Source: Candidatus Poribacteria bacterium
GTDB lineage: Bacteria; Poribacteria; WGA-4E; WGA-3G
Direction: 5' to 3'
Length of the DNA stretch: 64,000 nucleotides
Assembly: GCA_965197475.1 (NCBI GenBank)
Contig: CBDANF010000003.1
Span: forward strand, 2,080,001 to 2,144,000
This document shows positions 1-64,000 of the stretch, piece after piece (position 1 is the first letter of the stretch; the number at the start of each line of letters is the position of its first letter). A program made the position numbers and the translations under genes. The notes below the pieces were generated by a model. The model was given only the letters and a program-made list of their open reading frames with translations, was not told the origin of the DNA and did not search any database.

Positions 1-2
1 AA

Positions 3-844
3 CCCCAATTTTCTAAAGACAGGCGCGCCTTCTGTTATTATAGTGACTTTGATGCACATCCCTTCGCTTCACTAAAACAAAAAATTGAAGGAAAACTAAG
101 ACCTAACGGGTGGGTGATCTATAGTAGTGATAGTGAGCGTGGACTTGCTGTCGCAAAGGATGGCAATGTTGTTTTTTCAAAGGAAAAGAAGGATGCCTTT
201 ACAGAATGGGCCCCATTGAGAGACCTAAAAAACTTCCACAGTTTTTTACACAACCGATGCCAAAAATCGCTTTAGACACACAAATACATTGGGCCGCTGA
301 TTCTAAATATGTCTATGTTTTAGATGAAACCGGCATCTGGCGACTTGAACTCGGAATTATCTATTTTCCGCTGTGGACAAAGGTTGTGAATTCCAATACC
401 ATCACTCGCTTTCAACTTCCAAGGACAGGAACATATTTGCTGTACGAAACGCTACCGGATACCAATTCAAAAGGAGATGATAACTTCCTTATCAAGTTGG
501 ATGACTTCTCAAAAGGTGTGTATGATCTACCAGATCCGCACAAACTCACGCGTGATATTTGGTTCGTAGATACCCGAGCAATCAACGAAAAGGAAGAGAA
601 CGAAAAGCCCACAGTTGCAGAAACGGAAGCCGCCCAAGGGCCGATCTGGTTACTTGACGCGACATCTATACTTTCACCTACAAAAATTGTGCGCGGTTGG
701 GGCGCATCCTTTAATCCTATAAGTGATAAAGTTATCAGTTATAGTACCTTTGAAGGTAACTATCTATTAAATCTTGAGAAGCCACCAACGAATCCCATGA
801 TCCCAATAGGCAATGTCCTGTCAACACAGTGGGCATACGATTAG
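3..844 (+). CDS. C-terminal part of a TolB/PD40-like beta-propeller protein, apparently frameshifted near 197-201
   Basis: Frame 3 is open from position 3 (PQFSKDRRAFCYYSD, PD40-like). The frame-2 ORF 206-844 continues with HWAADSKYVY and ASFNPISDKVISY. One extra T in gcctttaca would join them. Confidence 0.5.
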
Positions 845-972
845 GTAGAGTAGACAACACTACCACTGTTGAAGCAAATAAAAAACAGGTAGGAATCTTC
901 TGGGTATCTGCCTGTTCTTCTTCGGTATGCGGGATTGATAAAACAAATTCTTAAACGTTATATGCCCCGAAA

Positions 973-2823
973 TCAAGCACTCAATCCAAGTTCCTTACTG
1001 AGTTCCATCAATTTAGTGTTAATCTTTGTTTTGTCAATCTGGTTTTCACTCACAAACTCTTGGTATGGTCGCGGTAGTCTGTCTGGTAGCATTGCACGGG
1101 AATTCGCCTCCTGTAACGCCAGTAACGACATGAACATTTGCATCTCCGATGAATAGTTTGGCATAAAATCTGCTATCGCCTCGCGCAAATCTTCTTCTGT
1201 GAAAGCATTACGATTCTTGCGTTTTGCGATATTATGGCTCCGTTGTGCAATTTGCATAAGGTCGCTCACACTCACACCACGCAATTTGGCATCTCTTGCA
1301 ATTTCCTGATAATTCATCTCTTCACGTGTGTGGAACCGACAAAAAAACTGCAAAATCCCGCCCCGACTTTCCCGCATAGGGGGTAGCAGTACTAATTTGT
1401 GACTGAATATTTCAGGTCGTCGGAAAATAGGAGGTATTAAATCGGGACGACTTGAAGTACCGATCCATATCACCTTGCCATGCAAGGAAGCATCACTAAT
1501 AGCATTTGTAAGAATAGCAGGAAATGCGCGCTCCATGTTTCCTGTTTTCATACTTGTATGTGGGGATGCTTGTTCAACTTCATCCATAAAAACAACGACC
1601 GGTGCCAGTCCACGAATAAAGTTAATAGCGGAATTCAAGTTCCTCTCATAACTATTTCCATTATCATTAATGTTTATTGATACCTCGCTTATCTGACTCG
1701 CGTAACGGAGTCGGACAAATGCCATATTTGTCTGTCCAGCCAACATTCGTGCTGCAAAGATGTTCCCGTTGCCGGTAGGCCCGAGAAAAAGCACACCACG
1801 TGGCACACGCCTCAAATCCTGTTCTTTTAAACCGTCTGCAATGTCTTCAACAACCCTTGTTACATGAGTCGACCAATGCTGGCGCGGATTAGTAAGCGGT
1901 TCGTTAACTTCAATAATTCCGTGACTGAATGTCTTGACGCTTTCACGTCGATAGTTTGTGAGTATAGGTCCTTCTACTTTCTGTTTTAAAGATGCTGCGT
2001 GCCGCACCAGATCGTGGATGGCGAAAAGATTTAATCCAGCTGCATCTCGTGCTAATGTTTGTTTATCGCGTGCATTTCCAAGGTTTAATTGCACTTGCAC
2101 TTTCGCATCTGGAGAATCCTCTTGAGGTATTTCTTGCGGGATTTTGCTTAAATGCTCAATAAACTTCAGACGTTCATCATAATCTGGAAACGGTACTTCT
2201 ACGATAGGTATTTCTTGGTTCACAAGGAAATGTGAATGAATATCGTAAGTATTTTGCGTGAGAAGTAAGATAATATGCTTTTTTCTACGTATTTCCAGAT
2301 CTGATGCCCAATTTTGGAGTTGATAAAAGAAAAATTGTTGGTTGTCTTTCGCCCCCGTTTCAAACATAGGATGATTCGGTGCGATCTGTTCAAGATGATT
2401 GATTACCAAGCCTATCCTGACCCTGTCTTGTTTCAAGAGCTTATGCATTTTATTTGCCAAATCCTTCGTTGGTAATGGATCGCTTTTAAGAAATGGGTCC
2501 TCATTAAGTTTATTAAGTGAAAGTTGGCTATTAATTCTTTTTCGCATCTCAGTCTCTTCGGGCGGTTCTTGCTCTTTAGGAATAAGTCCTAAAATTTTCT
2601 GCGTTTCCAACCATTTACCTACCCTAGGCCACGTAAATCCTTGTGTTGCATTGTATCCGAGAACTAAACGACATCCTATCGTGTTCAGTTTCTCCATCAA
2701 ATAGTCTATAGCGGGTAAATAACCGTAAGCTTCATCGTACTGCAGATCACTTACATTAAAATGTAATAAAAATTGGTGTGCGGCGGCGACTTTGAATTGT
2801 GATTCAATGTTTTCCCAAAACAT
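973..2823 (-). CDS. AAA+ ATPase-like protein with degenerate Walker A
   Basis: RGVLFLGPTGNGNI at the Walker A position, VVFMDEVE Walker B, and IGTSSRPDLIPPIFRRP second region of homology. Confidence 0.8.
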   Translation of the reverse strand: MFWENIESQFKVAAAHQFLLHFNVSDLQYDEAYGYLPAIDYLMEKLNTIGCRLVLGYNATQGFTWPRVGKWLETQKILGLIPKEQEPPEETEMRKRINSQLSLNKLNEDPFLKSDPLPTKDLANKMHKLLKQDRVRIGLVINHLEQIAPNHPMFETGAKDNQQFFFYQLQNWASDLEIRRKKHIILLLTQNTYDIHSHFLVNQEIPIVEVPFPDYDERLKFIEHLSKIPQEIPQEDSPDAKVQVQLNLGNARDKQTLARDAAGLNLFAIHDLVRHAASLKQKVEGPILTNYRRESVKTFSHGIIEVNEPLTNPRQHWSTHVTRVVEDIADGLKEQDLRRVPRGVLFLGPTGNGNIFAARMLAGQTNMAFVRLRYASQISEVSININDNGNSYERNLNSAINFIRGLAPVVVFMDEVEQASPHTSMKTGNMERAFPAILTNAISDASLHGKVIWIGTSSRPDLIPPIFRRPEIFSHKLVLLPPMRESRGGILQFFCRFHTREEMNYQEIARDAKLRGVSVSDLMQIAQRSHNIAKRKNRNAFTEEDLREAIADFMPNYSSEMQMFMSLLALQEANSRAMLPDRLPRPYQEFVSENQIDKTKINTKLMELSKELGLSA

Positions 2824-3038
2824 ACTCTTTCTCCAGAGATAACTATATGTGTGGGGTAAGGTGCCCCTGCTACATTTCTTAAGTTCATAAACAATCGCTT
2901 AATTAATAGAATAACATAGAAACTCAACCAAAGTCAAACGATTCAGAGTTTGACAATAATCCTGATTTATGATACTCTATTTCTGTTTTACGGTTAATAA
3001 CAAATTTGAACGAAAGCATAGAAAAATGGAAAAATAAT

Positions 3039-3671
3039 ATGATTAGACCAATCACCGTAGGTATTATGGGAGGTTCCGCATCTGGAAAAACAACGTTCGC
3101 TACCGCTTTGGCAGAAAAGCTTACCGATTTTTCTCCTATCACGCTTCACCAAGACTCCTATTTTCGGGATTGGTCAGAATATTCCCCTCAAGAACGCGAG
3201 AAGGTCGTCACCGCTAATCATCCGGATGCAGTGCGCTGGGATGTGCTTATAGCAGATGTTGAAAAACTTCGATCTCGAAATCCAATTGAAACGCCTACAC
3301 CCGGCACCCGTGCAGCCCACCGTGGCGATGAAAAGAAAGTTACACAGCCGAGCGATGTCGTGATTGTGGAGGGACACCTCATCTTTTGGAACGAACACCT
3401 TCGTGAGTTAATGGACATCAAACTCTTCTTGGATGTTGACGCGCATGAACGCTTGCTACGACGAATGCTCCGTGATGTCGGCAAAAGTGGCGGCAATCTT
3501 GAGGGAGCGATAAATTGGTACAGACGGGATGTCCTCCCAAATTTCCCTATCTACACAGAGCCATGCAAAAAGTACGCTGATCTCATAATTCCGTTTTTGA
3601 ATGATAATCCTGTTGCATTACATACAGTTGCTGCAGGGATACGCACTCAACTTACTGATCGGAATGAATAG
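3039..3671 (+). CDS. udk: Uridine kinase
   Basis: GIMGGSASGKTT P-loop, QDSY, NHPDA, VIVEG and RRMLRD motifs. Start is uncertain (ORF track gives 3006). Confidence 0.85.
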   Translation: MIRPITVGIMGGSASGKTTFATALAEKLTDFSPITLHQDSYFRDWSEYSPQEREKVVTANHPDAVRWDVLIADVEKLRSRNPIETPTPGTRAAHRGDEKKVTQPSDVVIVEGHLIFWNEHLRELMDIKLFLDVDAHERLLRRMLRDVGKSGGNLEGAINWYRRDVLPNFPIYTEPCKKYADLIIPFLNDNPVALHTVAAGIRTQLTDRNE

Positions 3672-3726
3672 AACCTACCTTCTCTGCCTATCCTAATCTA
3701 CTCACAACTCTACTATTATCACAACC

Positions 3727-3780
3727 CGCCTTTTTGGCATATACACCGTTTCAAAATGGCACGGATATGCCAATGTGGCA
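3727..3780. promoter_or_regulatory. Three tandem 13-bp imperfect palindromes (yGCC-N5-GGCA), putative enhancer sites for a sigma54 activator
   Basis: cgcc-ttttt-ggca, tttc-aaaat-ggca and tgcc-aatgt-ggca, 100-150 bp upstream of a -24/-12 promoter. Confidence 0.6.
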
Positions 3781-3880
3781 GATTCGTTTTTCATATAAAT
3801 ATAACTCGTTTCTATTAAATCTGTTAACCTTAGGCTATATTGAGGCATAACCACACATAATGAATGGAGAAGCGGTGTTT

Positions 3881-3896
3881 TGGCACATAAATTGCT
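3881..3896 (+). promoter_or_regulatory. sigma54 -24/-12 promoter (distal)
   Basis: TGGCAC-ATAAA-TTGCT, exact GG-N10-GC consensus. Confidence 0.8.
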
Positions 3897-3952
3897 TATA
3901 TCTATTAGTAGACGTAGTAGACGGCAAGAACTTTGGATAGGCTATCAAAAAT

Positions 3953-3968
3953 TGGCATAAAATTTGCA
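3953..3968 (+). promoter_or_regulatory. sigma54 -24/-12 promoter (proximal)
   Basis: TGGCAT-AAAAT-TTGCA, GG-N10-GC, 40 bp before the Hsp20 ATG. Confidence 0.75.
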
Positions 3969-4008
3969 CATTATGCTTACAGAAAACAATAATTTAAGGG
4001 GAAGAAAC

Positions 4009-4461
4009 ATGACAAATTTAGTGACACGCAGACCAATAGGAAACTTATTCAACCTCCACAACGAAATGGGGCGGATTTTCGGAGACTTTTTCACCTCTCA
4101 CACTGGTGGAGCGGATGAGCACAACACCTCTTGGGTTCCGACAGTAGACATCTCTGAAACGGAAAACGGTTTTGAAATTTACGCCGAACTCCCAGGGGTA
4201 AAAGAAAACGATGTCCAAGTCTCAGTAACTGAAAACCTGCTCACAATCAAAGGTGAAAAGCAGCAGGAAGAGAAGACAGATAACAAAAATTTCCATCGTG
4301 TAGAAACGCGGTACGGGAGTTTTCACAGAAGTTTTACGCTACCACAGCAAGTTAAAGCAGATGATATCAAAGCTGGATTCAGAGACGGTGTTTTGACTCT
4401 CAACATTCCAAAGGCAGAAGAGGCAAAACCGACTGAAATCCCGATCACAGTAAATTCTTAA
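4009..4461 (+). CDS. Small heat shock protein Hsp20/alpha-crystallin family
   Basis: WVPTVDISE, AELPGV, RVETRYGSFHRSFTLP, DGVLTL and C-terminal IPI motif. RBS aagggg precedes ATG 4009. Confidence 0.95.
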   Translation: MTNLVTRRPIGNLFNLHNEMGRIFGDFFTSHTGGADEHNTSWVPTVDISETENGFEIYAELPGVKENDVQVSVTENLLTIKGEKQQEEKTDNKNFHRVETRYGSFHRSFTLPQQVKADDIKAGFRDGVLTLNIPKAEEAKPTEIPITVNS

Positions 4462-4472
4462 CCTCACAGAAC

Positions 4473-4511
4473 GGGCATGCCTCATTTACCGAATAGTTTT
4501 GAGGCATGTCC
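4473..4511 (+). terminator. Stem-loop between Hsp20 genes 1 and 2
   Basis: gggcatgcctca ... tgaggcatgtcc inverted repeat, no strong U tract. Confidence 0.45.
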
Positions 4512-4555
4512 TATATGATACAAGCAATAAACTATAGCATATAAGGAGAAGAAAA

Positions 4556-4927
4556 ATGACCTATTTGGCCTTACGCAGACCTTCAGGCAACCCGTTCAGA
4601 TTTTACAACGCACCGTTCGCTCTACAGCGCGTATTTACTCCGGCGAAAGAAAACAAATGGATGCCCTCTACAGACATTTCTGAAACTGATGGCAGCTTTG
4701 AAGTTCGTGCTGAACTCCCCGGCGTTACAAAGGACGATGTCCAGATTTCTGTCAAAGATGGCCTTTTAACGATAAAAGGAGAAAAGCGACAAGAAAAAGT
4801 TGACGACATCAAAGCCGAATTCAACGATGGTGTCCTGACGTTGTCCATTCCAAAACCGGAAGAGGCAAAGCCGAAAGAAATCCCGATCAGTGTTGAATCG
4901 TCTGTGGATTCTCCACAAGAGAACTAA
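4556..4927 (+). CDS. Hsp20 family protein with an in-frame internal deletion of about 28 aa
   Basis: WMPSTDISE, AELPGV, DGVLTL and IPI are present, but KGEKRQEKVD joins directly to DIKAEF. RBS aaggag. Confidence 0.85.
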   Translation: MTYLALRRPSGNPFRFYNAPFALQRVFTPAKENKWMPSTDISETDGSFEVRAELPGVTKDDVQISVKDGLLTIKGEKRQEKVDDIKAEFNDGVLTLSIPKPEEAKPKEIPISVESSVDSPQEN

Positions 4928-4941
4928 AACATTTCACAAAA

Positions 4942-4977
4942 AACAGGGTTGGCACAATTAATTGTGTCAACCTTGTT
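4942..4977. terminator. Long stem-loop after Hsp20 gene 2
   Basis: aacagggttggcacaat-ta-attgtgtcaaccttgtt. Confidence 0.5.
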
Positions 4978-5078
4978 GACGTTGCAATACTTTTGCCGAA
5001 CATTTCAAAGGTATAATGGTCAAAAACAGTGAAAGAATAAAATGATTAGATTACAAATTAGATAAAGGAGAATTTTTA

Positions 5079-5765
5079 ATGAGAAATTCACAACAACATT
5101 GCCCCAGAGGTGATTTCCGAGGGGCACGGAGAGAACACCCCAGACAGGGTGGAGGTGGTAGAAGGAAAAATTACCGTCGTTCGGAACATCCTGAAGGGGA
5201 GAGACAGGGACCACCACAAGCAAGAGGTCCTCGACGACAACACCGACCTGAAGCACGTGGAAATTCGGAACAACACCGACCAAGAGCCAGAAGAAATCGT
5301 CGTCGCGCACGACAAGAAAACTTCAGACCGCATCACCCAATGAGCGATTTTTTCCTTCATCACAATAGGAGGAGACATGTATTTGAAGGGAGATTTGCAT
5401 TTGGTGGGAGAAAAAACAGAAAAAGAAAATCTGGTTGGCATCCATCAATTGAATTTTCTGTTTTTGAAGATAGGTTTGAAGTAATAGTTGAACTCCCCGG
5501 CGTTTCCCAAGACAGTGTCAATGTCTCTGTAACCAATAAATTATTGATAGTAAAAGGGAAAAAGCAGCGGAAGCAAACGGACGAAAAGCATAAGGTACGC
5601 AGGTCTGAATTGCGATACGGTAGATTTAAACGTGTACTTCCACTTCCACCGAGTGCTAAAGCAGATGGAATAAAAGCCGAATTCAAGGATGGTGTTTTAA
5701 CAATAGTGATTCCGAAAAAGGAAGATGCCAAACCGACTGAGATTCCGATCAACGCTGACGTTTAA
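5079..5765 (+). CDS. Hsp20 family protein with a ~120-aa Arg-rich low-complexity N-terminal extension
   Basis: C-terminal alpha-crystallin domain (VELPGV, ELRYGRFKRVLPLP, DGVLTI, IPI). RBS aaggag precedes ATG 5079. Confidence 0.85.
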   Translation: MRNSQQHCPRGDFRGARREHPRQGGGGRRKNYRRSEHPEGERQGPPQARGPRRQHRPEARGNSEQHRPRARRNRRRARQENFRPHHPMSDFFLHHNRRRHVFEGRFAFGGRKNRKRKSGWHPSIEFSVFEDRFEVIVELPGVSQDSVNVSVTNKLLIVKGKKQRKQTDEKHKVRRSELRYGRFKRVLPLPPSAKADGIKAEFKDGVLTIVIPKKEDAKPTEIPINADV

Positions 5766-5810
5766 TCTGTTATATGTAATGCAAGGTTATCTTCCTTGCG
5801 ATAGTTAAAG

Positions 5811-5844
5811 AAAAGGCTAGTGCATAAAGCACCAGCCTGTTTTT
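5811..5844. terminator. Bidirectional intrinsic terminator between Hsp20 and aquaporin
   Basis: aaaaggctagtgc-ataaa-gcaccagcctgttttt between convergent genes. Confidence 0.6.
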
Positions 5845-5858
5845 ATTGCATTAACTAT

Positions 5859-6533
5859 TTACTCTGTCCCAGACTCTTTCTTTTTCAACACTCCGATATA
5901 GAGAAGTGCGGCAAGCACCGCTCCTACAAACGGACCGACAAAATAGAGCCAAAGATCAGCAAAATTTCCGCTGGCTATGGCGGGTCCCAGTGTCCGTGCA
6001 GGATTGAGTGAGGCACGTGTCAACGGGCCACCCATCAGGATGGCAAGCACCAAAGTTAGTCCGATTGCAAGTCCAGCAAAATTTCCGACTTTTCCGCTTA
6101 CGGCTGTATTGAAAATCGTATTGACAAGGAAGAAAGTCAGTATGATTTCAACGAAAAGCCCTTGAATAGGGGTAACCGTAAATGCTCCGCCTGCTTCCGT
6201 TGTTGTTAAAATCGTCACACCGAGATCACTTGCCATCGGTAGCACTGCTTTGAGCACCAACGCCCCTAAAATTCCACCAGCAAACTGAACAATCCAATAA
6301 CCTATGGCTACAGTAAATTGGATTTCACCTGCTACGAGGAGCCCAAGTGTCACAGCTGGATTGATATGCGTACCAGAAATATGTCCATACGCATAAGCAA
6401 ACGTTACAATGACTAATCCGTGTGCAAGTGCGACAGCAACTAAATTCCCTGGGCTAATAGCCAACGCGCCTGCACCGACAAAGATGAGCGCGAAGGTTCC
6501 GATAAATTCTGTTACTAAATTACGAGTATTCAT
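5859..6533 (-). CDS. Aquaporin (MIP family)
   Basis: Two NPA motifs (HINPAVT, SLNPART), EFIGTF, and six hydrophobic segments. Confidence 0.95.
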   Translation of the reverse strand: MNTRNLVTEFIGTFALIFVGAGALAISPGNLVAVALAHGLVIVTFAYAYGHISGTHINPAVTLGLLVAGEIQFTVAIGYWIVQFAGGILGALVLKAVLPMASDLGVTILTTTEAGGAFTVTPIQGLFVEIILTFFLVNTIFNTAVSGKVGNFAGLAIGLTLVLAILMGGPLTRASLNPARTLGPAIASGNFADLWLYFVGPFVGAVLAALLYIGVLKKKESGTE

Positions 6534-6568
6534 AAGGTTCTATAGGCTCAGAGAGTCGCCTCCCTTAG

Positions 6569-6740
6569 GTATGCACGCTTTACCAGCGTGCTGTTTGAAG
6601 TTATAGTAAAGTTCACAATTACTTGAACATTACTGAAGCGCGCTTACAAAGCGCGCTTACCTCTCATCTATGTTATATCAGAATTATAGTTTTGCGTCAA
6701 GAAAAGCCAATTTTAAATCGGGGTTACAAACCCCTCCTAC
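6569..6740. repeat. Cluster of three REP-like hairpins with GTAN tetranucleotide feet
   Basis: GTAT-gcacgct/agcgtgc (6569-6591), GTAA-gcgcgct/agcgcgc (minus, 6636-6660) and GTAG-ga-ggggtt/aacccc (minus, 6718-6740). Confidence 0.55.
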
Positions 6741-6747
6741 AAGATTG

Positions 6748-8106
6748 CTAAATGTTCCATCGATTCTGGAATTGTTCAACCATAGCCTCCGGCCCGCCGT
6801 GCTGCCCCAAGAATTCCAAAAACGCTTGGTAGAGTCGGCGCGCCTCGTCTGTATCCGATTCAAATCGGTTTTTCATCTGCTCCGGATCAGAGGGAAGATG
6901 GAATAAATGTTTAGGTGCGCCCTTGTTTTCCAACAAAAGTGACCAAGTTCCATCTGTTACGCTTCCATGTGCACTTCCGCCATCAGGGCTCCATCCACCA
7001 CCCCATGCGCCATGTGTGATTGCATAATCTCTGCCCGTATCTGTTTCTCCCATGACTATTGGAAGCAGACTATTGCCTTCAACCTGTTTACCGCGCTCCG
7101 CACCGAAAACATCAATCACAGTTGCCGGAATATCAATAATACTCACAAGTGCGTCCGTGTGGCGGGGTGTAACCTCAGGATGATAAATGAGCAGAGGGAT
7201 GTGGACAATCTCCTCGTACATACCGAGGTTTTTAGCGATGAGACCATGTTCACCTAACAAGAAACCATGGTCAGCCATAAAAATGATCATTGTGTTTTCC
7301 ATCAACCCCATATAGTCAATTTTCCGCAGCAATTGCCCGATCCAGTTATCTACGAGACACGCTTCGGCGCGGTATAGCGCATTGAGACGTTGGGTTGTGC
7401 GCTCATCCATTTTATTGGGACCGTAGGTTGGATAGATAGGTTCCGGTCCGTCGTAATCATCCGGATCGAACCGTCTGACGTACCAATCTGGCACATCCCA
7501 CGGCTCATGTGGGTCAAAGGTGTCTACCATCAGATAGAAATTTTCGTGTTGATAGTTGCGTTCCAGCCAGTCACAAGCGGTTTGCATGGTTTGTGCAACA
7601 AAGGTATCTCCTTCATTCTTTCGAAAGTCAGTATTTCTGAGGTGGTTGCCCAGTCCTGGTGGCAATTTTTCTGGATGCGGTCGCGTGTGTTCACGATACC
7701 GCCATGCTATCTCTGATTCATAGTCGTAAGGATGCGTCTCTAAAATATCGGTTTCCTGCCCACGGATCCAATTCCATCCTGTGAACCCTCGGTTATACAG
7801 AAATCCGTCTTTGAGATGGTGTGGGGTATCGGCGATCATCATGCTGACAACACCCGCTTTTGTTAAGGCGTTCGCGATGACAGGCACGTTCCCTTTAAGC
7901 GGTTCCCATCCTCGGCGACATATACCTACCTCTCCAGTCACCAGGTCGCCACGAATTGGCACTGTAGGATAACTACAGACATAGGCTTTGTCAAAGACAA
8001 CACATTTTTCAGCGAAGGCGTTGAGTGCCGGACTATAACCCTTTCCGCCATAAATCTCTAAATTATCTCGTCTAAATGTATCTGAAATAATATGGATAAT
8101 GTTCAA
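6748..8106 (-). CDS. Sulfatase-like hydrolase (alkaline phosphatase superfamily)
   Basis: IISDTFRRD, PTVPIR, DPHEPW and ADHGFLLGEH motifs. TTG start at 8106 after RBS aggaggg. Confidence 0.9.
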   Translation of the reverse strand: MNIIHIISDTFRRDNLEIYGGKGYSPALNAFAEKCVVFDKAYVCSYPTVPIRGDLVTGEVGICRRGWEPLKGNVPVIANALTKAGVVSMMIADTPHHLKDGFLYNRGFTGWNWIRGQETDILETHPYDYESEIAWRYREHTRPHPEKLPPGLGNHLRNTDFRKNEGDTFVAQTMQTACDWLERNYQHENFYLMVDTFDPHEPWDVPDWYVRRFDPDDYDGPEPIYPTYGPNKMDERTTQRLNALYRAEACLVDNWIGQLLRKIDYMGLMENTMIIFMADHGFLLGEHGLIAKNLGMYEEIVHIPLLIYHPEVTPRHTDALVSIIDIPATVIDVFGAERGKQVEGNSLLPIVMGETDTGRDYAITHGAWGGGWSPDGGSAHGSVTDGTWSLLLENKGAPKHLFHLPSDPEQMKNRFESDTDEARRLYQAFLEFLGQHGGPEAMVEQFQNRWNI

Positions 8107-8179
8107 AATTTCCCTCCTTATATGGAAGATGTTGTTTGTATCGTATGAAACCACGCTAAGGATATGGGTTGTTAGATTA

Positions 8180-8312
8180 TACCATTTCTGAAAAATAAAA
8201 TATCAATATAAGATTTTGGGATTCACACTAAGGCAAGCGTGCAAGAGGCGTAATGAATTGCGCGACTACAAACGCGTTTTTGCTAGTGATAGACGATCAT
8301 TCAGAAATGGTA
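8180..8312. mobile_element. 133-bp MITE with TACCATTTCTGAA terminal inverted repeats and TTA target duplication
   Basis: Perfect 13-bp TIRs at 8180-8192 and 8300-8312, TTA at 8177-8179 and 8313-8315, internal GTAG hairpin at 8248-8269. Confidence 0.75.
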
Positions 8313-9722
8313 TTATATCGTATTTTCGTTTTCTTGTGGCGTAATTTCCTTTTCCTGTTCAGCAATTTGCACAACAGCTGGCAACAAACCGTAGATACCC
8401 CAGAACGGTACTCCGATGGCATCTCCATTTAGTAGGTTGTTTACTATAAAATGCACCATCAATGAGATTTCGGCTGCCATGAGTCCTATGACAACAGATC
8501 GGTAAAAGCCATTCTCAATTCTTTTAAGTGCGCGAAAACCGTAACGTAAAAATGCAAAGTTAAGCCATATCCACACCGCTAATCCGACAATTCCCAGTTC
8601 TGCCATAACTTGAAGATATTCGCTGTGTGCACCCAACTGAAACTGTGCTATGTAGGTGCCCACAAGCGCAACATCCTCCTCGTAAAGCATGGCAAAAGCA
8701 CCGTATCCCTTCCCTAAAATAGGACTTTCAAGGAACATTGTAGCGGCTTGACCCCACCGCATAAGTCGTGCCCGGTTAGAAGCGTAGTTAACATCTACCG
8801 TAGACGAAATCCGTTCCACGACAGAACTATAAACACCCGGCAAACTTAAACAAACCAATAGGATTAGGCATGCAGCACCAATAAATAGAATCTTTTTATG
8901 CGTAACGCCTCTGCCTAATTGTATCAGCATAAATCCAACTGCAACGATAACAGAGAGCCATACCCCCCGTGAAAAACACATAATGAGACCAAATCCGAAG
9001 CAGATGAACCACCCTATCCACATCACACGGTCAAACGGTTGATTATCAAATAGTAGACGACTGAGGCAGATTAGGAAAAAGATTGCTGTGAATGAACCGT
9101 AGACAGAGTAATTCGTGAACGGGGAACTCCGATATGCGCTTGTCCATTGCCATTGGTCAATATGATAGAAAAGCACAATAACCGTCCAAATAACAGCTAT
9201 CGCTGCACTTGGAAAAGAGGCGATAAATAAGCGATTCAAATGCTGGCGATGCTGGATTATGTCATATATCACCAAACTGAAAATGATGTAGGTAGAAGCC
9301 CGAAACGCCCCTTTTAAAGTGCCGAAAAGGTCGGGGGTATTGATAGTGGATAGGAACGTGACGAAAATAAAAAAACAGAGTGGTAGTAGAAATGGAAAGG
9401 TTGGGGTGCGCTGTCGCTTTCCGAGCGCGTAATCCACGATCTTTTTTAACCAATAAACGGCACTGAGCATGCCTAACAACGGTTCAGTAGGGGTCTGAAT
9501 CTCAAGAAGTTGGGGGATGATGTAACGAAAGGAGAACGGCAAGCAGATTAGCAGAACATGGACTGCTAGCTCCATACCAATGAATACAAATGCTCCTGTT
9601 GCAGCCAATAGACAAAGAACAGCAAGCGGCGTTTCTGAATACCGTCCGAGGATTACCCCGAACACGATGCAAATTAGAAACGGAAGGATGTGTTTTGCTG
9701 GCTTCAAGGACATCCGTAGCAA
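8313..9722 (-). CDS. O-antigen ligase (Wzy_C/WaaL-like) family membrane protein
   Basis: Multi-TM, with FSRGVW, SNRARLMRW, PILGKGYG and AHSEYLQVMAELGIVG motifs. Confidence 0.9.
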   Translation of the reverse strand: MLRMSLKPAKHILPFLICIVFGVILGRYSETPLAVLCLLAATGAFVFIGMELAVHVLLICLPFSFRYIIPQLLEIQTPTEPLLGMLSAVYWLKKIVDYALGKRQRTPTFPFLLPLCFFIFVTFLSTINTPDLFGTLKGAFRASTYIIFSLVIYDIIQHRQHLNRLFIASFPSAAIAVIWTVIVLFYHIDQWQWTSAYRSSPFTNYSVYGSFTAIFFLICLSRLLFDNQPFDRVMWIGWFICFGFGLIMCFSRGVWLSVIVAVGFMLIQLGRGVTHKKILFIGAACLILLVCLSLPGVYSSVVERISSTVDVNYASNRARLMRWGQAATMFLESPILGKGYGAFAMLYEEDVALVGTYIAQFQLGAHSEYLQVMAELGIVGLAVWIWLNFAFLRYGFRALKRIENGFYRSVVIGLMAAEISLMVHFIVNNLLNGDAIGVPFWGIYGLLPAVVQIAEQEKEITPQENENTI

Positions 9723-9725
9723 CGA

Positions 9726-10442
9726 TTAAAACTGCGTCCGGACTCCGAGTCCAATCGCAGTTCCGTCTAAAATAATATTAATCGGTTGAGTGCCGGTGGT
9801 TTCAATAGTTTTGAGGATACGTTTTAATTCAAAGTTGATTGATGCGTTATTGCTTATCGTGGCACGGGTACCAGGTTGCGACTCCCATTGAAGCAGCTCC
9901 GCTCCAACGATGACATACCCCGTAGTACTAGAAGCACTGTTAGCAAGTGAAATGCCTGCCTCTTCAAGCACATTAACCATGTTACCGCTAAAATTTGCTC
10001 TCAAAATACCGATACCTGCCCCGAAATAAATCGGAAAATAGTCATGTAACAGCATAGGACGATAGATCAATTGATACGAGATAGGCACAAGTGTGGTTGT
10101 GAGAGATGTTGAAGTAGGTGGTGGCGTATCAAGTTGAGTTCGCCAATAGCCAATTTCCAACCGGGAATCCAGTTCAGGCATGTGCTGCAGAACAATTGAA
10201 AGTGTTGGCATAAGCGAGGTTGGGATTTTGGATATTCCGAAATTGTGGAGAATATCAGCCAAGCCGCCCAACGTTGGTTTGTATGAATAGATGGAAAATT
10301 GTAGGGATGGAGTTTTGATGTGTTGTCTTAAAAAATTGTGTAAGAAAGGTGATGGTTGCAAGGGCTGCACATTTGGGGGTTCAGCAAGTGAAATGCCTGA
10401 GATAATGAAAACAGAAAATAGGATTATTAAAAGATAACGCAT
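9726..10442 (-). CDS. Exported protein, probable small outer-membrane beta-barrel
   Basis: Signal peptide, amphipathic strands (IYFGAGIG) and C-terminal LGVRTQF ending in Phe. Confidence 0.6.
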   Translation of the reverse strand: MRYLLIILFSVFIISGISLAEPPNVQPLQPSPFLHNFLRQHIKTPSLQFSIYSYKPTLGGLADILHNFGISKIPTSLMPTLSIVLQHMPELDSRLEIGYWRTQLDTPPPTSTSLTTTLVPISYQLIYRPMLLHDYFPIYFGAGIGILRANFSGNMVNVLEEAGISLANSASSTTGYVIVGAELLQWESQPGTRATISNNASINFELKRILKTIETTGTQPINIILDGTAIGLGVRTQF

Positions 10443-10494
10443 TTATTCAGGATACCCATGCTAAAAAAGCTACAAGTGGTTAGGTATTATCTAA

Positions 10495-10825
10495 TACCAT
10501 ATCTAATTGACAAAATATCATAATAGCTTGTTTTATACTATACACCTTTCGCACCGCTGGTGCTTGGTGTCTTGTGGTATACTTTTCTATACACCTTCCG
10601 CACCGCTGGGGCTGAGATATGATTGACTATAGCCTCAGAAAGGCAGCATGCGCTTATGGCATGCTGCATGAGGTGTCCAGCAGCTGATGTCTGTGTTTAC
10701 CAAGCCCTAGAGGAGCGACAGAGTGTATATTTTTTCCACCGCATAACACTAAAATTGACGCATAAGGGTATCGCAAACTCTGCACGACGGACGAAATAAT
10801 GCAATACAATCTCTTAGAAATGGTA
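10495..10825. mobile_element. 331-bp MITE of the TACCA-end family with TAA target duplication
   Basis: Left end taccatatctaa and right end ttagaaatggta (11/12 inverted match), TAA at 10492-10494 and 10826-10828. Confidence 0.65.
10538..10729. repeat. REP-like ~28-bp repeats, two direct and one inverted
   Basis: ctatacacctttcgcaccgctggtgctt (10538), ctatacaccttccgcaccgctggggctg (10587), and inverted tatacactctgtcgctcctctagggctt (10702-10729). Confidence 0.75.
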
Positions 10826-10867
10826 TAACTTTCTGAAATATAGACAAAAAATAGGCATAATCGCGTT

Positions 10868-10901
10868 AAAAGGATAGGATGCCCCGAATTAGGACATCCT
10901 A
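10868..10901 (-). terminator. Intrinsic terminator of the OmpA-family gene
   Basis: taggatgtcc/gggcatccta stem followed by tcctttt on the minus strand. Confidence 0.55.
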
Positions 10902-10948
10902 ACGACACTGGACGGAAAAATCAAGGAAATATCTTAGGGGATCAAAGG

Positions 10949-11824
10949 TTACATCATTGAGCCAGTTGGGTTGAGAATTACTTCTACCCGGCGATTCATA
11001 GCTCTGCCAGCAGAGGTATTTTGCGGAGCGACAGGATCAGTATGTGCCTTTCCAACAGCCTTGATTCTGGCAGCGTCAATACCTTTACCTTTCAGATATT
11101 TAGCGGCTGCATTTGCGCGCGATTGAGACAGGTCCCAATTGCTTCGATGGCTGCCACCTAATACTGGTGTGCCATCCGCATGACCAACAACCAGTATCTC
11201 GGCTTCCGGATTTTCCATAATCTGACCAACGATACCGTCAAGCATCTCTTTAGCCTCTTTAGAAAGGCCCGTCTGTCCACTACCAAAATTGGCGGTAGCT
11301 AATAGCGTGGGTTTTGCCTCCACCTCGGCTTTCAATTCAGCTATATCCGATAAAATAGCTGCAATTTCAGACGCAAGTTTCTTAACATCAGCACCTTGTC
11401 CCTTGAAGCTATCGGCAAGTGCCTTAATCTGTTCCTGGAGTTTGGCATCTCCAGCTTTAGCAGATTCCATCGCTTTTTTACCCTGACTATCAATGTTTTT
11501 TGTTAAGTCAGAGCGAGCTTTTGCGATCTCTTCTTTGGTATTTTGCTTGGCAGCAGCGATAGTGTCAGCATCCCCTTGTTGCGAAGTGGCAATTGATTCA
11601 TCCTTCGCTTTAGAGATTGCCTCCATATTATCCTTATTGTTCTGATTGACCTTTCCTTCAATCTCAGTAATCTGCACTTTTATTTCTGTATTGGTTTGGT
11701 CGATCTGCGCAACGTGTTCATTCTTCCACATTTCAAACTCTTCTTGGTTAAGCTTACCGCAACCAATAACGGCAATGCTTAATACCAAAAGAGCAGCAAC
11801 AGTAAGTGTTCCTCTGGTTTTCAT
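10949..11824 (-). CDS. OmpA/MotB-family peptidoglycan-binding lipoprotein with a coiled-coil stalk
   Basis: Lipobox VIGC, with VVGHAD, NWDLSQSRA and NRRVEV motifs. Confidence 0.9.
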   Translation of the reverse strand: MKTRGTLTVAALLVLSIAVIGCGKLNQEEFEMWKNEHVAQIDQTNTEIKVQITEIEGKVNQNNKDNMEAISKAKDESIATSQQGDADTIAAAKQNTKEEIAKARSDLTKNIDSQGKKAMESAKAGDAKLQEQIKALADSFKGQGADVKKLASEIAAILSDIAELKAEVEAKPTLLATANFGSGQTGLSKEAKEMLDGIVGQIMENPEAEILVVGHADGTPVLGGSHRSNWDLSQSRANAAAKYLKGKGIDAARIKAVGKAHTDPVAPQNTSAGRAMNRRVEVILNPTGSMM

Positions 11825-12009
11825 GGAATTCCTCCAAAAATTGATGCGTAATACGTAAACTGCGTAATATATTTATTTCACATAAGACATGTTATAATAG
11901 TTTAACACAATTCAGTTTATAATTCAAAAAAATTTGACATGCGATTGTTTTTCTGCAAAAACGATGTATGGAACTTGATATTTCAAGAAAAATAATGTAA
12001 ACTAATTTT

Positions 12010-13374
12010 ATGGGACAATTGAGTATTATTTTAATTGTAGGCTTCTTGTGTCTTTTTGCTTATGAACCGCTAGAAGGCATTGGAACAATAGATATCGCAC
12101 AAACGTATCTCTGGAACGTAGTGCTAACATTCGGTCCAATCCTCATTGCCTATCTTTTTACAACCTTAATTTCGCGAGTTTCAAAATCACAAAAACCCTT
12201 TACGGAGAAGGCTTTTTCCCACCTTGGAATCTTCCGGATTGTTTTTGAAGTGCTGTGTTTAGGTGCCTACTTATATAATCTGTATCTGTTAGACTTGCCG
12301 TTGTTCATTCACGTACAGTTTGCCTTCTTTCCAATGACTGAACTACGTCAAGGGTTCGCAATTCTACCACTTGTTATCGGTTTAATTGGTGTTCGTTTAG
12401 TATTTCATCAATTGAATCGTGAAAGTAGTGCACGCTATAGCGAGTTACTTTCCTTTCATCTAAAATTCTTACTTCTTCCACTTGCTCCGCTACTAATCTA
12501 TTTAACCTCGCTTGATCTACTGGTAAGGCTTCCAGAACAGGTAAAGTTATTCTTGGTCACACATCCGTATATATTGATAGGGTTACTTATCCCCGTAGTG
12601 GCAGGAGCATATATTTTCGCGCCTTTACTGATGCAGTTTATGTGGAAGACAATACCACTTCCAGATGGTGAGTTACGAGAGAAGTTGGGACAACTTACAA
12701 AACGAAGTAAAATGAAATATAGAGATATTGCGGTATGGCAAACAGGGTCGTTATTAATCGCCAATGCCGCGGTTGCTGGGACCTTTGGATGGAATCGGCG
12801 AATCTTTTTGACAGATGCGCTCCTACGCTATTTTTCGGACGACCAAATAGAGACAATTGTAGCACACGAACTCGGGCATATCCGCTATAAACACATTCCT
12901 ACCTACATTCTGTTTTCGTGTCTCTACCTTCTCAGTTATCCGCTGTTTTACAGATATATTGAACAACCAATAATGCAATTTCTGCCGACAAATCTGGTTG
13001 AGAACTATCCGATTGTTTCTTCAATTGGTTCAATGCTATTCTTTATCTTTTACTTTATTTTCGGATTTCGTTATGTATCTCGACGTTTTGAACACCAAGC
13101 CGACTTATATGCTGTTTCCTTGACTAACAGGCCAGAAGCGTTTATATCAGCACTTGAACGATTAGCTATTTTCAACAGTATTCCAAGATATGTTCGGCGT
13201 ATTTTTGAACTTTTCAATACCCATCCTTCCATTTATCGGCGCGTTAACTTCGTGAATAGGTCTATCATAGGCGATGTAGGTATTACGCGCTACCAAAACT
13301 ACTTACTCGAAGCCAAAATTTTAGTTGTTTTACTACCGATATTTTCTGCCGCAATAATTCTACTGTTTTTGTAG
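12010..13374 (+). CDS. M48 family (Ste24/HtpX-like) membrane zinc metallopeptidase
   Basis: ANAA, AHELGH, EHQAD and THP motifs, multiple TM helices. Confidence 0.9.
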   Translation: MGQLSIILIVGFLCLFAYEPLEGIGTIDIAQTYLWNVVLTFGPILIAYLFTTLISRVSKSQKPFTEKAFSHLGIFRIVFEVLCLGAYLYNLYLLDLPLFIHVQFAFFPMTELRQGFAILPLVIGLIGVRLVFHQLNRESSARYSELLSFHLKFLLLPLAPLLIYLTSLDLLVRLPEQVKLFLVTHPYILIGLLIPVVAGAYIFAPLLMQFMWKTIPLPDGELREKLGQLTKRSKMKYRDIAVWQTGSLLIANAAVAGTFGWNRRIFLTDALLRYFSDDQIETIVAHELGHIRYKHIPTYILFSCLYLLSYPLFYRYIEQPIMQFLPTNLVENYPIVSSIGSMLFFIFYFIFGFRYVSRRFEHQADLYAVSLTNRPEAFISALERLAIFNSIPRYVRRIFELFNTHPSIYRRVNFVNRSIIGDVGITRYQNYLLEAKILVVLLPIFSAAIILLFL

Positions 13375-13388
13375 AGGGAAATAATCAC

Positions 13389-13700
13389 CTACTCGGGTTC
13401 AAGCACAAACTTGAGTTTGTCAATTGCACGGTTAATGGGCAATTCGTAGAACTTTTGCAGCTCCCGCAACTCATTCGCGATGTCAAACGCGACAAGAATC
13501 GGAATCCGTGTTTCATCATAACCTTTTTTCGTATAACTTTCTATCCGATTCTTGACATAGGTAACCAGGACATCAATGTCGTCAGCGGTTAACTCCTCGC
13601 TCGGTTTAATAGAATAAGGGATACCCAAAATGACAAATCGGATAGCTTTAGTATCTTGAATAGGTTGTTTTTCTTCTTCAGTTTGCTGTTCGTCTTGCAT
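13389..13700 (-). CDS. zapA: Cell division protein ZapA-like
   Basis: ILGIPYSIK ... YVKNRI ... ILVAFDIANEL pattern and size. RBS aaagga. Confidence 0.65.
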   Translation of the reverse strand: MQDEQQTEEEKQPIQDTKAIRFVILGIPYSIKPSEELTADDIDVLVTYVKNRIESYTKKGYDETRIPILVAFDIANELRELQKFYELPINRAIDKLKFVLEPE

Positions 13701-13805
13701 ATCGGTTCCTTTCAATTAAAATTCCAAATAACGTCGCTGCGTCAAGATTACTAACAAGTTTTGGTCAACTGTAAAGTGGGATAGTCTAAAACCCGTATCC
13801 CGTTC

Positions 13806-14693
13806 CTATGAAAGTGCTTTTCGCATCGTGTTCACACAAGGTTCAACACCTGTCCATCGCTCAAAAGCAATTGCCCCCTGATGTATCAACATGCCAAGGC
13901 CTCCAACAATTGTGCATCCCTTTTTCGATGCGACTGTTAACAACGATGTCATCGGTGGCGTATACACAATATCGTAAACGGTAGTGTTCGGCTGAAGCCA
14001 ATCCGGATCAATCAAAAGCGGATGAGAAACATCCATACTTGATGAGGCAGTATTTACGAGCAATGCGCTGCCTTTCACCGCATCCGCCAGTTGAGAATCC
14101 TGCAATTCCATACCTGTCAAAACGGTTTGATGTTTGGCTTTCTCTCCTTCATCCTGCTGTCTTATCTTGTCGGCAAGCTCATCTGCTAAAGCAACTGCTT
14201 TTGATACCGTTCGGTTGGCAATGATGACTGATTTGACACCTGCCAATGCCAATGCAACGACAACTGCCCGTGCTGAACCACCCGCACCAAGTACTACAAC
14301 ATCCTTACCGACTGGGATTGATGCTCCTGTCTCCTCCAACGCTCTTAAAAACCCGGGTGCATCCGTGTTCTCCCCATGTATCTCATCATCAACAAAGGTG
14401 AGCGTATTCACTGCGCCTATGAGTTCCGCTTCCCGCGAGATAGATGTCAAAAACGGGATGACCGCCTGTTTATGTGGAAGCGTGGCATTGATTCCGACTA
14501 CATTGAGTGCCTTAAATCCATTCATCGCCTCAGCTACTGCGTCAGCAGCCACGTGGAACGGGACATAGATGTAATCAAGTCCTGCTTTAGCAATAGCAGC
14601 GTTATGCATCTGAGGAGAACGGCTATGTGAAACCGGTGCCCCTATGACTCCAACAATCTTTGTGTGACCTGTGATTGTGTGCGGCTTGTCCAT
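13806..14693 (-). CDS. aroE: Shikimate dehydrogenase
   Basis: HSRSPQMHN, NATLPHK, GAVNT, NTD, GAGGSARA and MLIHQG motifs. Confidence 0.95.
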   Translation of the reverse strand: MDKPHTITGHTKIVGVIGAPVSHSRSPQMHNAAIAKAGLDYIYVPFHVAADAVAEAMNGFKALNVVGINATLPHKQAVIPFLTSISREAELIGAVNTLTFVDDEIHGENTDAPGFLRALEETGASIPVGKDVVVLGAGGSARAVVVALALAGVKSVIIANRTVSKAVALADELADKIRQQDEGEKAKHQTVLTGMELQDSQLADAVKGSALLVNTASSSMDVSHPLLIDPDWLQPNTTVYDIVYTPPMTSLLTVASKKGCTIVGGLGMLIHQGAIAFERWTGVEPCVNTMRKALS

Positions 14694-14714
14694 CTAACTA
14701 TGATGCCAACTTTC

Positions 14715-17700
14715 TTAAGCAAGTAATTTCTCGACCGTTTGTTTCGCCTCTTCCATTTTTGGGTACCGAATTTGCCTATACCCTCGAACGTGTTCAACGC
14801 ATTCTAATGCTTCAACATGTTTGTCATAGTTCTTTTCATCGGATGGGGCAAACGTATCTATTACTTCTCTGATATACCACTCTCTGAATTCCCGCTCTTT
14901 TGCGTGCCACTGCAATAACCAGTGTCTCAGAAACTTCATGTGTTTCATCATGTGCAACATCCAATTTCGGGTATCAATATCATGTTGAATATCAATTCCC
15001 ATCACGTTGAAATGAGGACGATTTAGATGAAGGTATCGGATTTTATCACCGTTTTTCTCATCTACATTATAGCGTATCTTGTCTCGATCGAGTTTTTCTT
15101 TACTTGTCAGCAGGTGTGAAACATATACTTCATCCTTAATCAGCATTACTTTATGTAAATACTTAATGGCAGCTTTGGTGGCACGGTAATCACCAAAGTC
15201 TTTTTCGTAAACTTGTTCAATCTTTTCTATGTATATCTGTGCATAGTTTATATTTTCAAACTGAATCAGATCGCAAATATAGAGTGCAAGACTTTGATGT
15301 GTGGGGTCATCTAATTCAACTTTTTTAACGATACCCTCAACTAAACTAACGTATGAATCAGCAAGACGTTTACCACGAAATTTTTCTGCAAGAATACGTT
15401 TTTTCTCTTCTAATGTGTCTGCATAAGATTGTTTCAAGACATCAGACATAGGTTGCGATAGGATGTTGTCAGCATTTTCATTTGCTGCGAGGTATCTGCC
15501 GACTTCAAAAGCATTCAGATTCTGTTGTAAATCGGAACGTTTGACCATCTGCTTCAATGCGAGTTTCATCGGTTCCAGTTCAAGCGGCATCAACCTTTTT
15601 TGGAATGCCACTCCTAATAGCATGATATTTGCGTACAGTTTTGCGCCGAATAATTTTTCAGAAATCTCAAATAGATTCAGTCCAAAATACATATTGGTAC
15701 AATGTTTAATAGTTTCTTCTAAATCGGCGATTTCAAAATTATCTTTTCCGATGAGCGTTGTCACCGTATCAGTTTTGGCAGTATTGACAACGGCAGCGGT
15801 ACGTTCAGTTGATGCGACACGGAAGACTGATCCTGCTGTAATCCCCCGAACTGCCTCTAAAATGTCAAGACCCAAGACGAGATCCGCCTTGCCGTAAGGA
15901 ATAATCGGTGAAATCTTAGTACCCAAATTTGAATAGGTGACGTGTGTATAGACACCTCCATTACGAATCGCTAAACCCTTTCTATCACAGAAATGCACAT
16001 CATACCCCTGGATATACCCGGCAACGACAAGTATTTTAGAGATCGTTCCGATACCCATCCCGCCGACCCCTGCAGCGTAAGCACTCCAGGCTCTATCAAA
16101 AGTTCGTGGGGGTGGTGGTGGCAAAGGATGCCCTCCGTTCAATCCAAGTTGCGAAAGTAAATCGGATAGCCCTGATTCCTCCCATTCATTTGATATGCTT
16201 GAGTCCTGCTCTTTAGGTTTTTCAATCTGATGAACATGTTGTAGGCGAGGAGGGCGTTTTCGTGTGACTATGACTTCTTCAAAGGACGGACACGCCCATT
16301 TTATGCGCGCACAAGCACCATCGGTTACACAGTTAGAACGATCAATCGCTATTTTGTTGCCATAGTCGGTATCAACAATTTTTAAGGCGGGGCATCCCGT
16401 AGATTTTGTGCACTCTAAACAAAATTCACAAACTTCTGATGTAATGTTAATATGTTTTTCGACCTTTAAGAAGCCGTTTTTCTCTTTGATCGCTTGTTGT
16501 TCGCGTCTAAGTCGTCGGTGGAAAGTAATCGCACACTCTTTATCCGCAATAATAATTTTGACACCTGGTCTTAGTATCGCCTTCTCAAGATATTTTTTAT
16601 AGTTCAGTCGGTCTTCGGGGTTTACCCGCACAATAGTAATCTCGGAATTTCCAGCCAACCCTTGTGCGACCTTCTCAATATCTTGGGCAAACGTAGGATT
16701 ACCGAGTATGTCAACATCACCAGCAGGTGTCGGTTGGTGACCGGTCATTGCTGTTGTCTGGTTATCTAAAATAATATATGCGATATCTTGGTTATTTTTG
16801 ATTGAATCAGAAATTGCGGAGATTCCGCCGTGAAAGAAGGTTGAGTCTCCCATGAATACAACCTGCTTGTTGACGATGAAAGGGTCAATGCCTGCGCCTG
16901 CCCCACCGCCGAGTGTCATTGCAGAGAGATTGTGCATCAAGCGCGGAAACGGTTCGTATTTTAGCATTGAATAGCATCCGATATCCCCGTGAAAAACGAG
17001 ATCAACGGGGGATGAATCGTGATGCTTCTGCATATACGCAGTATCCATGAATTGATTTGTAATTTCAAGAAGGACACTTGAGGAATCACGGTGTGGGCAT
17101 CCTGGGCAGAAGGTAGGCGTGCGTTTCGGGATATCAGCCTTAAAATCAGCTATCTGTTGCTGTAACTGTGCTTCTTTTGCCAAGAGTTCCATATCAACGG
17201 GAACACCCTTTGCAAATCGCCCCTCTTTTCCGTTTTTTGAAAAGAGCGGTATTAAGCGTTGGATTAGAATAGATGGGTCCAATCCGGCTTCCATGGGTAT
17301 TCCGGGCAAACCTTCAGGAAACTGTTTACCCCATACCTTCACAAGCTTATCAAGATTACCCGCCTGATACATTTGCATTAGTAATGCCTTAATCTCATTT
17401 TCAAGGACAGGACGTTTTTCTTCAACAACAAACAGTTCATCTATTTCTTGTGCAAACTCACGAAGAATATCTGGATCAATCGGATGCGTCATACCGAGTT
17501 TGAGGATGGGAATAGATCCGCTGAGATTCAGTTCAGACAAGGCATGTTCCAGATAAGCATAACTGAAACCAGCTGTCAAGAATCCGATTTTTTTCTGTTT
17601 TTGATCTGAGGTTGAATGGTTATTTGAATTTGTTGGATAGAGAATCTCGTTGAGACCTAACCGCTTGGCAGTTTTGAGTGCGGCGGGTAGTCTTTTTTGA

Positions 17701-18404
17701 AGTGTTTCAACTTCAATGCGAGCGGTATCAGGTGGTAACACCACGCGGTCATCTATAGAAATTAACGCTGTATCCAATTCTATTTGTGCGATTTGGCTAA
17801 TGGTTGGATAACAATTTGGATGTAGTTCAACATTTCCGCCGCCATCTGCCTGATTTTGCGTCGTTAGAAAGCAGGTATAGAGGTTTGCCTCCGCAGAAAT
17901 TTCAAAGGCGTAATTAATCCAATTTTTGAGTTCTTGCCAAGTAGATGGTTCTAAAAGAGGCATATAGAGGTGTCGTGCCAAAAAACGAGAATCGGCAGGG
18001 ACCTGTGTGCTATACGACCATGTATCATCGCCTACTACAACAACAGCACCGCCGGTTGTACCTGCAAGATTGCAGATCGCGAGCGCATCAGACGCAACGT
18101 GCAAACCGACACTTTTCATGAATGCTATTGCGCGCATATCTGCCATTTGTGAACCATTCAACCGGGCAATGCTCAATGCCTCATTATTGGCTATTTGGGC
18201 TACGATGCCGTGTGATTTGAGGAGATCCGAATTACGCTGCAGAATATCAAATACCTCTGCAAGCGGTGACCCTGGATACCCTGTCATCAGGCTAACGCCG
18301 CTTTCTAAAGCACCTTTGACTAGCAACTCACAGCCAGTATAGACGTTTGTGCCGTTTGATTGTGTAAACCTTTCATCCATATTAAATGATCCTTTAAATG
18401 GCAT
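14715..18404 (-). CDS. Fused indolepyruvate:ferredoxin oxidoreductase family protein
   Basis: GYPGSP, FCPGCPH, GDIGC, GDSTFFH (TPP binding), AMTGHQ, ferredoxin CEFCLEC and GVGGMGI motifs. Confidence 0.9.
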   Translation of the reverse strand: MPFKGSFNMDERFTQSNGTNVYTGCELLVKGALESGVSLMTGYPGSPLAEVFDILQRNSDLLKSHGIVAQIANNEALSIARLNGSQMADMRAIAFMKSVGLHVASDALAICNLAGTTGGAVVVVGDDTWSYSTQVPADSRFLARHLYMPLLEPSTWQELKNWINYAFEISAEANLYTCFLTTQNQADGGGNVELHPNCYPTISQIAQIELDTALISIDDRVVLPPDTARIEVETLQKRLPAALKTAKRLGLNEILYPTNSNNHSTSDQKQKKIGFLTAGFSYAYLEHALSELNLSGSIPILKLGMTHPIDPDILREFAQEIDELFVVEEKRPVLENEIKALLMQMYQAGNLDKLVKVWGKQFPEGLPGIPMEAGLDPSILIQRLIPLFSKNGKEGRFAKGVPVDMELLAKEAQLQQQIADFKADIPKRTPTFCPGCPHRDSSSVLLEITNQFMDTAYMQKHHDSSPVDLVFHGDIGCYSMLKYEPFPRLMHNLSAMTLGGGAGAGIDPFIVNKQVVFMGDSTFFHGGISAISDSIKNNQDIAYIILDNQTTAMTGHQPTPAGDVDILGNPTFAQDIEKVAQGLAGNSEITIVRVNPEDRLNYKKYLEKAILRPGVKIIIADKECAITFHRRLRREQQAIKEKNGFLKVEKHINITSEVCEFCLECTKSTGCPALKIVDTDYGNKIAIDRSNCVTDGACARIKWACPSFEEVIVTRKRPPRLQHVHQIEKPKEQDSSISNEWEESGLSDLLSQLGLNGGHPLPPPPPRTFDRAWSAYAAGVGGMGIGTISKILVVAGYIQGYDVHFCDRKGLAIRNGGVYTHVTYSNLGTKISPIIPYGKADLVLGLDILEAVRGITAGSVFRVASTERTAAVVNTAKTDTVTTLIGKDNFEIADLEETIKHCTNMYFGLNLFEISEKLFGAKLYANIMLLGVAFQKRLMPLELEPMKLALKQMVKRSDLQQNLNAFEVGRYLAANENADNILSQPMSDVLKQSYADTLEEKKRILAEKFRGKRLADSYVSLVEGIVKKVELDDPTHQSLALYICDLIQFENINYAQIYIEKIEQVYEKDFGDYRATKAAIKYLHKVMLIKDEVYVSHLLTSKEKLDRDKIRYNVDEKNGDKIRYLHLNRPHFNVMGIDIQHDIDTRNWMLHMMKHMKFLRHWLLQWHAKEREFREWYIREVIDTFAPSDEKNYDKHVEALECVEHVRGYRQIRYPKMEEAKQTVEKLLA

Positions 18405-20173
18405 TATCCATTCAATAGTTCACGCGCATGGGCGAGACCAACTTCTGTCTCTTTTCCACCGTGCATACGTGCAATTTCCGTTACACGCTCGGATTCAGTC
18501 AACGGTTTGGCAGAAATCAAAGTTCGTTCACCTACAACCTCTTTCTCAACCAAGAAATGTCGATCAGCAAAACGGGCAATCTGTGGCAGATGTGTTATAC
18601 AGATAACTTGAGCAGACTCGGAAAGTTCCTTCAATTTCTTGCCAACAACATCTGCGATTTTACCGCCTATTCCGCTATCAATTTCATCAAAAAGTACGGT
18701 CGGAATACTATCAACCTGAACCAACACTGTTTTTAGGGCAAGCATGACACGGGATATCTCACCACCGGACGCAATTTTTGCCAGAGGACGCAACTCAGAA
18801 CCGACGTTAGGGGCAATCAAAAACTCAACTTTATCCATACCGTGCTCGCGAAAAGCATACCGTTTTCCATCAATTAAGAATAAACCGTTATCATCTCGGA
18901 AAGGCTCAACCGATGTCCGAAATTCTGCTTTTTCCATGCCTAATTCTTGGAGTTCCTTTTCAACTGACGCTGAAAGCCTTTCAGCAACTTTTTTGCGTTT
19001 ATCCGACAACGCAACACATAACTGCTGTGCCTCTTGTTTCATTTCACGAATTTGGTCTTTAAGAAAATCAATTTTTTCAGAACCGAGTTCTAAATCCTCC
19101 AATTTACGTTGTGCTTCGGCTTGGTAATTTAACATCTCTGAAATAGTGTTACCGTATCGTCTTTTGAATTTAGAAATAAGTTCTAATCGGTCCATTACTT
19201 CGGCAAGACGCATCGGATTGAACTCTACAGTGTCTGCGTACTGACGGATTTGTGATGCGATATCTTCAAGTTCGTATAACGAAGAATCTATTCGCTCGCT
19301 CAATTCAGAAAGATTAGCATCGATTTCAGACAATTTCGCAACGGATTTTACGGCATCCCTTAAATTTTGCAACACTGATACACCACTACCAGCATTTGTT
19401 CCTCCAAATATTCCCTGTTTATCACCATCAAGTTGGTCATATACATGATTTGCAGATTCATATAATTGTTCAGCGTTGCTGAGTATTCCTATCTCTGCTG
19501 TTAGTTCTTCCTCTTCACCTTCTTGAAGATCTGCTGATGCAAGTTCCTTAACCTCAAATTCAAGCAGTTCCTTTTCGCGTTCAGATGTTCTCAATGTATG
19601 TATGAGTGAATCCATCTCTCGTTGCAAATCAAGGAGATGGTGGTATTTTTCGCTAACTTGTTGCCGCTCTGTATCGGTTTCTCCGAAATCATCTAATAGT
19701 TCAAGATGTGTTTCAGTTCTAAACAATGATTGGTGTTCGTGTTGTCCATGAATATCAACCAGCACTGCGCCGAGTTCTTCAAGTTGTTTTAAATTTGCCA
19801 ACTCTCCGTTGATACGACAACGACTTCTGCCATTTGCACTTATTTGTCTGGAAAGAACCAAGGAACCGTCTGTTTCAGTAACTATTGGTACCGGCGATGA
19901 TGGCATAACACTGACTTCCACAGCCGCAAAGTCAGTGCCTTCCCGCACAATATCAGCAGATGTTCGTTCTCCTAAAACCAAGCCAATTGATTTGAGGATA
20001 ACTGATTTTCCTGCACCGGTCTCACCAGTAAAGATGTTCAATCCAGGTGAGAGCTCCAATTCCAATTCGTCTATCAGGGCAATATTGCGGATAGAGATCG
20101 CTTCTATCACGGGTTTTTCCTTGTTGTTTTCCTTACAAGTCCCTTCTGACAATGTTTTATTTGATTCTTTCAC
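18404..20173 (-). CDS. recN: DNA repair protein RecN
   Basis: GETGAGKS, IHGQHEHQ, ASGGE, FDEID and THLPQ motifs. The true start may be GTG at 20110. Confidence 0.95.
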   Translation of the reverse strand: MKESNKTLSEGTCKENNKEKPVIEAISIRNIALIDELELELSPGLNIFTGETGAGKSVILKSIGLVLGERTSADIVREGTDFAAVEVSVMPSSPVPIVTETDGSLVLSRQISANGRSRCRINGELANLKQLEELGAVLVDIHGQHEHQSLFRTETHLELLDDFGETDTERQQVSEKYHHLLDLQREMDSLIHTLRTSEREKELLEFEVKELASADLQEGEEEELTAEIGILSNAEQLYESANHVYDQLDGDKQGIFGGTNAGSGVSVLQNLRDAVKSVAKLSEIDANLSELSERIDSSLYELEDIASQIRQYADTVEFNPMRLAEVMDRLELISKFKRRYGNTISEMLNYQAEAQRKLEDLELGSEKIDFLKDQIREMKQEAQQLCVALSDKRKKVAERLSASVEKELQELGMEKAEFRTSVEPFRDDNGLFLIDGKRYAFREHGMDKVEFLIAPNVGSELRPLAKIASGGEISRVMLALKTVLVQVDSIPTVLFDEIDSGIGGKIADVVGKKLKELSESAQVICITHLPQIARFADRHFLVEKEVVGERTLISAKPLTESERVTEIARMHGGKETEVGLAHARELLNG

Positions 20174-21020
20174 CTAACATCAACTTTTCGCGCAATGCTT
20201 TGTAGTAACTATGACTTCGGGACCTGATAAGCTGAATTGTTCGTTTTGCCTTACGCACCTTTATTTCCGCTTCTCTTGCGAGGGTGTGTGTTTCGCGCTG
20301 TCCATCAATAAACAGGTCTAAGCTATCATAAGCAGAGTGCATCTCTACCTTTATCTCTGCATCACCGTGTGCGATAAAGGGACGCACAGTAAGACTATGC
20401 GGTGCAATGGGTGTTAGTAGAATTGCCTCCAATTGAGGTGCGACAATTGATCCATTACACGCAAGCGAATATCCTGTTGAACCACTTGGTGTGGCAATTA
20501 TCAATCCATCTGCCCTATACGGAATAAATAGTTCTCCATCAACGTACGCATCCAACTCAATTAGTCGTGTATAGTGCCGGATTACAACATCGTTCAGCGC
20601 GAATGCATGGAATGGACGCGGACTCTGACTATTGACGAAAACTTCCAACATCATTCGATGCTCTATCCGATAATCACCTTTTAATGTTGCCTTTAAGGTC
20701 GGTTTAAGTTCATCAAGCGATGCATCTGTTAGAAAACCGAGATGTCCAATATTGATAGCGAGGATCGGCACGTTTTCAATCTGTGGTGTATGGGCTGCAC
20801 TTAGAAGAGTCCCATCGCCGCCGAGGACAAGTACTATATCCGCCTCTTCTACCATTTCCGCGGTAGCGATTCCTGTTAGTGGGAGCCCGAGTGCTTTTGC
20901 TTGTTCATCAGGCACTAACGGAACCACCCCATCTTTCTTTAATAACTCCGACACGTCTGCTACGATTTGGGGTGCTTTCTCCTTAGTAGTGTTGACAAAA
21001 AAACCGACCTTTTTCGTCAT
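20157..21020 (-). CDS. nadK: NAD kinase
   Basis: GGDGT, GHLGFL, LND and TPSGSTGYSL motifs. ATG at 21020 overlaps the upstream stop. Confidence 0.95.
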   Translation of the reverse strand: MTKKVGFFVNTTKEKAPQIVADVSELLKKDGVVPLVPDEQAKALGLPLTGIATAEMVEEADIVLVLGGDGTLLSAAHTPQIENVPILAINIGHLGFLTDASLDELKPTLKATLKGDYRIEHRMMLEVFVNSQSPRPFHAFALNDVVIRHYTRLIELDAYVDGELFIPYRADGLIIATPSGSTGYSLACNGSIVAPQLEAILLTPIAPHSLTVRPFIAHGDAEIKVEMHSAYDSLDLFIDGQRETHTLAREAEIKVRKAKRTIQLIRSRSHSYYKALREKLMLGERIK

Positions 21021-22015
21021 CCCATCTCCTTTTCTAATCGGGAAAACCCAAAGATAATCACACATCCAACCAGAAAAACACACACTGTAATAAGCAAATT
21101 CATGTCAAGTTGTGGTAGCAGATGTGCCGTATCATAGCGTTTTTCCCCAACTATCACTGCATCGCGAAATGGCCATAAACCATACAAAGAACCCACCATT
21201 AAACCTATTAAAAAAGCGATTGTCAGATTGCGGTAGCGTTCCAGCAGAAAGTTTAGAAGCCTTGTAAATGCTAATACACCAAACAGACAACCGAGTGCAA
21301 AAAAAACGAGTATCAGTAGATTATCCAGAAATGACTGACTTATGTCTCCCTTCAATATAGTTGGGATACCGTCCATAAAATTACTAATCGTGGTTAAAAG
21401 CGGGAAATACACACCGAATGCAACTAATAGAAACGAACCACTGATACCGGGGAGAACCATTGCGGAAATAGCCAACGCGCCACATACAAAAAACATTGTG
21501 AGCGTTCCGACCGTGACTTCTAACCCAATATTTACCTCTGATGCGCTACCCGCAGCAGTTTTTTTGAATTCTTCCACAAAAACAATCAGTGAAATTGCTA
21601 CGAGCAAGATTAGCAGTTCTTTCCAACTGAATCCTTTTAGCATCCGCACTGGTATCAAAATAGATGTTAAGACCAAACCGCAAAAGAAGCCATAAGTCGT
21701 ATCATGCTGAGAATCCAAAAGATAAGCAATTAGTTTTGTCGATAGCAATACTGCGGCGACAGCACCAATTCCTAATATCGTTAGAAAACTGAAGTCAATA
21801 CGGCGGAGTTCATCTCGAAAATCCAAGAATGCTGTCTTTCTAAAGGTAAAAATGTTAAGCAGTCGCTTCACAGTCGCAAGTCCGATGTTGCGTAATGCTG
21901 TGATTAAGCGTTCATAAATTCCTAAAATAAGGGCGAGAGTGCCACCACTCATACCCGGAATAATGTTGGCGATGCCTATCAGAAAGCCGTTAACAAATAG
22001 ACGGAGTGCATTCAT
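21017..22015 (-). CDS. DUF368 family membrane protein (undecaprenyl-phosphate translocase family)
   Basis: IPGMSGGT and AMVLPGISGS repeats, GLMVGSL..LWPF. Confidence 0.9.
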   Translation of the reverse strand: MNALRLFVNGFLIGIANIIPGMSGGTLALILGIYERLITALRNIGLATVKRLLNIFTFRKTAFLDFRDELRRIDFSFLTILGIGAVAAVLLSTKLIAYLLDSQHDTTYGFFCGLVLTSILIPVRMLKGFSWKELLILLVAISLIVFVEEFKKTAAGSASEVNIGLEVTVGTLTMFFVCGALAISAMVLPGISGSFLLVAFGVYFPLLTTISNFMDGIPTILKGDISQSFLDNLLILVFFALGCLFGVLAFTRLLNFLLERYRNLTIAFLIGLMVGSLYGLWPFRDAVIVGEKRYDTAHLLPQLDMNLLITVCVFLVGCVIIFGFSRLEKEMG

Positions 22016-22597
22016 ATTTTGGTGTGTTGAGATCAGTCAGTTTCTAATATTATAGCATCTGTCTCACTACAATTTCTCCGTTTCAGTAAGCAGTGTTCAT
22101 AGTTTCGTTTATGCTTTTTTAAAACACTGTCAGAAATTATACTACAAAACCCAAATTATGTCAACCGTTTATATTTATATAAAGGTATTCAGAAAATAAG
22201 ACGAATTTTAGAAACGATATGTTGATTGTACCAAAAGATATTCTTGATTGCCAATCGTTTTCAGTTTCGTATTAGTTATTATACAGACCAGATTCCTATC
22301 AGAATCGCTTTTCTTAGCATTAATTTATGTTTTCCGATAAGCTTTACCGCTAATACCACTCAATTATGGCTAAAATACGAGAATTGGCGTATTTGAAGGA
22401 TATTAGATTAACGTGAGTTCGTAATAATACCATTTCTGAAAATTTCAGAGTATTCAGGGTAAAGTGCAAAACATTTTGATGTGGTTTTCGGTTCAAGAAC
22501 CCGACATATTCTTAATAATTTGCCGAATATCACATATAACATATCATATAATAAGCCATAGTATAATTATAAGCATTCGTAACATATAGATATACTT

Positions 22598-22712
22598 AAT
22601 AATGAGACTCAATATCATATCCATTTAATAATACTGAGTCTCATTATCATATTTATTAAACGAGAATGAGACTCAATTACGATAAATCTAAATGATAATA
22701 AGTTTCATTCTC
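22598..22712. promoter_or_regulatory. Array of four Fur-like 19-bp palindromes with 32-bp period
   Basis: Boxes start at 22598, 22630, 22662 and 22694. Local consensus GATAATGAG-W-CTCATTATC. Confidence 0.75.
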
Positions 22713-23035
22713 ATTTAGATAAAGTTACCAACGTTAAATCAAAATGCCATTTTCGTGACAACAATTCAAAATTTACTATAGTGTTAAAATTGGGTTTATT
22801 TTTCAAATTATCTGTTTTCTGCCGAATTTAAATTCTGTATATTGCCGTGGTTTCTCAGAAAAATACATATTAATCCTCACAAAACCTTATTAACGTCTAT
22901 CTTCAAAATCCCTCTGCGAATTTAGATGTTATGATTTCGAGATATTTAAAACAAATCTATTGACTTTCACACCTGATAATATGATACACTATGCAAAAAT
23001 TCTCATTCAATCCTGAACAGTAAAGGTAAACACTT

Positions 23036-23953
23036 ATGAACTTCCCAATCTTGTCCGAATCAAAACGTATTGAGATGTTGCAACCTCCACAGGGACGTGT
23101 GCGGATGGTACTTGACACAGACACATACAATGAAATTGACGATCAGTTTGCAGTCGTTCACGCGCTTCTCTCACCAGAACAACTCAACGTTGAAGCGATA
23201 TACGCTGCTCCTTTTCACAACAACCGTTCAGCGAATCCCGAAGATGGAATGGAAAAAAGTTATGACGAGATTTTGCGGCTTTTGGACTTTCTTGAAGTCA
23301 AATCTGATGGTTTTGTTTATCGCGGTTCAAAGGGATTTCTCTCTGATGGAGAAACACCTTTACCAAGCGAAGCAGCGACAGATATGGTTGAACGAGCAAT
23401 GGCAAATACAGACGAACCTCTCTATATTGTTGCTGTTGGTGCTATAACCAACGTTGCTTCTGCAATCTTACTTGAACCGAAAATTATCAAAAAGGCAGTC
23501 GTCGTATGGCTTGGTGGTAATCCGCTATATTGGTCTCATACCCGAGAGTTCAACCTTGCACAAGACATTCACGGAGCGCGAGTGGTCCTCAATAGTGGTG
23601 TGCCGTTTGTACATCTACCCGCACGCGGAGTTGTCTCGCACCTGTTAACAACAGTGTCAGAAATGGAGCGTTATGTCCAAGGACAGGGAAAAATTGGTGA
23701 CTACCTTGTTGAAATTTTCAAAGATTACCACAAAGACCACTTTGCTTGGTCAAAGGTTATATGGGATATATCTGCCACCTCTTATCTTGTGAATAACAGC
23801 TGGGTGCCAACAGAAATTGTGCATAGTCCTATTCTGACAGATGCTGTAACGTGGAGTTTTGATAACAGTCGGCACCTCATGCGTGTTGCGACGGGTGTGA
23901 ATCGGGATGCGATCTTCCGTGACCTATTCCAAAAGTTACAGCGGGCTAATTAA
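23036..23953 (+). CDS. Inosine/uridine-preferring nucleoside hydrolase family
   Basis: DTDTYNEIDD Asp cluster, GAITN, EFN and IWD motifs. Confidence 0.9.
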   Translation: MNFPILSESKRIEMLQPPQGRVRMVLDTDTYNEIDDQFAVVHALLSPEQLNVEAIYAAPFHNNRSANPEDGMEKSYDEILRLLDFLEVKSDGFVYRGSKGFLSDGETPLPSEAATDMVERAMANTDEPLYIVAVGAITNVASAILLEPKIIKKAVVVWLGGNPLYWSHTREFNLAQDIHGARVVLNSGVPFVHLPARGVVSHLLTTVSEMERYVQGQGKIGDYLVEIFKDYHKDHFAWSKVIWDISATSYLVNNSWVPTEIVHSPILTDAVTWSFDNSRHLMRVATGVNRDAIFRDLFQKLQRAN

Positions 23954-24057
23954 GATCAGTTTTTCTACAATAGACAGTTGGATTTCCCAAAATGTCTTAT
24001 AATCCTATAATTCCGAGAATCCAGTGAATCCTGGTTCAGACATAACCATAATTTCTC

Positions 24058-24135
24058 CAGAAACATTCAATTGTTGATATTTATTCCTATATGAATTATA
24101 GATACCAACCCATTTTCAACAATTGAATGCCTCTG
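24058..24135. mobile_element. 78-bp MITE derived from an ISAs1-family element
   Basis: 20-bp TIRs cagaaacattcaattgttga / tcaacaattgaatgcctctg (18/20). The right end shares 17 bp with the ISAs1 remnant end at 47398-47414. Confidence 0.7.
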
Positions 24136-24290
24136 ATTCGTACACCTTTTTCTTGAAAAAAGATCTGTATTCTGTTAAAATCATAGAAATAAGTTAAACT
24201 TGTTTACAGATACATTCAAACGGTCTGAGAGTTCTTTATACCGTACTCCTACGATTCGTGTTCCTGCCTTTATTCACAACGGAGATAATC

Positions 24291-25175
24291 ATGGATACAC
24301 TGAACGATTTCAGAATCAAACAAAATAAATATATCCCCAACTTTCCTAAAGCAAATGGGAAACCGACCATTTACATAGAAGGCTATCCGTGTGAGGACGA
24401 TGAACCTATGGCCGCAACCGATTTTCACGCTGAGCAGATAACTACGTTCTCCGACCAACTCAAGCGATATTTCGCAATCAACGAACTAATCCACATTGGC
24501 GTTGACAGTTTTATCTATTATAGCGAAGGGGATATCACAAAAGTTGTCGCACCTGATATCTACATCGTTTTTGGTGTAGAAAAATATCCGCTACGTCGTA
24601 GTTTCTATACGTGGGCGGAAGGGACAGTACCTATAGCGGTTTTTGAGTTTCTCTCTGACTCAACTGCGCGTCTGGATCGGCAGAAAAAAGTAGACTTGTA
24701 TATGACAGAAATAGGAGTTCAAGAATACTTTATCCACCAACCTGAAATGGAGAAACCTGCGGAATTTCGTGGTTGGCAGCGAAGTACTTCTGGGAATTAT
24801 ACTGAGATTGTGCCTGATGCCGAAGGTGGATTGTTCAGTAATGCGTTAAATCTCTGGTTTCGATGGAAAGATGACCTAACGACACATGTGAGACTGTTGC
24901 GCCCGTCCCTTCCTGATGGCACGCCTATAACAACTTCTATGGAGGAAGAACAACTCCGGAAGCAAGAAAGACAACTGCGAGAGCAAGAACAAAACCTTCG
25001 TATCCAAGAACAACACCTACGAGAAGAAGCAGAAGCGATGGCAGCAGAAGAAGCAGAACGACGACAAGCAGCAGAGGCACTTGCTAAACAGGAAACTGAA
25101 CGGTGTCAGGAGTTAGAAACTGAGTTAGAACAACTTCGTACCCAAATCGCTAATAACGAAAATGGAACCTCTTGA
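24291..25175 (+). CDS. Uma2 (DUF820) family PD-(D/E)XK nuclease-like protein with a C-terminal coiled coil
   Basis: VAPDIYIV, VFEFLSDST and GVQEYF motifs, E/Q/R heptad tail. RBS ggag. Confidence 0.9.
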   Translation: MDTLNDFRIKQNKYIPNFPKANGKPTIYIEGYPCEDDEPMAATDFHAEQITTFSDQLKRYFAINELIHIGVDSFIYYSEGDITKVVAPDIYIVFGVEKYPLRRSFYTWAEGTVPIAVFEFLSDSTARLDRQKKVDLYMTEIGVQEYFIHQPEMEKPAEFRGWQRSTSGNYTEIVPDAEGGLFSNALNLWFRWKDDLTTHVRLLRPSLPDGTPITTSMEEEQLRKQERQLREQEQNLRIQEQHLREEAEAMAAEEAERRQAAEALAKQETERCQELETELEQLRTQIANNENGTS

Positions 25176-25236
25176 CATATTCGAGACATAATAGCACACC
25201 CAGCGCGTTCCGTCAGTATTTGACACATCTGCACCG

Positions 25237-25521
25237 TTAAAGAGATTTTAAGCAATTTTGCCGTTCCTCCCAATCTGGTAAATACGCTGACATATACCCC
25301 TTAAACAACTGACCGTGATTCGGCACAAGTAGATGCACTAATTCATGCACAATCACAAATTCTGCCAACGTTTCTGGTAGATTAAGCAACTCTGTGTTGA
25401 GCGTCAATCTACCTTTGGTTGATATAGATGCCCATTTTCGTCGCATGGCGCGCAAATGCACCTCCCGCACCTCAACACCAATGCGGTCTGACCATTGCCA
25501 CACAACATCTTTCAAATCCAT
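25237..25521 (-). CDS. Short YgjP/DUF45-like zincin protein
   Basis: MRRKWAS, VHELVHL..PNHG..F motifs, directly after hsdR. Confidence 0.85.
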   Translation of the reverse strand: MDLKDVVWQWSDRIGVEVREVHLRAMRRKWASISTKGRLTLNTELLNLPETLAEFVIVHELVHLLVPNHGQLFKGYMSAYLPDWEERQNCLKSL

Positions 25522-25546
25522 CGGGTTATCCCATGCTTTTCGGTTT

Positions 25547-28420
25547 TCATATCCGTTTCAACTTTAGCAATTTGTTAGTTGTTTCAATCAGATTTTTTGT
25601 CCCAACTGTTGGGCTTAATGTTTTATAGAGCATACTGCGTAACTCTTTTGCTTGGTGTTTGTCCCACTGATGGTCAGGGTATTTTTCAAAGATTTGATTG
25701 ACGGCTTGTGCTTGTTCTGGTGTAATATCTTCTCTAACATTTCTGAGGACTGTATAGATGGCAAAAGCGTTATCATCCAATTCAGTCTGGTTTTGTTCTC
25801 TTTCAGCGCGTGAAACTTCTTCAGCAAACTTCATCAACTCAGTTAATGCATCTTTTGTTCCTAACTGACGATTGTCATAGGTTTCTATAGCTGCTTCTGC
25901 GCGTTCGCCAATTGGGATCAGAAACGGTTTTGATTCCCCTTCCTTGATTACTGTTTGCCGCAGTGCTTTCCGCAAATTCATCACTTTAACCGCATCAGAT
26001 ACATCGCTCTGATCTATTTCCTTCAAAGTGGTTTCGTTCAATTCATAAATATCATCGGGTAATTCTAATATATTGCCTTCCGTATGCGCTTGCAACAGTT
26101 CCTGTGTTTTAGCGGTTAACTCTTTATCAACGGAAATATTGTCAGAATTTGCATTACGAATTAATCTATATAGCGATGCAAGAGTTTGGTAATCCTCTAA
26201 AAATGGGTGTAAGAAGGGATCAGGTGAAAGGATGTTATAGAGATTCTGTAACTGTTTGAAGAACGTGAAAAATGCTTCTCGGACATCCTTATCTGCAAAA
26301 TGTTCAATCGCGCGTTCTATTGCTTTATCGTCCGTTCCTTCGGCAAAGGGTAAATATTGTTGTGCGTCTTCACGCATCATCTCTGCAAATCTATCTTTCA
26401 GTTCATCAATGTTTTGAATTACGCTTTCCACTTCGTCAGAATCAAAGACGAGTGCCTTTTTCATGTTTTCAAAGATACCGACAAAATCAAATACAAACCC
26501 CGCGGGTTTTAGCAATCCATCCTCATCTTCATAAGGTCGATTGACACGCGCAATTGCCTGTAACAACACATGGTCACGCATCGGTTTATCAAGATACATG
26601 CAGTAAAGGATCGGTGCATCAAATCCAGTCAATAATTTTTGGGTCACAATCAGTATTTTCGGTTGTTCGTTTTTGTCAATGAATTGCTTACGAATTTCTT
26701 TCTCTTGATCTGGTGTGTGGTGGAATGATTTCATCAGTTCGGAGTCGTTATTGTTGTGAGAGTAGACTACCTCCGAATATTCTGGTGATAGGTGCTTATC
26801 CAATTCTTCTTTGTAAAGGGCGCACGCCTCACGGTCTACTCCGACCAGAAACGCCTTGAATCCCATCGGCTCAATTCTTTCCTTGAAATCTTTTGCTACA
26901 AACTTAGCAATTTCTGCCACCCTATTAGGTGCTTTCATTATCGCTTTTAGATTGACAGCGCGGTCAAGGATTGCGTTCAGTTCGTCTGGGTCGCTAACGC
27001 CTTCCGCTTCTGCAAGGCTTAGAAATTCCTGATCTAATATCTCTGGATCCACCCGTAATCCAGATGGTGCAAGGGCGTAGTTTAACCTTAAAGTTGTGCC
27101 ATCTTCAATAGATTCCGCGATACCATATTTATCAAGATATCCCTGTTCATCATCTTTGCCGAATACTTTGAAAGTGCCTTCACCTTTAGAAAGGTTATCA
27201 ATCGGTGTACCAGTAAATCCGATATAGGTTGCATTCGGCACGGCAGCCATTAAGTAATTTCCAAAGTCACCACCTGTGGTTCTGTGTGCTTCGTCAATTA
27301 AGACAATTACGCTCTCGCGGGTATTGAGATCTGCTGGTCTCTTGTCGAATTTATGAATCATGGACACAATCAAACCGCGATAATCGGATGCTAAAGCATC
27401 TTCCAAGTCATTCTTGCTCTCTGCTACTCTGGAGGTTGAAAAACCGTAAGCGGTGAGATTTTTAAAGAGTTGGCTTTCTAATTCATTGCGGTCAACAATC
27501 ATTAGCACGGTAGGCTTTTCAGACTGCTTTCCACCGCGCAGGAGTCGTGATGCAATTGAAATCATAGTGAGAGTCTTACCGCTGCCCTGTGTATGCCAAA
27601 CAAGCCCGCGCCGTTTGTTCTGATCGTTAACCCGATCAATCACTTTTTCTATTGCGCGCGTTTGGTGTTGACGCAACACAACTTTAGAAAGTTGGTTATC
27701 TCTACTCTGAAAAATAATAGACCGCTGCAATTCATAAAGTATACGTTCGCGCTGGAAAAAAGTCTTTACCTTCTGTTCATAGTTTGCAGACTCATCTGTT
27801 TTCCAATCGAAGATATTTTTGCGGTTGGTGTTCCACGTCACGCTATAGAGGAGGTTTTTTAGGTCCGTGACACCAAATAGTTGCGCAGTGGTAAACATCT
27901 CAGGTGTTTCGCGATGGTAGCGGCGAATTTGATCCACCCCTTGGGCTAATCCATCCCGTTTCTTTGCGGATTTTGTTTCTACTACTGCAATCGGTATTCC
28001 GTTAATGAGAAATACAACATCAGCGCGATTGGTGTGGACAACACCTTGTTGCACCCATTCATCGGTAACATGAAACAGGTTATTGTCGGGGTTCTCAAAA
28101 TCTATCAGGGTAACGTTGCGTTGGCGGTTTTCACTGTGAACAAAAGTTGACTCTCTACCGTGCATCCATGAAAGTGCGTCCTGATTTCCCTCAAGTGTGG
28201 ATTTAAGCAAATCAAGCAGCCGCATAACATCATCGCAGTTGGAGTCGTCTACGACATCCTTGTTAAGTTTTAAGAGTTGCGCTTTTAGCACATCCGTAAA
28301 ATAGCGCGCGGAGGTATTGCCGCCCCGCATACGTCTTGCATCTGATGGCGAAATATATTGCCAACCGATTTCATTGGCGTATTTGAGTAGTGGGTCTTGG
28401 ACTGCGGAACGTTCAGACAT
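25547..28420 (-). CDS. hsdR: Type I restriction endonuclease subunit R
   Basis: RADVVFLINGIP..VETK, WHTQGSGKT, DEAHR, FTGTP, LTGFDAP and QAIARVNR motifs. Confidence 0.97.
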   Translation of the reverse strand: MSERSAVQDPLLKYANEIGWQYISPSDARRMRGGNTSARYFTDVLKAQLLKLNKDVVDDSNCDDVMRLLDLLKSTLEGNQDALSWMHGRESTFVHSENRQRNVTLIDFENPDNNLFHVTDEWVQQGVVHTNRADVVFLINGIPIAVVETKSAKKRDGLAQGVDQIRRYHRETPEMFTTAQLFGVTDLKNLLYSVTWNTNRKNIFDWKTDESANYEQKVKTFFQRERILYELQRSIIFQSRDNQLSKVVLRQHQTRAIEKVIDRVNDQNKRRGLVWHTQGSGKTLTMISIASRLLRGGKQSEKPTVLMIVDRNELESQLFKNLTAYGFSTSRVAESKNDLEDALASDYRGLIVSMIHKFDKRPADLNTRESVIVLIDEAHRTTGGDFGNYLMAAVPNATYIGFTGTPIDNLSKGEGTFKVFGKDDEQGYLDKYGIAESIEDGTTLRLNYALAPSGLRVDPEILDQEFLSLAEAEGVSDPDELNAILDRAVNLKAIMKAPNRVAEIAKFVAKDFKERIEPMGFKAFLVGVDREACALYKEELDKHLSPEYSEVVYSHNNNDSELMKSFHHTPDQEKEIRKQFIDKNEQPKILIVTQKLLTGFDAPILYCMYLDKPMRDHVLLQAIARVNRPYEDEDGLLKPAGFVFDFVGIFENMKKALVFDSDEVESVIQNIDELKDRFAEMMREDAQQYLPFAEGTDDKAIERAIEHFADKDVREAFFTFFKQLQNLYNILSPDPFLHPFLEDYQTLASLYRLIRNANSDNISVDKELTAKTQELLQAHTEGNILELPDDIYELNETTLKEIDQSDVSDAVKVMNLRKALRQTVIKEGESKPFLIPIGERAEAAIETYDNRQLGTKDALTELMKFAEEVSRAEREQNQTELDDNAFAIYTVLRNVREDITPEQAQAVNQIFEKYPDHQWDKHQAKELRSMLYKTLSPTVGTKNLIETTNKLLKLKRI

Positions 28421-28470
28421 AACTGTCTCCGAATTGAGAGATTAACTAAATAAAAATATGCAACGTAACT

Positions 28471-28758
28471 TTATTCTTCCTCTTCTGCCTCAGAAACGCG
28501 ATGGGAACGAATTTCTTGAATATGTTTTACACCTTCAGATATATCAAGTACTGCAATTAACACATGCCATAAACCGATGATAGTTACTCCATGGTGACTC
28601 CTTAGATTCAATGCTTTGATATCTTCTAAAAAAGGTGGCAAAACTTCAATCAAACCTGTGATAACGAGAAAAACGCCAAAGAAAAAATTCAGAATTGCAA
28701 CAATTATTTTCCATTTTTTATTCTTCATGTGAAATTTTATCATTTTTGTAAGAACCAC
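28471..28758 (-). CDS. Small two-TM membrane protein inserted between hsdS and hsdR
   Basis: Two hydrophobic stretches, AT-rich, co-oriented with the operon. Start is uncertain. Confidence 0.55.
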   Translation of the reverse strand: MVLTKMIKFHMKNKKWKIIVAILNFFFGVFLVITGLIEVLPPFLEDIKALNLRSHHGVTIIGLWHVLIAVLDISEGVKHIQEIRSHRVSEAEEEE

Positions 28759-29920
28759 CTTGTGAATTTAGTAATCCCACATCAATCAACGGCACAGCAG
28801 ACCTTTGCCCTGTCATCAGTTCATCAAGCATGGCGTGAAAGAGTTCATCTATCAGTTCAACTTCTCGTTCAAGAGCTGCTATTTTTTCGTCACAACTGAC
28901 CAACACCAAAGCAATCTTGTCTGTTTCCTCTTTGCTGGGTCTTGGTACCGGAATATTTAATAGCGATGCTTTATTCAATTTTGGTCTCGTTGCTCCACTC
29001 AAATACGGAGCTAAATCAATTGAATTAAAATAATATTCCAAGAAAAATTGTTTAATATCATTAACTCTTAAGACATGGGCGTGATTATTAACCCACGATT
29101 TACCCTCTATTGAATAAGCAATTGGTAGTTTTCTTGAAACAAGATTTTCTCCATCTTCAGCAATAAGCAGTAACGGTTCATCAAACAAATAATCATCTAT
29201 CCAGTCGATTTGACCGCTTGCCCCGTAATATGGCACTTCTCCTTTTCGTTCATTCCTGTCACTCTGTTTTATAGGAACACGCTTTGAATCTAAGCATTCA
29301 CATAATTTTTCGAGTTTTACAACTTTCCAATTCTCAGGAATCTCGCCAATTTCTGTCTGTTTGTGGGGTTCACCTTTTGTGCCGTGAGAAAAGAGAAAAT
29401 CCATCAATGCCGCTTTGCGTTCCCGTTCTAATGCAATTTCGCGTTGCCGGGTGAACTTTGCTTCTTGGATTGTGTGTAAGATGTGGGCGATGGCGCGTTG
29501 TTCGGGTAGTGAAGGACACACAACTGAAAATTCTTGTAAATACCTATAGTGCCGATTATATCCTTTATTGGGCACGTTAAGATTCGAAAGCGCGTAATAG
29601 AAAAAACGGGCATCAAGAATTTCATCGTTTGGGTAAAGAAGTTGTGTTCCATCAGCCCCAAGCACAAATGGGAAATCAACATATTTGAAAATACGTGTAT
29701 GATCTCCAAAAATCACAGCAGGCAAATTATCAGAGATCACAGACTCAAATGAGTCTGTCCAACCGGCAATAAATGATGCCCCTTGGTCAATTACTGGAAA
29801 TTCGCCTGATTCTTGGTAGTCTTTTTTAGGAATTGAAGGCTTCTTCTTAGATTTAACCTTTTTTAAACAATCTATAAAGGGTAGAATTTTCCAATGTTCT
29901 GGTAAATTTATTCCATCCAT
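28718..29920 (-). CDS. hsdS: Type I R-M specificity subunit
   Basis: Two TRDs separated by PSLPEQRAIA ... GEIPENW, with a C-terminal LDELMTG conserved region. Confidence 0.93.
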   Translation of the reverse strand: MDGINLPEHWKILPFIDCLKKVKSKKKPSIPKKDYQESGEFPVIDQGASFIAGWTDSFESVISDNLPAVIFGDHTRIFKYVDFPFVLGADGTQLLYPNDEILDARFFYYALSNLNVPNKGYNRHYRYLQEFSVVCPSLPEQRAIAHILHTIQEAKFTRQREIALERERKAALMDFLFSHGTKGEPHKQTEIGEIPENWKVVKLEKLCECLDSKRVPIKQSDRNERKGEVPYYGASGQIDWIDDYLFDEPLLLIAEDGENLVSRKLPIAYSIEGKSWVNNHAHVLRVNDIKQFFLEYYFNSIDLAPYLSGATRPKLNKASLLNIPVPRPSKEETDKIALVLVSCDEKIAALEREVELIDELFHAMLDELMTGQRSAVPLIDVGLLNSQGGSYKNDKISHEE

Positions 29921-29972
29921 AACAACTTTTCCTCAAGTTAATTGAGAGATCATACCTGAACGATGTTCTTTT

Positions 29973-30710
29973 TCATCTCCTACTGCTCGGTTTTCCAGGT
30001 CCGCTTCTCGTGGATCCTGTCGGTGTTCCTCGGGTTTGACCTCTTGATTCTGACTGACTTTGTCCTCTCTGGCTTTTTGGAGTACTTGGAGGTGCTGTCC
30101 GATTTGCATGTGAACGGACTATCCGCCTTGCATGTGAACGGACCATTCGATTTGAATAACCTTCTACAGAGCTACTTTGCTTGTCAGAAACAGTGGATTG
30201 ATCCTCCGCATACGGTCCCGAATCAAAAGCTCTATGTACTACCTCAAAGGTATAAAGTGGTTTGCCATTAGTAGTCAATTCCTGAAGTTGAGTTTGGATA
30301 ATTTTTCGATCTATCAAACCTGGGTCTAATATGGCAAGGTCAAAATCAGGACGCACGATATGTAGACCCATTCCATATTTATCAGCAACACCCTTTACTC
30401 CATCATCAAACCCAGTGTTGGTAATCAATATGGCTTTATTAGCATTATTTATGTCATTCCTAACAAACTGTAATTCTTTTGCTCTCCCTATTTGCACATT
30501 ATCTGATCCGCGCCACTTTGCATCGGCAATATTTAAATATAGTGCAACTTCATTTCCATCTTCCCAATAAAGGTCAATCTGATTCTCATATTTCACTAAA
30601 CCAGGGTGAGTTGGACTTGGAATCCTGACAGATTTTACTTCCTCAATGGAAGTTTCAAATTTATCAGCTATAAACAACCGACATAATTCTTCATACTGTA
30701 TGTAATGCAT
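29973..30710 (-). CDS. Mrr_cat-like restriction endonuclease domain protein with a disordered tail
   Basis: YEE, QIDLYW, ADAKW and AILITNTGF pattern. A 24-bp tandem repeat at 30104-30151 lies in the tail. Confidence 0.75.
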   Translation of the reverse strand: MHYIQYEELCRLFIADKFETSIEEVKSVRIPSPTHPGLVKYENQIDLYWEDGNEVALYLNIADAKWRGSDNVQIGRAKELQFVRNDINNANKAILITNTGFDDGVKGVADKYGMGLHIVRPDFDLAILDPGLIDRKIIQTQLQELTTNGKPLYTFEVVHRAFDSGPYAEDQSTVSDKQSSSVEGYSNRMVRSHARRIVRSHANRTAPPSTPKSQRGQSQSESRGQTRGTPTGSTRSGPGKPSSRR

Positions 30711-30723
30711 TTCTAACTCCTTT

Positions 30724-32358
30724 TTATTTAATTTTTAGTTTAAGTTGTACTAATATTTCTTCCAATGTGTTATCCGCTTTTTCGCGTGCGATGCGGGCTA
30801 CTGTTAAGTCAGCCAAAATCTCATTCACCGGACGGTGTTCAACTTTATCGCCGACATCCACAAACTGGGACGGGCTCAAGTTGTAATCGGTTTTCTGTGC
30901 ATCCTCAAGTGTGATAACTTTGCTTAACTTTTCACGCGATTCCCAGGCTTCATAGACTTCAGTTGCTGCTTTGATTGCTTCATCGGTTAGGACATTTTTC
31001 GGTTTTCCCTTCTCAAAATGTTGGGATAGGTTGATAAGCAGGACCTGTTCTCTTCGTTCTTCCGTTTTGTTGCGGTTCAGTAGCAAAATTATGCCCGGCG
31101 CGGTTGTGTTGTAAAACAGATTTTCGGGAAGTAGGACTACACCTTCAATCAGGTCCTCTTCAACAAATTTTTTGCGGATATCGCGCTCCCGATTAGTCTG
31201 TTTAGCACCAGAACCGCGAGAGACTGCGCCGGTATCCAGCACAATCGCTGCGCGTCCATTATCCTTTAGAGAAGCGAGCATGTGCTGCACCCATGCCCAA
31301 TCTGCTGAGGAGCTGGGCGGGGTTCTGTCCGAGAATCGGTTCCAATTATCATTTTCGTAAAAATCATCGTCATATTCTTTCTGATTCCACATCGGGTTTG
31401 CCACCACATAGTCAAAACGTTGGAGTTTTGAATTATCAGCGGCAAAACGTGGGTTACGGAAAGTATCGCCTATCTGAATATCCGCGCTGATAAAATCGTG
31501 TAGAAAGGCGTTCATTTTTGCCATTGCGTAGGTGGTCGGAGTCAATTCTTGTCCATAGATGCGTGGTGCTTGGCTCTTTTCGTCCGGGTGCATTTCATCA
31601 AATTGCAATCGTCCTTTGATAAGCAGCCCGCCTGATCCGCACGCGGGATCGTAGATAGTGGAATAGGGTTCAGGGTTAAGGAGTTTTGCCATTAGCCATC
31701 CGACCTCTTTCGGCGTATAGAACTCGCCTGCGCTCTGTCCTTGTCCTTCAGCGAACTTGCGCAATAGATACTCGTAGGCACGTCCGAGGATATCCGGCTC
31801 CGCATCTTCAAGTCCAAGCCGATGTTGACTTATAACCTCAATCAGTTTTTCAAGGCGTTCGTCGTCAATAAGTCTTTGTCCGCTTTGGGTTTCGCTGAAA
31901 TCTTCTACGTCAAGCACGCCCTGTAAACGTGGGTTTAGACGTGCAACCTCGCGCATTGCACCGGTAACAAACTGTCCCAACCGACCATCCGCGGGCTGGT
32001 TTCGGAGTGCTTCCCAACTATACTGCTGCGGAATATAAAAACGGACAATTGGGTCGTCGCGATCCGTTTTAAGTGCGTCTTCATGGTCTGCTGCAATAAT
32101 CTCTCGTGCGACCGCTTCATCACCGAATACCTCAACATGTTTTGCAAACTCATCATCAAACACATCGGAGAGTCGTTTATAAAAGATTAGCGGTAAGATG
32201 AAATCTTTGAATTTTGGTGCATCGGTTGCGCCGCGTATCACACAAGCAGCATCCCATAGCCAAGTTTCAAGTGTGGATATATCTAAATGTTCCTCGTTTT
32301 CAGATTCCAAGGGGAGTGTGGTTTGGGTGTTGTCGGTTGGGGTTTTCTTTTTCGGCAA
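30724..32358 (-). CDS. hsdM: Type I R-M N6-adenine methyltransferase subunit
   Basis: LWDAACVIRG, GEFYTP, DPACGSGG, ANPMW and LPENLFYNT motifs. TTG start after aaggag. Confidence 0.96.
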   Translation of the reverse strand: MPKKKTPTDNTQTTLPLESENEEHLDISTLETWLWDAACVIRGATDAPKFKDFILPLIFYKRLSDVFDDEFAKHVEVFGDEAVAREIIAADHEDALKTDRDDPIVRFYIPQQYSWEALRNQPADGRLGQFVTGAMREVARLNPRLQGVLDVEDFSETQSGQRLIDDERLEKLIEVISQHRLGLEDAEPDILGRAYEYLLRKFAEGQGQSAGEFYTPKEVGWLMAKLLNPEPYSTIYDPACGSGGLLIKGRLQFDEMHPDEKSQAPRIYGQELTPTTYAMAKMNAFLHDFISADIQIGDTFRNPRFAADNSKLQRFDYVVANPMWNQKEYDDDFYENDNWNRFSDRTPPSSSADWAWVQHMLASLKDNGRAAIVLDTGAVSRGSGAKQTNRERDIRKKFVEEDLIEGVVLLPENLFYNTTAPGIILLLNRNKTEERREQVLLINLSQHFEKGKPKNVLTDEAIKAATEVYEAWESREKLSKVITLEDAQKTDYNLSPSQFVDVGDKVEHRPVNEILADLTVARIAREKADNTLEEILVQLKLKIK

Positions 32359-32449
32359 GGGACATGCTCCTTCGGTTTTTGTGCTATAACTTTTCTGTAG
32401 ATGAAATTATAACATCTTTTCTACAAAAAAGCAATTCCAACAATTTCTC

Positions 32450-32478
32450 TTGCAAACAAAACCTAAATTGCGTATACT
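32450..32478 (+). promoter_or_regulatory. sigma70-type promoter of the pcrA operon
   Basis: TTGCAA-17 bp-TATACT. Confidence 0.6.
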
Positions 32479-32517
32479 TTATACAATGCTATCAACCCAC
32501 ATCAGCGGAGATATTTC

Positions 32518-34674
32518 TTGAAGGATAATCTATTAAGTAACTTAAACAGTGTTCAACGAGAGGCTGTCCAACACACCGAAGGACCGCTCCTTATCCTATC
32601 CGGTGCGGGGAGCGGCAAAACGCGCGTGATTACCCATCGCGTCGCATATCTCATTAAACACCACCGTGTTTCTCCCTTCCGCATTCTCGCTGTAACGTTT
32701 ACCAATAAGGCAGCGAACGAAATGAAAGAACGTTTGGATGGACTCGTTGGGGAGGGAATGAATAAAAACCTGTGGGTTGCCACCTTCCACGCGACCTGCG
32801 CGCGAATCCTACGCCGAGATATTGAGCAATTAGATGGCTTTACCCGTAGTTTTACAATATACGATAAAAGTGAGCAACTTACAGTTGTAAAAGATATTCT
32901 CAGGCAGCACGGATTAGATGACAAACAGTATAATCCACGGACCATTCACGATCTGGTCTGTAAAGCAAAAAACAATTTCATAAAACCATCTACTTATGCG
33001 AACACAGCTGACGGTTTCTATGAAAAGATTGTTGCAAAAATATACCCCATGTATCAGGACACGCTTCGCAAAAACAACGCTTTGGATTTCGATGATCTGC
33101 TCAACTTTACAGTAGAACTTTTTAAAAAATATCCAGATGTTCTTGAATACTATCAAGAAAGGTTTGAACATGTGCTTGTAGATGAGTATCAGGACACAAA
33201 CCACTGCCAATATGAATTGGTGCGTTTTTTGGCTGGTGAAAAACAGAATGTGTGTGTCGTTGGGGACGATGACCAATCGATCTACAGTTTTCGAGGGGCA
33301 GACATCCATAACATACTCAATTTTGAAAACGATTATCCAAATACTTGTGTCCTCCGTTTAGAGCAGAATTACCGTTCAACCCAAAATATCTTAGAAGCAG
33401 CATGGAGCGTTGTTCAAAACAACAAAGGACGTAAAGAGAAAAAACTTTGGACAAAAAATGATGAGGGAGAACTTCTCACCTGCTATGAAGCGATTGATGA
33501 ACGGGACGAGGCAGGTTTCGTGGGTACAAAGATAGAGGATTGGCATGCAGAAGGGGTTGATTATAAGGATTTTGCGATCTTTTATCGGACGAATGCACAA
33601 TCCCGTATCTTTGAGGAAGCACTTCGTTCTGCGAATATACCCTATCAGATTGTTGGTGGGTTGGGTTTTTACGACCGGATGGAAATAAAGGATTTGATCG
33701 CTTATCTCCGCGTCATGTGCAATCCGCGCGACTCAATGAGTGTCAGACGTATTATTAACGTCCCAAGTCGAGGTATTGGTGCAACATCACTTGAGCGACT
33801 CATGAATTTTGCGGATAATCAAGAAATTCCACTTTTTGAAGCTGTCCAACGCGTTGACGAAATCGAAACGATTAACAGCGGCATCAAAGGAAAAATCCGC
33901 CGCTTTGCTAAAATATTTGATGAGTTTGACGGAGATGACCTACCCGCTGATGCGCTTGGGCATGTTTTAGAAACGACAGGTTATCTTGAAAACTTTAAAG
34001 GGCAACGTTCAATAGAGGCACAGAATCGGGTTGAAAATATTGAGGAACTGCGGAACGCTGTTTACGAATATGAAATGATCGCTGAGGAGCCGACACTTTC
34101 GGATTATTTAGAAAATGTTGCGCTCATAGCCGATATTGACACGATGCAAACAGATGATGATACAGATGAAACAAATATCGTGACACTGATGACTTTGCAC
34201 AGCGCAAAAGGGTTAGAATTTCCTTTCGTTTTCATCGTCGGTATGGAGGAAGGATTTCTACCACATAAAAATTCCATGAATTCAGAACCGGAATTAGAAG
34301 AGGAACGTAGGGTCTGTTATGTTGGAATCACGCGTGCGATGGAGCAGCTTTTTCTCGTGCATGCACAATCGCGTAGAACTTGGAGTGGTGCTGAGTATAG
34401 AGTCCCATCCCGTTTCATTGAGGAAATTTCGCCACACCTTATTAAGCAAGTTGATCGATACAATTCTGCGTTTTCTCAACCAGAAATCAGTTACGTTGAA
34501 GAGGAGCAGGTAGACTTTTACAAGGTTGATCAGATTGTACATCACCCGAGTTTTGGACGAGGAAAGGTAACCAAACTCAGTGGTTCCGGCTTGAATACTT
34601 ATGTGACAGTTCGGTTCGACCGTGCTGGCTCTAAGAAATTTGCTGCTGCGTTGGCACCGCTGCAAACAGTTTAA
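32518..34674 (+). CDS. pcrA: ATP-dependent DNA helicase PcrA/UvrD
   Basis: GAGSGKT, DEYQD, GDDDQSIY, QNYRS, HSAKGLEF and VGITRA motifs, C-terminal Tudor-like domain. Confidence 0.96.
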   Translation: MKDNLLSNLNSVQREAVQHTEGPLLILSGAGSGKTRVITHRVAYLIKHHRVSPFRILAVTFTNKAANEMKERLDGLVGEGMNKNLWVATFHATCARILRRDIEQLDGFTRSFTIYDKSEQLTVVKDILRQHGLDDKQYNPRTIHDLVCKAKNNFIKPSTYANTADGFYEKIVAKIYPMYQDTLRKNNALDFDDLLNFTVELFKKYPDVLEYYQERFEHVLVDEYQDTNHCQYELVRFLAGEKQNVCVVGDDDQSIYSFRGADIHNILNFENDYPNTCVLRLEQNYRSTQNILEAAWSVVQNNKGRKEKKLWTKNDEGELLTCYEAIDERDEAGFVGTKIEDWHAEGVDYKDFAIFYRTNAQSRIFEEALRSANIPYQIVGGLGFYDRMEIKDLIAYLRVMCNPRDSMSVRRIINVPSRGIGATSLERLMNFADNQEIPLFEAVQRVDEIETINSGIKGKIRRFAKIFDEFDGDDLPADALGHVLETTGYLENFKGQRSIEAQNRVENIEELRNAVYEYEMIAEEPTLSDYLENVALIADIDTMQTDDDTDETNIVTLMTLHSAKGLEFPFVFIVGMEEGFLPHKNSMNSEPELEEERRVCYVGITRAMEQLFLVHAQSRRTWSGAEYRVPSRFIEEISPHLIKQVDRYNSAFSQPEISYVEEEQVDFYKVDQIVHHPSFGRGKVTKLSGSGLNTYVTVRFDRAGSKKFAAALAPLQTV

Positions 34675-34736
34675 CATTCTTTTTCGGAACGTTTTGTAAA
34701 TCCAAGTGTAAATTAAAAGAAAGGATTCCAAATTAC

Positions 34737-35033
34737 ATGGCAACTATCACCACCGATGGCATCCGACACGTTGCAAACTTAGCACGTCTCGAATTTAATG
34801 AGGAAGAGACACAACATTTCACTGAACAACTTACCAGAATCTTGGACTATATCGGAAAGTTGAATGAATTGGATACGGATGACGTTCCACCGACATCACA
34901 TATCCATCCGCTTCACAATATAACTAAGGCAGATGTCGTCAAAACCTCGTTACCGCGCGATGCGGTTCTTGCGAACGCACCTGAGCCAGAAGAAGGGTAT
35001 TTCGGTGTGCCCAGAGTAATTGATACTGATTAA
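34737..35033 (+). CDS. gatC: Asp/Glu-tRNA amidotransferase subunit C
   Basis: HVANLARL, LDTDDVPPTSH and NAP..YFGVPRV motifs. Confidence 0.95.
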   Translation: MATITTDGIRHVANLARLEFNEEETQHFTEQLTRILDYIGKLNELDTDDVPPTSHIHPLHNITKADVVKTSLPRDAVLANAPEPEEGYFGVPRVIDTD

Positions 35034-35046
35034 GGAGCAGAATTGA

Positions 35047-36525
35047 ATGTCGCTTTACCAATTGACAGCACACGAACTACACGATAAACTCAAGGCACGT
35101 GAAATCACTGCTGTAGAATTGACCGAATCCGTTTATAAGCGAATTGAGTCGGTAGAACCACACGTCAAAGGTTACTTGACGTTAACCAAAGAGATTGCGT
35201 TGGCGCAAGCGAACGCTGCAGACATAGGATTTCAAAATGGCGATGAGATGCCGCCCCTTGCTGGCATTCCTATTGCTATTAAAGATGTGATATGCACCAA
35301 AGATGTTCGGACAACCTGTGCTTCAAAAATCCTGAGCAACTTTGTGCCACCTTACGATGCAACTGTCATGACAAAACTGCATCAACAAGGTGTTGTGATG
35401 GTAGGCAAAACGAACATGGACGAATTTGCGATGGGGTCATCTACCGAAAATTCTGCATATCAGATTACACACAATCCGTGGGATCTGGAAACGATTCCCG
35501 GTGGGTCAAGTGGCGGTTCAGCAGCGGTTGTGTCCGCGGACACAGCAATTTGTTCGTTAGGGTCAGATACAGGAGGCTCTATTCGTCAGCCTGCAGCACT
35601 CTGCGGCGTTGTCGGTATGAAACCGACTTATGGTCGTATTTCCCGCTACGGACTAATAGCGTTCGCCTCTTCGCTTGACCAGATCGGTCCGTTTACCAAA
35701 GACGTGACAGATTGTGCGCTGATTCTCAACGCCCTCTGTGGAAATGACGAAATGGATTCGACTTCCGTTGATGTTCCTGTTCCAGATTTCACACAGAGTC
35801 TCATCAATGATGTCCAAAGTTTGAGAATAGGCGTACCAAAGGAGTATTTCACAGAAGGTTTAGATACAGAAGTGGCGGATCAAGTGTATGCCGCTATCGC
35901 AGCGTTGGAAAAACAGGGTGCGTCCGTACAAGAGATTTCTCTACCGCATACCGAGTATGCCATCGCTACGTATTATATAATAGCACCAGCTGAAGCGAGC
36001 GCGAACCTTGCGAGATATGATGGTGTCCGTTACGGCTACCGGACTGAAGAACCCGCAGACCTGATTAATATGTATAAAAAAACACGTAGCGAAGGTTTCG
36101 GGCAAGAGGTAAAACGCCGTATTATGCTTGGTACTTTTGCACTAAGTGCAGGATACCAAGATGCCTATTACCGCAAGGCACAGAAGGCGAGGACGCTTAT
36201 TAAGTCAGATTTTGATGCTGCATTTGAGAAGGTTGATGTAATTGCAACGCCGACCTCGCCGACACCTGCATTTAAAATCGGTGAACGAACTGCGGATCCG
36301 TTGCAGATGTACCTGTGCGATGTAATGACAACACCTGCGAGTCATGCGGGGTTACCGGGTATTTCTGTTCCATGCGGTTTTGTAAAAAATGGCTTACCTG
36401 TAGGTTTGCAGCTTCTAACAGCCCCCTTTGCAGAGGAAACTCTTTTACGCGTTGCCTATACCTTTGAGCAAAACACTGATCACCATTTACAAAAGCCTGA
36501 AATATTGAACGCTAAAGGAAAATAA
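35047..36525 (+). CDS. gatA: Asp/Glu-tRNA amidotransferase subunit A
   Basis: [34 protein letters not shown] and RYDGVRYG motifs. Confidence 0.97.
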
Positions 36526-37013
36526 TGAAGATAATAACTGCCCCTTTAGGTGGACTCATCGGTGCGATATTAGGCGGTATCCTCTGGGCAAAATATATTC
36601 AGTGGACAGGCAACACGGCTGGCTTCGTTGCTATTGGTATCGGAGCATTGACGGGGATAGGGATGCTTCTAACCAGTACCCGCGCCATTGATCCAAATGT
36701 AAAAAAGCATTGGGTGATGGTTTCAATCGCTGCAGCACTTTTCTCTGTTATTGGCATCTTTATTGGCAAAGACCTTGACGTTCAGTGGAATGCGGTCACA
36801 CAAATTACTGAACAACTTATGCAAGAGCGAAACCTATCCATAGAGCAAGCTACACCCATTGCCAAAAACTTATTTGGTGGATTCTCAAAATGGGAGCTTA
36901 TGCAAGAGCGTATGGACTGGTTTGATTGGGTCTATGGTGCCATCGCTGTCTTTGTCGCTATTTACATCACATTGACCCCATGGTTACGAAACTTTTTTAC
37001 CAAATTTGATTAA
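36525..37013 (+). CDS. Hypothetical Gly-rich membrane protein
   Basis: About four TM segments, TAATG coupling to gatA. Confidence 0.75.
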   Translation: MKIITAPLGGLIGAILGGILWAKYIQWTGNTAGFVAIGIGALTGIGMLLTSTRAIDPNVKKHWVMVSIAAALFSVIGIFIGKDLDVQWNAVTQITEQLMQERNLSIEQATPIAKNLFGGFSKWELMQERMDWFDWVYGAIAVFVAIYITLTPWLRNFFTKFD

Positions 37014-37068
37014 AATTAGGTCAAATTTGTCTCTGCTATACCTGCTATACATTAAAATGGAGTTAAAA

Positions 37069-38484
37069 ATGAAAAAAAATTGTATTTGCATCATGGTTTT
37101 TACTATTCTCATATCGGTTTTCCTACCATTAACTTGGAATTCAGCTCAAGACAAGGATGCAAATGATGATAAACTATTAGAAAATATCGCGCTCTTTTCT
37201 GAAATATTGGCTTATATTAACCAAGAACACCTTGATAATCCGGATGAGAAGGAACTGATGGAGGGTGCAATAAAAGGTATGCTCCGCACTTTGGACCCAT
37301 ACAGCCAATTCATTCCCGACCAGATTGCATTTAGCACACAAAACCGAGGGAATTATGGCGGACTCGGCATGATGGTTGGAATCCGTGATGATGTGATTAC
37401 CGTCATTACACCTTTTGAAGGTAATCCTGCTGCGCTTGCCGGTGTCCAAAGCGGCGATATTATCAGTCAGATTGATGGAGAATCAACAGCAGTCATGACC
37501 TTAGACGACGCGGTTGACCTATTGCGAGGTGAACCCGGTACCTCAGTCTCAATTACCATTATTCGACCAAAGGAAGCTCGTCCGATAGAGCTTACAATCA
37601 CGCGGGAAGTGATTCGAACCCCAAGCGTCAAAAAAGAAATTATCGGTGATAATATCGGATATATCAAAATTAATAGTTTCCTTGAAACTACAGCTAAAGA
37701 CGTTGATACAGCTTTTGAAGAATTCAATCAGCACAACATCAACGGTATCATCCTTGATCTGCGCTTAAATCCTGGCGGACTTCTCGGCTCCGCTGTTGAG
37801 ATTGCAAGTGATTTTCTGGAACCCGGCCAACTCGTTGTTTATAGTCAAGGGCTTGAAGCTGAAGATCGTGAAGACTTCCTCGCGAAAGGTCAAGTAAGGG
37901 AAAAACTACCATTGATTGTCTTGGTTGACGGTGGCAGTGCAAGTGCTTCTGAAATTGTTGCTGGTGCGATAAAAGACCACGGTAGGGGCCTTGTCATGGG
38001 CAGTAAAACCTTCGGAAAAGCATCAGTACAAAAGGTTTTTCGACTTAGCAATTCAAAAGCTGCAGTAAAATTGACGGTCGCTCGCTACTATACACCAAAC
38101 GGTATTGATATTGACAAAATCGGTATCATTCCCGATGTTGAAACATCCGGATTTAGCCGTTCTGAACAGCAGATGCAGTTCAAACTCCGCGATAACGCAA
38201 AACTTAAATCGTTTGTTGAAGAAAACGGTGATGACGTTTTAGAAAAACTCGCAGCAGCTGAGCACGCATCCCGTGATGACCGTCAAGCAGCAACACTCTT
38301 ACGAACTTTTAGACGGTTGACTGACGCACTCACCGAGGAACAAATTATCCTCAGCGATATTGGAATTAAGTATGCTATTGCCCAAATTACAGAGAACATT
38401 AGGGATGAACTTGAACATGACCCACAAGTTGGCGCTGCGGCTGAACAACTGAAAGTGATTAAGCTGTTAAATGGGCAGAACTAA
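37069..38484 (+). CDS. ctpA: S41A carboxy-terminal processing protease
   Basis: LDPYS, PDZ domain GGLGM, DLRLNPGG, SASASEIVAGA and TFGKASVQ motifs. Confidence 0.93.
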   Translation: MKKNCICIMVFTILISVFLPLTWNSAQDKDANDDKLLENIALFSEILAYINQEHLDNPDEKELMEGAIKGMLRTLDPYSQFIPDQIAFSTQNRGNYGGLGMMVGIRDDVITVITPFEGNPAALAGVQSGDIISQIDGESTAVMTLDDAVDLLRGEPGTSVSITIIRPKEARPIELTITREVIRTPSVKKEIIGDNIGYIKINSFLETTAKDVDTAFEEFNQHNINGIILDLRLNPGGLLGSAVEIASDFLEPGQLVVYSQGLEAEDREDFLAKGQVREKLPLIVLVDGGSASASEIVAGAIKDHGRGLVMGSKTFGKASVQKVFRLSNSKAAVKLTVARYYTPNGIDIDKIGIIPDVETSGFSRSEQQMQFKLRDNAKLKSFVEENGDDVLEKLAAAEHASRDDRQAATLLRTFRRLTDALTEEQIILSDIGIKYAIAQITENIRDELEHDPQVGAAAEQLKVIKLLNGQN

Positions 38485-38597
38485 TCAGATTACCTGATTG
38501 ATGAAATGGTTATTTCTGCAGAAACGAATCTGATAAATGGGCGAATTTAGGTAGATAGACCTGACCACCGTCCTATAAGCAGGAAGATAGGAACTTG

Positions 38598-40055
38598 ATG
38601 AACCTACAAATGCCGATCCGAAATTACATCAACAACACATGGCAAGAATCTGCGGCAGCCGAACTGCTTGATGTTACCAATCCTGCCACCGGTGAGGTGC
38701 TGACTCAGGTTCCACTTTCACCTTCAGAAGAGGTTGTTCAAGCTGCAACAGCCGCAGTGAGTGCATTTGACGAATGGCGACGTACCCCGCCTGTGCAACG
38801 TGTGCAATACCTTTTCAAATTGAAGAATCTCCTTGAGGAAAACCTTGACGATATTGCGCAGACCATTACAATGGAGTGCGGAAAAACGGTTGCAGAAGCG
38901 AAAGGCGAAATGCACCGTGCCATCGAAAACGTTGAAGTCGCGTGCGGCATCCCTATGCTCATGCAAGGCACTAATTTAGAGGACATCGCTACCGGTATTG
39001 ACGAATTTATGATCCGTCAACCTGTGGGAGTCTGTGCAGTTATCGCACCATTCAATTTCCCTGGAATGATAACTTTCTGGTTTCTGCCGTATGCCATTGC
39101 TTGCGGAAATACCTACATCGTTAAACCTTCTGAAAAGGTGCCGCTTACCATGCAAAAGATATTTGGACTGCTGGAACAGACAGGTCTGCCTCAAGGTGTC
39201 GTCAATCTTGTGAACGGTGGACAGGAAACTGTGAATGCCATCTTGGAGCATCCCGAAATCCGCGCTATTAGTTTTGTCGGGTCAACAGCAACTGCGAAAG
39301 CAATCTATGCCAAAGCCGCAGCAAATGGGAAACGGGTTCAGTGCCAAGGCGGTGCCAAAAATCCATTGATTGTTTTACCAGATGCTGATCCGCAGTTTAC
39401 TGTCAATGCTACCGCTGATAGTGCCTTCGGATGTGCTGGACAGCGGTGCCTCGCTGCATCCCTTGCCTTTGCTGTTGGCGGCGCACGTAACTGGTTTCCT
39501 AAAGCTATCAGTGACACAGCTACGGATAGGATTGTCGGAAACGGATTGGAAAAAGATGTGCAGATGGGACCTGTGATCACACCTGAAAGCCGGAAACGTA
39601 TTGAGGATGTGATTCAGACAGGCATAGATGATGGCGCGCGAATTCTCGTTGATGGTCGATATCCGAACATCCGTGGCGGTGAAAACGGCAACTTTATACG
39701 TCCAACTGTTCTCGGTAATATTGACCCGCAAGGAGAGATTGCAAAAACCGAAATCTTCGGACCCGTTTTAGGACTCATCCATGTTGAAACGATAGACGAT
39801 GCGATCACACTCATCAACAGCGGTAGTTATGGTAATATGGCGTGTCTATTTACAAGCAGTGGTGCGTCTGCGCGCAAGTTTCGCTATGAGGCGCAAATAG
39901 GCAACATCGGCATTAACATAGGTGTTGCCGCACCGATGGCATTTTTCCCGTTTAGCGGTTGGAAAGATAGTTTTTTTGGTGATTTGCACGGGCAGAGTTG
40001 GGATGCCGTTGATTTCTTCACGCAGAAAAAAGTTGTTGCAGAGAGATGGAATTAA
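38598..40055 (+). CDS. mmsA: CoA-acylating methylmalonate-semialdehyde dehydrogenase
   Basis: PFNFP, KPSE, FVGST, GGAKN, AGQRCLA, EIFGP and [13 protein letters not shown] motifs. Confidence 0.93.
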
Positions 40056-40125
40056 TACTACATGTGTATCCTAATTTTTCAACCTCTTAGCGTTAAAAAT
40101 CCTAACAAAAATTAAAGGATACAAA

Positions 40126-41917
40126 ATGAATATGACGAATTTTATTCGCACTGGAAATTATAATATAGGAACAATAATTACAGCAAGTGAAGTAGATTAT
40201 CCAGATACAATAGACAATTTAGAGAAATCTTTATGTACTTTCAATTATAAAGTTATTTTGGGATTCCTTGCTTACATAAATCGTCTTCTTCAACTTCGTG
40301 AAAATTTCTTTGATACTGAAAACCTTCTTCGTAATGCATTCTGCTCACCTATTTTGTTGAATGAAATTGATATAAGGAAGGTAACTGGGTCCTGCATTTT
40401 CAATAGAGAATCAACTCTCCGTTTGCTTACTGAAAGTTCACTACATTGTGTGCTTAATTCTGAGAATAATGCTAACATAGTCGATTTAAAAAATGCATTA
40501 GCAAGATGTTTTTTGATTGCGAATGAGTTTATCATGGATAAGGATGTTACTCCGCAACAGAGTTTAGTAGATGATTCAGAAGAGGACCAGGATGAACTCA
40601 AAAAAGATTTGATGATTTGGGGAATTCAAAGTTTGGAAAATAAGATTGACACTTTTCCTTCGCGTAGCTCAGGTGAAATTATAGTTAGATCTTATGAGTT
40701 GTTGTCTTTACTTGAAGAGACAAACTCAAAAATTGATGTCAATAATGTATTTAAACATTCAACAGGATTGACACTAAAAGAATATTTTCATTTAATTTTG
40801 ATTTTAGTAGGAACATACATATTTCGTGAACCTGACGCAATTTTAAAAGGGGAGGGTTTATTTATTGATCCTAAATCACATTCAAATTTAGCTCCTCTGT
40901 ATGAAAAATTGCTTCCACATGTTTGTATTTCTATAGATGATATTACTGATGAAATTATAAAAACAAACATTAAGGGAAACGAGTTCCGCTTATGGCGGAG
41001 TTTTCCCTTGTAAAAGTAAGTGAGAATAGAATTGTTTGTGTTGATATTGCATTTCTTATGGAAAAAGTTCAAACTGGCATTTATGGGTTGTCCTGAAGCA
41101 ACTTAATAAAATTAATAGGCAAAAGGGAAATGATTTTTTATCTTTATGGGGAAATGTATTTGAAAAGTATGCTTCATCAATTATTGAGCGTGGAATTGAT
41201 TCGCATACTCCTACCGTAGAAAAGTGTACTATTAGTCTGACGTACGTGGGTAGAGGAGACACACAGTGTACTGATGTTATGGTTTACGGTGAGGAAACTC
41301 TCATTTTATTGGAATGCAAAGCGACCATCTTATCTGCTGATGCTAAGTTTAGCGGTGATTTTTGCAAATTGCACAGAGAACTCAAAGAAAAAGTTATTGA
41401 AGGTAAGGAATCTAACAAACCAAAAGGTATAAAGCAACTGTGTAATGCGATCCTATCTCTACTTCAGACAGACGAAACCAAAAGGCAAAGCATTGAAGGA
41501 ATAGATATTTCCAAAGTGAAAAGGGTTTACCCAGTTTTAGTCTTTTTTGATCGCGCATTTTCTGCTCCGCTCATGAATTGGTTTTTAAACTCAGAATTTG
41601 AAAGTATGCTTGAGTACCATGACCTTCTGAAGAACGTACAAATTATGGAACTTACGGTTTTAACTGTAGATAACTTAGAACAATTAGAACCATGTTTGCA
41701 TGACTTACCGTTCCATGTCCATTTAGATAATTGGTTAGAACTTTTTAAACAGGACTGTCGACTTGGATTCAAAGCTTATACATATTCATTGCATGAAACG
41801 GAACCTCGTGAAAACCTGTTAATGAAACAAAGATTTGAAGAAATAGTGACTGAGTACTTTGAGTATTTATCTTCACAAGGTATTAACATTAATTCTAATA
41901 CAACTAGTTCACATTAA
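40126..41917 (+). pseudogene. ~597-aa protein with a C-terminal PD-(D/E)XK domain, split by two single-base deletions
   Basis: Frames step 1>3>2 at about 41005 and 41082. The restored read is FPLVKVSENRIVCVDIAFLMEKVQTGI.WVVLKQ..LWGNVFEKY..TDVMV..LLECKA. Confidence 0.75.
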
Positions 41918-42043
41918 ATTCGTTATTTGTAGTGGAATTTGCTGCTACGTCATGAAAATTGTATTAGGAAAACGTAATTTCCCATAATAATATAATTAGA
42001 CAAAAATTTGACTCGTCTAATTAAATATACTATACTTTTGCCA

Positions 42044-43024
42044 ATGAATAATTTTAGTTTCATTGACCTCTTTGCTGGAATCGGTGGAATTCGTATTCCA
42101 TTTGAAAAATTGGGTGGAACGTGTGTATTTAGTTCCGAGTGGGATAAACATGCGCAACAAACTTACAAACGTAATTTTGGTGAAACCCCTGCTGGTGACA
42201 TTACCAAAATTGACGAAGTCGATATCCCGGACCACGATGTTTTACTGGCCGGTTTTCCCTGCCAACCTTTTAGTATTATTGGGGATAAACAGGGTTTTGA
42301 AGACACACGCGGCACGTTGTTTTTTGACATCGCTCGAATTTTGAACCAGAAACAACCGAGGGCGTTTCTCCTTGAAAATGTCAAGCAGCTGCTCACCCAT
42401 GATAATGGACGAACCTGTGCTATTATACAGGAACAACTTTCGTTGCTTGGTTATACTACTTATCATGCAGTGTTGAATGCTTTGGACTTTGGATTGCCAC
42501 AGAAACGGGAACGGATTTTTATTGTCGGCTTTCGAAAACCGATTGCGTTTTATTTCCCAAAAGGGACTGGCATGTACACACCTCTGTCAGAGATTCTTGA
42601 ACCTGATGAAGATATTGATCCTAGTTTGTTTGCATCAGCGAGAATCTGTGAATCGAGACGTGAGAAGTGCAAGAGGGAACCGTTTTACCCTTCAATTTGG
42701 CATGAAAACAAGGGTGGTAACATTTCTGTGTTACCTTATTCGTGTGCGTTAAGGGCGGGAGCTTCCTATAATTATCTTTTAGTCAACGGTGTTCGACGTC
42801 CTTCTCCGAGAGAACTCCTGCGACTACAAGGCTTTCCTGAAGATTTTGAAATTGTAGGGAATACTACACAATTTAGGAAACAAATTGGAAATAGTGTAGC
42901 TATTCCTGTAGTTGATGCCATCGCGCAAAAAATGTTGGAAGCATTACATGAACATAAATCTGCAATTTTATACGGAGAACAATTATCTCTATTAGAAAAT
43001 AGTAGTAATATACACAATGAATAA
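42044..43024 (+). CDS. dcm: C5 DNA cytosine methyltransferase
   Basis: DLFAGIGG, GFPCQPFS, ENV, PQKRERIF, RLQGFP and QIGNSV motifs. Confidence 0.96.
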   Translation: MNNFSFIDLFAGIGGIRIPFEKLGGTCVFSSEWDKHAQQTYKRNFGETPAGDITKIDEVDIPDHDVLLAGFPCQPFSIIGDKQGFEDTRGTLFFDIARILNQKQPRAFLLENVKQLLTHDNGRTCAIIQEQLSLLGYTTYHAVLNALDFGLPQKRERIFIVGFRKPIAFYFPKGTGMYTPLSEILEPDEDIDPSLFASARICESRREKCKREPFYPSIWHENKGGNISVLPYSCALRAGASYNYLLVNGVRRPSPRELLRLQGFPEDFEIVGNTTQFRKQIGNSVAIPVVDAIAQKMLEALHEHKSAILYGEQLSLLENSSNIHNE

Positions 43025-44078
43025 CAAAACTGCTAAAAAGCAGCTTGATACCATTATTAATAGAGCTAGGGTTCATTTTTACAAACCCATACAAATTGCA
43101 GAAATACTTCAGAGAGATAGGACAGAAGGTGATATTGATCTACATAATTTGGATACCTATCGAACACCCTCAAAAAAATGGCGAGATGAGATTTCACTTA
43201 GGTTTGTTGGAAATATCTCTACTTCAAGTTCAAGATTTCAAGACAATCTTTTTGAATCCAATGCCACACCACCAGAAGTTTTGGTGCAATTAGGAAAATT
43301 AAATAGAGACAGTAATGGAGCAGTTGAAGCTTATATTTATAATGCTTTAAAAAACCGATTATCTCAAATGTTTGCAGGATTATCTTATGTCTTAAAGTCC
43401 GGTCGAAAATCTTTTGTCCTAAGTAAGTTTATTGAGCAATTTACGCGAAATCCTGGACTTTCCCGCAGTATTGATAAGATATATGAGATAGTGGTTTATG
43501 CATTGTTTTCAACACTGCTGGAAGTATTAGAAGTTAATATCGGAGTAAAAATCAACAACATCAATAATACGATTCTTAAAGAGTTTTCTGATTTCGCTCA
43601 GAAGGTTCTAGGACTGTCTGAAGAGATACCAGAGATATATCAAACAGCTAAGGTTTTTCGGGTAGGTGTAACAAACGCTGCTGACAGAGGTCTTGATATG
43701 TGGGCAAACTTTGGTGTTGCTATACAGATAAAACACATCTCCTTAACGCATACGGTAATCGAAAACATAAGTAATGAAATTACTGCTGATCGTATAATAA
43801 TTGTCTGCAAGGAATCCGAAAAAGATGTACTTGTGTCTGTCCTTAAACAGTTTGGGAGTGCAAGTCGAATTCAGAGTGTGATAACTTTGGATGAGCTTGA
43901 TGCATGGTATGAAAAAGCCTTACGGGGACAATCATCTGATTTAATCGGTGATAAGATATTACAGAAACTTGCCGACGAAATAAAGATTGAATTTCCTTCA
44001 ACTACTTCAGAATTTGTCGATTTTTTCAATGAACGGGGATATGACAAACTTTCCGATGTTGACTTTTGGCATGCTTAA
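43017..44078 (+). CDS. Type II restriction endonuclease, HaeII family
   Basis: RVHFYKPIQIAEIL, TSSSRFQDNLF and TNAADRGLDMWANFG.AIQIKH motifs. Overlaps the MTase stop. Confidence 0.85.
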   Translation: MNNKTAKKQLDTIINRARVHFYKPIQIAEILQRDRTEGDIDLHNLDTYRTPSKKWRDEISLRFVGNISTSSSRFQDNLFESNATPPEVLVQLGKLNRDSNGAVEAYIYNALKNRLSQMFAGLSYVLKSGRKSFVLSKFIEQFTRNPGLSRSIDKIYEIVVYALFSTLLEVLEVNIGVKINNINNTILKEFSDFAQKVLGLSEEIPEIYQTAKVFRVGVTNAADRGLDMWANFGVAIQIKHISLTHTVIENISNEITADRIIIVCKESEKDVLVSVLKQFGSASRIQSVITLDELDAWYEKALRGQSSDLIGDKILQKLADEIKIEFPSTTSEFVDFFNERGYDKLSDVDFWHA

Positions 44079-44102
44079 ATTCACAACAGTACGGTCCTCA
44101 TT

Positions 44103-45071
44103 ATGAAATATAAATCAAGCACATCGCTCCTTATCTCATTTGCTTTACATCTCATTGTTGGCATAATCGGATTCTTTTACTGGTTTAGCGTTGTACCAAG
44201 CCACAATGCAGACAGCATTGATGCAATCTTCACTGATGTGGAACCGCCGAAAACCAAACGGATAACACCTCCAAAACGTCCCCAAATCCGTAAACAAACC
44301 ACACAGAGTACGAATCAGCCACAGATGAAGATATTAACGAGCAACCAACCCGCGACACAACGTGGTGTTGTTTCAGCCGCCGAACCAACCGAATTTCAAC
44401 CCTTTGAAAAAGTCAATTTAAGTGACGGCGTAGCACCCGGTCCGGCTTCTATAGAATTCAAAGGCGCGCCACGTATACAGAGAGGCGTAGAAACACCTGT
44501 CAAGAAACAGCCAAAAACGCCAAGTCGTTTTAAAAGTCGGTTGGTAAAATTCATTGAGGCACAAGAGGGACCACAGCGCATTGTTTACTGTGTTGACCTG
44601 TCGAACAGCATGCAGAACTGGCAAGAACGGAAACTGAAAAAGATCGTGGACATCTTGCGGGATTCGCTGACCTTCCTTGAACCGCATGATAGTTTTAACA
44701 TCATGGCATTTAGCACCGAGTTAGTTGTCTATCAGGACAAATTTGTTCCTGTAACTGAAGCGGCAGTGGATGCTTCGTCAGCGTATTTAGCGGACATAAA
44801 ATCGCACATCCATACAAAAGGCACCGACCACGACATGTTTTCTGCGTTGACAGAAATAGCAAAAACATCTCCCACGATCGTTGTTCTCTTTAGCGATGGA
44901 ATCCCCACGAGTATTTCTGCACCAGACCTTACGTTAGTAGGTGAACATGCAAAAGGGAACGGAAAGATTTTCGCGATAGGCATCGGCATGGCACCAAATT
45001 TCCCGGGTGCAGTGATGCTGAAGCAGCTAAGTATTGTCAGTAAGGGTGATTTTTGGCTCGTTGATAGATAA
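44103..45071 (+). CDS. Membrane-anchored VWA domain protein with a Pro-rich linker
   Basis: N-terminal S..LH TM segment, MIDAS DLSNS ... T ... FSDG. Confidence 0.85.
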   Translation: MKYKSSTSLLISFALHLIVGIIGFFYWFSVVPSHNADSIDAIFTDVEPPKTKRITPPKRPQIRKQTTQSTNQPQMKILTSNQPATQRGVVSAAEPTEFQPFEKVNLSDGVAPGPASIEFKGAPRIQRGVETPVKKQPKTPSRFKSRLVKFIEAQEGPQRIVYCVDLSNSMQNWQERKLKKIVDILRDSLTFLEPHDSFNIMAFSTELVVYQDKFVPVTEAAVDASSAYLADIKSHIHTKGTDHDMFSALTEIAKTSPTIVVLFSDGIPTSISAPDLTLVGEHAKGNGKIFAIGIGMAPNFPGAVMLKQLSIVSKGDFWLVDR

Positions 45072-45109
45072 ATATCAGATTAAAACGCCCATACAAGAAG
45101 GAAAACCGC

Positions 45110-46933
45110 ATGCAGCACTCAGAATTTAAACGTGCTGAAGATATTGCTAAAGGGTTGTTTCCACATCAAGTAGAAGGTATTGCGTTTTTGCTGGGCCGTC
45201 GTCGCGCACTCCTTGCCGATGATATGGGGTTGGGAAAAACACGTCAGTCCGTCATTGCAATGGTTGAAGCAGAACCGGTTGGTCCCTATTTGGTTATCTG
45301 TCCTGCTTCTATAAAACGAAACTGGGCACGTGAAATTGAAATCGTGCTTCCAAATGCAGAACCTGCCATCGCTGGTCCCAAACCACTGCCTCCCACAGAT
45401 TTCCAAGACTGGGTTATAATCAACTATGAAATCCTCGGTAAAAACTTGGATAAACTACTTGAATTTGATTGGAAAGGTGTCGTTTTTGACGAAGCACATT
45501 ACCTGAAAAATTACCAGAGTCAACGCAGCCAAAACGGTGCCAAACTTGTACAATCCATTAAGAATGATCCAGTAGTCCATGCCCTAACAGGTACCCCGAT
45601 GACAAGCCGACCTCGTGATCTTTTCCCAATTCTGCAATTGGTTGATCATGCGCTGGGAAAGAGTTTTCTCAGTTTTGCGAAACGTTATTGTGATGCATAT
45701 CAAGGAGATTTCGGGTTAGTCGCAGATGGTGCAAGCAATATTGAAGAGTTAACCGTGCAACTACACGGTATCATGCTACGCCGCACAAAGGATGAGGTTT
45801 TAGACCTACCACCGAAGGTGCGAACATGGATGGACGTTGAACTGCACCCTTATGCGATCCAGCACTATAATCGATTAGTACAAGAATTCCTATCTAAATT
45901 TGAGACACCAGAAGCTATTGGTGGATTACCGGAATCTCTGGAACTATCATCAGAATCCCGCGAAGAATTAGATGAATCGATAGACACTACTGATTTAGGA
46001 AGTGGAATGGGTAGGATAACCCAAGTGCGTCGAGCAATTGCATTTGTCAAATGCCGTCACACTATTAAATTCGTGGAAAATGCGTTGGAACAAGGTGAAA
46101 AAGTAATTATCTTCACATCCTTCCTCAATACGATGCAGCGTTTCCGAAAGCATTTTAAGGGCAGAGCGGTGTATGTTTCAGGTGCTGTTCCAACACATGA
46201 GAGGCAGGATCGGGTTGATCGATTTCAAAACGATGACGACATCAAACTATTCATCGCCAACATGCACATCGCAGGGGTAGGCATAAATCTTACCGCAGCT
46301 CGGCAGGTCGTCTTCAACGACTTAGATTGGGTGCCAGCAAACCATTGGCAAGCAGAGGATCGCGCCTATCGCATTGGTCAAACAGGGACTGTAAATGTCA
46401 CCTATATGGTCGCTAACGGAACGATCGATACGTTCGTCAAAACAGTATTGGAAACAAAGGCAGCATTGATGGATTCGATCATTGAAGGATCAATACTATT
46501 CCCGGGCGGAGAGGCAGCACTTCAGTTGGATGTCCTCAGCGAACTCAAGCGGATGATGAATGCACTGTCTGTCCAAACGACTGAACTTAAGGAATCAAAA
46601 ATCCATGATGTACTTCAGAAAGCAGGCGATGCGTATCTTGAAGAGAACGCATCACATCTCCAAGAAGCAACCCGAAAGCAGCTCCGTCCATATTCCGAAG
46701 AACCCATCCGTATTTTACCACAAGTCCTCTCCGGTCCTCAGCGAACCGTTTATCATGCCGAAAGTTCATCAAAAAAGGGAAAGTTTTACACGTTGGAGGT
46801 AGTCGGTGCGGATATAACCTGTGATTGCCCTGGGTTCACGTATCGCGGCAGTTGCCGACATGTCCGTCCCCTAAAATCTGCCATCGTCGCAGACAAGCCA
46901 TTGCCAAAAGGGTATAAGGAAGTCACATTGTAG
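45110..46933 (+). CDS. SNF2-family helicase (SMARCAL1-like) with a C-terminal SWIM zinc finger
   Basis: LADDMGLGKT, DEAH, TGTP and QAEDRAYRIGQ motifs, C-terminal CDCPGFTYRGSCRH. Confidence 0.9.
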   Translation: MQHSEFKRAEDIAKGLFPHQVEGIAFLLGRRRALLADDMGLGKTRQSVIAMVEAEPVGPYLVICPASIKRNWAREIEIVLPNAEPAIAGPKPLPPTDFQDWVIINYEILGKNLDKLLEFDWKGVVFDEAHYLKNYQSQRSQNGAKLVQSIKNDPVVHALTGTPMTSRPRDLFPILQLVDHALGKSFLSFAKRYCDAYQGDFGLVADGASNIEELTVQLHGIMLRRTKDEVLDLPPKVRTWMDVELHPYAIQHYNRLVQEFLSKFETPEAIGGLPESLELSSESREELDESIDTTDLGSGMGRITQVRRAIAFVKCRHTIKFVENALEQGEKVIIFTSFLNTMQRFRKHFKGRAVYVSGAVPTHERQDRVDRFQNDDDIKLFIANMHIAGVGINLTAARQVVFNDLDWVPANHWQAEDRAYRIGQTGTVNVTYMVANGTIDTFVKTVLETKAALMDSIIEGSILFPGGEAALQLDVLSELKRMMNALSVQTTELKESKIHDVLQKAGDAYLEENASHLQEATRKQLRPYSEEPIRILPQVLSGPQRTVYHAESSSKKGKFYTLEVVGADITCDCPGFTYRGSCRHVRPLKSAIVADKPLPKGYKEVTL

Positions 46934-46954
46934 GCACCGAATACTATACACGTA

Positions 46955-47414
46955 TTGACGGTTGAAAAGGACACGGTTGGATACAAACACGCACGCTTAC
47001 TGCCAGCACCGCCCTCACAGACTATTTGGCATGCCCGGGGCTTGCACAAGTGTATCAATACTGATGTGAACGCACGCATACCCGCACAGGAAAACAACAC
47101 ATTGGATACAATATGGGATAACAAGTTTGCCACCAGAAGACGGCTCCGCAGCACGACTTTTGACACTATGGCGTGGACATTGGGCAATAGAGAACTTGGC
47201 GCATTGCACAAAGGATATGCTATTTGGTGAGGATGCTTCGCAAGTGCGGTGTGGTAGTATTCCACAAGTAATGTGTGCATTACGAAATGCGGTGATCAGT
47301 CTTTCGCGCACATCTGGATACACTGAAATAGCATATTCACTCCGATATTTTGCCGCACATCCAGAACAAGCACTCAAACTCATTGGAATAAATATTGACA
47401 ATTGAATGCCTCTG
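46955..47414 (+). mobile_element. ISAs1-family transposase 3' remnant with its right end
   Basis: Frameshifted GHGWIQTR, HWAIEN..H..KDMLFGED..LRNAV motifs, terminal acaattgaatgcctctg. Confidence 0.85.
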
Positions 47415-47432
47415 GATGAATCATAGATTCCT

Positions 47433-47462
47433 TTGACATCACGACATATTTCGTGGTATATT
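47433..47462 (+). promoter_or_regulatory. sigma70-type promoter upstream of recJ
   Basis: TTGACA-18 bp-TATATT with TGn extension. The spacer contains the palindrome cacga-N6-tcgtg. Confidence 0.6.
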
Positions 47463-47627
47463 ATTTATGATAGATTAACAATTAACGATTCACCGTCCAT
47501 CGGCGCGCTTACCAGTAGGTGTCTACTTATTTTCATATTTCACCATAAAAGATGGCATCCTACGAACAAATGACACGGATTTTCGCATTCGTTGCTGCAA
47601 AATGCACACATAAGAGAGTTGGATTTA

Positions 47628-50207
47628 ATGAAACTGCATCCTTCCAAAATATGGCAATACCAAAACCCTGATATTGATATAAGTCTTACGCTTGCGGCAG
47701 GACTCGGTATTACACCTTTGGTCGCGCGCCTTCTTGTCAATCGTGGAATTAAGACAGTCGAGGAAGGGAAAACCTATCTCCACCCAACGTATGCTGACCT
47801 ACACTCTCCGTTTGATATGGCAGATATGGGAAAAGCAGTTGAACGAATTCGACAAGCAATAAAGAAAGGCGAACAGATATACATTTATGGTGATTATGAC
47901 GCGGATGGTACAACAGCAACCGCGCTTTTAGTAAACGCATTTCGCTTTATCGATTTTCCGGTAAAATACTATATTCCACATCGATACCTTGAAGGCTACG
48001 GTCTCAATAAAGCTGCAGTTGGAGATATTCATAAAAATGGTTGCTCATTAATGATTACCGTTGATTGCGGTATCACTTCAGTTGACGAGATTAAACTTGC
48101 AAATGAACTCGGTATGGATGTGATTCTCACCGATCACCATCAACCGCCTGAAAATGATCCGCCCCCAGCTTACGCTATCATTTCACCGAAAGTGCCCGGA
48201 AATGAATACCCCTACACAGATTTAGCAGGTGTCGGATTAGCCTTCAAACTTGCACAAGGGTTGATAGACGATGAACCATTTCTCACTTCACTGCTTGATC
48301 TCGTTGTGTTAGGAACAGTTGTAGATATCGCACCGCTCACAGGCGAAAACCGAACGTTAAGCCGACTCGGGTTGGCAGAAATCAATAAGCAGCAACGTAT
48401 CGGTATTCAGAAACTGTGTGGGATCGCGAGTCTTAAAGACAAGCCGCTTGTTGGTCGATCTCTCTCATTCGGTTTGGGACCTCGACTAAATGCAGCCGGA
48501 CGACTGGATACAGCAAAAAAAGTAGTGGAACTGTTGACAACCGAGTCAAGTGAAATCGCAGCGCAGCGCGCAAACGAATTAGATACCTGCAATCAAAACC
48601 GAAAAAATATCGAAAATGAGATCCAGGAAAGTGCTGTCGCGCTTCTTAACAAAGATGAAAATCTTGAACAGACGAAAGGATTAGTCGTTGCGAGTGACGC
48701 ATGGAACAAACAGGCACAAGGTGTCGTTGGTATTGTCGCATCGCGGTTACTTGAACAGTATTACCGTCCTATTTTTGTTCTTGCCATAGATGGTGATGAA
48801 GCAACTGGATCAGGGCGTTGTATTGATGGGATGAATCTCGCTGATAGTTTGAATAGCTGCGCCAAATTGCTTATTAGACACGGAGGACACAAAGCCGCAG
48901 CAGGGCTCACACTGAAAACTGCGAATATCCCTAAATTTAAGAAAGCATTCAACGAATTTGCATGCGAAAATCTCTCTGACACTGATTTGATCCCTAAACT
49001 CGCTCTGGATTTTGAAACAGATCTCTCGTCTCTAACGTTAGAAACCTTAGAACAGTTTGAAATATTGGAACCGTTTGGCGCAGAGAATTCCACACCACGT
49101 TTTGTAAGTAAGGGTTTGTCAATTAAAGGGCAACCCTCCCTGATGGGAAAAGAGAAGCAACACATCTCAATGTTTATTGGGGACGAGTCAACTCAAAAAA
49201 GAACAATCGGTTGGCGGAAAGCCCAACACGTAACGACACTTAGAAGACCCGACATTGCATTAGATATCGCATTTTCGCCAGAGATCAATGATTTCAACAA
49301 TACTCGTTCTGTCCAACTCATCCTTGAAGAGTTTCATATTCAGACAGCAGAACGTGCGCCGAACCTAACGATATTTCCACCAACTGACACTCCTTCGCTT
49401 GGAAGAGTCGTGGACCAGCGCAACAAAAATAAAAAGGATTGCCTTTTGTCTTTGCTAAACAAGGATGCACCGTGTATAATATATGTATTGAACACTGAGA
49501 AGATGAACCTGTTGTTGACAAGCGTTATTCCCGAAAAAGCATCAATAATTGGCACACATGATGAGACAACCACGGAGGCAGCAGAAATTGAACTGTTAGA
49601 AAAAATTAGAAATGGTGAACTCAATGGAGTTGTTTCCTCCGCCAGGTTTTCGTCAGCTTCCTTGGAAGCCGTTCCTGTTGTAGAACATATCGTCTTCTGT
49701 CATTTGACTGCACAACCCGGAGATTTTTTCATGCGGTGTAAACCTGCAGCAAATGCCCAAAATACGACATTCCTTCATCTACTTTACAATACAGAATCAG
49801 ATGTGGGGTTGCTGCAGGAGTGGTTAGATAGCACATATCCTGACAGGAAGTCGCTCAGTGTGCTTTACCGAAAATTGCAAGAAACAGCCAGCACAGATTT
49901 TATCAGTTCGGAAACACTTACAGATACGCTTGAGGGCACTTCAAAGCAGGCGGTCGAAACCGGGTTAACTATTTTTGAAGAATTAGCGTTACTTGAAAGA
50001 AATACGGAGTCTGGACAACAGTATGTTAGACTTTTGCCAAACCGTAAAAGTAATTTGGACAGGTCAAAAACCTATCTAAAATGTCAATGGTTAAAGCAGA
50101 AAAGCCAAGAGTTTCTGAAATTCCAACTTCAGGAAAACACCCCACAAATTTGGGAGCGCATAAAAGATGAGTGTGGAATCCCTAATTCAAAAAATTCAGA
50201 GACATAA
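47628..50207 (+). CDS. recJ: ssDNA exonuclease RecJ with a long C-terminal extension
   Basis: GDYDADG, TVDCG, TDHH, GPRLNAAGRL, GSGR and GGHKAAAG motifs. Confidence 0.95.
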   Translation: MKLHPSKIWQYQNPDIDISLTLAAGLGITPLVARLLVNRGIKTVEEGKTYLHPTYADLHSPFDMADMGKAVERIRQAIKKGEQIYIYGDYDADGTTATALLVNAFRFIDFPVKYYIPHRYLEGYGLNKAAVGDIHKNGCSLMITVDCGITSVDEIKLANELGMDVILTDHHQPPENDPPPAYAIISPKVPGNEYPYTDLAGVGLAFKLAQGLIDDEPFLTSLLDLVVLGTVVDIAPLTGENRTLSRLGLAEINKQQRIGIQKLCGIASLKDKPLVGRSLSFGLGPRLNAAGRLDTAKKVVELLTTESSEIAAQRANELDTCNQNRKNIENEIQESAVALLNKDENLEQTKGLVVASDAWNKQAQGVVGIVASRLLEQYYRPIFVLAIDGDEATGSGRCIDGMNLADSLNSCAKLLIRHGGHKAAAGLTLKTANIPKFKKAFNEFACENLSDTDLIPKLALDFETDLSSLTLETLEQFEILEPFGAENSTPRFVSKGLSIKGQPSLMGKEKQHISMFIGDESTQKRTIGWRKAQHVTTLRRPDIALDIAFSPEINDFNNTRSVQLILEEFHIQTAERAPNLTIFPPTDTPSLGRVVDQRNKNKKDCLLSLLNKDAPCIIYVLNTEKMNLLLTSVIPEKASIIGTHDETTTEAAEIELLEKIRNGELNGVVSSARFSSASLEAVPVVEHIVFCHLTAQPGDFFMRCKPAANAQNTTFLHLLYNTESDVGLLQEWLDSTYPDRKSLSVLYRKLQETASTDFISSETLTDTLEGTSKQAVETGLTIFEELALLERNTESGQQYVRLLPNRKSNLDRSKTYLKCQWLKQKSQEFLKFQLQENTPQIWERIKDECGIPNSKNSET

Positions 50208-52299
50208 TCCTGAAGCAGAAACCGATTTTGATTTTCTCAAAACGTGTTACGGTTTTTCCGAGAACGCGCATAAAAAGCAGCTGCGAAAATCCGGCGAACC
50301 GTATTTCATGCATTGTGTGAGAACTGCCGAGATACTCGCGCAATTGCGATTGGACATGGACACAATCTGTGCGGGTTTAATGCACGATGTGTTAGAAGAT
50401 ACCGGTATCACACGTGGTGAGATGGAAAAGCGGTTTGGAAAAAATATCGCGCACTTGGTTGAAGGCGTAACAAAAATCGGTCGGTATAAATTTAGCGGGG
50501 GCCACCGCAAGCGACAAGCTGAAACATATAGGAAATTATTATTAGCTACCGCAGAAGATATGCGCGTCATCCTGATTAAACTGGCTGACAGACTCCACAA
50601 TATGGAAACTCTGGAGCATTTATCCGCTGAACAACAGCAACGGATTTCTAAAGAAACACTTGAAATTTACGCACCTATTGCACATCGACTCGGCATTTGG
50701 TCGATCATGGGTCGCCTTGAAGACCTCTCCCTCAAATATCTCCTCCCTGAAACATATAGAGAAATCGCTGACCTCCTCAATGAAAAGCTGGATGAACGGC
50801 AAGCATACTGTAAAAAAATGGAAGCCATTATTCATGGTGAACTAAAGAAACACGGCATCTCAGCAAACGTGAGGGGACGAACGAAACATATTTATAGTAT
50901 CTACCAGAAGATGAATCAGAAGGGAACTCCGTTTAAAGATATTTGTGATTTAGTGGGGCTTCGCGTGATTGTTGATGACGATTGGAATTGCTACAGCGCA
51001 CTTGGCGTGCTGCATCTGAGATGGAACTATCTCCCCGATCGGGTCCAAGATTGGATCGGTCAACCGAAGAAAAATGGGTATCAATCCTTACATACTACCA
51101 TTTTAGATGACGGAAAACCGATTGAGATACAGATTCGGAGTAAGGAGATGCATCAAATTGCTGAAAACGGGATCGCTGCACACTGGAGCTATAAGGAAGG
51201 GGTGCCAACAACGAAGGAAGCACTCTCCATCTTTGCTAATTACAAAGAGATGCTTGATGACATACAAGATACGCAAGATGTGCCGGATCGATTTATTGAG
51301 TCCATGAAACTGGAACTCTTCCAAGATGAGGTCTACGTCTTCACACCGAAAGGTGACATACACGCGCTGCCGGTAGGTTCCTCAGCAATTGATTTTGCCT
51401 ACAAAATTCACACCGACATCGGACACACATGTTGTGGTGCAGAAGTGAATAACGTGTTGACACAGATACGCGAACCCCTTCAAAACGGTGATAGGATTCT
51501 CATCCTAACCGACCCCAAAAGTACCCCAAGCCGGGCCTGGTTACGCATGGTAAAAACTACCAATGCCCGAACCAAAATACGCCACTGGTTCCGTGAAAAA
51601 GACCGATCAGATGCGATTGAATTAGGCAAGACATTTCTCAAAGCGGAACTTCAAGTTTCATACCTGAATGCAAACGATTATCTGAAATCCCCTAAACTAC
51701 TTGAGATTGCTCAACAACTCGGACTTAAGAGTGTCGAGGAACTTTGTATTCGGATCGGCAATGGAAGTGAATCTGCCACACAAATAGTCAATCAATTGAA
51801 ACCAGAAAAGCCAGAAGTAACGGCAGAAACACAATCAATACAACGTGTAGAACCCACTATCCAACTTGAAAACGGCATAGACTTAGGGATGGTGCGTGTT
51901 ATGAAATGTTGTCACCCGATTCCTGGGGACGACACCGTGGGTTACATCACGCGCGGGCGTGGTGTCTCTGTTCATAGGACTGGGTGCGCCCGGTTACTTG
52001 ATGAACCTGAACGGTTCGTCGCGGTCAATTGGCAACCGGTAGATGGGACAAACTATCCAGCGCAAATTTTTATTGAATGCCACGACAAACCTGGGATGTT
52101 AGGCGAAATTACAACTGCAATCGCCAAATTCCAAGTCAACATTCGAGAAGGAAACTTTAAAGCCTCCACCATTACCAGAATTGATGATATCGCTGCAGAT
52201 TCTTTTACGCTGGATGTAACCGGGGTAGAACAGTTGAAAGAGGTGATGGATGCGGTTAAACGTTTGAAAGGCGTAGAAAGCGTCATCCGAAAAATGTAA
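50167..52299 (+). CDS. relA: Bifunctional (p)ppGpp synthetase/hydrolase Rel
   Basis: HDVLED, KLADRLHN, NGYQSLHT, EIQIR, TGS (DFAYKIHT), CC.P.PGD and ACT domain. Confidence 0.96.
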   Translation: MSVESLIQKIQRHNPEAETDFDFLKTCYGFSENAHKKQLRKSGEPYFMHCVRTAEILAQLRLDMDTICAGLMHDVLEDTGITRGEMEKRFGKNIAHLVEGVTKIGRYKFSGGHRKRQAETYRKLLLATAEDMRVILIKLADRLHNMETLEHLSAEQQQRISKETLEIYAPIAHRLGIWSIMGRLEDLSLKYLLPETYREIADLLNEKLDERQAYCKKMEAIIHGELKKHGISANVRGRTKHIYSIYQKMNQKGTPFKDICDLVGLRVIVDDDWNCYSALGVLHLRWNYLPDRVQDWIGQPKKNGYQSLHTTILDDGKPIEIQIRSKEMHQIAENGIAAHWSYKEGVPTTKEALSIFANYKEMLDDIQDTQDVPDRFIESMKLELFQDEVYVFTPKGDIHALPVGSSAIDFAYKIHTDIGHTCCGAEVNNVLTQIREPLQNGDRILILTDPKSTPSRAWLRMVKTTNARTKIRHWFREKDRSDAIELGKTFLKAELQVSYLNANDYLKSPKLLEIAQQLGLKSVEELCIRIGNGSESATQIVNQLKPEKPEVTAETQSIQRVEPTIQLENGIDLGMVRVMKCCHPIPGDDTVGYITRGRGVSVHRTGCARLLDEPERFVAVNWQPVDGTNYPAQIFIECHDKPGMLGEITTAIAKFQVNIREGNFKASTITRIDDIAADSFTLDVTGVEQLKEVMDAVKRLKGVESVIRKM

Positions 52300-52304
52300 G
52301 GTCT

Positions 52305-52517
52305 TTACAAATCCGTTGACATACGGGAGATAACTTTAGTAACTTTGCCGCTCCGAATGCAGGACGTGCAGACTCGAATTCGCCTTGGTCCGTCTTCAGT
52401 CATAGTTCTAACACGTTGGAGGTTTGGAAGCCAACGACGTTTGGTGTGTCGGTCCGATACACTGATTTGATTACCTGTTCTTGGTCTTTTTCCACATAGG
52501 GTACATACTCTGGACAA
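52305..52517 (-). CDS. rpmB: 50S ribosomal protein L28 (Zn-ribbon form)
   Basis: SRVCTLCGK, TKRRWLPNLQ and VCTSC motifs. TTG start after ggaggt. Confidence 0.95.
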   Translation of the reverse strand: MSRVCTLCGKRPRTGNQISVSDRHTKRRWLPNLQRVRTMTEDGPRRIRVCTSCIRSGKVTKVISRMSTDL

Positions 52518-52589
52518 TTTAAACACCTCCTTCTCTTTTGAATTTTAGTGTAAACTTAACATTTAAAGAATACCATATTGGATAAGCAA

Positions 52590-53378
52590 ATGCAAATTTT
52601 TCTTTCTAAAAATCGTTTATTCCTTTCTCTACTTATTCTAACGGTCTTTTTTGCTTGTGGGACCGAGGAAAAAGAAACTCCAAAACTACCTGTTCAACCA
52701 GAACCAATTCTATACGGTACTGTGTCCGGAACTGTTACCGATGCAATGACAAACAACCCAATCCCTGGTGCTGTCGTAAAGTTATTTGGATTAGAGGTCC
52801 AAACTGAAGTTGACGGAATTTTCGTGTTTCACGGGATCCCTTATTTAGAGGAACAAACGATAACGGTTAACGATCCCGACTATCAAACATATTCACACGT
52901 TTTCACGATCAACCAAGCACGCAAGGATGTAGATGTTGCTTTAACACCTCTCAAAGACCCTACGGACGAATTAAACGCTTTTCTTGAAAGTTTTTCGGAA
53001 CTGCTTGAGTCATTAGACCCAGAAAACCTTCCAGCAATTCAGGCGCGCTTTTCAGAATCTTATGTCGCTTCCGACGACCCTATCACGAATTTGGGTATCT
53101 TCTCAGGTGTAGTTCCTTCAAATTATGAAGGTGTAATCCCAACCTGCACAAACTTGTTCGACAAATATTCTTGGTTAGAATTCGTGTTTAAAAACAGAGA
53201 GATGGATATAATCCATGCGAGAAAAGCATCAATTGGACTATTGATAGACGTAGACTCTGAAAATGCGGAAGACGGAAATCTCAGCCACCTTGAGGCAAAG
53301 TGTGTTTTTGAGTTTCGTCGTGAAGATACTGATTGGAAAATTGTCTACTGGCAGCTTTTGAGTTTAGACGTTCGCTAG
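52590..53378 (+). CDS. Lipoprotein with a carboxypeptidase-regulatory-like domain and NTF2-like C-terminus
   Basis: Lipobox FFAC, GTVSGTVTDA..PIPGAVV, C-terminal FRREDTDWKIV. Confidence 0.7.
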   Translation: MQIFLSKNRLFLSLLILTVFFACGTEEKETPKLPVQPEPILYGTVSGTVTDAMTNNPIPGAVVKLFGLEVQTEVDGIFVFHGIPYLEEQTITVNDPDYQTYSHVFTINQARKDVDVALTPLKDPTDELNAFLESFSELLESLDPENLPAIQARFSESYVASDDPITNLGIFSGVVPSNYEGVIPTCTNLFDKYSWLEFVFKNREMDIIHARKASIGLLIDVDSENAEDGNLSHLEAKCVFEFRREDTDWKIVYWQLLSLDVR

Positions 53379-54221
53379 TAACAGGTTTGCTAATGCAGCA
53401 AATTCGGTAATATCTAACGTTTCAGCACGCCGTTGCGGTGCGATGTCTAATTCGGCAAATGCAGCACTTAGCGTTTCTGCCGATGCAAATCGACGCAACG
53501 AGTTTTTGAGCATTTTTCGCCTTCCCCGAAACGCCTCCCTAACAACCCTAAAAAAGTACTCTTCGTCGTTCACTACGACTCTCGGTGCATCGCGCATTGT
53601 CAGTTTCAACAGTGCTGAGTCCACTTGTGGCGCAGGGAAAAAATTATCTGGTGAGAGTATTCCAATCAACGCAGTATCAACGTGATAGGAAATACCAATA
53701 GTCAATGCGCCGTAGTCTTTCCCGCCGGGTGGGGCGACAATCCGTTCAGCGACCTCCCGCTGCATCATTAAAACACAACTGCTGAGCTGGTTTGCGTGTT
53801 CCAGAAGTTTCCATAAAACCGGTGCAGTTATACCGTACGGGAGATTCGCTATAACCTTCGGACGTGTATTCGGAGGAAAAAGCGATGAAAACTCTAATTC
53901 AAGAATATCGGCGTGAACTATTTGTATATCCGCATCAGTTTTAAATTGGGATTCTAATTCTTTATATAAGATCGGATCAACTTCAATGGCTATGACGGTT
54001 TTTGCTTGTGCTGCCAACGCCGCTGTAAGGCATCCGAGTCCAGCACCGATTTCAATGACCACATCGGTATTTGTCACTTCGCCAGCTTCAATGATAATTG
54101 ATAAAACATCGGGGTTGATGAGGAAGTGCTGTCCTAATTGTTTTTTGGGGTGTACGCGGTGCATCTTGAGAAATGCGCGTGCTTGCTGCTGAAGTGTGAT
54201 CGGTTCAAGATTTGTCTTCAT
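53364..54221 (-). CDS. rsmA: 16S rRNA adenine dimethyltransferase
   Basis: KQLGQHFL, EIGAGLG, ANLPY, QREVAER, P.VDS and RAETL motifs. Confidence 0.96.
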   Translation of the reverse strand: MKTNLEPITLQQQARAFLKMHRVHPKKQLGQHFLINPDVLSIIIEAGEVTNTDVVIEIGAGLGCLTAALAAQAKTVIAIEVDPILYKELESQFKTDADIQIVHADILELEFSSLFPPNTRPKVIANLPYGITAPVLWKLLEHANQLSSCVLMMQREVAERIVAPPGGKDYGALTIGISYHVDTALIGILSPDNFFPAPQVDSALLKLTMRDAPRVVVNDEEYFFRVVREAFRGRRKMLKNSLRRFASAETLSAAFAELDIAPQRRAETLDITEFAALANLLLANV

Positions 54222-54371
54222 TACAATACTTTGAAATGTCTATTAAACTCGTGATTTTGAAGGAAGTCATATTGAGTAAAACATAAAGATGTGGTAAAAT
54301 AGGGAAAGAAAAGGGGATCTTTACGCCCCTTTCTACCTCATATATCCATTCACATTATGAAAGATGTTATT

Positions 54372-55100
54372 ATGACAGACAAGACTCAAAAGCCCAAAAA
54401 TACAAATGTATTCCGAAGCAGGTTTCCCGTAAAGATTTCAATCGTTATATCTTACCACATTTAGCGAAACGAGTCAAAGGCCCGAAACCGAAACTCTCCT
54501 TGGACAAGATATTCAACTATATCCTCTATGTTTTACATACGGGTATTCAATGGGATCAACTCCGAACCCGGCATCCTGAACTCCATTGGTCTAATATCTA
54601 TAAATGGCATAATCGGTGGTCAAAAGATGGCTCGTATCAGAAACTTTTTGAGGCATCAGTGATACACCTGCTTGACACCGACCAACAGCCCGATAACCAT
54701 CAAACCTGTCAACCAACATGGGACAAAGATTTTGCCCGAAACATTCACCGATCTTATCGCCTTTGCTAATCGTATTGGAATGGACCTCAATGCTTCCGTT
54801 CTAACACTGGATTCCGGTTTTGATTCCAAAAAGAATCATAAGATTATCAAACAACACGGCTGCTCCCAGTGATATCCGAACCGGCGGAATGCCAAAGAAC
54901 CTATTGTAATTGCCCGTCCGTTCCGGTGGTTTAACAAAGAAATGGACAAAGACCGATATAAAGTGGAGCGAACCTTGGGTTGGCAAGAGACTTATCGGAA
55001 ACTTGCCCTTAGTTATGATAAACTCAAAGAAACACGCTTAGGTTTTCGTAATTTAGCATATTCAATGATAAACTTTCGGAGAACTTTCAACGATGCTTAG
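54372..55100 (+). mobile_element. IS5-family transposase pseudogene (frameshifts, internal deletion)
   Basis: ILYVLHTGIQW, IYKWHNRWSKDG, TLDSGFD and RYKVERTLGW fragments in different frames. Confidence 0.8.
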
Positions 55101-55151
55101 CTCTTACTCGCTATGAGTTCTACATGTAATTCGGTGCCGCATGAAAAGGCG

Positions 55152-55320
55152 TTATTGGAAAAACGAGGGATCCCACAGAAGTACTGTACCATCCCAACTT
55201 CCGCTTGCAAGTGTACTACCGTCGGCACTGAATACAACACTCCTAATTCCTTGTGCATGTCCTGTAAATGTTGTTTTTGGCTTACCGGTAGCAACATCTC
55301 ATAAATACACATTTTCTTTT
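55152..55320 (-). pseudogene. Orphan last repeat of a WD40 protein
   Basis: VYL*DVATGKPKTTFTGHAQGIRSVVFSADGSTLASGSWDGTVLLWD with TGA in place of TGG and no start codon. Confidence 0.8.
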
Positions 55321-55432
55321 CTTAAAGGTTTTGCCAAGTATGTTATCATCTTTACAATAGATGCCATATAATGCGGTTAAGAGGGGTACCGATAGTTCAG
55401 ACATCATTAGTTAGGCAATACCCTCCTTGGGT

Positions 55433-56557
55433 TTATCCCTCTTCAATTGCTTCAACATTAGCACGGGGCAATGTAGCTTTTTCACCATCTCCAAATTCAA
55501 CTTGTAGCACCCGCACCTCTGCTTCAGTTTCCAATTTTTGTAGTTTAATCGGTAATTCAGTCACGCGTCCCAATTTTCCGAAATGCGGTTCACGAATAAT
55601 TCGGACAGGACTGCCGATCTCTAATAATCCCACAGTTGCGTCAGCATCTGTGTCTTTACCTTCTGAAACAAAAGGAATAACAATCTCAGGACGTACAACC
55701 CCAGCGCGAATCTGCGTAGCACCGTTGATAGAGGTTTTCATTCCTTCACGCGCTTTTAGTAGTGCAAAAGTCCGTTCAGCCATCGCGATGCTTCCAAAAC
55801 CTTCGGTGATGACAAGTGTGATACCAAGTTTTTCAGAACCGGTAATTGCCACGCCAAGTTCATAACCGAGAAGTTGCCGTAGGTCCGCGTCATCAATACC
55901 ACCCGCGATGATACCACTTACACCAAGTTCAACAGATTTCTGAATCACATCGGTTGTAATCAACGAACCTCCGACGATTATACTGCCGCTGTGTTCTGGT
56001 AATATCTGTTCTGCTGACAACGTATCACTCGGTGAATTGGCCACGACGACTAAGTCTCCTAATGTTTCGCCGCCAACCCCAAAGATACCTTGGATATAAG
56101 TACCATAAGTTTCCACAGTGACACCTTCGTTAGGGACAGTTTCTGTTACCGTGCCATCTGTGTATGCTTTGACTTCAACAGGGATAGGTGGTTCGCGAAG
56201 GATTACTTGCCCCGTGACATCGGATATGGACTCAATCGTGCCATCAATCGGAGAAAGTACCTGTGATTTGAAAAGACCGAAAAGTCCTTTTGTTGTGGCG
56301 ATAATTTCGTCTTTTGAGATGGCTTCACCTACGGGTTTGAGCATGTATTCTTCAACTTCGTTCGGTTGAACACTGAGTAAATTAGCAACGTTTAGTAGTT
56401 GAACGTTGCCGGGCAGATCTGCTTTTGCAACAACGTCTTCTGCTTTAACTGCTGCACCGGCTTCAACAAGCACCTCGCCTTCAAGCGGTAGCCTGCGTTT
56501 TTTTTTAATTGTCATCCTCTCCGTGACTTTAAGTCCGGGGGTATATGCATGCGCCAT
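55433..56557 (-). CDS. Conserved hypothetical protein with barrel-sandwich-hybrid motifs and a C-terminal KOW motif
   Basis: GEVLVEAGAAV, SPIDGTI and TEGFG motifs, IGSPVRIIREPHFGKLGRV. Confidence 0.75.
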   Translation of the reverse strand: MAHAYTPGLKVTERMTIKKKRRLPLEGEVLVEAGAAVKAEDVVAKADLPGNVQLLNVANLLSVQPNEVEEYMLKPVGEAISKDEIIATTKGLFGLFKSQVLSPIDGTIESISDVTGQVILREPPIPVEVKAYTDGTVTETVPNEGVTVETYGTYIQGIFGVGGETLGDLVVVANSPSDTLSAEQILPEHSGSIIVGGSLITTDVIQKSVELGVSGIIAGGIDDADLRQLLGYELGVAITGSEKLGITLVITEGFGSIAMAERTFALLKAREGMKTSINGATQIRAGVVRPEIVIPFVSEGKDTDADATVGLLEIGSPVRIIREPHFGKLGRVTELPIKLQKLETEAEVRVLQVEFGDGEKATLPRANVEAIEEG

Positions 56558-56650
56558 TAATTGCCTCTATTTCAAGATGTATTATAGTTCTTCTATTATC
56601 AATAAGTTTATGGTAAAATGGAATAAAAAATTTGTTTAGGTGAAATAACA

Positions 56651-57494
56651 ATGTCAACCCAAAGGGTCGCTTACAAAACTGATAAAAATATGCCAACCCC
56701 AGCGCAACTTGCCGAAATGGGACGCGAACTCCAATTTTACCCAAGCATTACCCAAAATCCAACTGTGCTTATCCCACAGCAAGTGGCTGATTTCAACAGC
56801 GTCGGATATATCAAAAGCATTCCAATTTTCAATGGAGTTGAGATCAGTGAACACCGCCAATACTTTGATGCATTGTTAGCGAACGTGCTGTCGGCAGGTG
56901 GGAGTAGTTACTCAATTATCTCCGCCCACATGAAATATGGAAAAGTCTATGACATCCTCACACATCCAAAGATTGTAGCATGTGTGAAAGACCTACTTGG
57001 TAAGGATGTAATCGGTTGGGGTGCGCACTACTTATGCAAAATGCCGCACGATCCGAAAACCGCCGGTTGGCATCAAGATGCTAGCTACTGGCCCCTCACA
57101 CCTTCTAAAACCGTTACCGTTTGGCTCGCGATTGACGATGCAACCGTTGAAAACGGTGCCATGCGTTTTATCGCAGGTTCACATCACAAAGGGTATTTGA
57201 CATCTCAACACAGTAGACCGGAAGACAACAGTGTGTTGGGTCAAATCGTTGAAAATGCCGAGCAGTACGGCGAACCCGTTAACGTTGAACTGAAAGCAGG
57301 TGAAATTTCCATCCATACCGACCTACTTTTGCACGGGTCAAACGCCAATCCTTCACCTAAGCGACGATGCGGGCTCACGCTACTGCACCACTGATGTCCA
57401 AGCATCCTTTCGCTGGGATAGAGAAGGTGTCGTCGTAAGTGGTAATGATAGCAGCGGTCTCTGGGGCAACCCACCACGTCCGACTACCGATTAA
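56651..57494 (+). pseudogene. Phytanoyl-CoA dioxygenase (PhyH) family gene with a frameshift near its 3' end
   Basis: WHQD, VWLAIDDA..NG and LHGS..N motifs. The expected GLTLRYC is broken at about 57380 and the tail YCTTDV..NPPRP is in the next frame. Confidence 0.8.
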
Positions 57495-57619
57495 TCCCAC
57501 AGATGTGTAAATGCACGCGACTGGGTATTTTCTTTTATTAAAATTATACCACATTTCGGGAAAGTAGTCAAATGTAGTGAACTTTCGGATAGCAATCTTG
57601 AGAGTGTTGTTTCCTTCTT

Positions 57620-57930
57620 TTATTTCACATCGCACCGTAAAAATGCTAAAGACGCTGCCATAAACAGAAGTAACACAAGTGAGGCTAACAACGTCAAGTC
57701 CAACATCGCACCTCCGAGAGTGATATTCAGCACCATCTGTTCTGAAAACTTAGGAATGCTATTAAAAGCAACCGGTTTTTGGGATAACTCTTCCTTTATA
57801 AGATAGACATGATAACTTTCGTTGTCTGCTCTGTCCTCTGATCTGATGAAATCAATAAACTGTTGTCTGTAGTGGCGCGCTTGTTGGACAAATCTTGGCT
57901 CATGTAAAGAATGAGTGCTAATGAAAAAGT
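57620..57930 (-). pseudogene. C-terminal remnant of an ABC-2 type permease (DUF3526-like)
   Basis: Start-less frame RFVQQARHYRQQF..IPKFSE..DLTLLASLVLLLFMAASLAFLRCDVK*. Confidence 0.65.
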
Positions 57931-58195
57931 TTAACCCGCGTGGCCGTTGCCTTCATTATAAACAACCACACACTTTTTACATGAGCGAACAGACTTTACT
58001 AAACAGCGATAGTAGGAGACGAAGCCTTGGAAAACACACAACTTTCAAACATCTACAAAATGTGGAAAATCCTTAAATTGACACCTATGGGTTTCACGTT
58101 GTTCTACCCCAACGGATGCCATAAGCGCATTCGGCGTTGATTCCCTACGGTTTTAGTCAAACTCACGTTATAATTATGGATTTTACTTACGATAA

Positions 58196-58226
58196 TAGGC
58201 GCGCCCTAAACAAAGAGCGCGCCTAC
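58196..58226 (-). repeat. GTAG REP-like hairpin, possible terminator after EF-G2
   Basis: gtaggcgcgctct-ttgtt-tagggcgcgccta on the minus strand. Confidence 0.55.
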
Positions 58227-58270
58227 TGATGAACAGAACATGTGTTTACTGAAAGAGAACTTATCAGCGG

Positions 58271-60346
58271 TTACGACTCGTCCTCATCCTGCTTTGAGGC
58301 GGCAATTACTTTTTGAGCAACGTCATCAGGAACAATCTCATAACGTTCGAATTCCATGGTGAAGTTGCCTCGCGCACTCGTCATCGATTTCAGATCAATA
58401 GAATAACGGAGCATCTCTGAATGCGGCACCAGAGCTTGAATTACTTGACGTTTGCCTACCTGTTCAACACCCATCACCTGTCCCCGTCGTCCGTTCAGGT
58501 CACCGATGATACTTCCCATAAACTGTTCCGGCACAGAAATCGAGACGTTCATAATCGGTTCAAGCAAGCACGGTTCCGCCTGTTGCACGGCAGTGGCAAA
58601 TGCGAGAGAGCCAGCGATTTGGAATGCCATATCCGAAGAATCCACTTGGTGGTGTTTTCCATCGTGCAGGTTAATCTGGATATCAACTAATGGGTATCCT
58701 GCTATTGATCCTCGTTCCATTCTTTGACGGATGCCTTTTTCTACTGCCGGAATGTAGTTGCTCGGAATCGCTCCCCCTTTAATGTTGTCAACAAACTCAA
58801 ACCCTTGACCACGTTCTAACGGTGCAAGGTTAATCGTGACATCTCCGAATTGTCCTTTACCACCCGATTGCTTTTTGTGTCTCTCTTGAACATCTTGCAC
58901 GCTTTTGCGAACCGTTTCTTGATAAGCCACTTTCGGGGGGGCAAGCTGCGTTTCTACACCGAATTTCTCAACAATTCGCTGACGATTCACGTTAATGTGA
59001 AGTTCACCTAAACCGGAAACCAACAGTTGCTTCGTAACGTCGTTTCGTTCAATCTTGAAAACAGGGTCTTCCTCACCCATCCGTGTCAGAGCAGGGATAA
59101 GTTTTTCGTCATCACCTTCTCGCTTCGGACTAATGGCGTAAGAGATGACCGTGTTTGGAAACTCAATTCCAGGAAGTTTAATAGGGGCATCTCTGGCACA
59201 CAACGTATCTCCTGTCCGTGTAATGCTGAGTTTGGTCAGTGCGCCGATATCGCCAGCCACTACACCAGGCGTGTTAACGGCTTGTTTGCCGCTCATGAAT
59301 GCGGGTTTTCCAAGCCGTTCTAACTCCCCTCGCGTAGAATTGTTCACCTGTAAATCACCCATCAGGGTTCCAGAGTAGACTCGAAAGAAGCTGAGCTGCC
59401 CTGAAAACGGATCGGCAATAGTCTTGAAAACCAGAGCAGATAGAGAGGCATCCGAAGAAGGTTCACGTGTCTTCGATTCGTCTTCAACATCTTGCACTGG
59501 ACCGGCTTGTACGGGAGATGGACAACAACTAATAAGCATATCCATCAATTGCTGAACACCGATGTTTTTCAACGCGGCCCCACATAATACCGGAACAAAC
59601 TGATTCTCAAAAATACCAGTTTGCAATCCTTCCTGAATTTCCTCTTCAGAGAGTTCACCTTCGAAAAACTTCTCTATGAGTTCATCATCGCTTTCAGCGG
59701 CGACTTCAACAAGTGCTTCTCGGGATTCTTCAGCGTCACCCGCTAAGTCGTCAGGAATATCAGATTTCGCAACACGTGCGTTTCCATCGGGTTCAAGAAA
59801 TGCACCATCTTGAATCACATCCACAATACCCGTAAACTGATCCTCTTTTCCAATTGGGAGTTGAATCGGGACAGCGCGTGTCTCTAAGATCTCCGTAATA
59901 CTTGCGAGTGCGTTTTCAAAACTTGCGTTCACCTTATCCATCTTGTTGATGAAGATAATCCTTGGCAGTTCATATTTATCCGCTACCTCCCAAACCTTTT
60001 CTGTTCCGCCCTCTACTCCTGTTGTAGCATCCACGACTACGATAACCGCGTCAACAACGCGAAGAACACCGTGAAGATCACCATAAAAATCCTCTGCCCC
60101 GGGTGTATCAATAAGATTGAGTTTATGTTCTTCCCATTCCGCAATACACACTGAACAATTAAGTGAAGTTTTGCGTTCTATCTCATCAGAGGCATAGTCA
60201 GCGACCGTGTCTCCGTCATCCACAGTCCCCATTCGCTCAATGGCACCGCCGTTATAGAGCATCGCTTCAATTAGCGATGTCTTACCAGCCCCTGAATGAG
60301 CAATAATTCCGATGTTCCGAATTTCTTCTGTTCTGTATTGTCTCAT
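58271..60346 (-). CDS. fusA: Elongation factor G paralogue (EF-G2 type)
   Basis: AHSGAGKT, DTPG, NKMD, GLGELH, KKQSGGKGQF, VDSS and LLEPIM motifs. G2 reads RKTSL instead of RGITI. Confidence 0.9.
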   Translation of the reverse strand: MRQYRTEEIRNIGIIAHSGAGKTSLIEAMLYNGGAIERMGTVDDGDTVADYASDEIERKTSLNCSVCIAEWEEHKLNLIDTPGAEDFYGDLHGVLRVVDAVIVVVDATTGVEGGTEKVWEVADKYELPRIIFINKMDKVNASFENALASITEILETRAVPIQLPIGKEDQFTGIVDVIQDGAFLEPDGNARVAKSDIPDDLAGDAEESREALVEVAAESDDELIEKFFEGELSEEEIQEGLQTGIFENQFVPVLCGAALKNIGVQQLMDMLISCCPSPVQAGPVQDVEDESKTREPSSDASLSALVFKTIADPFSGQLSFFRVYSGTLMGDLQVNNSTRGELERLGKPAFMSGKQAVNTPGVVAGDIGALTKLSITRTGDTLCARDAPIKLPGIEFPNTVISYAISPKREGDDEKLIPALTRMGEEDPVFKIERNDVTKQLLVSGLGELHINVNRQRIVEKFGVETQLAPPKVAYQETVRKSVQDVQERHKKQSGGKGQFGDVTINLAPLERGQGFEFVDNIKGGAIPSNYIPAVEKGIRQRMERGSIAGYPLVDIQINLHDGKHHQVDSSDMAFQIAGSLAFATAVQQAEPCLLEPIMNVSISVPEQFMGSIIGDLNGRRGQVMGVEQVGKRQVIQALVPHSEMLRYSIDLKSMTSARGNFTMEFERYEIVPDDVAQKVIAASKQDEDES

Positions 60347-60564
60347 TTGTAGAAAGTTCTCCTTTTGTAACCACACGGAATAGGTCAAACTATGCCGTTA
60401 TTAAGATAAACTATTTTAGCATATATGACAAAAAAATTTCAACAAAAACCGTAGCAGCAAATTCGTTTGCCATCAGTAGGCTGTCTTAAAGAATTAATTT
60501 CCAAATTCTATTTATATCGGTTATAATGAATTTTAATCACGAATTTATGGAAGGTGGAGTGAAC

Positions 60565-60933
60565 ATGAAAAATCTATTCTTTGCACTCGGTTCAGGATTC
60601 AGTCTATTGGGCGTAGTGTTCGGTGCTTTTGGTGCACACGCACTTAAAGAAAAACTGTCCAAAGAGATGTTAGATATTTTTGAGGTGGCAGTTCGATATC
60701 AGATGTATCACGGGATAGGATTAATTGTAGTGGCATGGGCATTGTCGCAGTGGCAAAACTCGCTGACAACTGCGGCAGGATGGTGTTTTATTGCAGGTAT
60801 TCTAATCTTTTCGGGTAGTCTTTATATCTACAGTTTGACCAACACCTCTTGGCTCGGTGCAATCACACCGATTGGTGGATTAGCGTTCATTGCTGGATGG
60901 GGATTTTTGATAGTAGCAGTTTTTCGGAAGTGA
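60565..60933 (+). CDS. DUF423 (YgdD/TMEM256) membrane protein
   Basis: GAFGAH, YQMYH, FSGSLY and GAITPIGG motifs. Confidence 0.93.
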   Translation: MKNLFFALGSGFSLLGVVFGAFGAHALKEKLSKEMLDIFEVAVRYQMYHGIGLIVVAWALSQWQNSLTTAAGWCFIAGILIFSGSLYIYSLTNTSWLGAITPIGGLAFIAGWGFLIVAVFRK

Positions 60934-60952
60934 AATTGATTGTTTCAATAAC

Positions 60953-63001
60953 TCAATTATTTATTTGAGCAATTTTCTCCCAATCCCAAAGGAGGATTGT
61001 GCCATCTCTGCTTGCGCTGAATAAAGTTTTTCCATCTTCTGAGAACATCAAAGCGTTGACCCAATTGGTATGCCCTATGTGCGTAGACAAAAGACGAAGC
61101 GTGTGCGCGCCCCACAATTGGATTTTTCCGTTGTAATTTCCACTTACAATCGTTTTACCATCTGGCGAAAATTGCAGGGTGTTCACAGTTCCCTCAGTTT
61201 GACTGTTAGTTAGCTGCTGACCTGTCGTTACGTCCCATAAATAAATTGTCTGATAATTTTCTCCGCTTGCAAGTATTTTTCCGTTCGGTGAGAATGCTAA
61301 CGCCCTGATTGTTTGTTTATGCCCAGTAAGCGTAAAACGGGTACTGCCCATCTCCACGTCCCACAAGCGAATTACTTTGTTCCTATCATGTACGGTTGCC
61401 AGTATTTTCCCGTTTGGTGAGAATTTCAATATATATCCCTCATCTATATGACCTTCAAGGGTATATTGCGGGGAAATTGACTTGGAACTGAAGAAAAGTC
61501 TTTTCAAGAACGATCGTGACTGATTAGGAATGTTCCACACATGAATTAGCCCGATTCCCTGGTGCACAGTTGCACTTGCTAACCTTTTCCCATCTAACGA
61601 GAATACGAAATTCGGTATTTTAGACAACGGAACCTCACGCCCCTTTAAAGTCGCTCGTATACGTTTTTTGGATATATCCCACAATAACGTATATTTCGCA
61701 GTCCAATCCTTAAGAGTGAGCGTCTTGGCATCCGGTGAAATTGCTTGAGGACTTTTATTTTTGAAGTAGTATCCTGACAGATGGTGCCCTACATTAATAT
61801 CCCAGTGCAGTAGTTGACTTTTCCATGAATGCACGCTGATTAAGGCGTTTCTTTCTTCAGAAGCGGCTAACTCTGAGATTTCGCTTGTATGCCCTGGGCA
61901 TATAAATTGTTGGCGACCCGTGATTGTATCCCACGCTCGAATTGTACCGTCGTCGCTGCCAGAAAGCAGCATTTTTCCATCCGGTGAAAATGCTAACGTG
62001 GAAACATCGTCTTTATGTCCTTTGAGCGTTAAAGTGGGCAGATATTGACCTATTTTTCCCCGTAACCCTTGTTGTTTCGCGGTTGCATTCCACAAGCGTA
62101 TACTTCCACCATAACCTCCGCTCGCAAGTAATTTACCATTCGGTGCAAAGGATAATGCATAGAAACCATCAGGTGCTTTGAAGGTTGCGTGAGATGTTGC
62201 GGTATCCATATTCCACAACTTGATTGTCCGGGATTCATCACCACTTGCAAGCGTCTTACCATCCGGTGAAAACGCCAAAGCCTTTATCCACCGTGTATGT
62301 CCTGTTAGAGTGAACAAATGGTTCCCAGTTGTCGCATTCCATACATGGATCGGAGAGATGTGTCGTGGTTCTGACACTGCAATTGCAAGAAAACGCCTAT
62401 CTTGTGAAAGTGCAATTACGAATCTATGTGCTTTAAAGTCGAAATCTATATTTGTAATAGGCAGCGGTGCTGCCTCATCACCGAGGTTCCAAACGTGAAT
62501 TTTTTTATGCCGCCTGCTTACACTAATCAGTTTTACACCATCCTCAGAGAAGATAACTGGTGTTGAGAGTTTGATTTTTTCATTTACGAGAATAGAGCGG
62601 AGTTCGCCGGTGGTTGCATTCCATCGCGGTACCCCTCCCGTAGAATTGGCACCAACAAGAAAACGACCGTCTTTAGAAAAAGCAACTCCTTTTATGTCCT
62701 GCCTATCCCCTTTGAACAAGGAGATTTCTTTTCCAGTTTGGGCATCATACATCCAGACACCAATAGTGGTTGCCACTGCAAACCGAGTGCCATCCGGTGA
62801 AAACTTTATGTCATTTATACTGCCTTTGCCTAAACGCGCTTTGGCACCTTCAGGCAATTCCCATTGGGTATACTCAACATCGGATGACTGTGGTATCAAT
62901 TCTGTTGAATCCCGATTCGTTACCCAACGAACGAACACCATCAACGCAATAGTGCCGAAAACCGCTGTTAGTATCACAAAGAAGACACGTGAGATTTTCA
63001 T
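60953..63001 (-). CDS. N-terminally anchored WD40-repeat protein
   Basis: TM/signal segment, YTQWELPEGAKARLGKG leader, many GH..V.AL.FSPDG..LASG..D.TI.LW repeats. Confidence 0.93.
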   Translation of the reverse strand: MKISRVFFVILTAVFGTIALMVFVRWVTNRDSTELIPQSSDVEYTQWELPEGAKARLGKGSINDIKFSPDGTRFAVATTIGVWMYDAQTGKEISLFKGDRQDIKGVAFSKDGRFLVGANSTGGVPRWNATTGELRSILVNEKIKLSTPVIFSEDGVKLISVSRRHKKIHVWNLGDEAAPLPITNIDFDFKAHRFVIALSQDRRFLAIAVSEPRHISPIHVWNATTGNHLFTLTGHTRWIKALAFSPDGKTLASGDESRTIKLWNMDTATSHATFKAPDGFYALSFAPNGKLLASGGYGGSIRLWNATAKQQGLRGKIGQYLPTLTLKGHKDDVSTLAFSPDGKMLLSGSDDGTIRAWDTITGRQQFICPGHTSEISELAASEERNALISVHSWKSQLLHWDINVGHHLSGYYFKNKSPQAISPDAKTLTLKDWTAKYTLLWDISKKRIRATLKGREVPLSKIPNFVFSLDGKRLASATVHQGIGLIHVWNIPNQSRSFLKRLFFSSKSISPQYTLEGHIDEGYILKFSPNGKILATVHDRNKVIRLWDVEMGSTRFTLTGHKQTIRALAFSPNGKILASGENYQTIYLWDVTTGQQLTNSQTEGTVNTLQFSPDGKTIVSGNYNGKIQLWGAHTLRLLSTHIGHTNWVNALMFSEDGKTLFSASRDGTILLWDWEKIAQINN

Positions 63002-63044
63002 AGGTATTAAATTCCCTTTAGCATAATGTATACGAAAATAGTAA

Positions 63045-64000
63045 TTACTTATTTCCAAACCTCAATTTTTCCCAATCCCAGAGGAGGATTGTGCCATCCC
63101 TGCTCGCGCTGACTAATGTTTTTCCATCCGCGCCAAAGACCAAAGCATTAATCCAACTGGTATGTCCGTTGTGTGTAGACAACAGACGAAGTGTGCGTGC
63201 GTCCAACAATTGGATTTTACCGTTGTAAGTTCCACTTACGAGCGTTTTGCCATCTGGTGAAAATCGCAGAATGTTTGCTGTTTCCACATTTTGATTTTCG
63301 GTTAGCTGCTGACCTGTCGCTACGTCCCATAAATTGAATGTCTTATAATTTCCCCCACTAACGAGTGTTTTTCCGTCCGGTGAGAATGCTAACGCTCTGA
63401 TTGTATGTTTATGTTCAGTAGTAAGGGTAAATAAATTGCTACCTGTCTCCACTTCCCACAAACATATTATTTTGTCACTGCCTCCGCTCGCGAGTATTTT
63501 ACCATTTGGCGAGAATGCTAATTCTCCAATTGAAGCTGTGTGTCCCTCAAGTGTGTACCGTGGCTGAATCGTCTTTGATCTGGAAAAAAGACTCTTCAAA
63601 AACGATTGCGGCTGATTCGTAATGTCCCACACATGGACTACTCCAATTTGTTTATTATCCAGCGTAGTACTCGCCAACTTTTTTCCATCAAAAGAGAATG
63701 CGAATATGAAATTCAGCGCGATTGATGGATACCTGTGCCCTTCTAAGATGACTTGATCACGATTCTTGGAAATATTCCATAATTTTATCTTATTTTTCCC
63801 TTTCCAGTCCTTCATTATTAGGGTAGTAGCATCCGGTGAAATTGCCTCAGGGCTTTTCCATTTGAAGAAGGTCCCCGACAGATGGTGCCCTACATTAATA
63901 TCCCAATGCAGGAGTTGATTTTTCCATGAATGTACACTTATTAAGGTATTTCCTCCATCAGAAACGGCTAATCCAGAGATTTCGCTTGTATGTCCTGGGC
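63045..64000 (-). CDS. WD40-repeat protein, tandem paralogue, 5' end outside the window
   Basis: Frame is open to the window edge (PGHTSEIS..) and colinear with the downstream paralogue. Confidence 0.9.
   Translation of the reverse strand, partial: PGHTSEISGLAVSDGGNTLISVHSWKNQLLHWDINVGHHLSGTFFKWKSPEAISPDATTLIMKDWKGKNKIKLWNISKNRDQVILEGHRYPSIALNFIFAFSFDGKKLASTTLDNKQIGVVHVWDITNQPQSFLKSLFSRSKTIQPRYTLEGHTASIGELAFSPNGKILASGGSDKIICLWEVETGSNLFTLTTEHKHTIRALAFSPDGKTLVSGGNYKTFNLWDVATGQQLTENQNVETANILRFSPDGKTLVSGTYNGKIQLLDARTLRLLSTHNGHTSWINALVFGADGKTLVSASRDGTILLWDWEKLRFGNK

Follow-up and report, generated by a model that had tools for sequence, protein, structure and literature searches.

Four copies of one palindromic site, set at a period of exactly 32 bp in a gene-free gap, were found in Candidatus Poribacteria, and they probably constitute a clade-specific, apparently single-copy cis-regulatory module of this phylum that serves an oligomerising regulator and lies between outward promoter-like elements. 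Within the window (the whole 64-kb stretch of DNA analysed here), the four 19-mers quoted in an earlier note start at 22598, 22630, 22662 and 22694, in steps of exactly 32 bp, and match GATAATGAG-W-CTCATTATC at 17, 17, 15 and 16 of 19 positions (counted by eye); the four-site observation is thus confirmed. The 19-mers are the cores of 23-bp palindromes of 11-1-11 architecture, ATGATAWTGAG-W-CTCAWTATCAT, centred at 22607, 22639, 22671 and 22703, as two extra conserved bases flank every 19-mer on each side (AT...AT), which makes the sites 23 bp and the spacers 9 bp long. The spacers had been described as 13 bp, AT-rich and unrelated to each other; AT-rich they are, but not unrelated, since their outermost two bases at each end belong to the conserved sites.

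Site 1 (22596..22618), proximal to the DUF368 operon, scored 33.0 bits in a weight matrix and has T as its central base when read operon-ward. Site 2 (22628..22650) scored 34.7 bits, site 3 (22660..22682), which is weaker and degenerate in its outer arms, 13.7 bits, and site 4 (22692..22714), which is proximal to the nucleoside hydrolase gene and has the core TAAGTTTCA, 19.2 bits. The 32-bp period is set by three 9-bp spacers consisting of A and T only (22619-22627, 22651-22659 and 22683-22691); no strand is assigned to sites or spacers. Among 43 distinct spacers from 32-bp-spaced pairs the GC content was 8%, vs 26% in the 150-nt flanks. A search of the window with the 17-mer core and up to three mismatches yielded three matches, all of them within the array, where 0.28 were expected, and three or more occurred in 0 of 100 shuffles. 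With a cut-off of 9 bits, just 36 of 2000 shuffled gaps contained any match to the 23-nt weight matrix. Therefore, by both shuffle results, the pattern goes beyond chance. The weight matrix was derived from the same loci that it scored; a plain consensus search had earlier found arrays in the same 30 loci.

The gap itself extends over 1020 bp (22016-23035) with no ORF longer than 57 aa, in agreement with the earlier note, and four small ORFs tested within it had no Pfam match. At 29% GC vs approximately 43% in its surroundings, it is the most AT-rich kilobase of the window. The names first given to the flanking genes agree with Pfam, and the distances hold as well. On one side, 583 bp from the array, lies the operon (14715..22015, minus strand) encoding a DUF368/undecaprenyl-phosphate translocase-like protein (21017-22015), NAD kinase (nadK, 20157-21083), RecN (18404-20173) and a fused IOR-family oxidoreductase (14715-18404). 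This operon accompanies the array, and its gene order is the same in all loci reaching that far. On the other side, at 324 bp, follows a gene for an inosine-uridine-type nucleoside hydrolase (23036..23953, plus strand), the usual yet not constant far-side neighbour, found beside the array in 24 of the 31 related loci (L001-L031). Pfam revealed no regulator gene of any family among the examined ORFs of at least 70 aa in the window, and none constantly beside the array among the variable neighbours in 14 loci. The only helix-turn-helix match at E ≤ 1 among these neighbours was sub-threshold and antitoxin-like, within an insertion in locus L026.

Conservation in relatives, on which the earlier note had made its proposal depend, was found: the array is kept in about thirty related sponge-symbiont genomes. 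Our census covered the window and L001-L031 (32 sequences), of which 31 contained a total of 81 sites. Four sites were present in 5 sequences, three in 10, two in 15, one in 1 and none in 1, so that four is the maximum. In one clade, 30 of 31 loci have an array of 1-4 sites upstream of the DUF368-nadK-recN-IOR operon. In a tree of 75 rows, the array occurred in 30 of 33 rows on one side of a split with 100% support and in 0 of 42 on the other, and it was lost at least three times (L015, L032 and L036/L038). Two of these loci, L036 and L038, lack a stretch of roughly 130 nt that L028 has between the copies of an 8-nt direct repeat, so this loss looks like a deletion. When the window was compared with the most distant array-bearing loci (L027-L031), the array alone still aligned within the whole 1-kb gap. 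It also stayed put despite adjacent IS insertions (L001, L020, L030) and replacement of the left neighbour.

The spacing was conserved along with the sites. Centre-to-centre distances were 32 bp in 46 of 50 cases, 31 bp in three and 22 bp in one, all of them in helical phase; the 22-bp spacing corresponds to a loss of 10 bp that keeps this phase. The core TGAGWCTCA reached 94-103 of 104 symmetrised counts per position (101-103 if positions ±4 are left aside), and position ±5 is free to vary. Covariation between half-sites was absent at all 11 mirrored positions (P ≥ 0.18). Such independent variation of the half-sites argues for a protein site rather than a paired stem or hairpin. Individual sites have their own deviations, which were passed on across species, and these inherited peculiarities indicate that the sites are orthologous and old. 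Half-sites with a G-to-A change at position -3 (as in TTAAG) occur in 15 of 67 distinct sites, and those read by eye were operon-proximal. Taken as sequence patterns, these observations support a real, selectively conserved, same-face set of putative dimer sites.

Conserved flanks adjoin the array on both sides. The operon-side flank (22525..22595, minus strand), recognized as a BLAST block and in alignments, holds two TACnnnTGCTTA-like repeats and, after them, a -10-like TTATAT (22539-22534) followed by GTGATA (22533-22528), all pointing towards DUF368. The hydrolase-side flank (22715..22790, plus strand), seen in the alignment, holds AGTTACCAACGTTAA and a promoter-like pair directed towards the nucleoside hydrolase gene, GTGACA (22755-22760) and, after 16 nt, TATAGT (22777-22782), with 10 of 12 matches in the promoter scan. 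The offsets of these motifs are fixed: GTGA[AT] starts at +73 to +75 from the centre of the last site in 17 of 31 arrays on the operon side and at +76 to +80 in 12 of 31 on the other. A sigma-70 match with the -10 element ending +75 to +79 from the centre of the outer site was found in 16 of 31 arrays, under relaxed rules and without a shuffle control. Among the 31 arrays, the composite of a -10-like hexamer and GTGA was present in the left flank of 12 and in the right flank of 7, compared with 2.3% and 3.8% of the shuffled flanks, respectively. The right-hand outward element has a poor -35, and its hexamer in group A, CTATTT, is without the usual A at position 2. These putative outward promoters are only consensus matches within AT-rich DNA.

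Outside the module, the DUF368 operon has a proximal consensus promoter of its own (22136..22164, minus strand; TTGACA-17-TATAAT, 12 of 12 matches). Of 81 sequences from both clades, 45 had the pattern TTGAC[ATG]-N16-18-TA[TG]AAT in the 400 nt preceding DUF368. We rejected a fixed register between the array and this promoter, as the distance from the nearest site to the -35 element ranges from 63 to 7818 bp. Both the proximal promoter and the operon are also present in the array-less sister clade, which suggests that the array is dispensable for basic expression. A small ORF or sRNA between array and operon was considered too. The block in question (22266-22412) exists only in the window, L003-L007 and L011 and is absent from the other groups, and the candidate reading frame of L003 and L004 is broken in the window copy by a 1-nt indel, as judged from the alignment by eye.

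How such a module may work can be outlined from these elements. Each operator would bind one dimer of a sequence-specific regulator, and the dimers would assemble into a tetramer or octamer, bending or wrapping about 130 bp of DNA. This complex would then control the two promoter-like elements that point outward from the array, each at a fixed offset of about 70-80 bp from the outer operator on its side. One of these elements is directed at the DUF368-nadK-recN-IOR operon and the other at the far-side neighbour, usually the nucleoside hydrolase gene. The inputs from the array would add to those of the genes' own proximal promoters. A cooperative nucleoprotein platform, as envisaged in the earlier note, is the natural reading of conserved same-face dimer sites. 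A strict dimer-of-dimers model is hard to reconcile with the three-site arrays (10 of 31).

While the half-sites resemble those of the Fur family, position and phasing rather recall Lrp/AsnC octamers or NrdR tetramers. A possible link between fused IOR genes and Lrp regulators was considered but dropped as support: a tblastn search of plasmids gave 4 records, and the 3 inspected were all without Lrp, with IclR, no regulator, and LysR plus TetR as the respective neighbours. Regulators of the Lrp family are described as occupying clustered sites that share one face of the DNA, with their centres two or three turns from each other, and as wrapping the intergenic DNA between divergent genes (PMC2995911, PMC10201364). 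By the accounts of BarR, Ss-LrpB and FL11, these are imperfect palindromes, typically 3-5 of them, located between divergent promoters and wrapped on an octamer that activates or represses (PMC2995911, PMC10201364). With its 1-4 sites spaced at 32 bp between divergent genes, the array shares the cluster geometry given in PMC2995911, and its maximum of four sites suits four dimers. In contrast, known Lrp-type sites have 13-15 bp and an AT-rich centre, and the regulator gene is commonly their neighbour, whereas the array sites comprise 23 bp and are best conserved in their centre, TGAGWCTCA; moreover, an Lrp/AsnC gene was found neither in the window nor constantly beside the array.

NrdR represses ribonucleotide reductase genes from boxes upstream of them that are separated by 15-16 bp. 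NrdR tetramers are reported to need two boxes 31-32 bp apart from centre to centre, with one added turn tolerated (PMC13584703). The boxes are described there as partially palindromic and paired, with linkers unconserved in sequence, binding that depends on helical phase and a tetramer across two boxes. The array likewise consists of palindromic sites at such distances, and its spacings of 32, 31 and 22 bp are compatible with this phasing (49 of 50 at 31-32 bp). However, the boxes described in PMC13584703 have 16 bp with C4, A6, A8, T9, T11 and G13 as key bases, none of which is matched in the array, and the site consensus ATGATAWTGAGWCTCAWTATCAT is without their C-N8-G frame with AT centre. 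The array further differs from NrdR systems in having up to four sites, spacers restricted to A/T and no ribonucleotide reductase gene adjoining it. Operator sets of the lambda OR type, in which several palindromic operators of graded strength lie between two outward promoters, may resemble the array as well. Here the differences are a period of 32 bp instead of about 24, operators clear of the promoter hexamers, and neither a repressor gene beside the array nor a match in the phage records.

Among the alternatives to a module for a regulator of such oligomerising type, the proposal of the earlier note deserves most attention: a Fur-family metalloregulator (a Fur, Zur or PerR paralogue) on four boxes, acting as a metal or redox switch for an unannotated sRNA or the operon encoding the Fe-S enzyme IOR. 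We regard it as unlikely, even though in sequence the likeness to a Fur box is genuine. The array consensus GATAATGAG-W-CTCATTATC agrees at 17 of 19 positions with the classical 19-bp Fur box, GATAATGATAATCATTATC, as given in PMC11353095, and has TGA/TCA triplets at the same 6-bp intervals. Both are AT-rich 9-1-9 palindromes with identical outer hexamers, GATAAT/ATTATC, and the sole systematic difference within them is the invariant G/C at -1/+1, so that the centre reads G-W-C in the array and T-A-A in the box described there. The sites of L030, GATAATGAGAATC, come nearer still to the Fur box. In Bacillus, the boxes of individual paralogues are distinguished by one or two bases per half-site. 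Several binding forms of Fur proteins are described in PMC11353095, from dimers through dimers of dimers to extended arrays.

Several features of the array do not fit this picture. Its site conservation reaches 23 bp rather than the 19 bp of a Fur box, and its sites are discrete and 32 bp apart, whereas Fur sites overlap in 6-bp steps; to our knowledge, no 32-bp phasing of separate Fur boxes has been described. The in-register 7-1-7 core TGATAAT-N-ATTATCA is missing at the dyad: the outer TGATAAT/ATTATCA halves are present 7 nt apart, and the inner halves retain just the TGA/TCA triplet. Palindromes of this AT-rich TGA/TCA type are widespread in unrelated operators. Fur boxes overlap -35/-10 elements, whereas the array sites overlap no such pair: they stand at least 63 bp upstream of the operon -35, and the closest promoter-like element is some 70-80 bp away. 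The proposed metal link found no counterpart in the 64 kb, which hold no gene for metal uptake, metal storage or oxidative-stress response, no Fur-family gene and no other regulator gene; nor did a conserved sRNA body, a terminator or a significant Rfam family adjoin the array. Among the matches listed for a loose literature query on Fur and iron, in which the phylum name was optional, Poribacteria are not mentioned. A variant appears rather improbable to us: one Poribacteria clade may have co-opted a Fur-family paralogue, which recognizes Fur-like half-sites around a private G-W-C centre, for an architectural role. As many as four of its dimers, three turns apart, would wrap about 130 bp of DNA at a single locus, far from the two divergent promoters downstream. 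We know of no description of such an architectural wrapping mode for the Fur family.

The array could also have no direct part in promoter control and be a structural or titration site, on which a dimeric protein (nucleoid-associated, partition-like or other) would land with high affinity, to organise the chromosome locally or to buffer the free concentration of the protein. Its distance to the proximal promoter of either neighbour is not fixed, it persists through neighbour changes, a single occurrence was seen in the 64 kb plus 1.5 Mb covered, and its A/T-only spacers are suited to bending. Against this, the conserved promoter-like sequences at fixed offsets on both sides would be superfluous for a pure landing pad, and the array has disappeared in at least three instances, while the whole sister clade is without it. 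The sites are, as far as we know, unlike the parS consensus. Overall, a purely structural role appears improbable.

An origin from a mobile element, i.e., a relic or domesticated MITE- or BOX-type element with end modules carrying inverted TTTCACA..ATAG-like termini around variable 32-bp units, is very improbable, even though both flanks end in outward CTATnnGTGAAA-like motifs that are mutually inverted copies, the number of internal units changes from 1 to 4 by whole units, and the gap is a hot spot of IS insertion. When the 64-kb window and 1,517,592 bases of 80 loci were scanned with the weight matrix, no second copy appeared outside the orthologous gap, and BLAST searches of 72,556 plasmid records and 50,697 phage records gave no match; a family with a few copies per genome may nevertheless exist. 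Consequently, the many copies or the presence in mobile DNA that characterize a dispersed repeat, MITE, BOX or CRISPR-like element were not observed in the window, the 80 loci, the plasmids or the phages, and neither were the dispersed copies that the earlier note had named as the other finding that would tell against it. The array instead occupies the same orthologous position in 30 species, its individual sites retain their own variants, and a target-site duplication is absent at the L028 vs L036/L038 junctions. Stray matches of the weight matrix numbered three and were weak (12.5-13.1 bits); the plain consensus gave eight single strays with 2-3 mismatches.

Least credible of all, and largely refuted, is RNA or DNA secondary structure (transcript hairpins, cruciforms) or a replication origin: every site is self-complementary, neighbouring sites are mutually complementary (29-nt arms, 79%) and the gap is extremely AT-rich, but paired combinations are not in excess over independent half-sites at 11 of 11 positions, just 23 of 67 distinct sites have a Watson-Crick pair at ±5, where variation is greatest, and none of the 28 DnaA-box-like 9-mers of the window (≤1 mismatch) falls within the gap. 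A hairpin loop of one base cannot form. Rfam gave no match at gathering score, and in a search up to E = 1 only a microRNA-precursor model appeared, by chance (E = 0.66); thus, there is neither a known RNA family nor compensatory pairing. The cumulative GC-skew minimum lies near 33 kb, away from the array, and a replication origin should also be present in the sister clade, where the array is missing.

Poribacteria are uncultivated sponge symbionts, and we know of no experimentally defined regulator or operator from this phylum. Among the literature matches listed for the core sequence, only primers or unrelated eukaryotic or viral sequences appeared. As a clean, deeply conserved and geometrically strict putative operator array, the module offers a direct handle: DNA pull-down, DAP-seq or phylogenetic profiling could lead to its regulator, and three-turn phasing and wrapping could be tested for their part in the control of divergent promoters. 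If its binder belongs to the Fur family, the known modes of action of this family would widen; if it is of Lrp type or from a new family, the site would represent a new recognition code. In addition, the array marks a clade boundary inside the phylum and illustrates the loss of a module via what looks like deletion between short repeats.

A bolder addition to the Fur-family variant would be that binding is gated by adenine methylation at a central GANTC, in the manner of Dam at the pap switch, which depends on Lrp. This idea found no support in the GANTC frequency of the window (234 vs 255 ± 15 expected), where the motif is neither avoided nor enriched. Each core carries one GANTC, and the central bases of adjacent sites differ in 36 of 50 pairs (hand tally), so their orientation tends to alternate.

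The palindromic array between the DUF368 operon and the nucleoside hydrolase gene is real and, as far as its sequence tells, functional. The four 19-mers quoted in the earlier note were read on the window sequence at 22598, 22630, 22662 and 22694, in steps of exactly 32 bp, and the gap that holds them (22016–23035; 1020 bp, 29% GC vs ~43% for the surrounding stretch) is gene-free as described there, without ORFs >57 aa and without Pfam matches for the four small gap ORFs tested. Pfam also agreed with that note on the flanking genes: a minus-strand operon encoding a DUF368/undecaprenyl-phosphate-translocase-like protein, NAD kinase, RecN and a fused IOR-family oxidoreductase on one side, and a plus-strand inosine-uridine nucleoside hydrolase on the other. 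Searching the 64 kb for the 17-mer core, 3 mismatches being allowed, returned three matches, all inside the array; because 0.28 were expected and three were reached in 0 of 100 shuffles, the motif does not arise by chance. Neither tRNA genes nor Rfam families at gathering score were found in the window.

A search of one genome per species with the DUF368 protein as query gave 80 loci (L001–L080), 77 of them labelled Candidatus or uncultured Poribacteria and 3 uncultured bacterium only; the best match had 91% protein identity. In a plain consensus search, 30 of the 31 closest loci (L001–L031, all but L015) carried the motif just upstream of DUF368, with 8 stray single matches of 2–3 mismatches elsewhere in 1,517,592 bases. 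A symmetric 23-nt weight matrix built from 52 seed sites gave, at a threshold of at least 9 bits, 81 sites in 31 of 32 sequences (the window and L001–L031), none in the corresponding gap of L032–L080, and three weak stray matches elsewhere (12.5–13.1 bits); as it was seeded from the same loci, the independent evidence for conservation is the plain consensus search. The extended site reads ATGATAWTGAG-W-CTCAWTATCAT. Its core TGAGWCTCA reaches 94–103 of 104 symmetrised counts per position (101–103 outside positions ±4), position ±5 is free, and conservation resumes at ±6 to ±11. When the window is compared with the array-bearing loci most distant from it (L027–L031), the array is the sole part of the gap that can still be aligned.

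Among the 32 sequences, 5 have four sites, 10 have three, 15 have two, 1 has a single site and 1 has none, so that four is the maximum and copy number varies by whole 32-bp units. Centre-to-centre spacing (n = 50) is 32 bp in 46 cases, 31 bp in 3 and 22 bp in 1; this last, in L017, corresponds to a 10-bp loss, and thus no spacing takes a site off the shared helical face. The 9-bp spacers are variable in sequence and poor in GC (8% vs 26% in the adjacent 150 nt). By hand tally, A and T tend to take turns at the centre of successive sites (A, T, A, T), which makes adjacent sites inverted copies and pairs of them larger dyads; in L028, an additional 10-bp inverted repeat encloses the site pair. 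Individual sites differ as well: of 67 distinct sites, 15 have a half with G-to-A at −3 (as in TTAAG), those read by eye being operon-proximal, and the distal site carries CTCTTTAT in one subgroup. Such site-specific deviations persist across species, therefore the sites are old and orthologous rather than recently duplicated.

Around the sites, the conserved stretch of the window spans 22525–22790. Towards the hydrolase, it includes a promoter-like GTGACA-16-TATAGT (22755–22782), with counterparts in two of three subgroups ((T/C)GTGA, 16 nt, TATAAT or TATAGT, then GTGAAA). The operon side has a 70-nt block, strongly conserved within the window's subgroup, with two TACnnnTGCTTA-like repeats and a terminal −10-like hexamer followed by GTGAAA. 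In 17 of 31 arrays, GTGA[AT] begins +73 to +75 from the centre of the last site, and in 12 of 31 it begins at +76 to +80 on the hydrolase side. Of the 31 flanks on each side, 12 on the left and 7 on the right have the composite of hexamer plus GTGA, compared with 2.3% and 3.8% of shuffled flanks. Relaxed sigma-70 matches, which are common in AT-rich DNA and were counted without a shuffle control, have their end between +75 and +79 in 16 of the 31 left flanks; on the right, 12 of 31 flanks have one that ends between +67 and +71. With its flank motifs conserved at set offsets, the module looks like a group of operators enclosed by two predicted outward promoters, the right-hand one weak by consensus; for each of them, the closest operator centre would be at about −80. 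One subgroup (L008, L019, L020, L023 and L025) shares a conserved TTAACGAAATGATAATA on the hydrolase side, ~45 nt past the distal site; it includes an extra half-site-like ATGATAAT, which may be an auxiliary half operator.

The DUF368 operon has a strong promoter of its own, TTGACA-17-TATAAT at 22136–22164 on the minus strand, matching the consensus at 12 of 12 positions. In its fuller form, TTGACA-N17-(TAG)TATAAT then TTGACAG, it is nearly letter-for-letter identical across both Poribacteria clades and could be used as a reference promoter in this phylum. It lies ~65–360 nt upstream of DUF368, and of the 81 sequences from both clades, 45 contain the strict pattern within 400 nt of that gene. 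Its −35 element stands 63 to 7818 bp from the last site, without register, so that the array is no classical operator of this promoter. Array-less genomes have the same promoter, from which the operon is predicted to be expressed. Between array and promoter lies a second conserved block (22266–22412, minus strand), common to the window, L003–L007 and L011 and absent from other subgroups. It is probably non-coding, as a 1-nt indel in the window disrupts the short reading frame candidate of L003 and L004.

Every one of the 30 array-bearing loci has its array upstream of DUF368, including L001 and L020, where insertion sequences (rve integrase and HTH transposase, ~8 kb, 2100–9850; and DDE_5, 8400–9761) have entered between the two. 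In L030 an insertion sequence (8144–9226) separates array and hydrolase. In 6 array-bearing loci, the fetched stretch lacks the hydrolase, whose place is taken by PolA and an RRM protein, an ECF-sigma fusion, a PhyH protein or a 1114-aa protein without assignment; for L014, whose stretch ends ~390 bp past the array, absence cannot be judged. No regulator gene was found in cis in the 64-kb window, nor one constantly beside the array across loci. The AT-rich gap is a recurrent landing place for insertions (rve, DDE_5 and Transposase_31 domains); that of L026 (6795–9578) holds small ORFs without assigned identity, one with a sub-threshold antitoxin-like HTH.

A FastTree tree of concatenated DUF368, NadK, RecN and IOR segments (75 rows, without the six loci of incomplete gene set L026, L036, L050, L061, L075 and L079) was split with 100% support into 33 rows, of which 30 have the array (exceptions L015, L032 and L038), and 42 rows, of which none has it. 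As the root is a midpoint only, this corresponds to one gain or one loss at the split branch, plus later losses. Loss is directly visible in L036 and L038, which lack a ~130-nt segment, with both sites and some of the left flank, that their close relative L028 retains between 8-nt direct repeats.

Taken together, the array would act most like a phased, wrapped operator cluster. Its site agrees with the Fur box at 17 of 19 positions and in the 6-bp TGA/TCA rhythm of the classical consensus, described in 6-6-1-6 and 7-1-7 readings (PMC11353095), but differs by an invariant G-W-C centre, and position and geometry set it apart from Fur operators, which lie over promoters in 6-bp steps. From the half-sites, a Fur-family paralogue would be the leading single candidate binder, though a tentative one that we consider rather less probable than not. 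Lrp/AsnC clusters, described as one-face sites two or three turns apart whose octamers, acting as activators or repressors, wrap the intergenic DNA of divergent genes (PMC2995911, PMC10201364), are alike in position and geometry, and a maximum of four sites suits an octamer with its four dimers; the 23-bp site, whose conserved centre bears G/C, does not fit Lrp sites as described. NrdR is described as binding paired 16-bp boxes with a 15–16-bp linker, phase dependence and a tetramer (PMC13584703), a geometry like that of the array, but the key positions named there (C4, A6, A8, T9, T11, G13) are unmatched. Given these mixed likenesses, we file the array under none of the three families: it is a new version of a familiar element type, from an uncultivated phylum, and its main value is as an entry point to identify its regulator. 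The cooperative platform proposed in the earlier note is sound in general form, whereas its metal switch and sRNA found no support.

Other explanations fare less well. A dispersed or mobile repeat was rejected, with no extra array copies in the window and the 1,517,592 bases of loci and no match in plasmid or phage collections; at the scale of whole genomes, a low-copy family may exist. A folded nucleic acid would favour compensatory half-sites, yet Watson-Crick combinations equal the independent half-site expectation at each of the 11 mirrored positions (P 0.18 or more), the variable position ±5 pairs in only 23 of 67 distinct sites, and a relaxed Rfam search of the gap matched solely a microRNA-precursor model (E = 0.66). 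Because there is neither a pairing excess nor a credible Rfam match, the palindromes are predicted to behave like two-fold symmetric protein-binding sites. A replication origin is dismissed, as none of the window's 28 near-consensus DnaA boxes falls in the gap, the GC-skew minimum is near 33 kb and the sister clade lacks the array.

Elsewhere in the window, the 305-aa ORF adjoining the hydrolase (24258–25175, plus strand) has 21- and 24-nt tandem repeats at 24950–25079, no Pfam family and no tblastn match at E 1e-10 or better among the 45 loci listed. Pfam identified a minus-strand type I restriction-modification system (25237–32358) with a YgjP-like metallopeptidase fragment, HsdR (25547–28420), HsdS (28718–29920), a 245-aa ORF without assignment and HsdM (30724–32358). 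The cumulative GC skew has its minimum at ~32400–33000, and mostly minus-strand genes give way to plus-strand ones where a UvrD/PcrA-type helicase gene begins (32518). A low-GC stretch (40000–44100, 32–40% GC) looks like an acquired restriction-modification island, with a C5 cytosine methylase (42008–43024), a HaeII-type endonuclease (43017–44078) and two further ORFs without Pfam match. Three tandem Hsp20/alpha-crystallin genes (3964–5765, plus strand), an IS4/IS5-type transposase fragment (DUF4096; 54500–54769) and two adjacent large WD40-repeat proteins (60953–63815) were also annotated.
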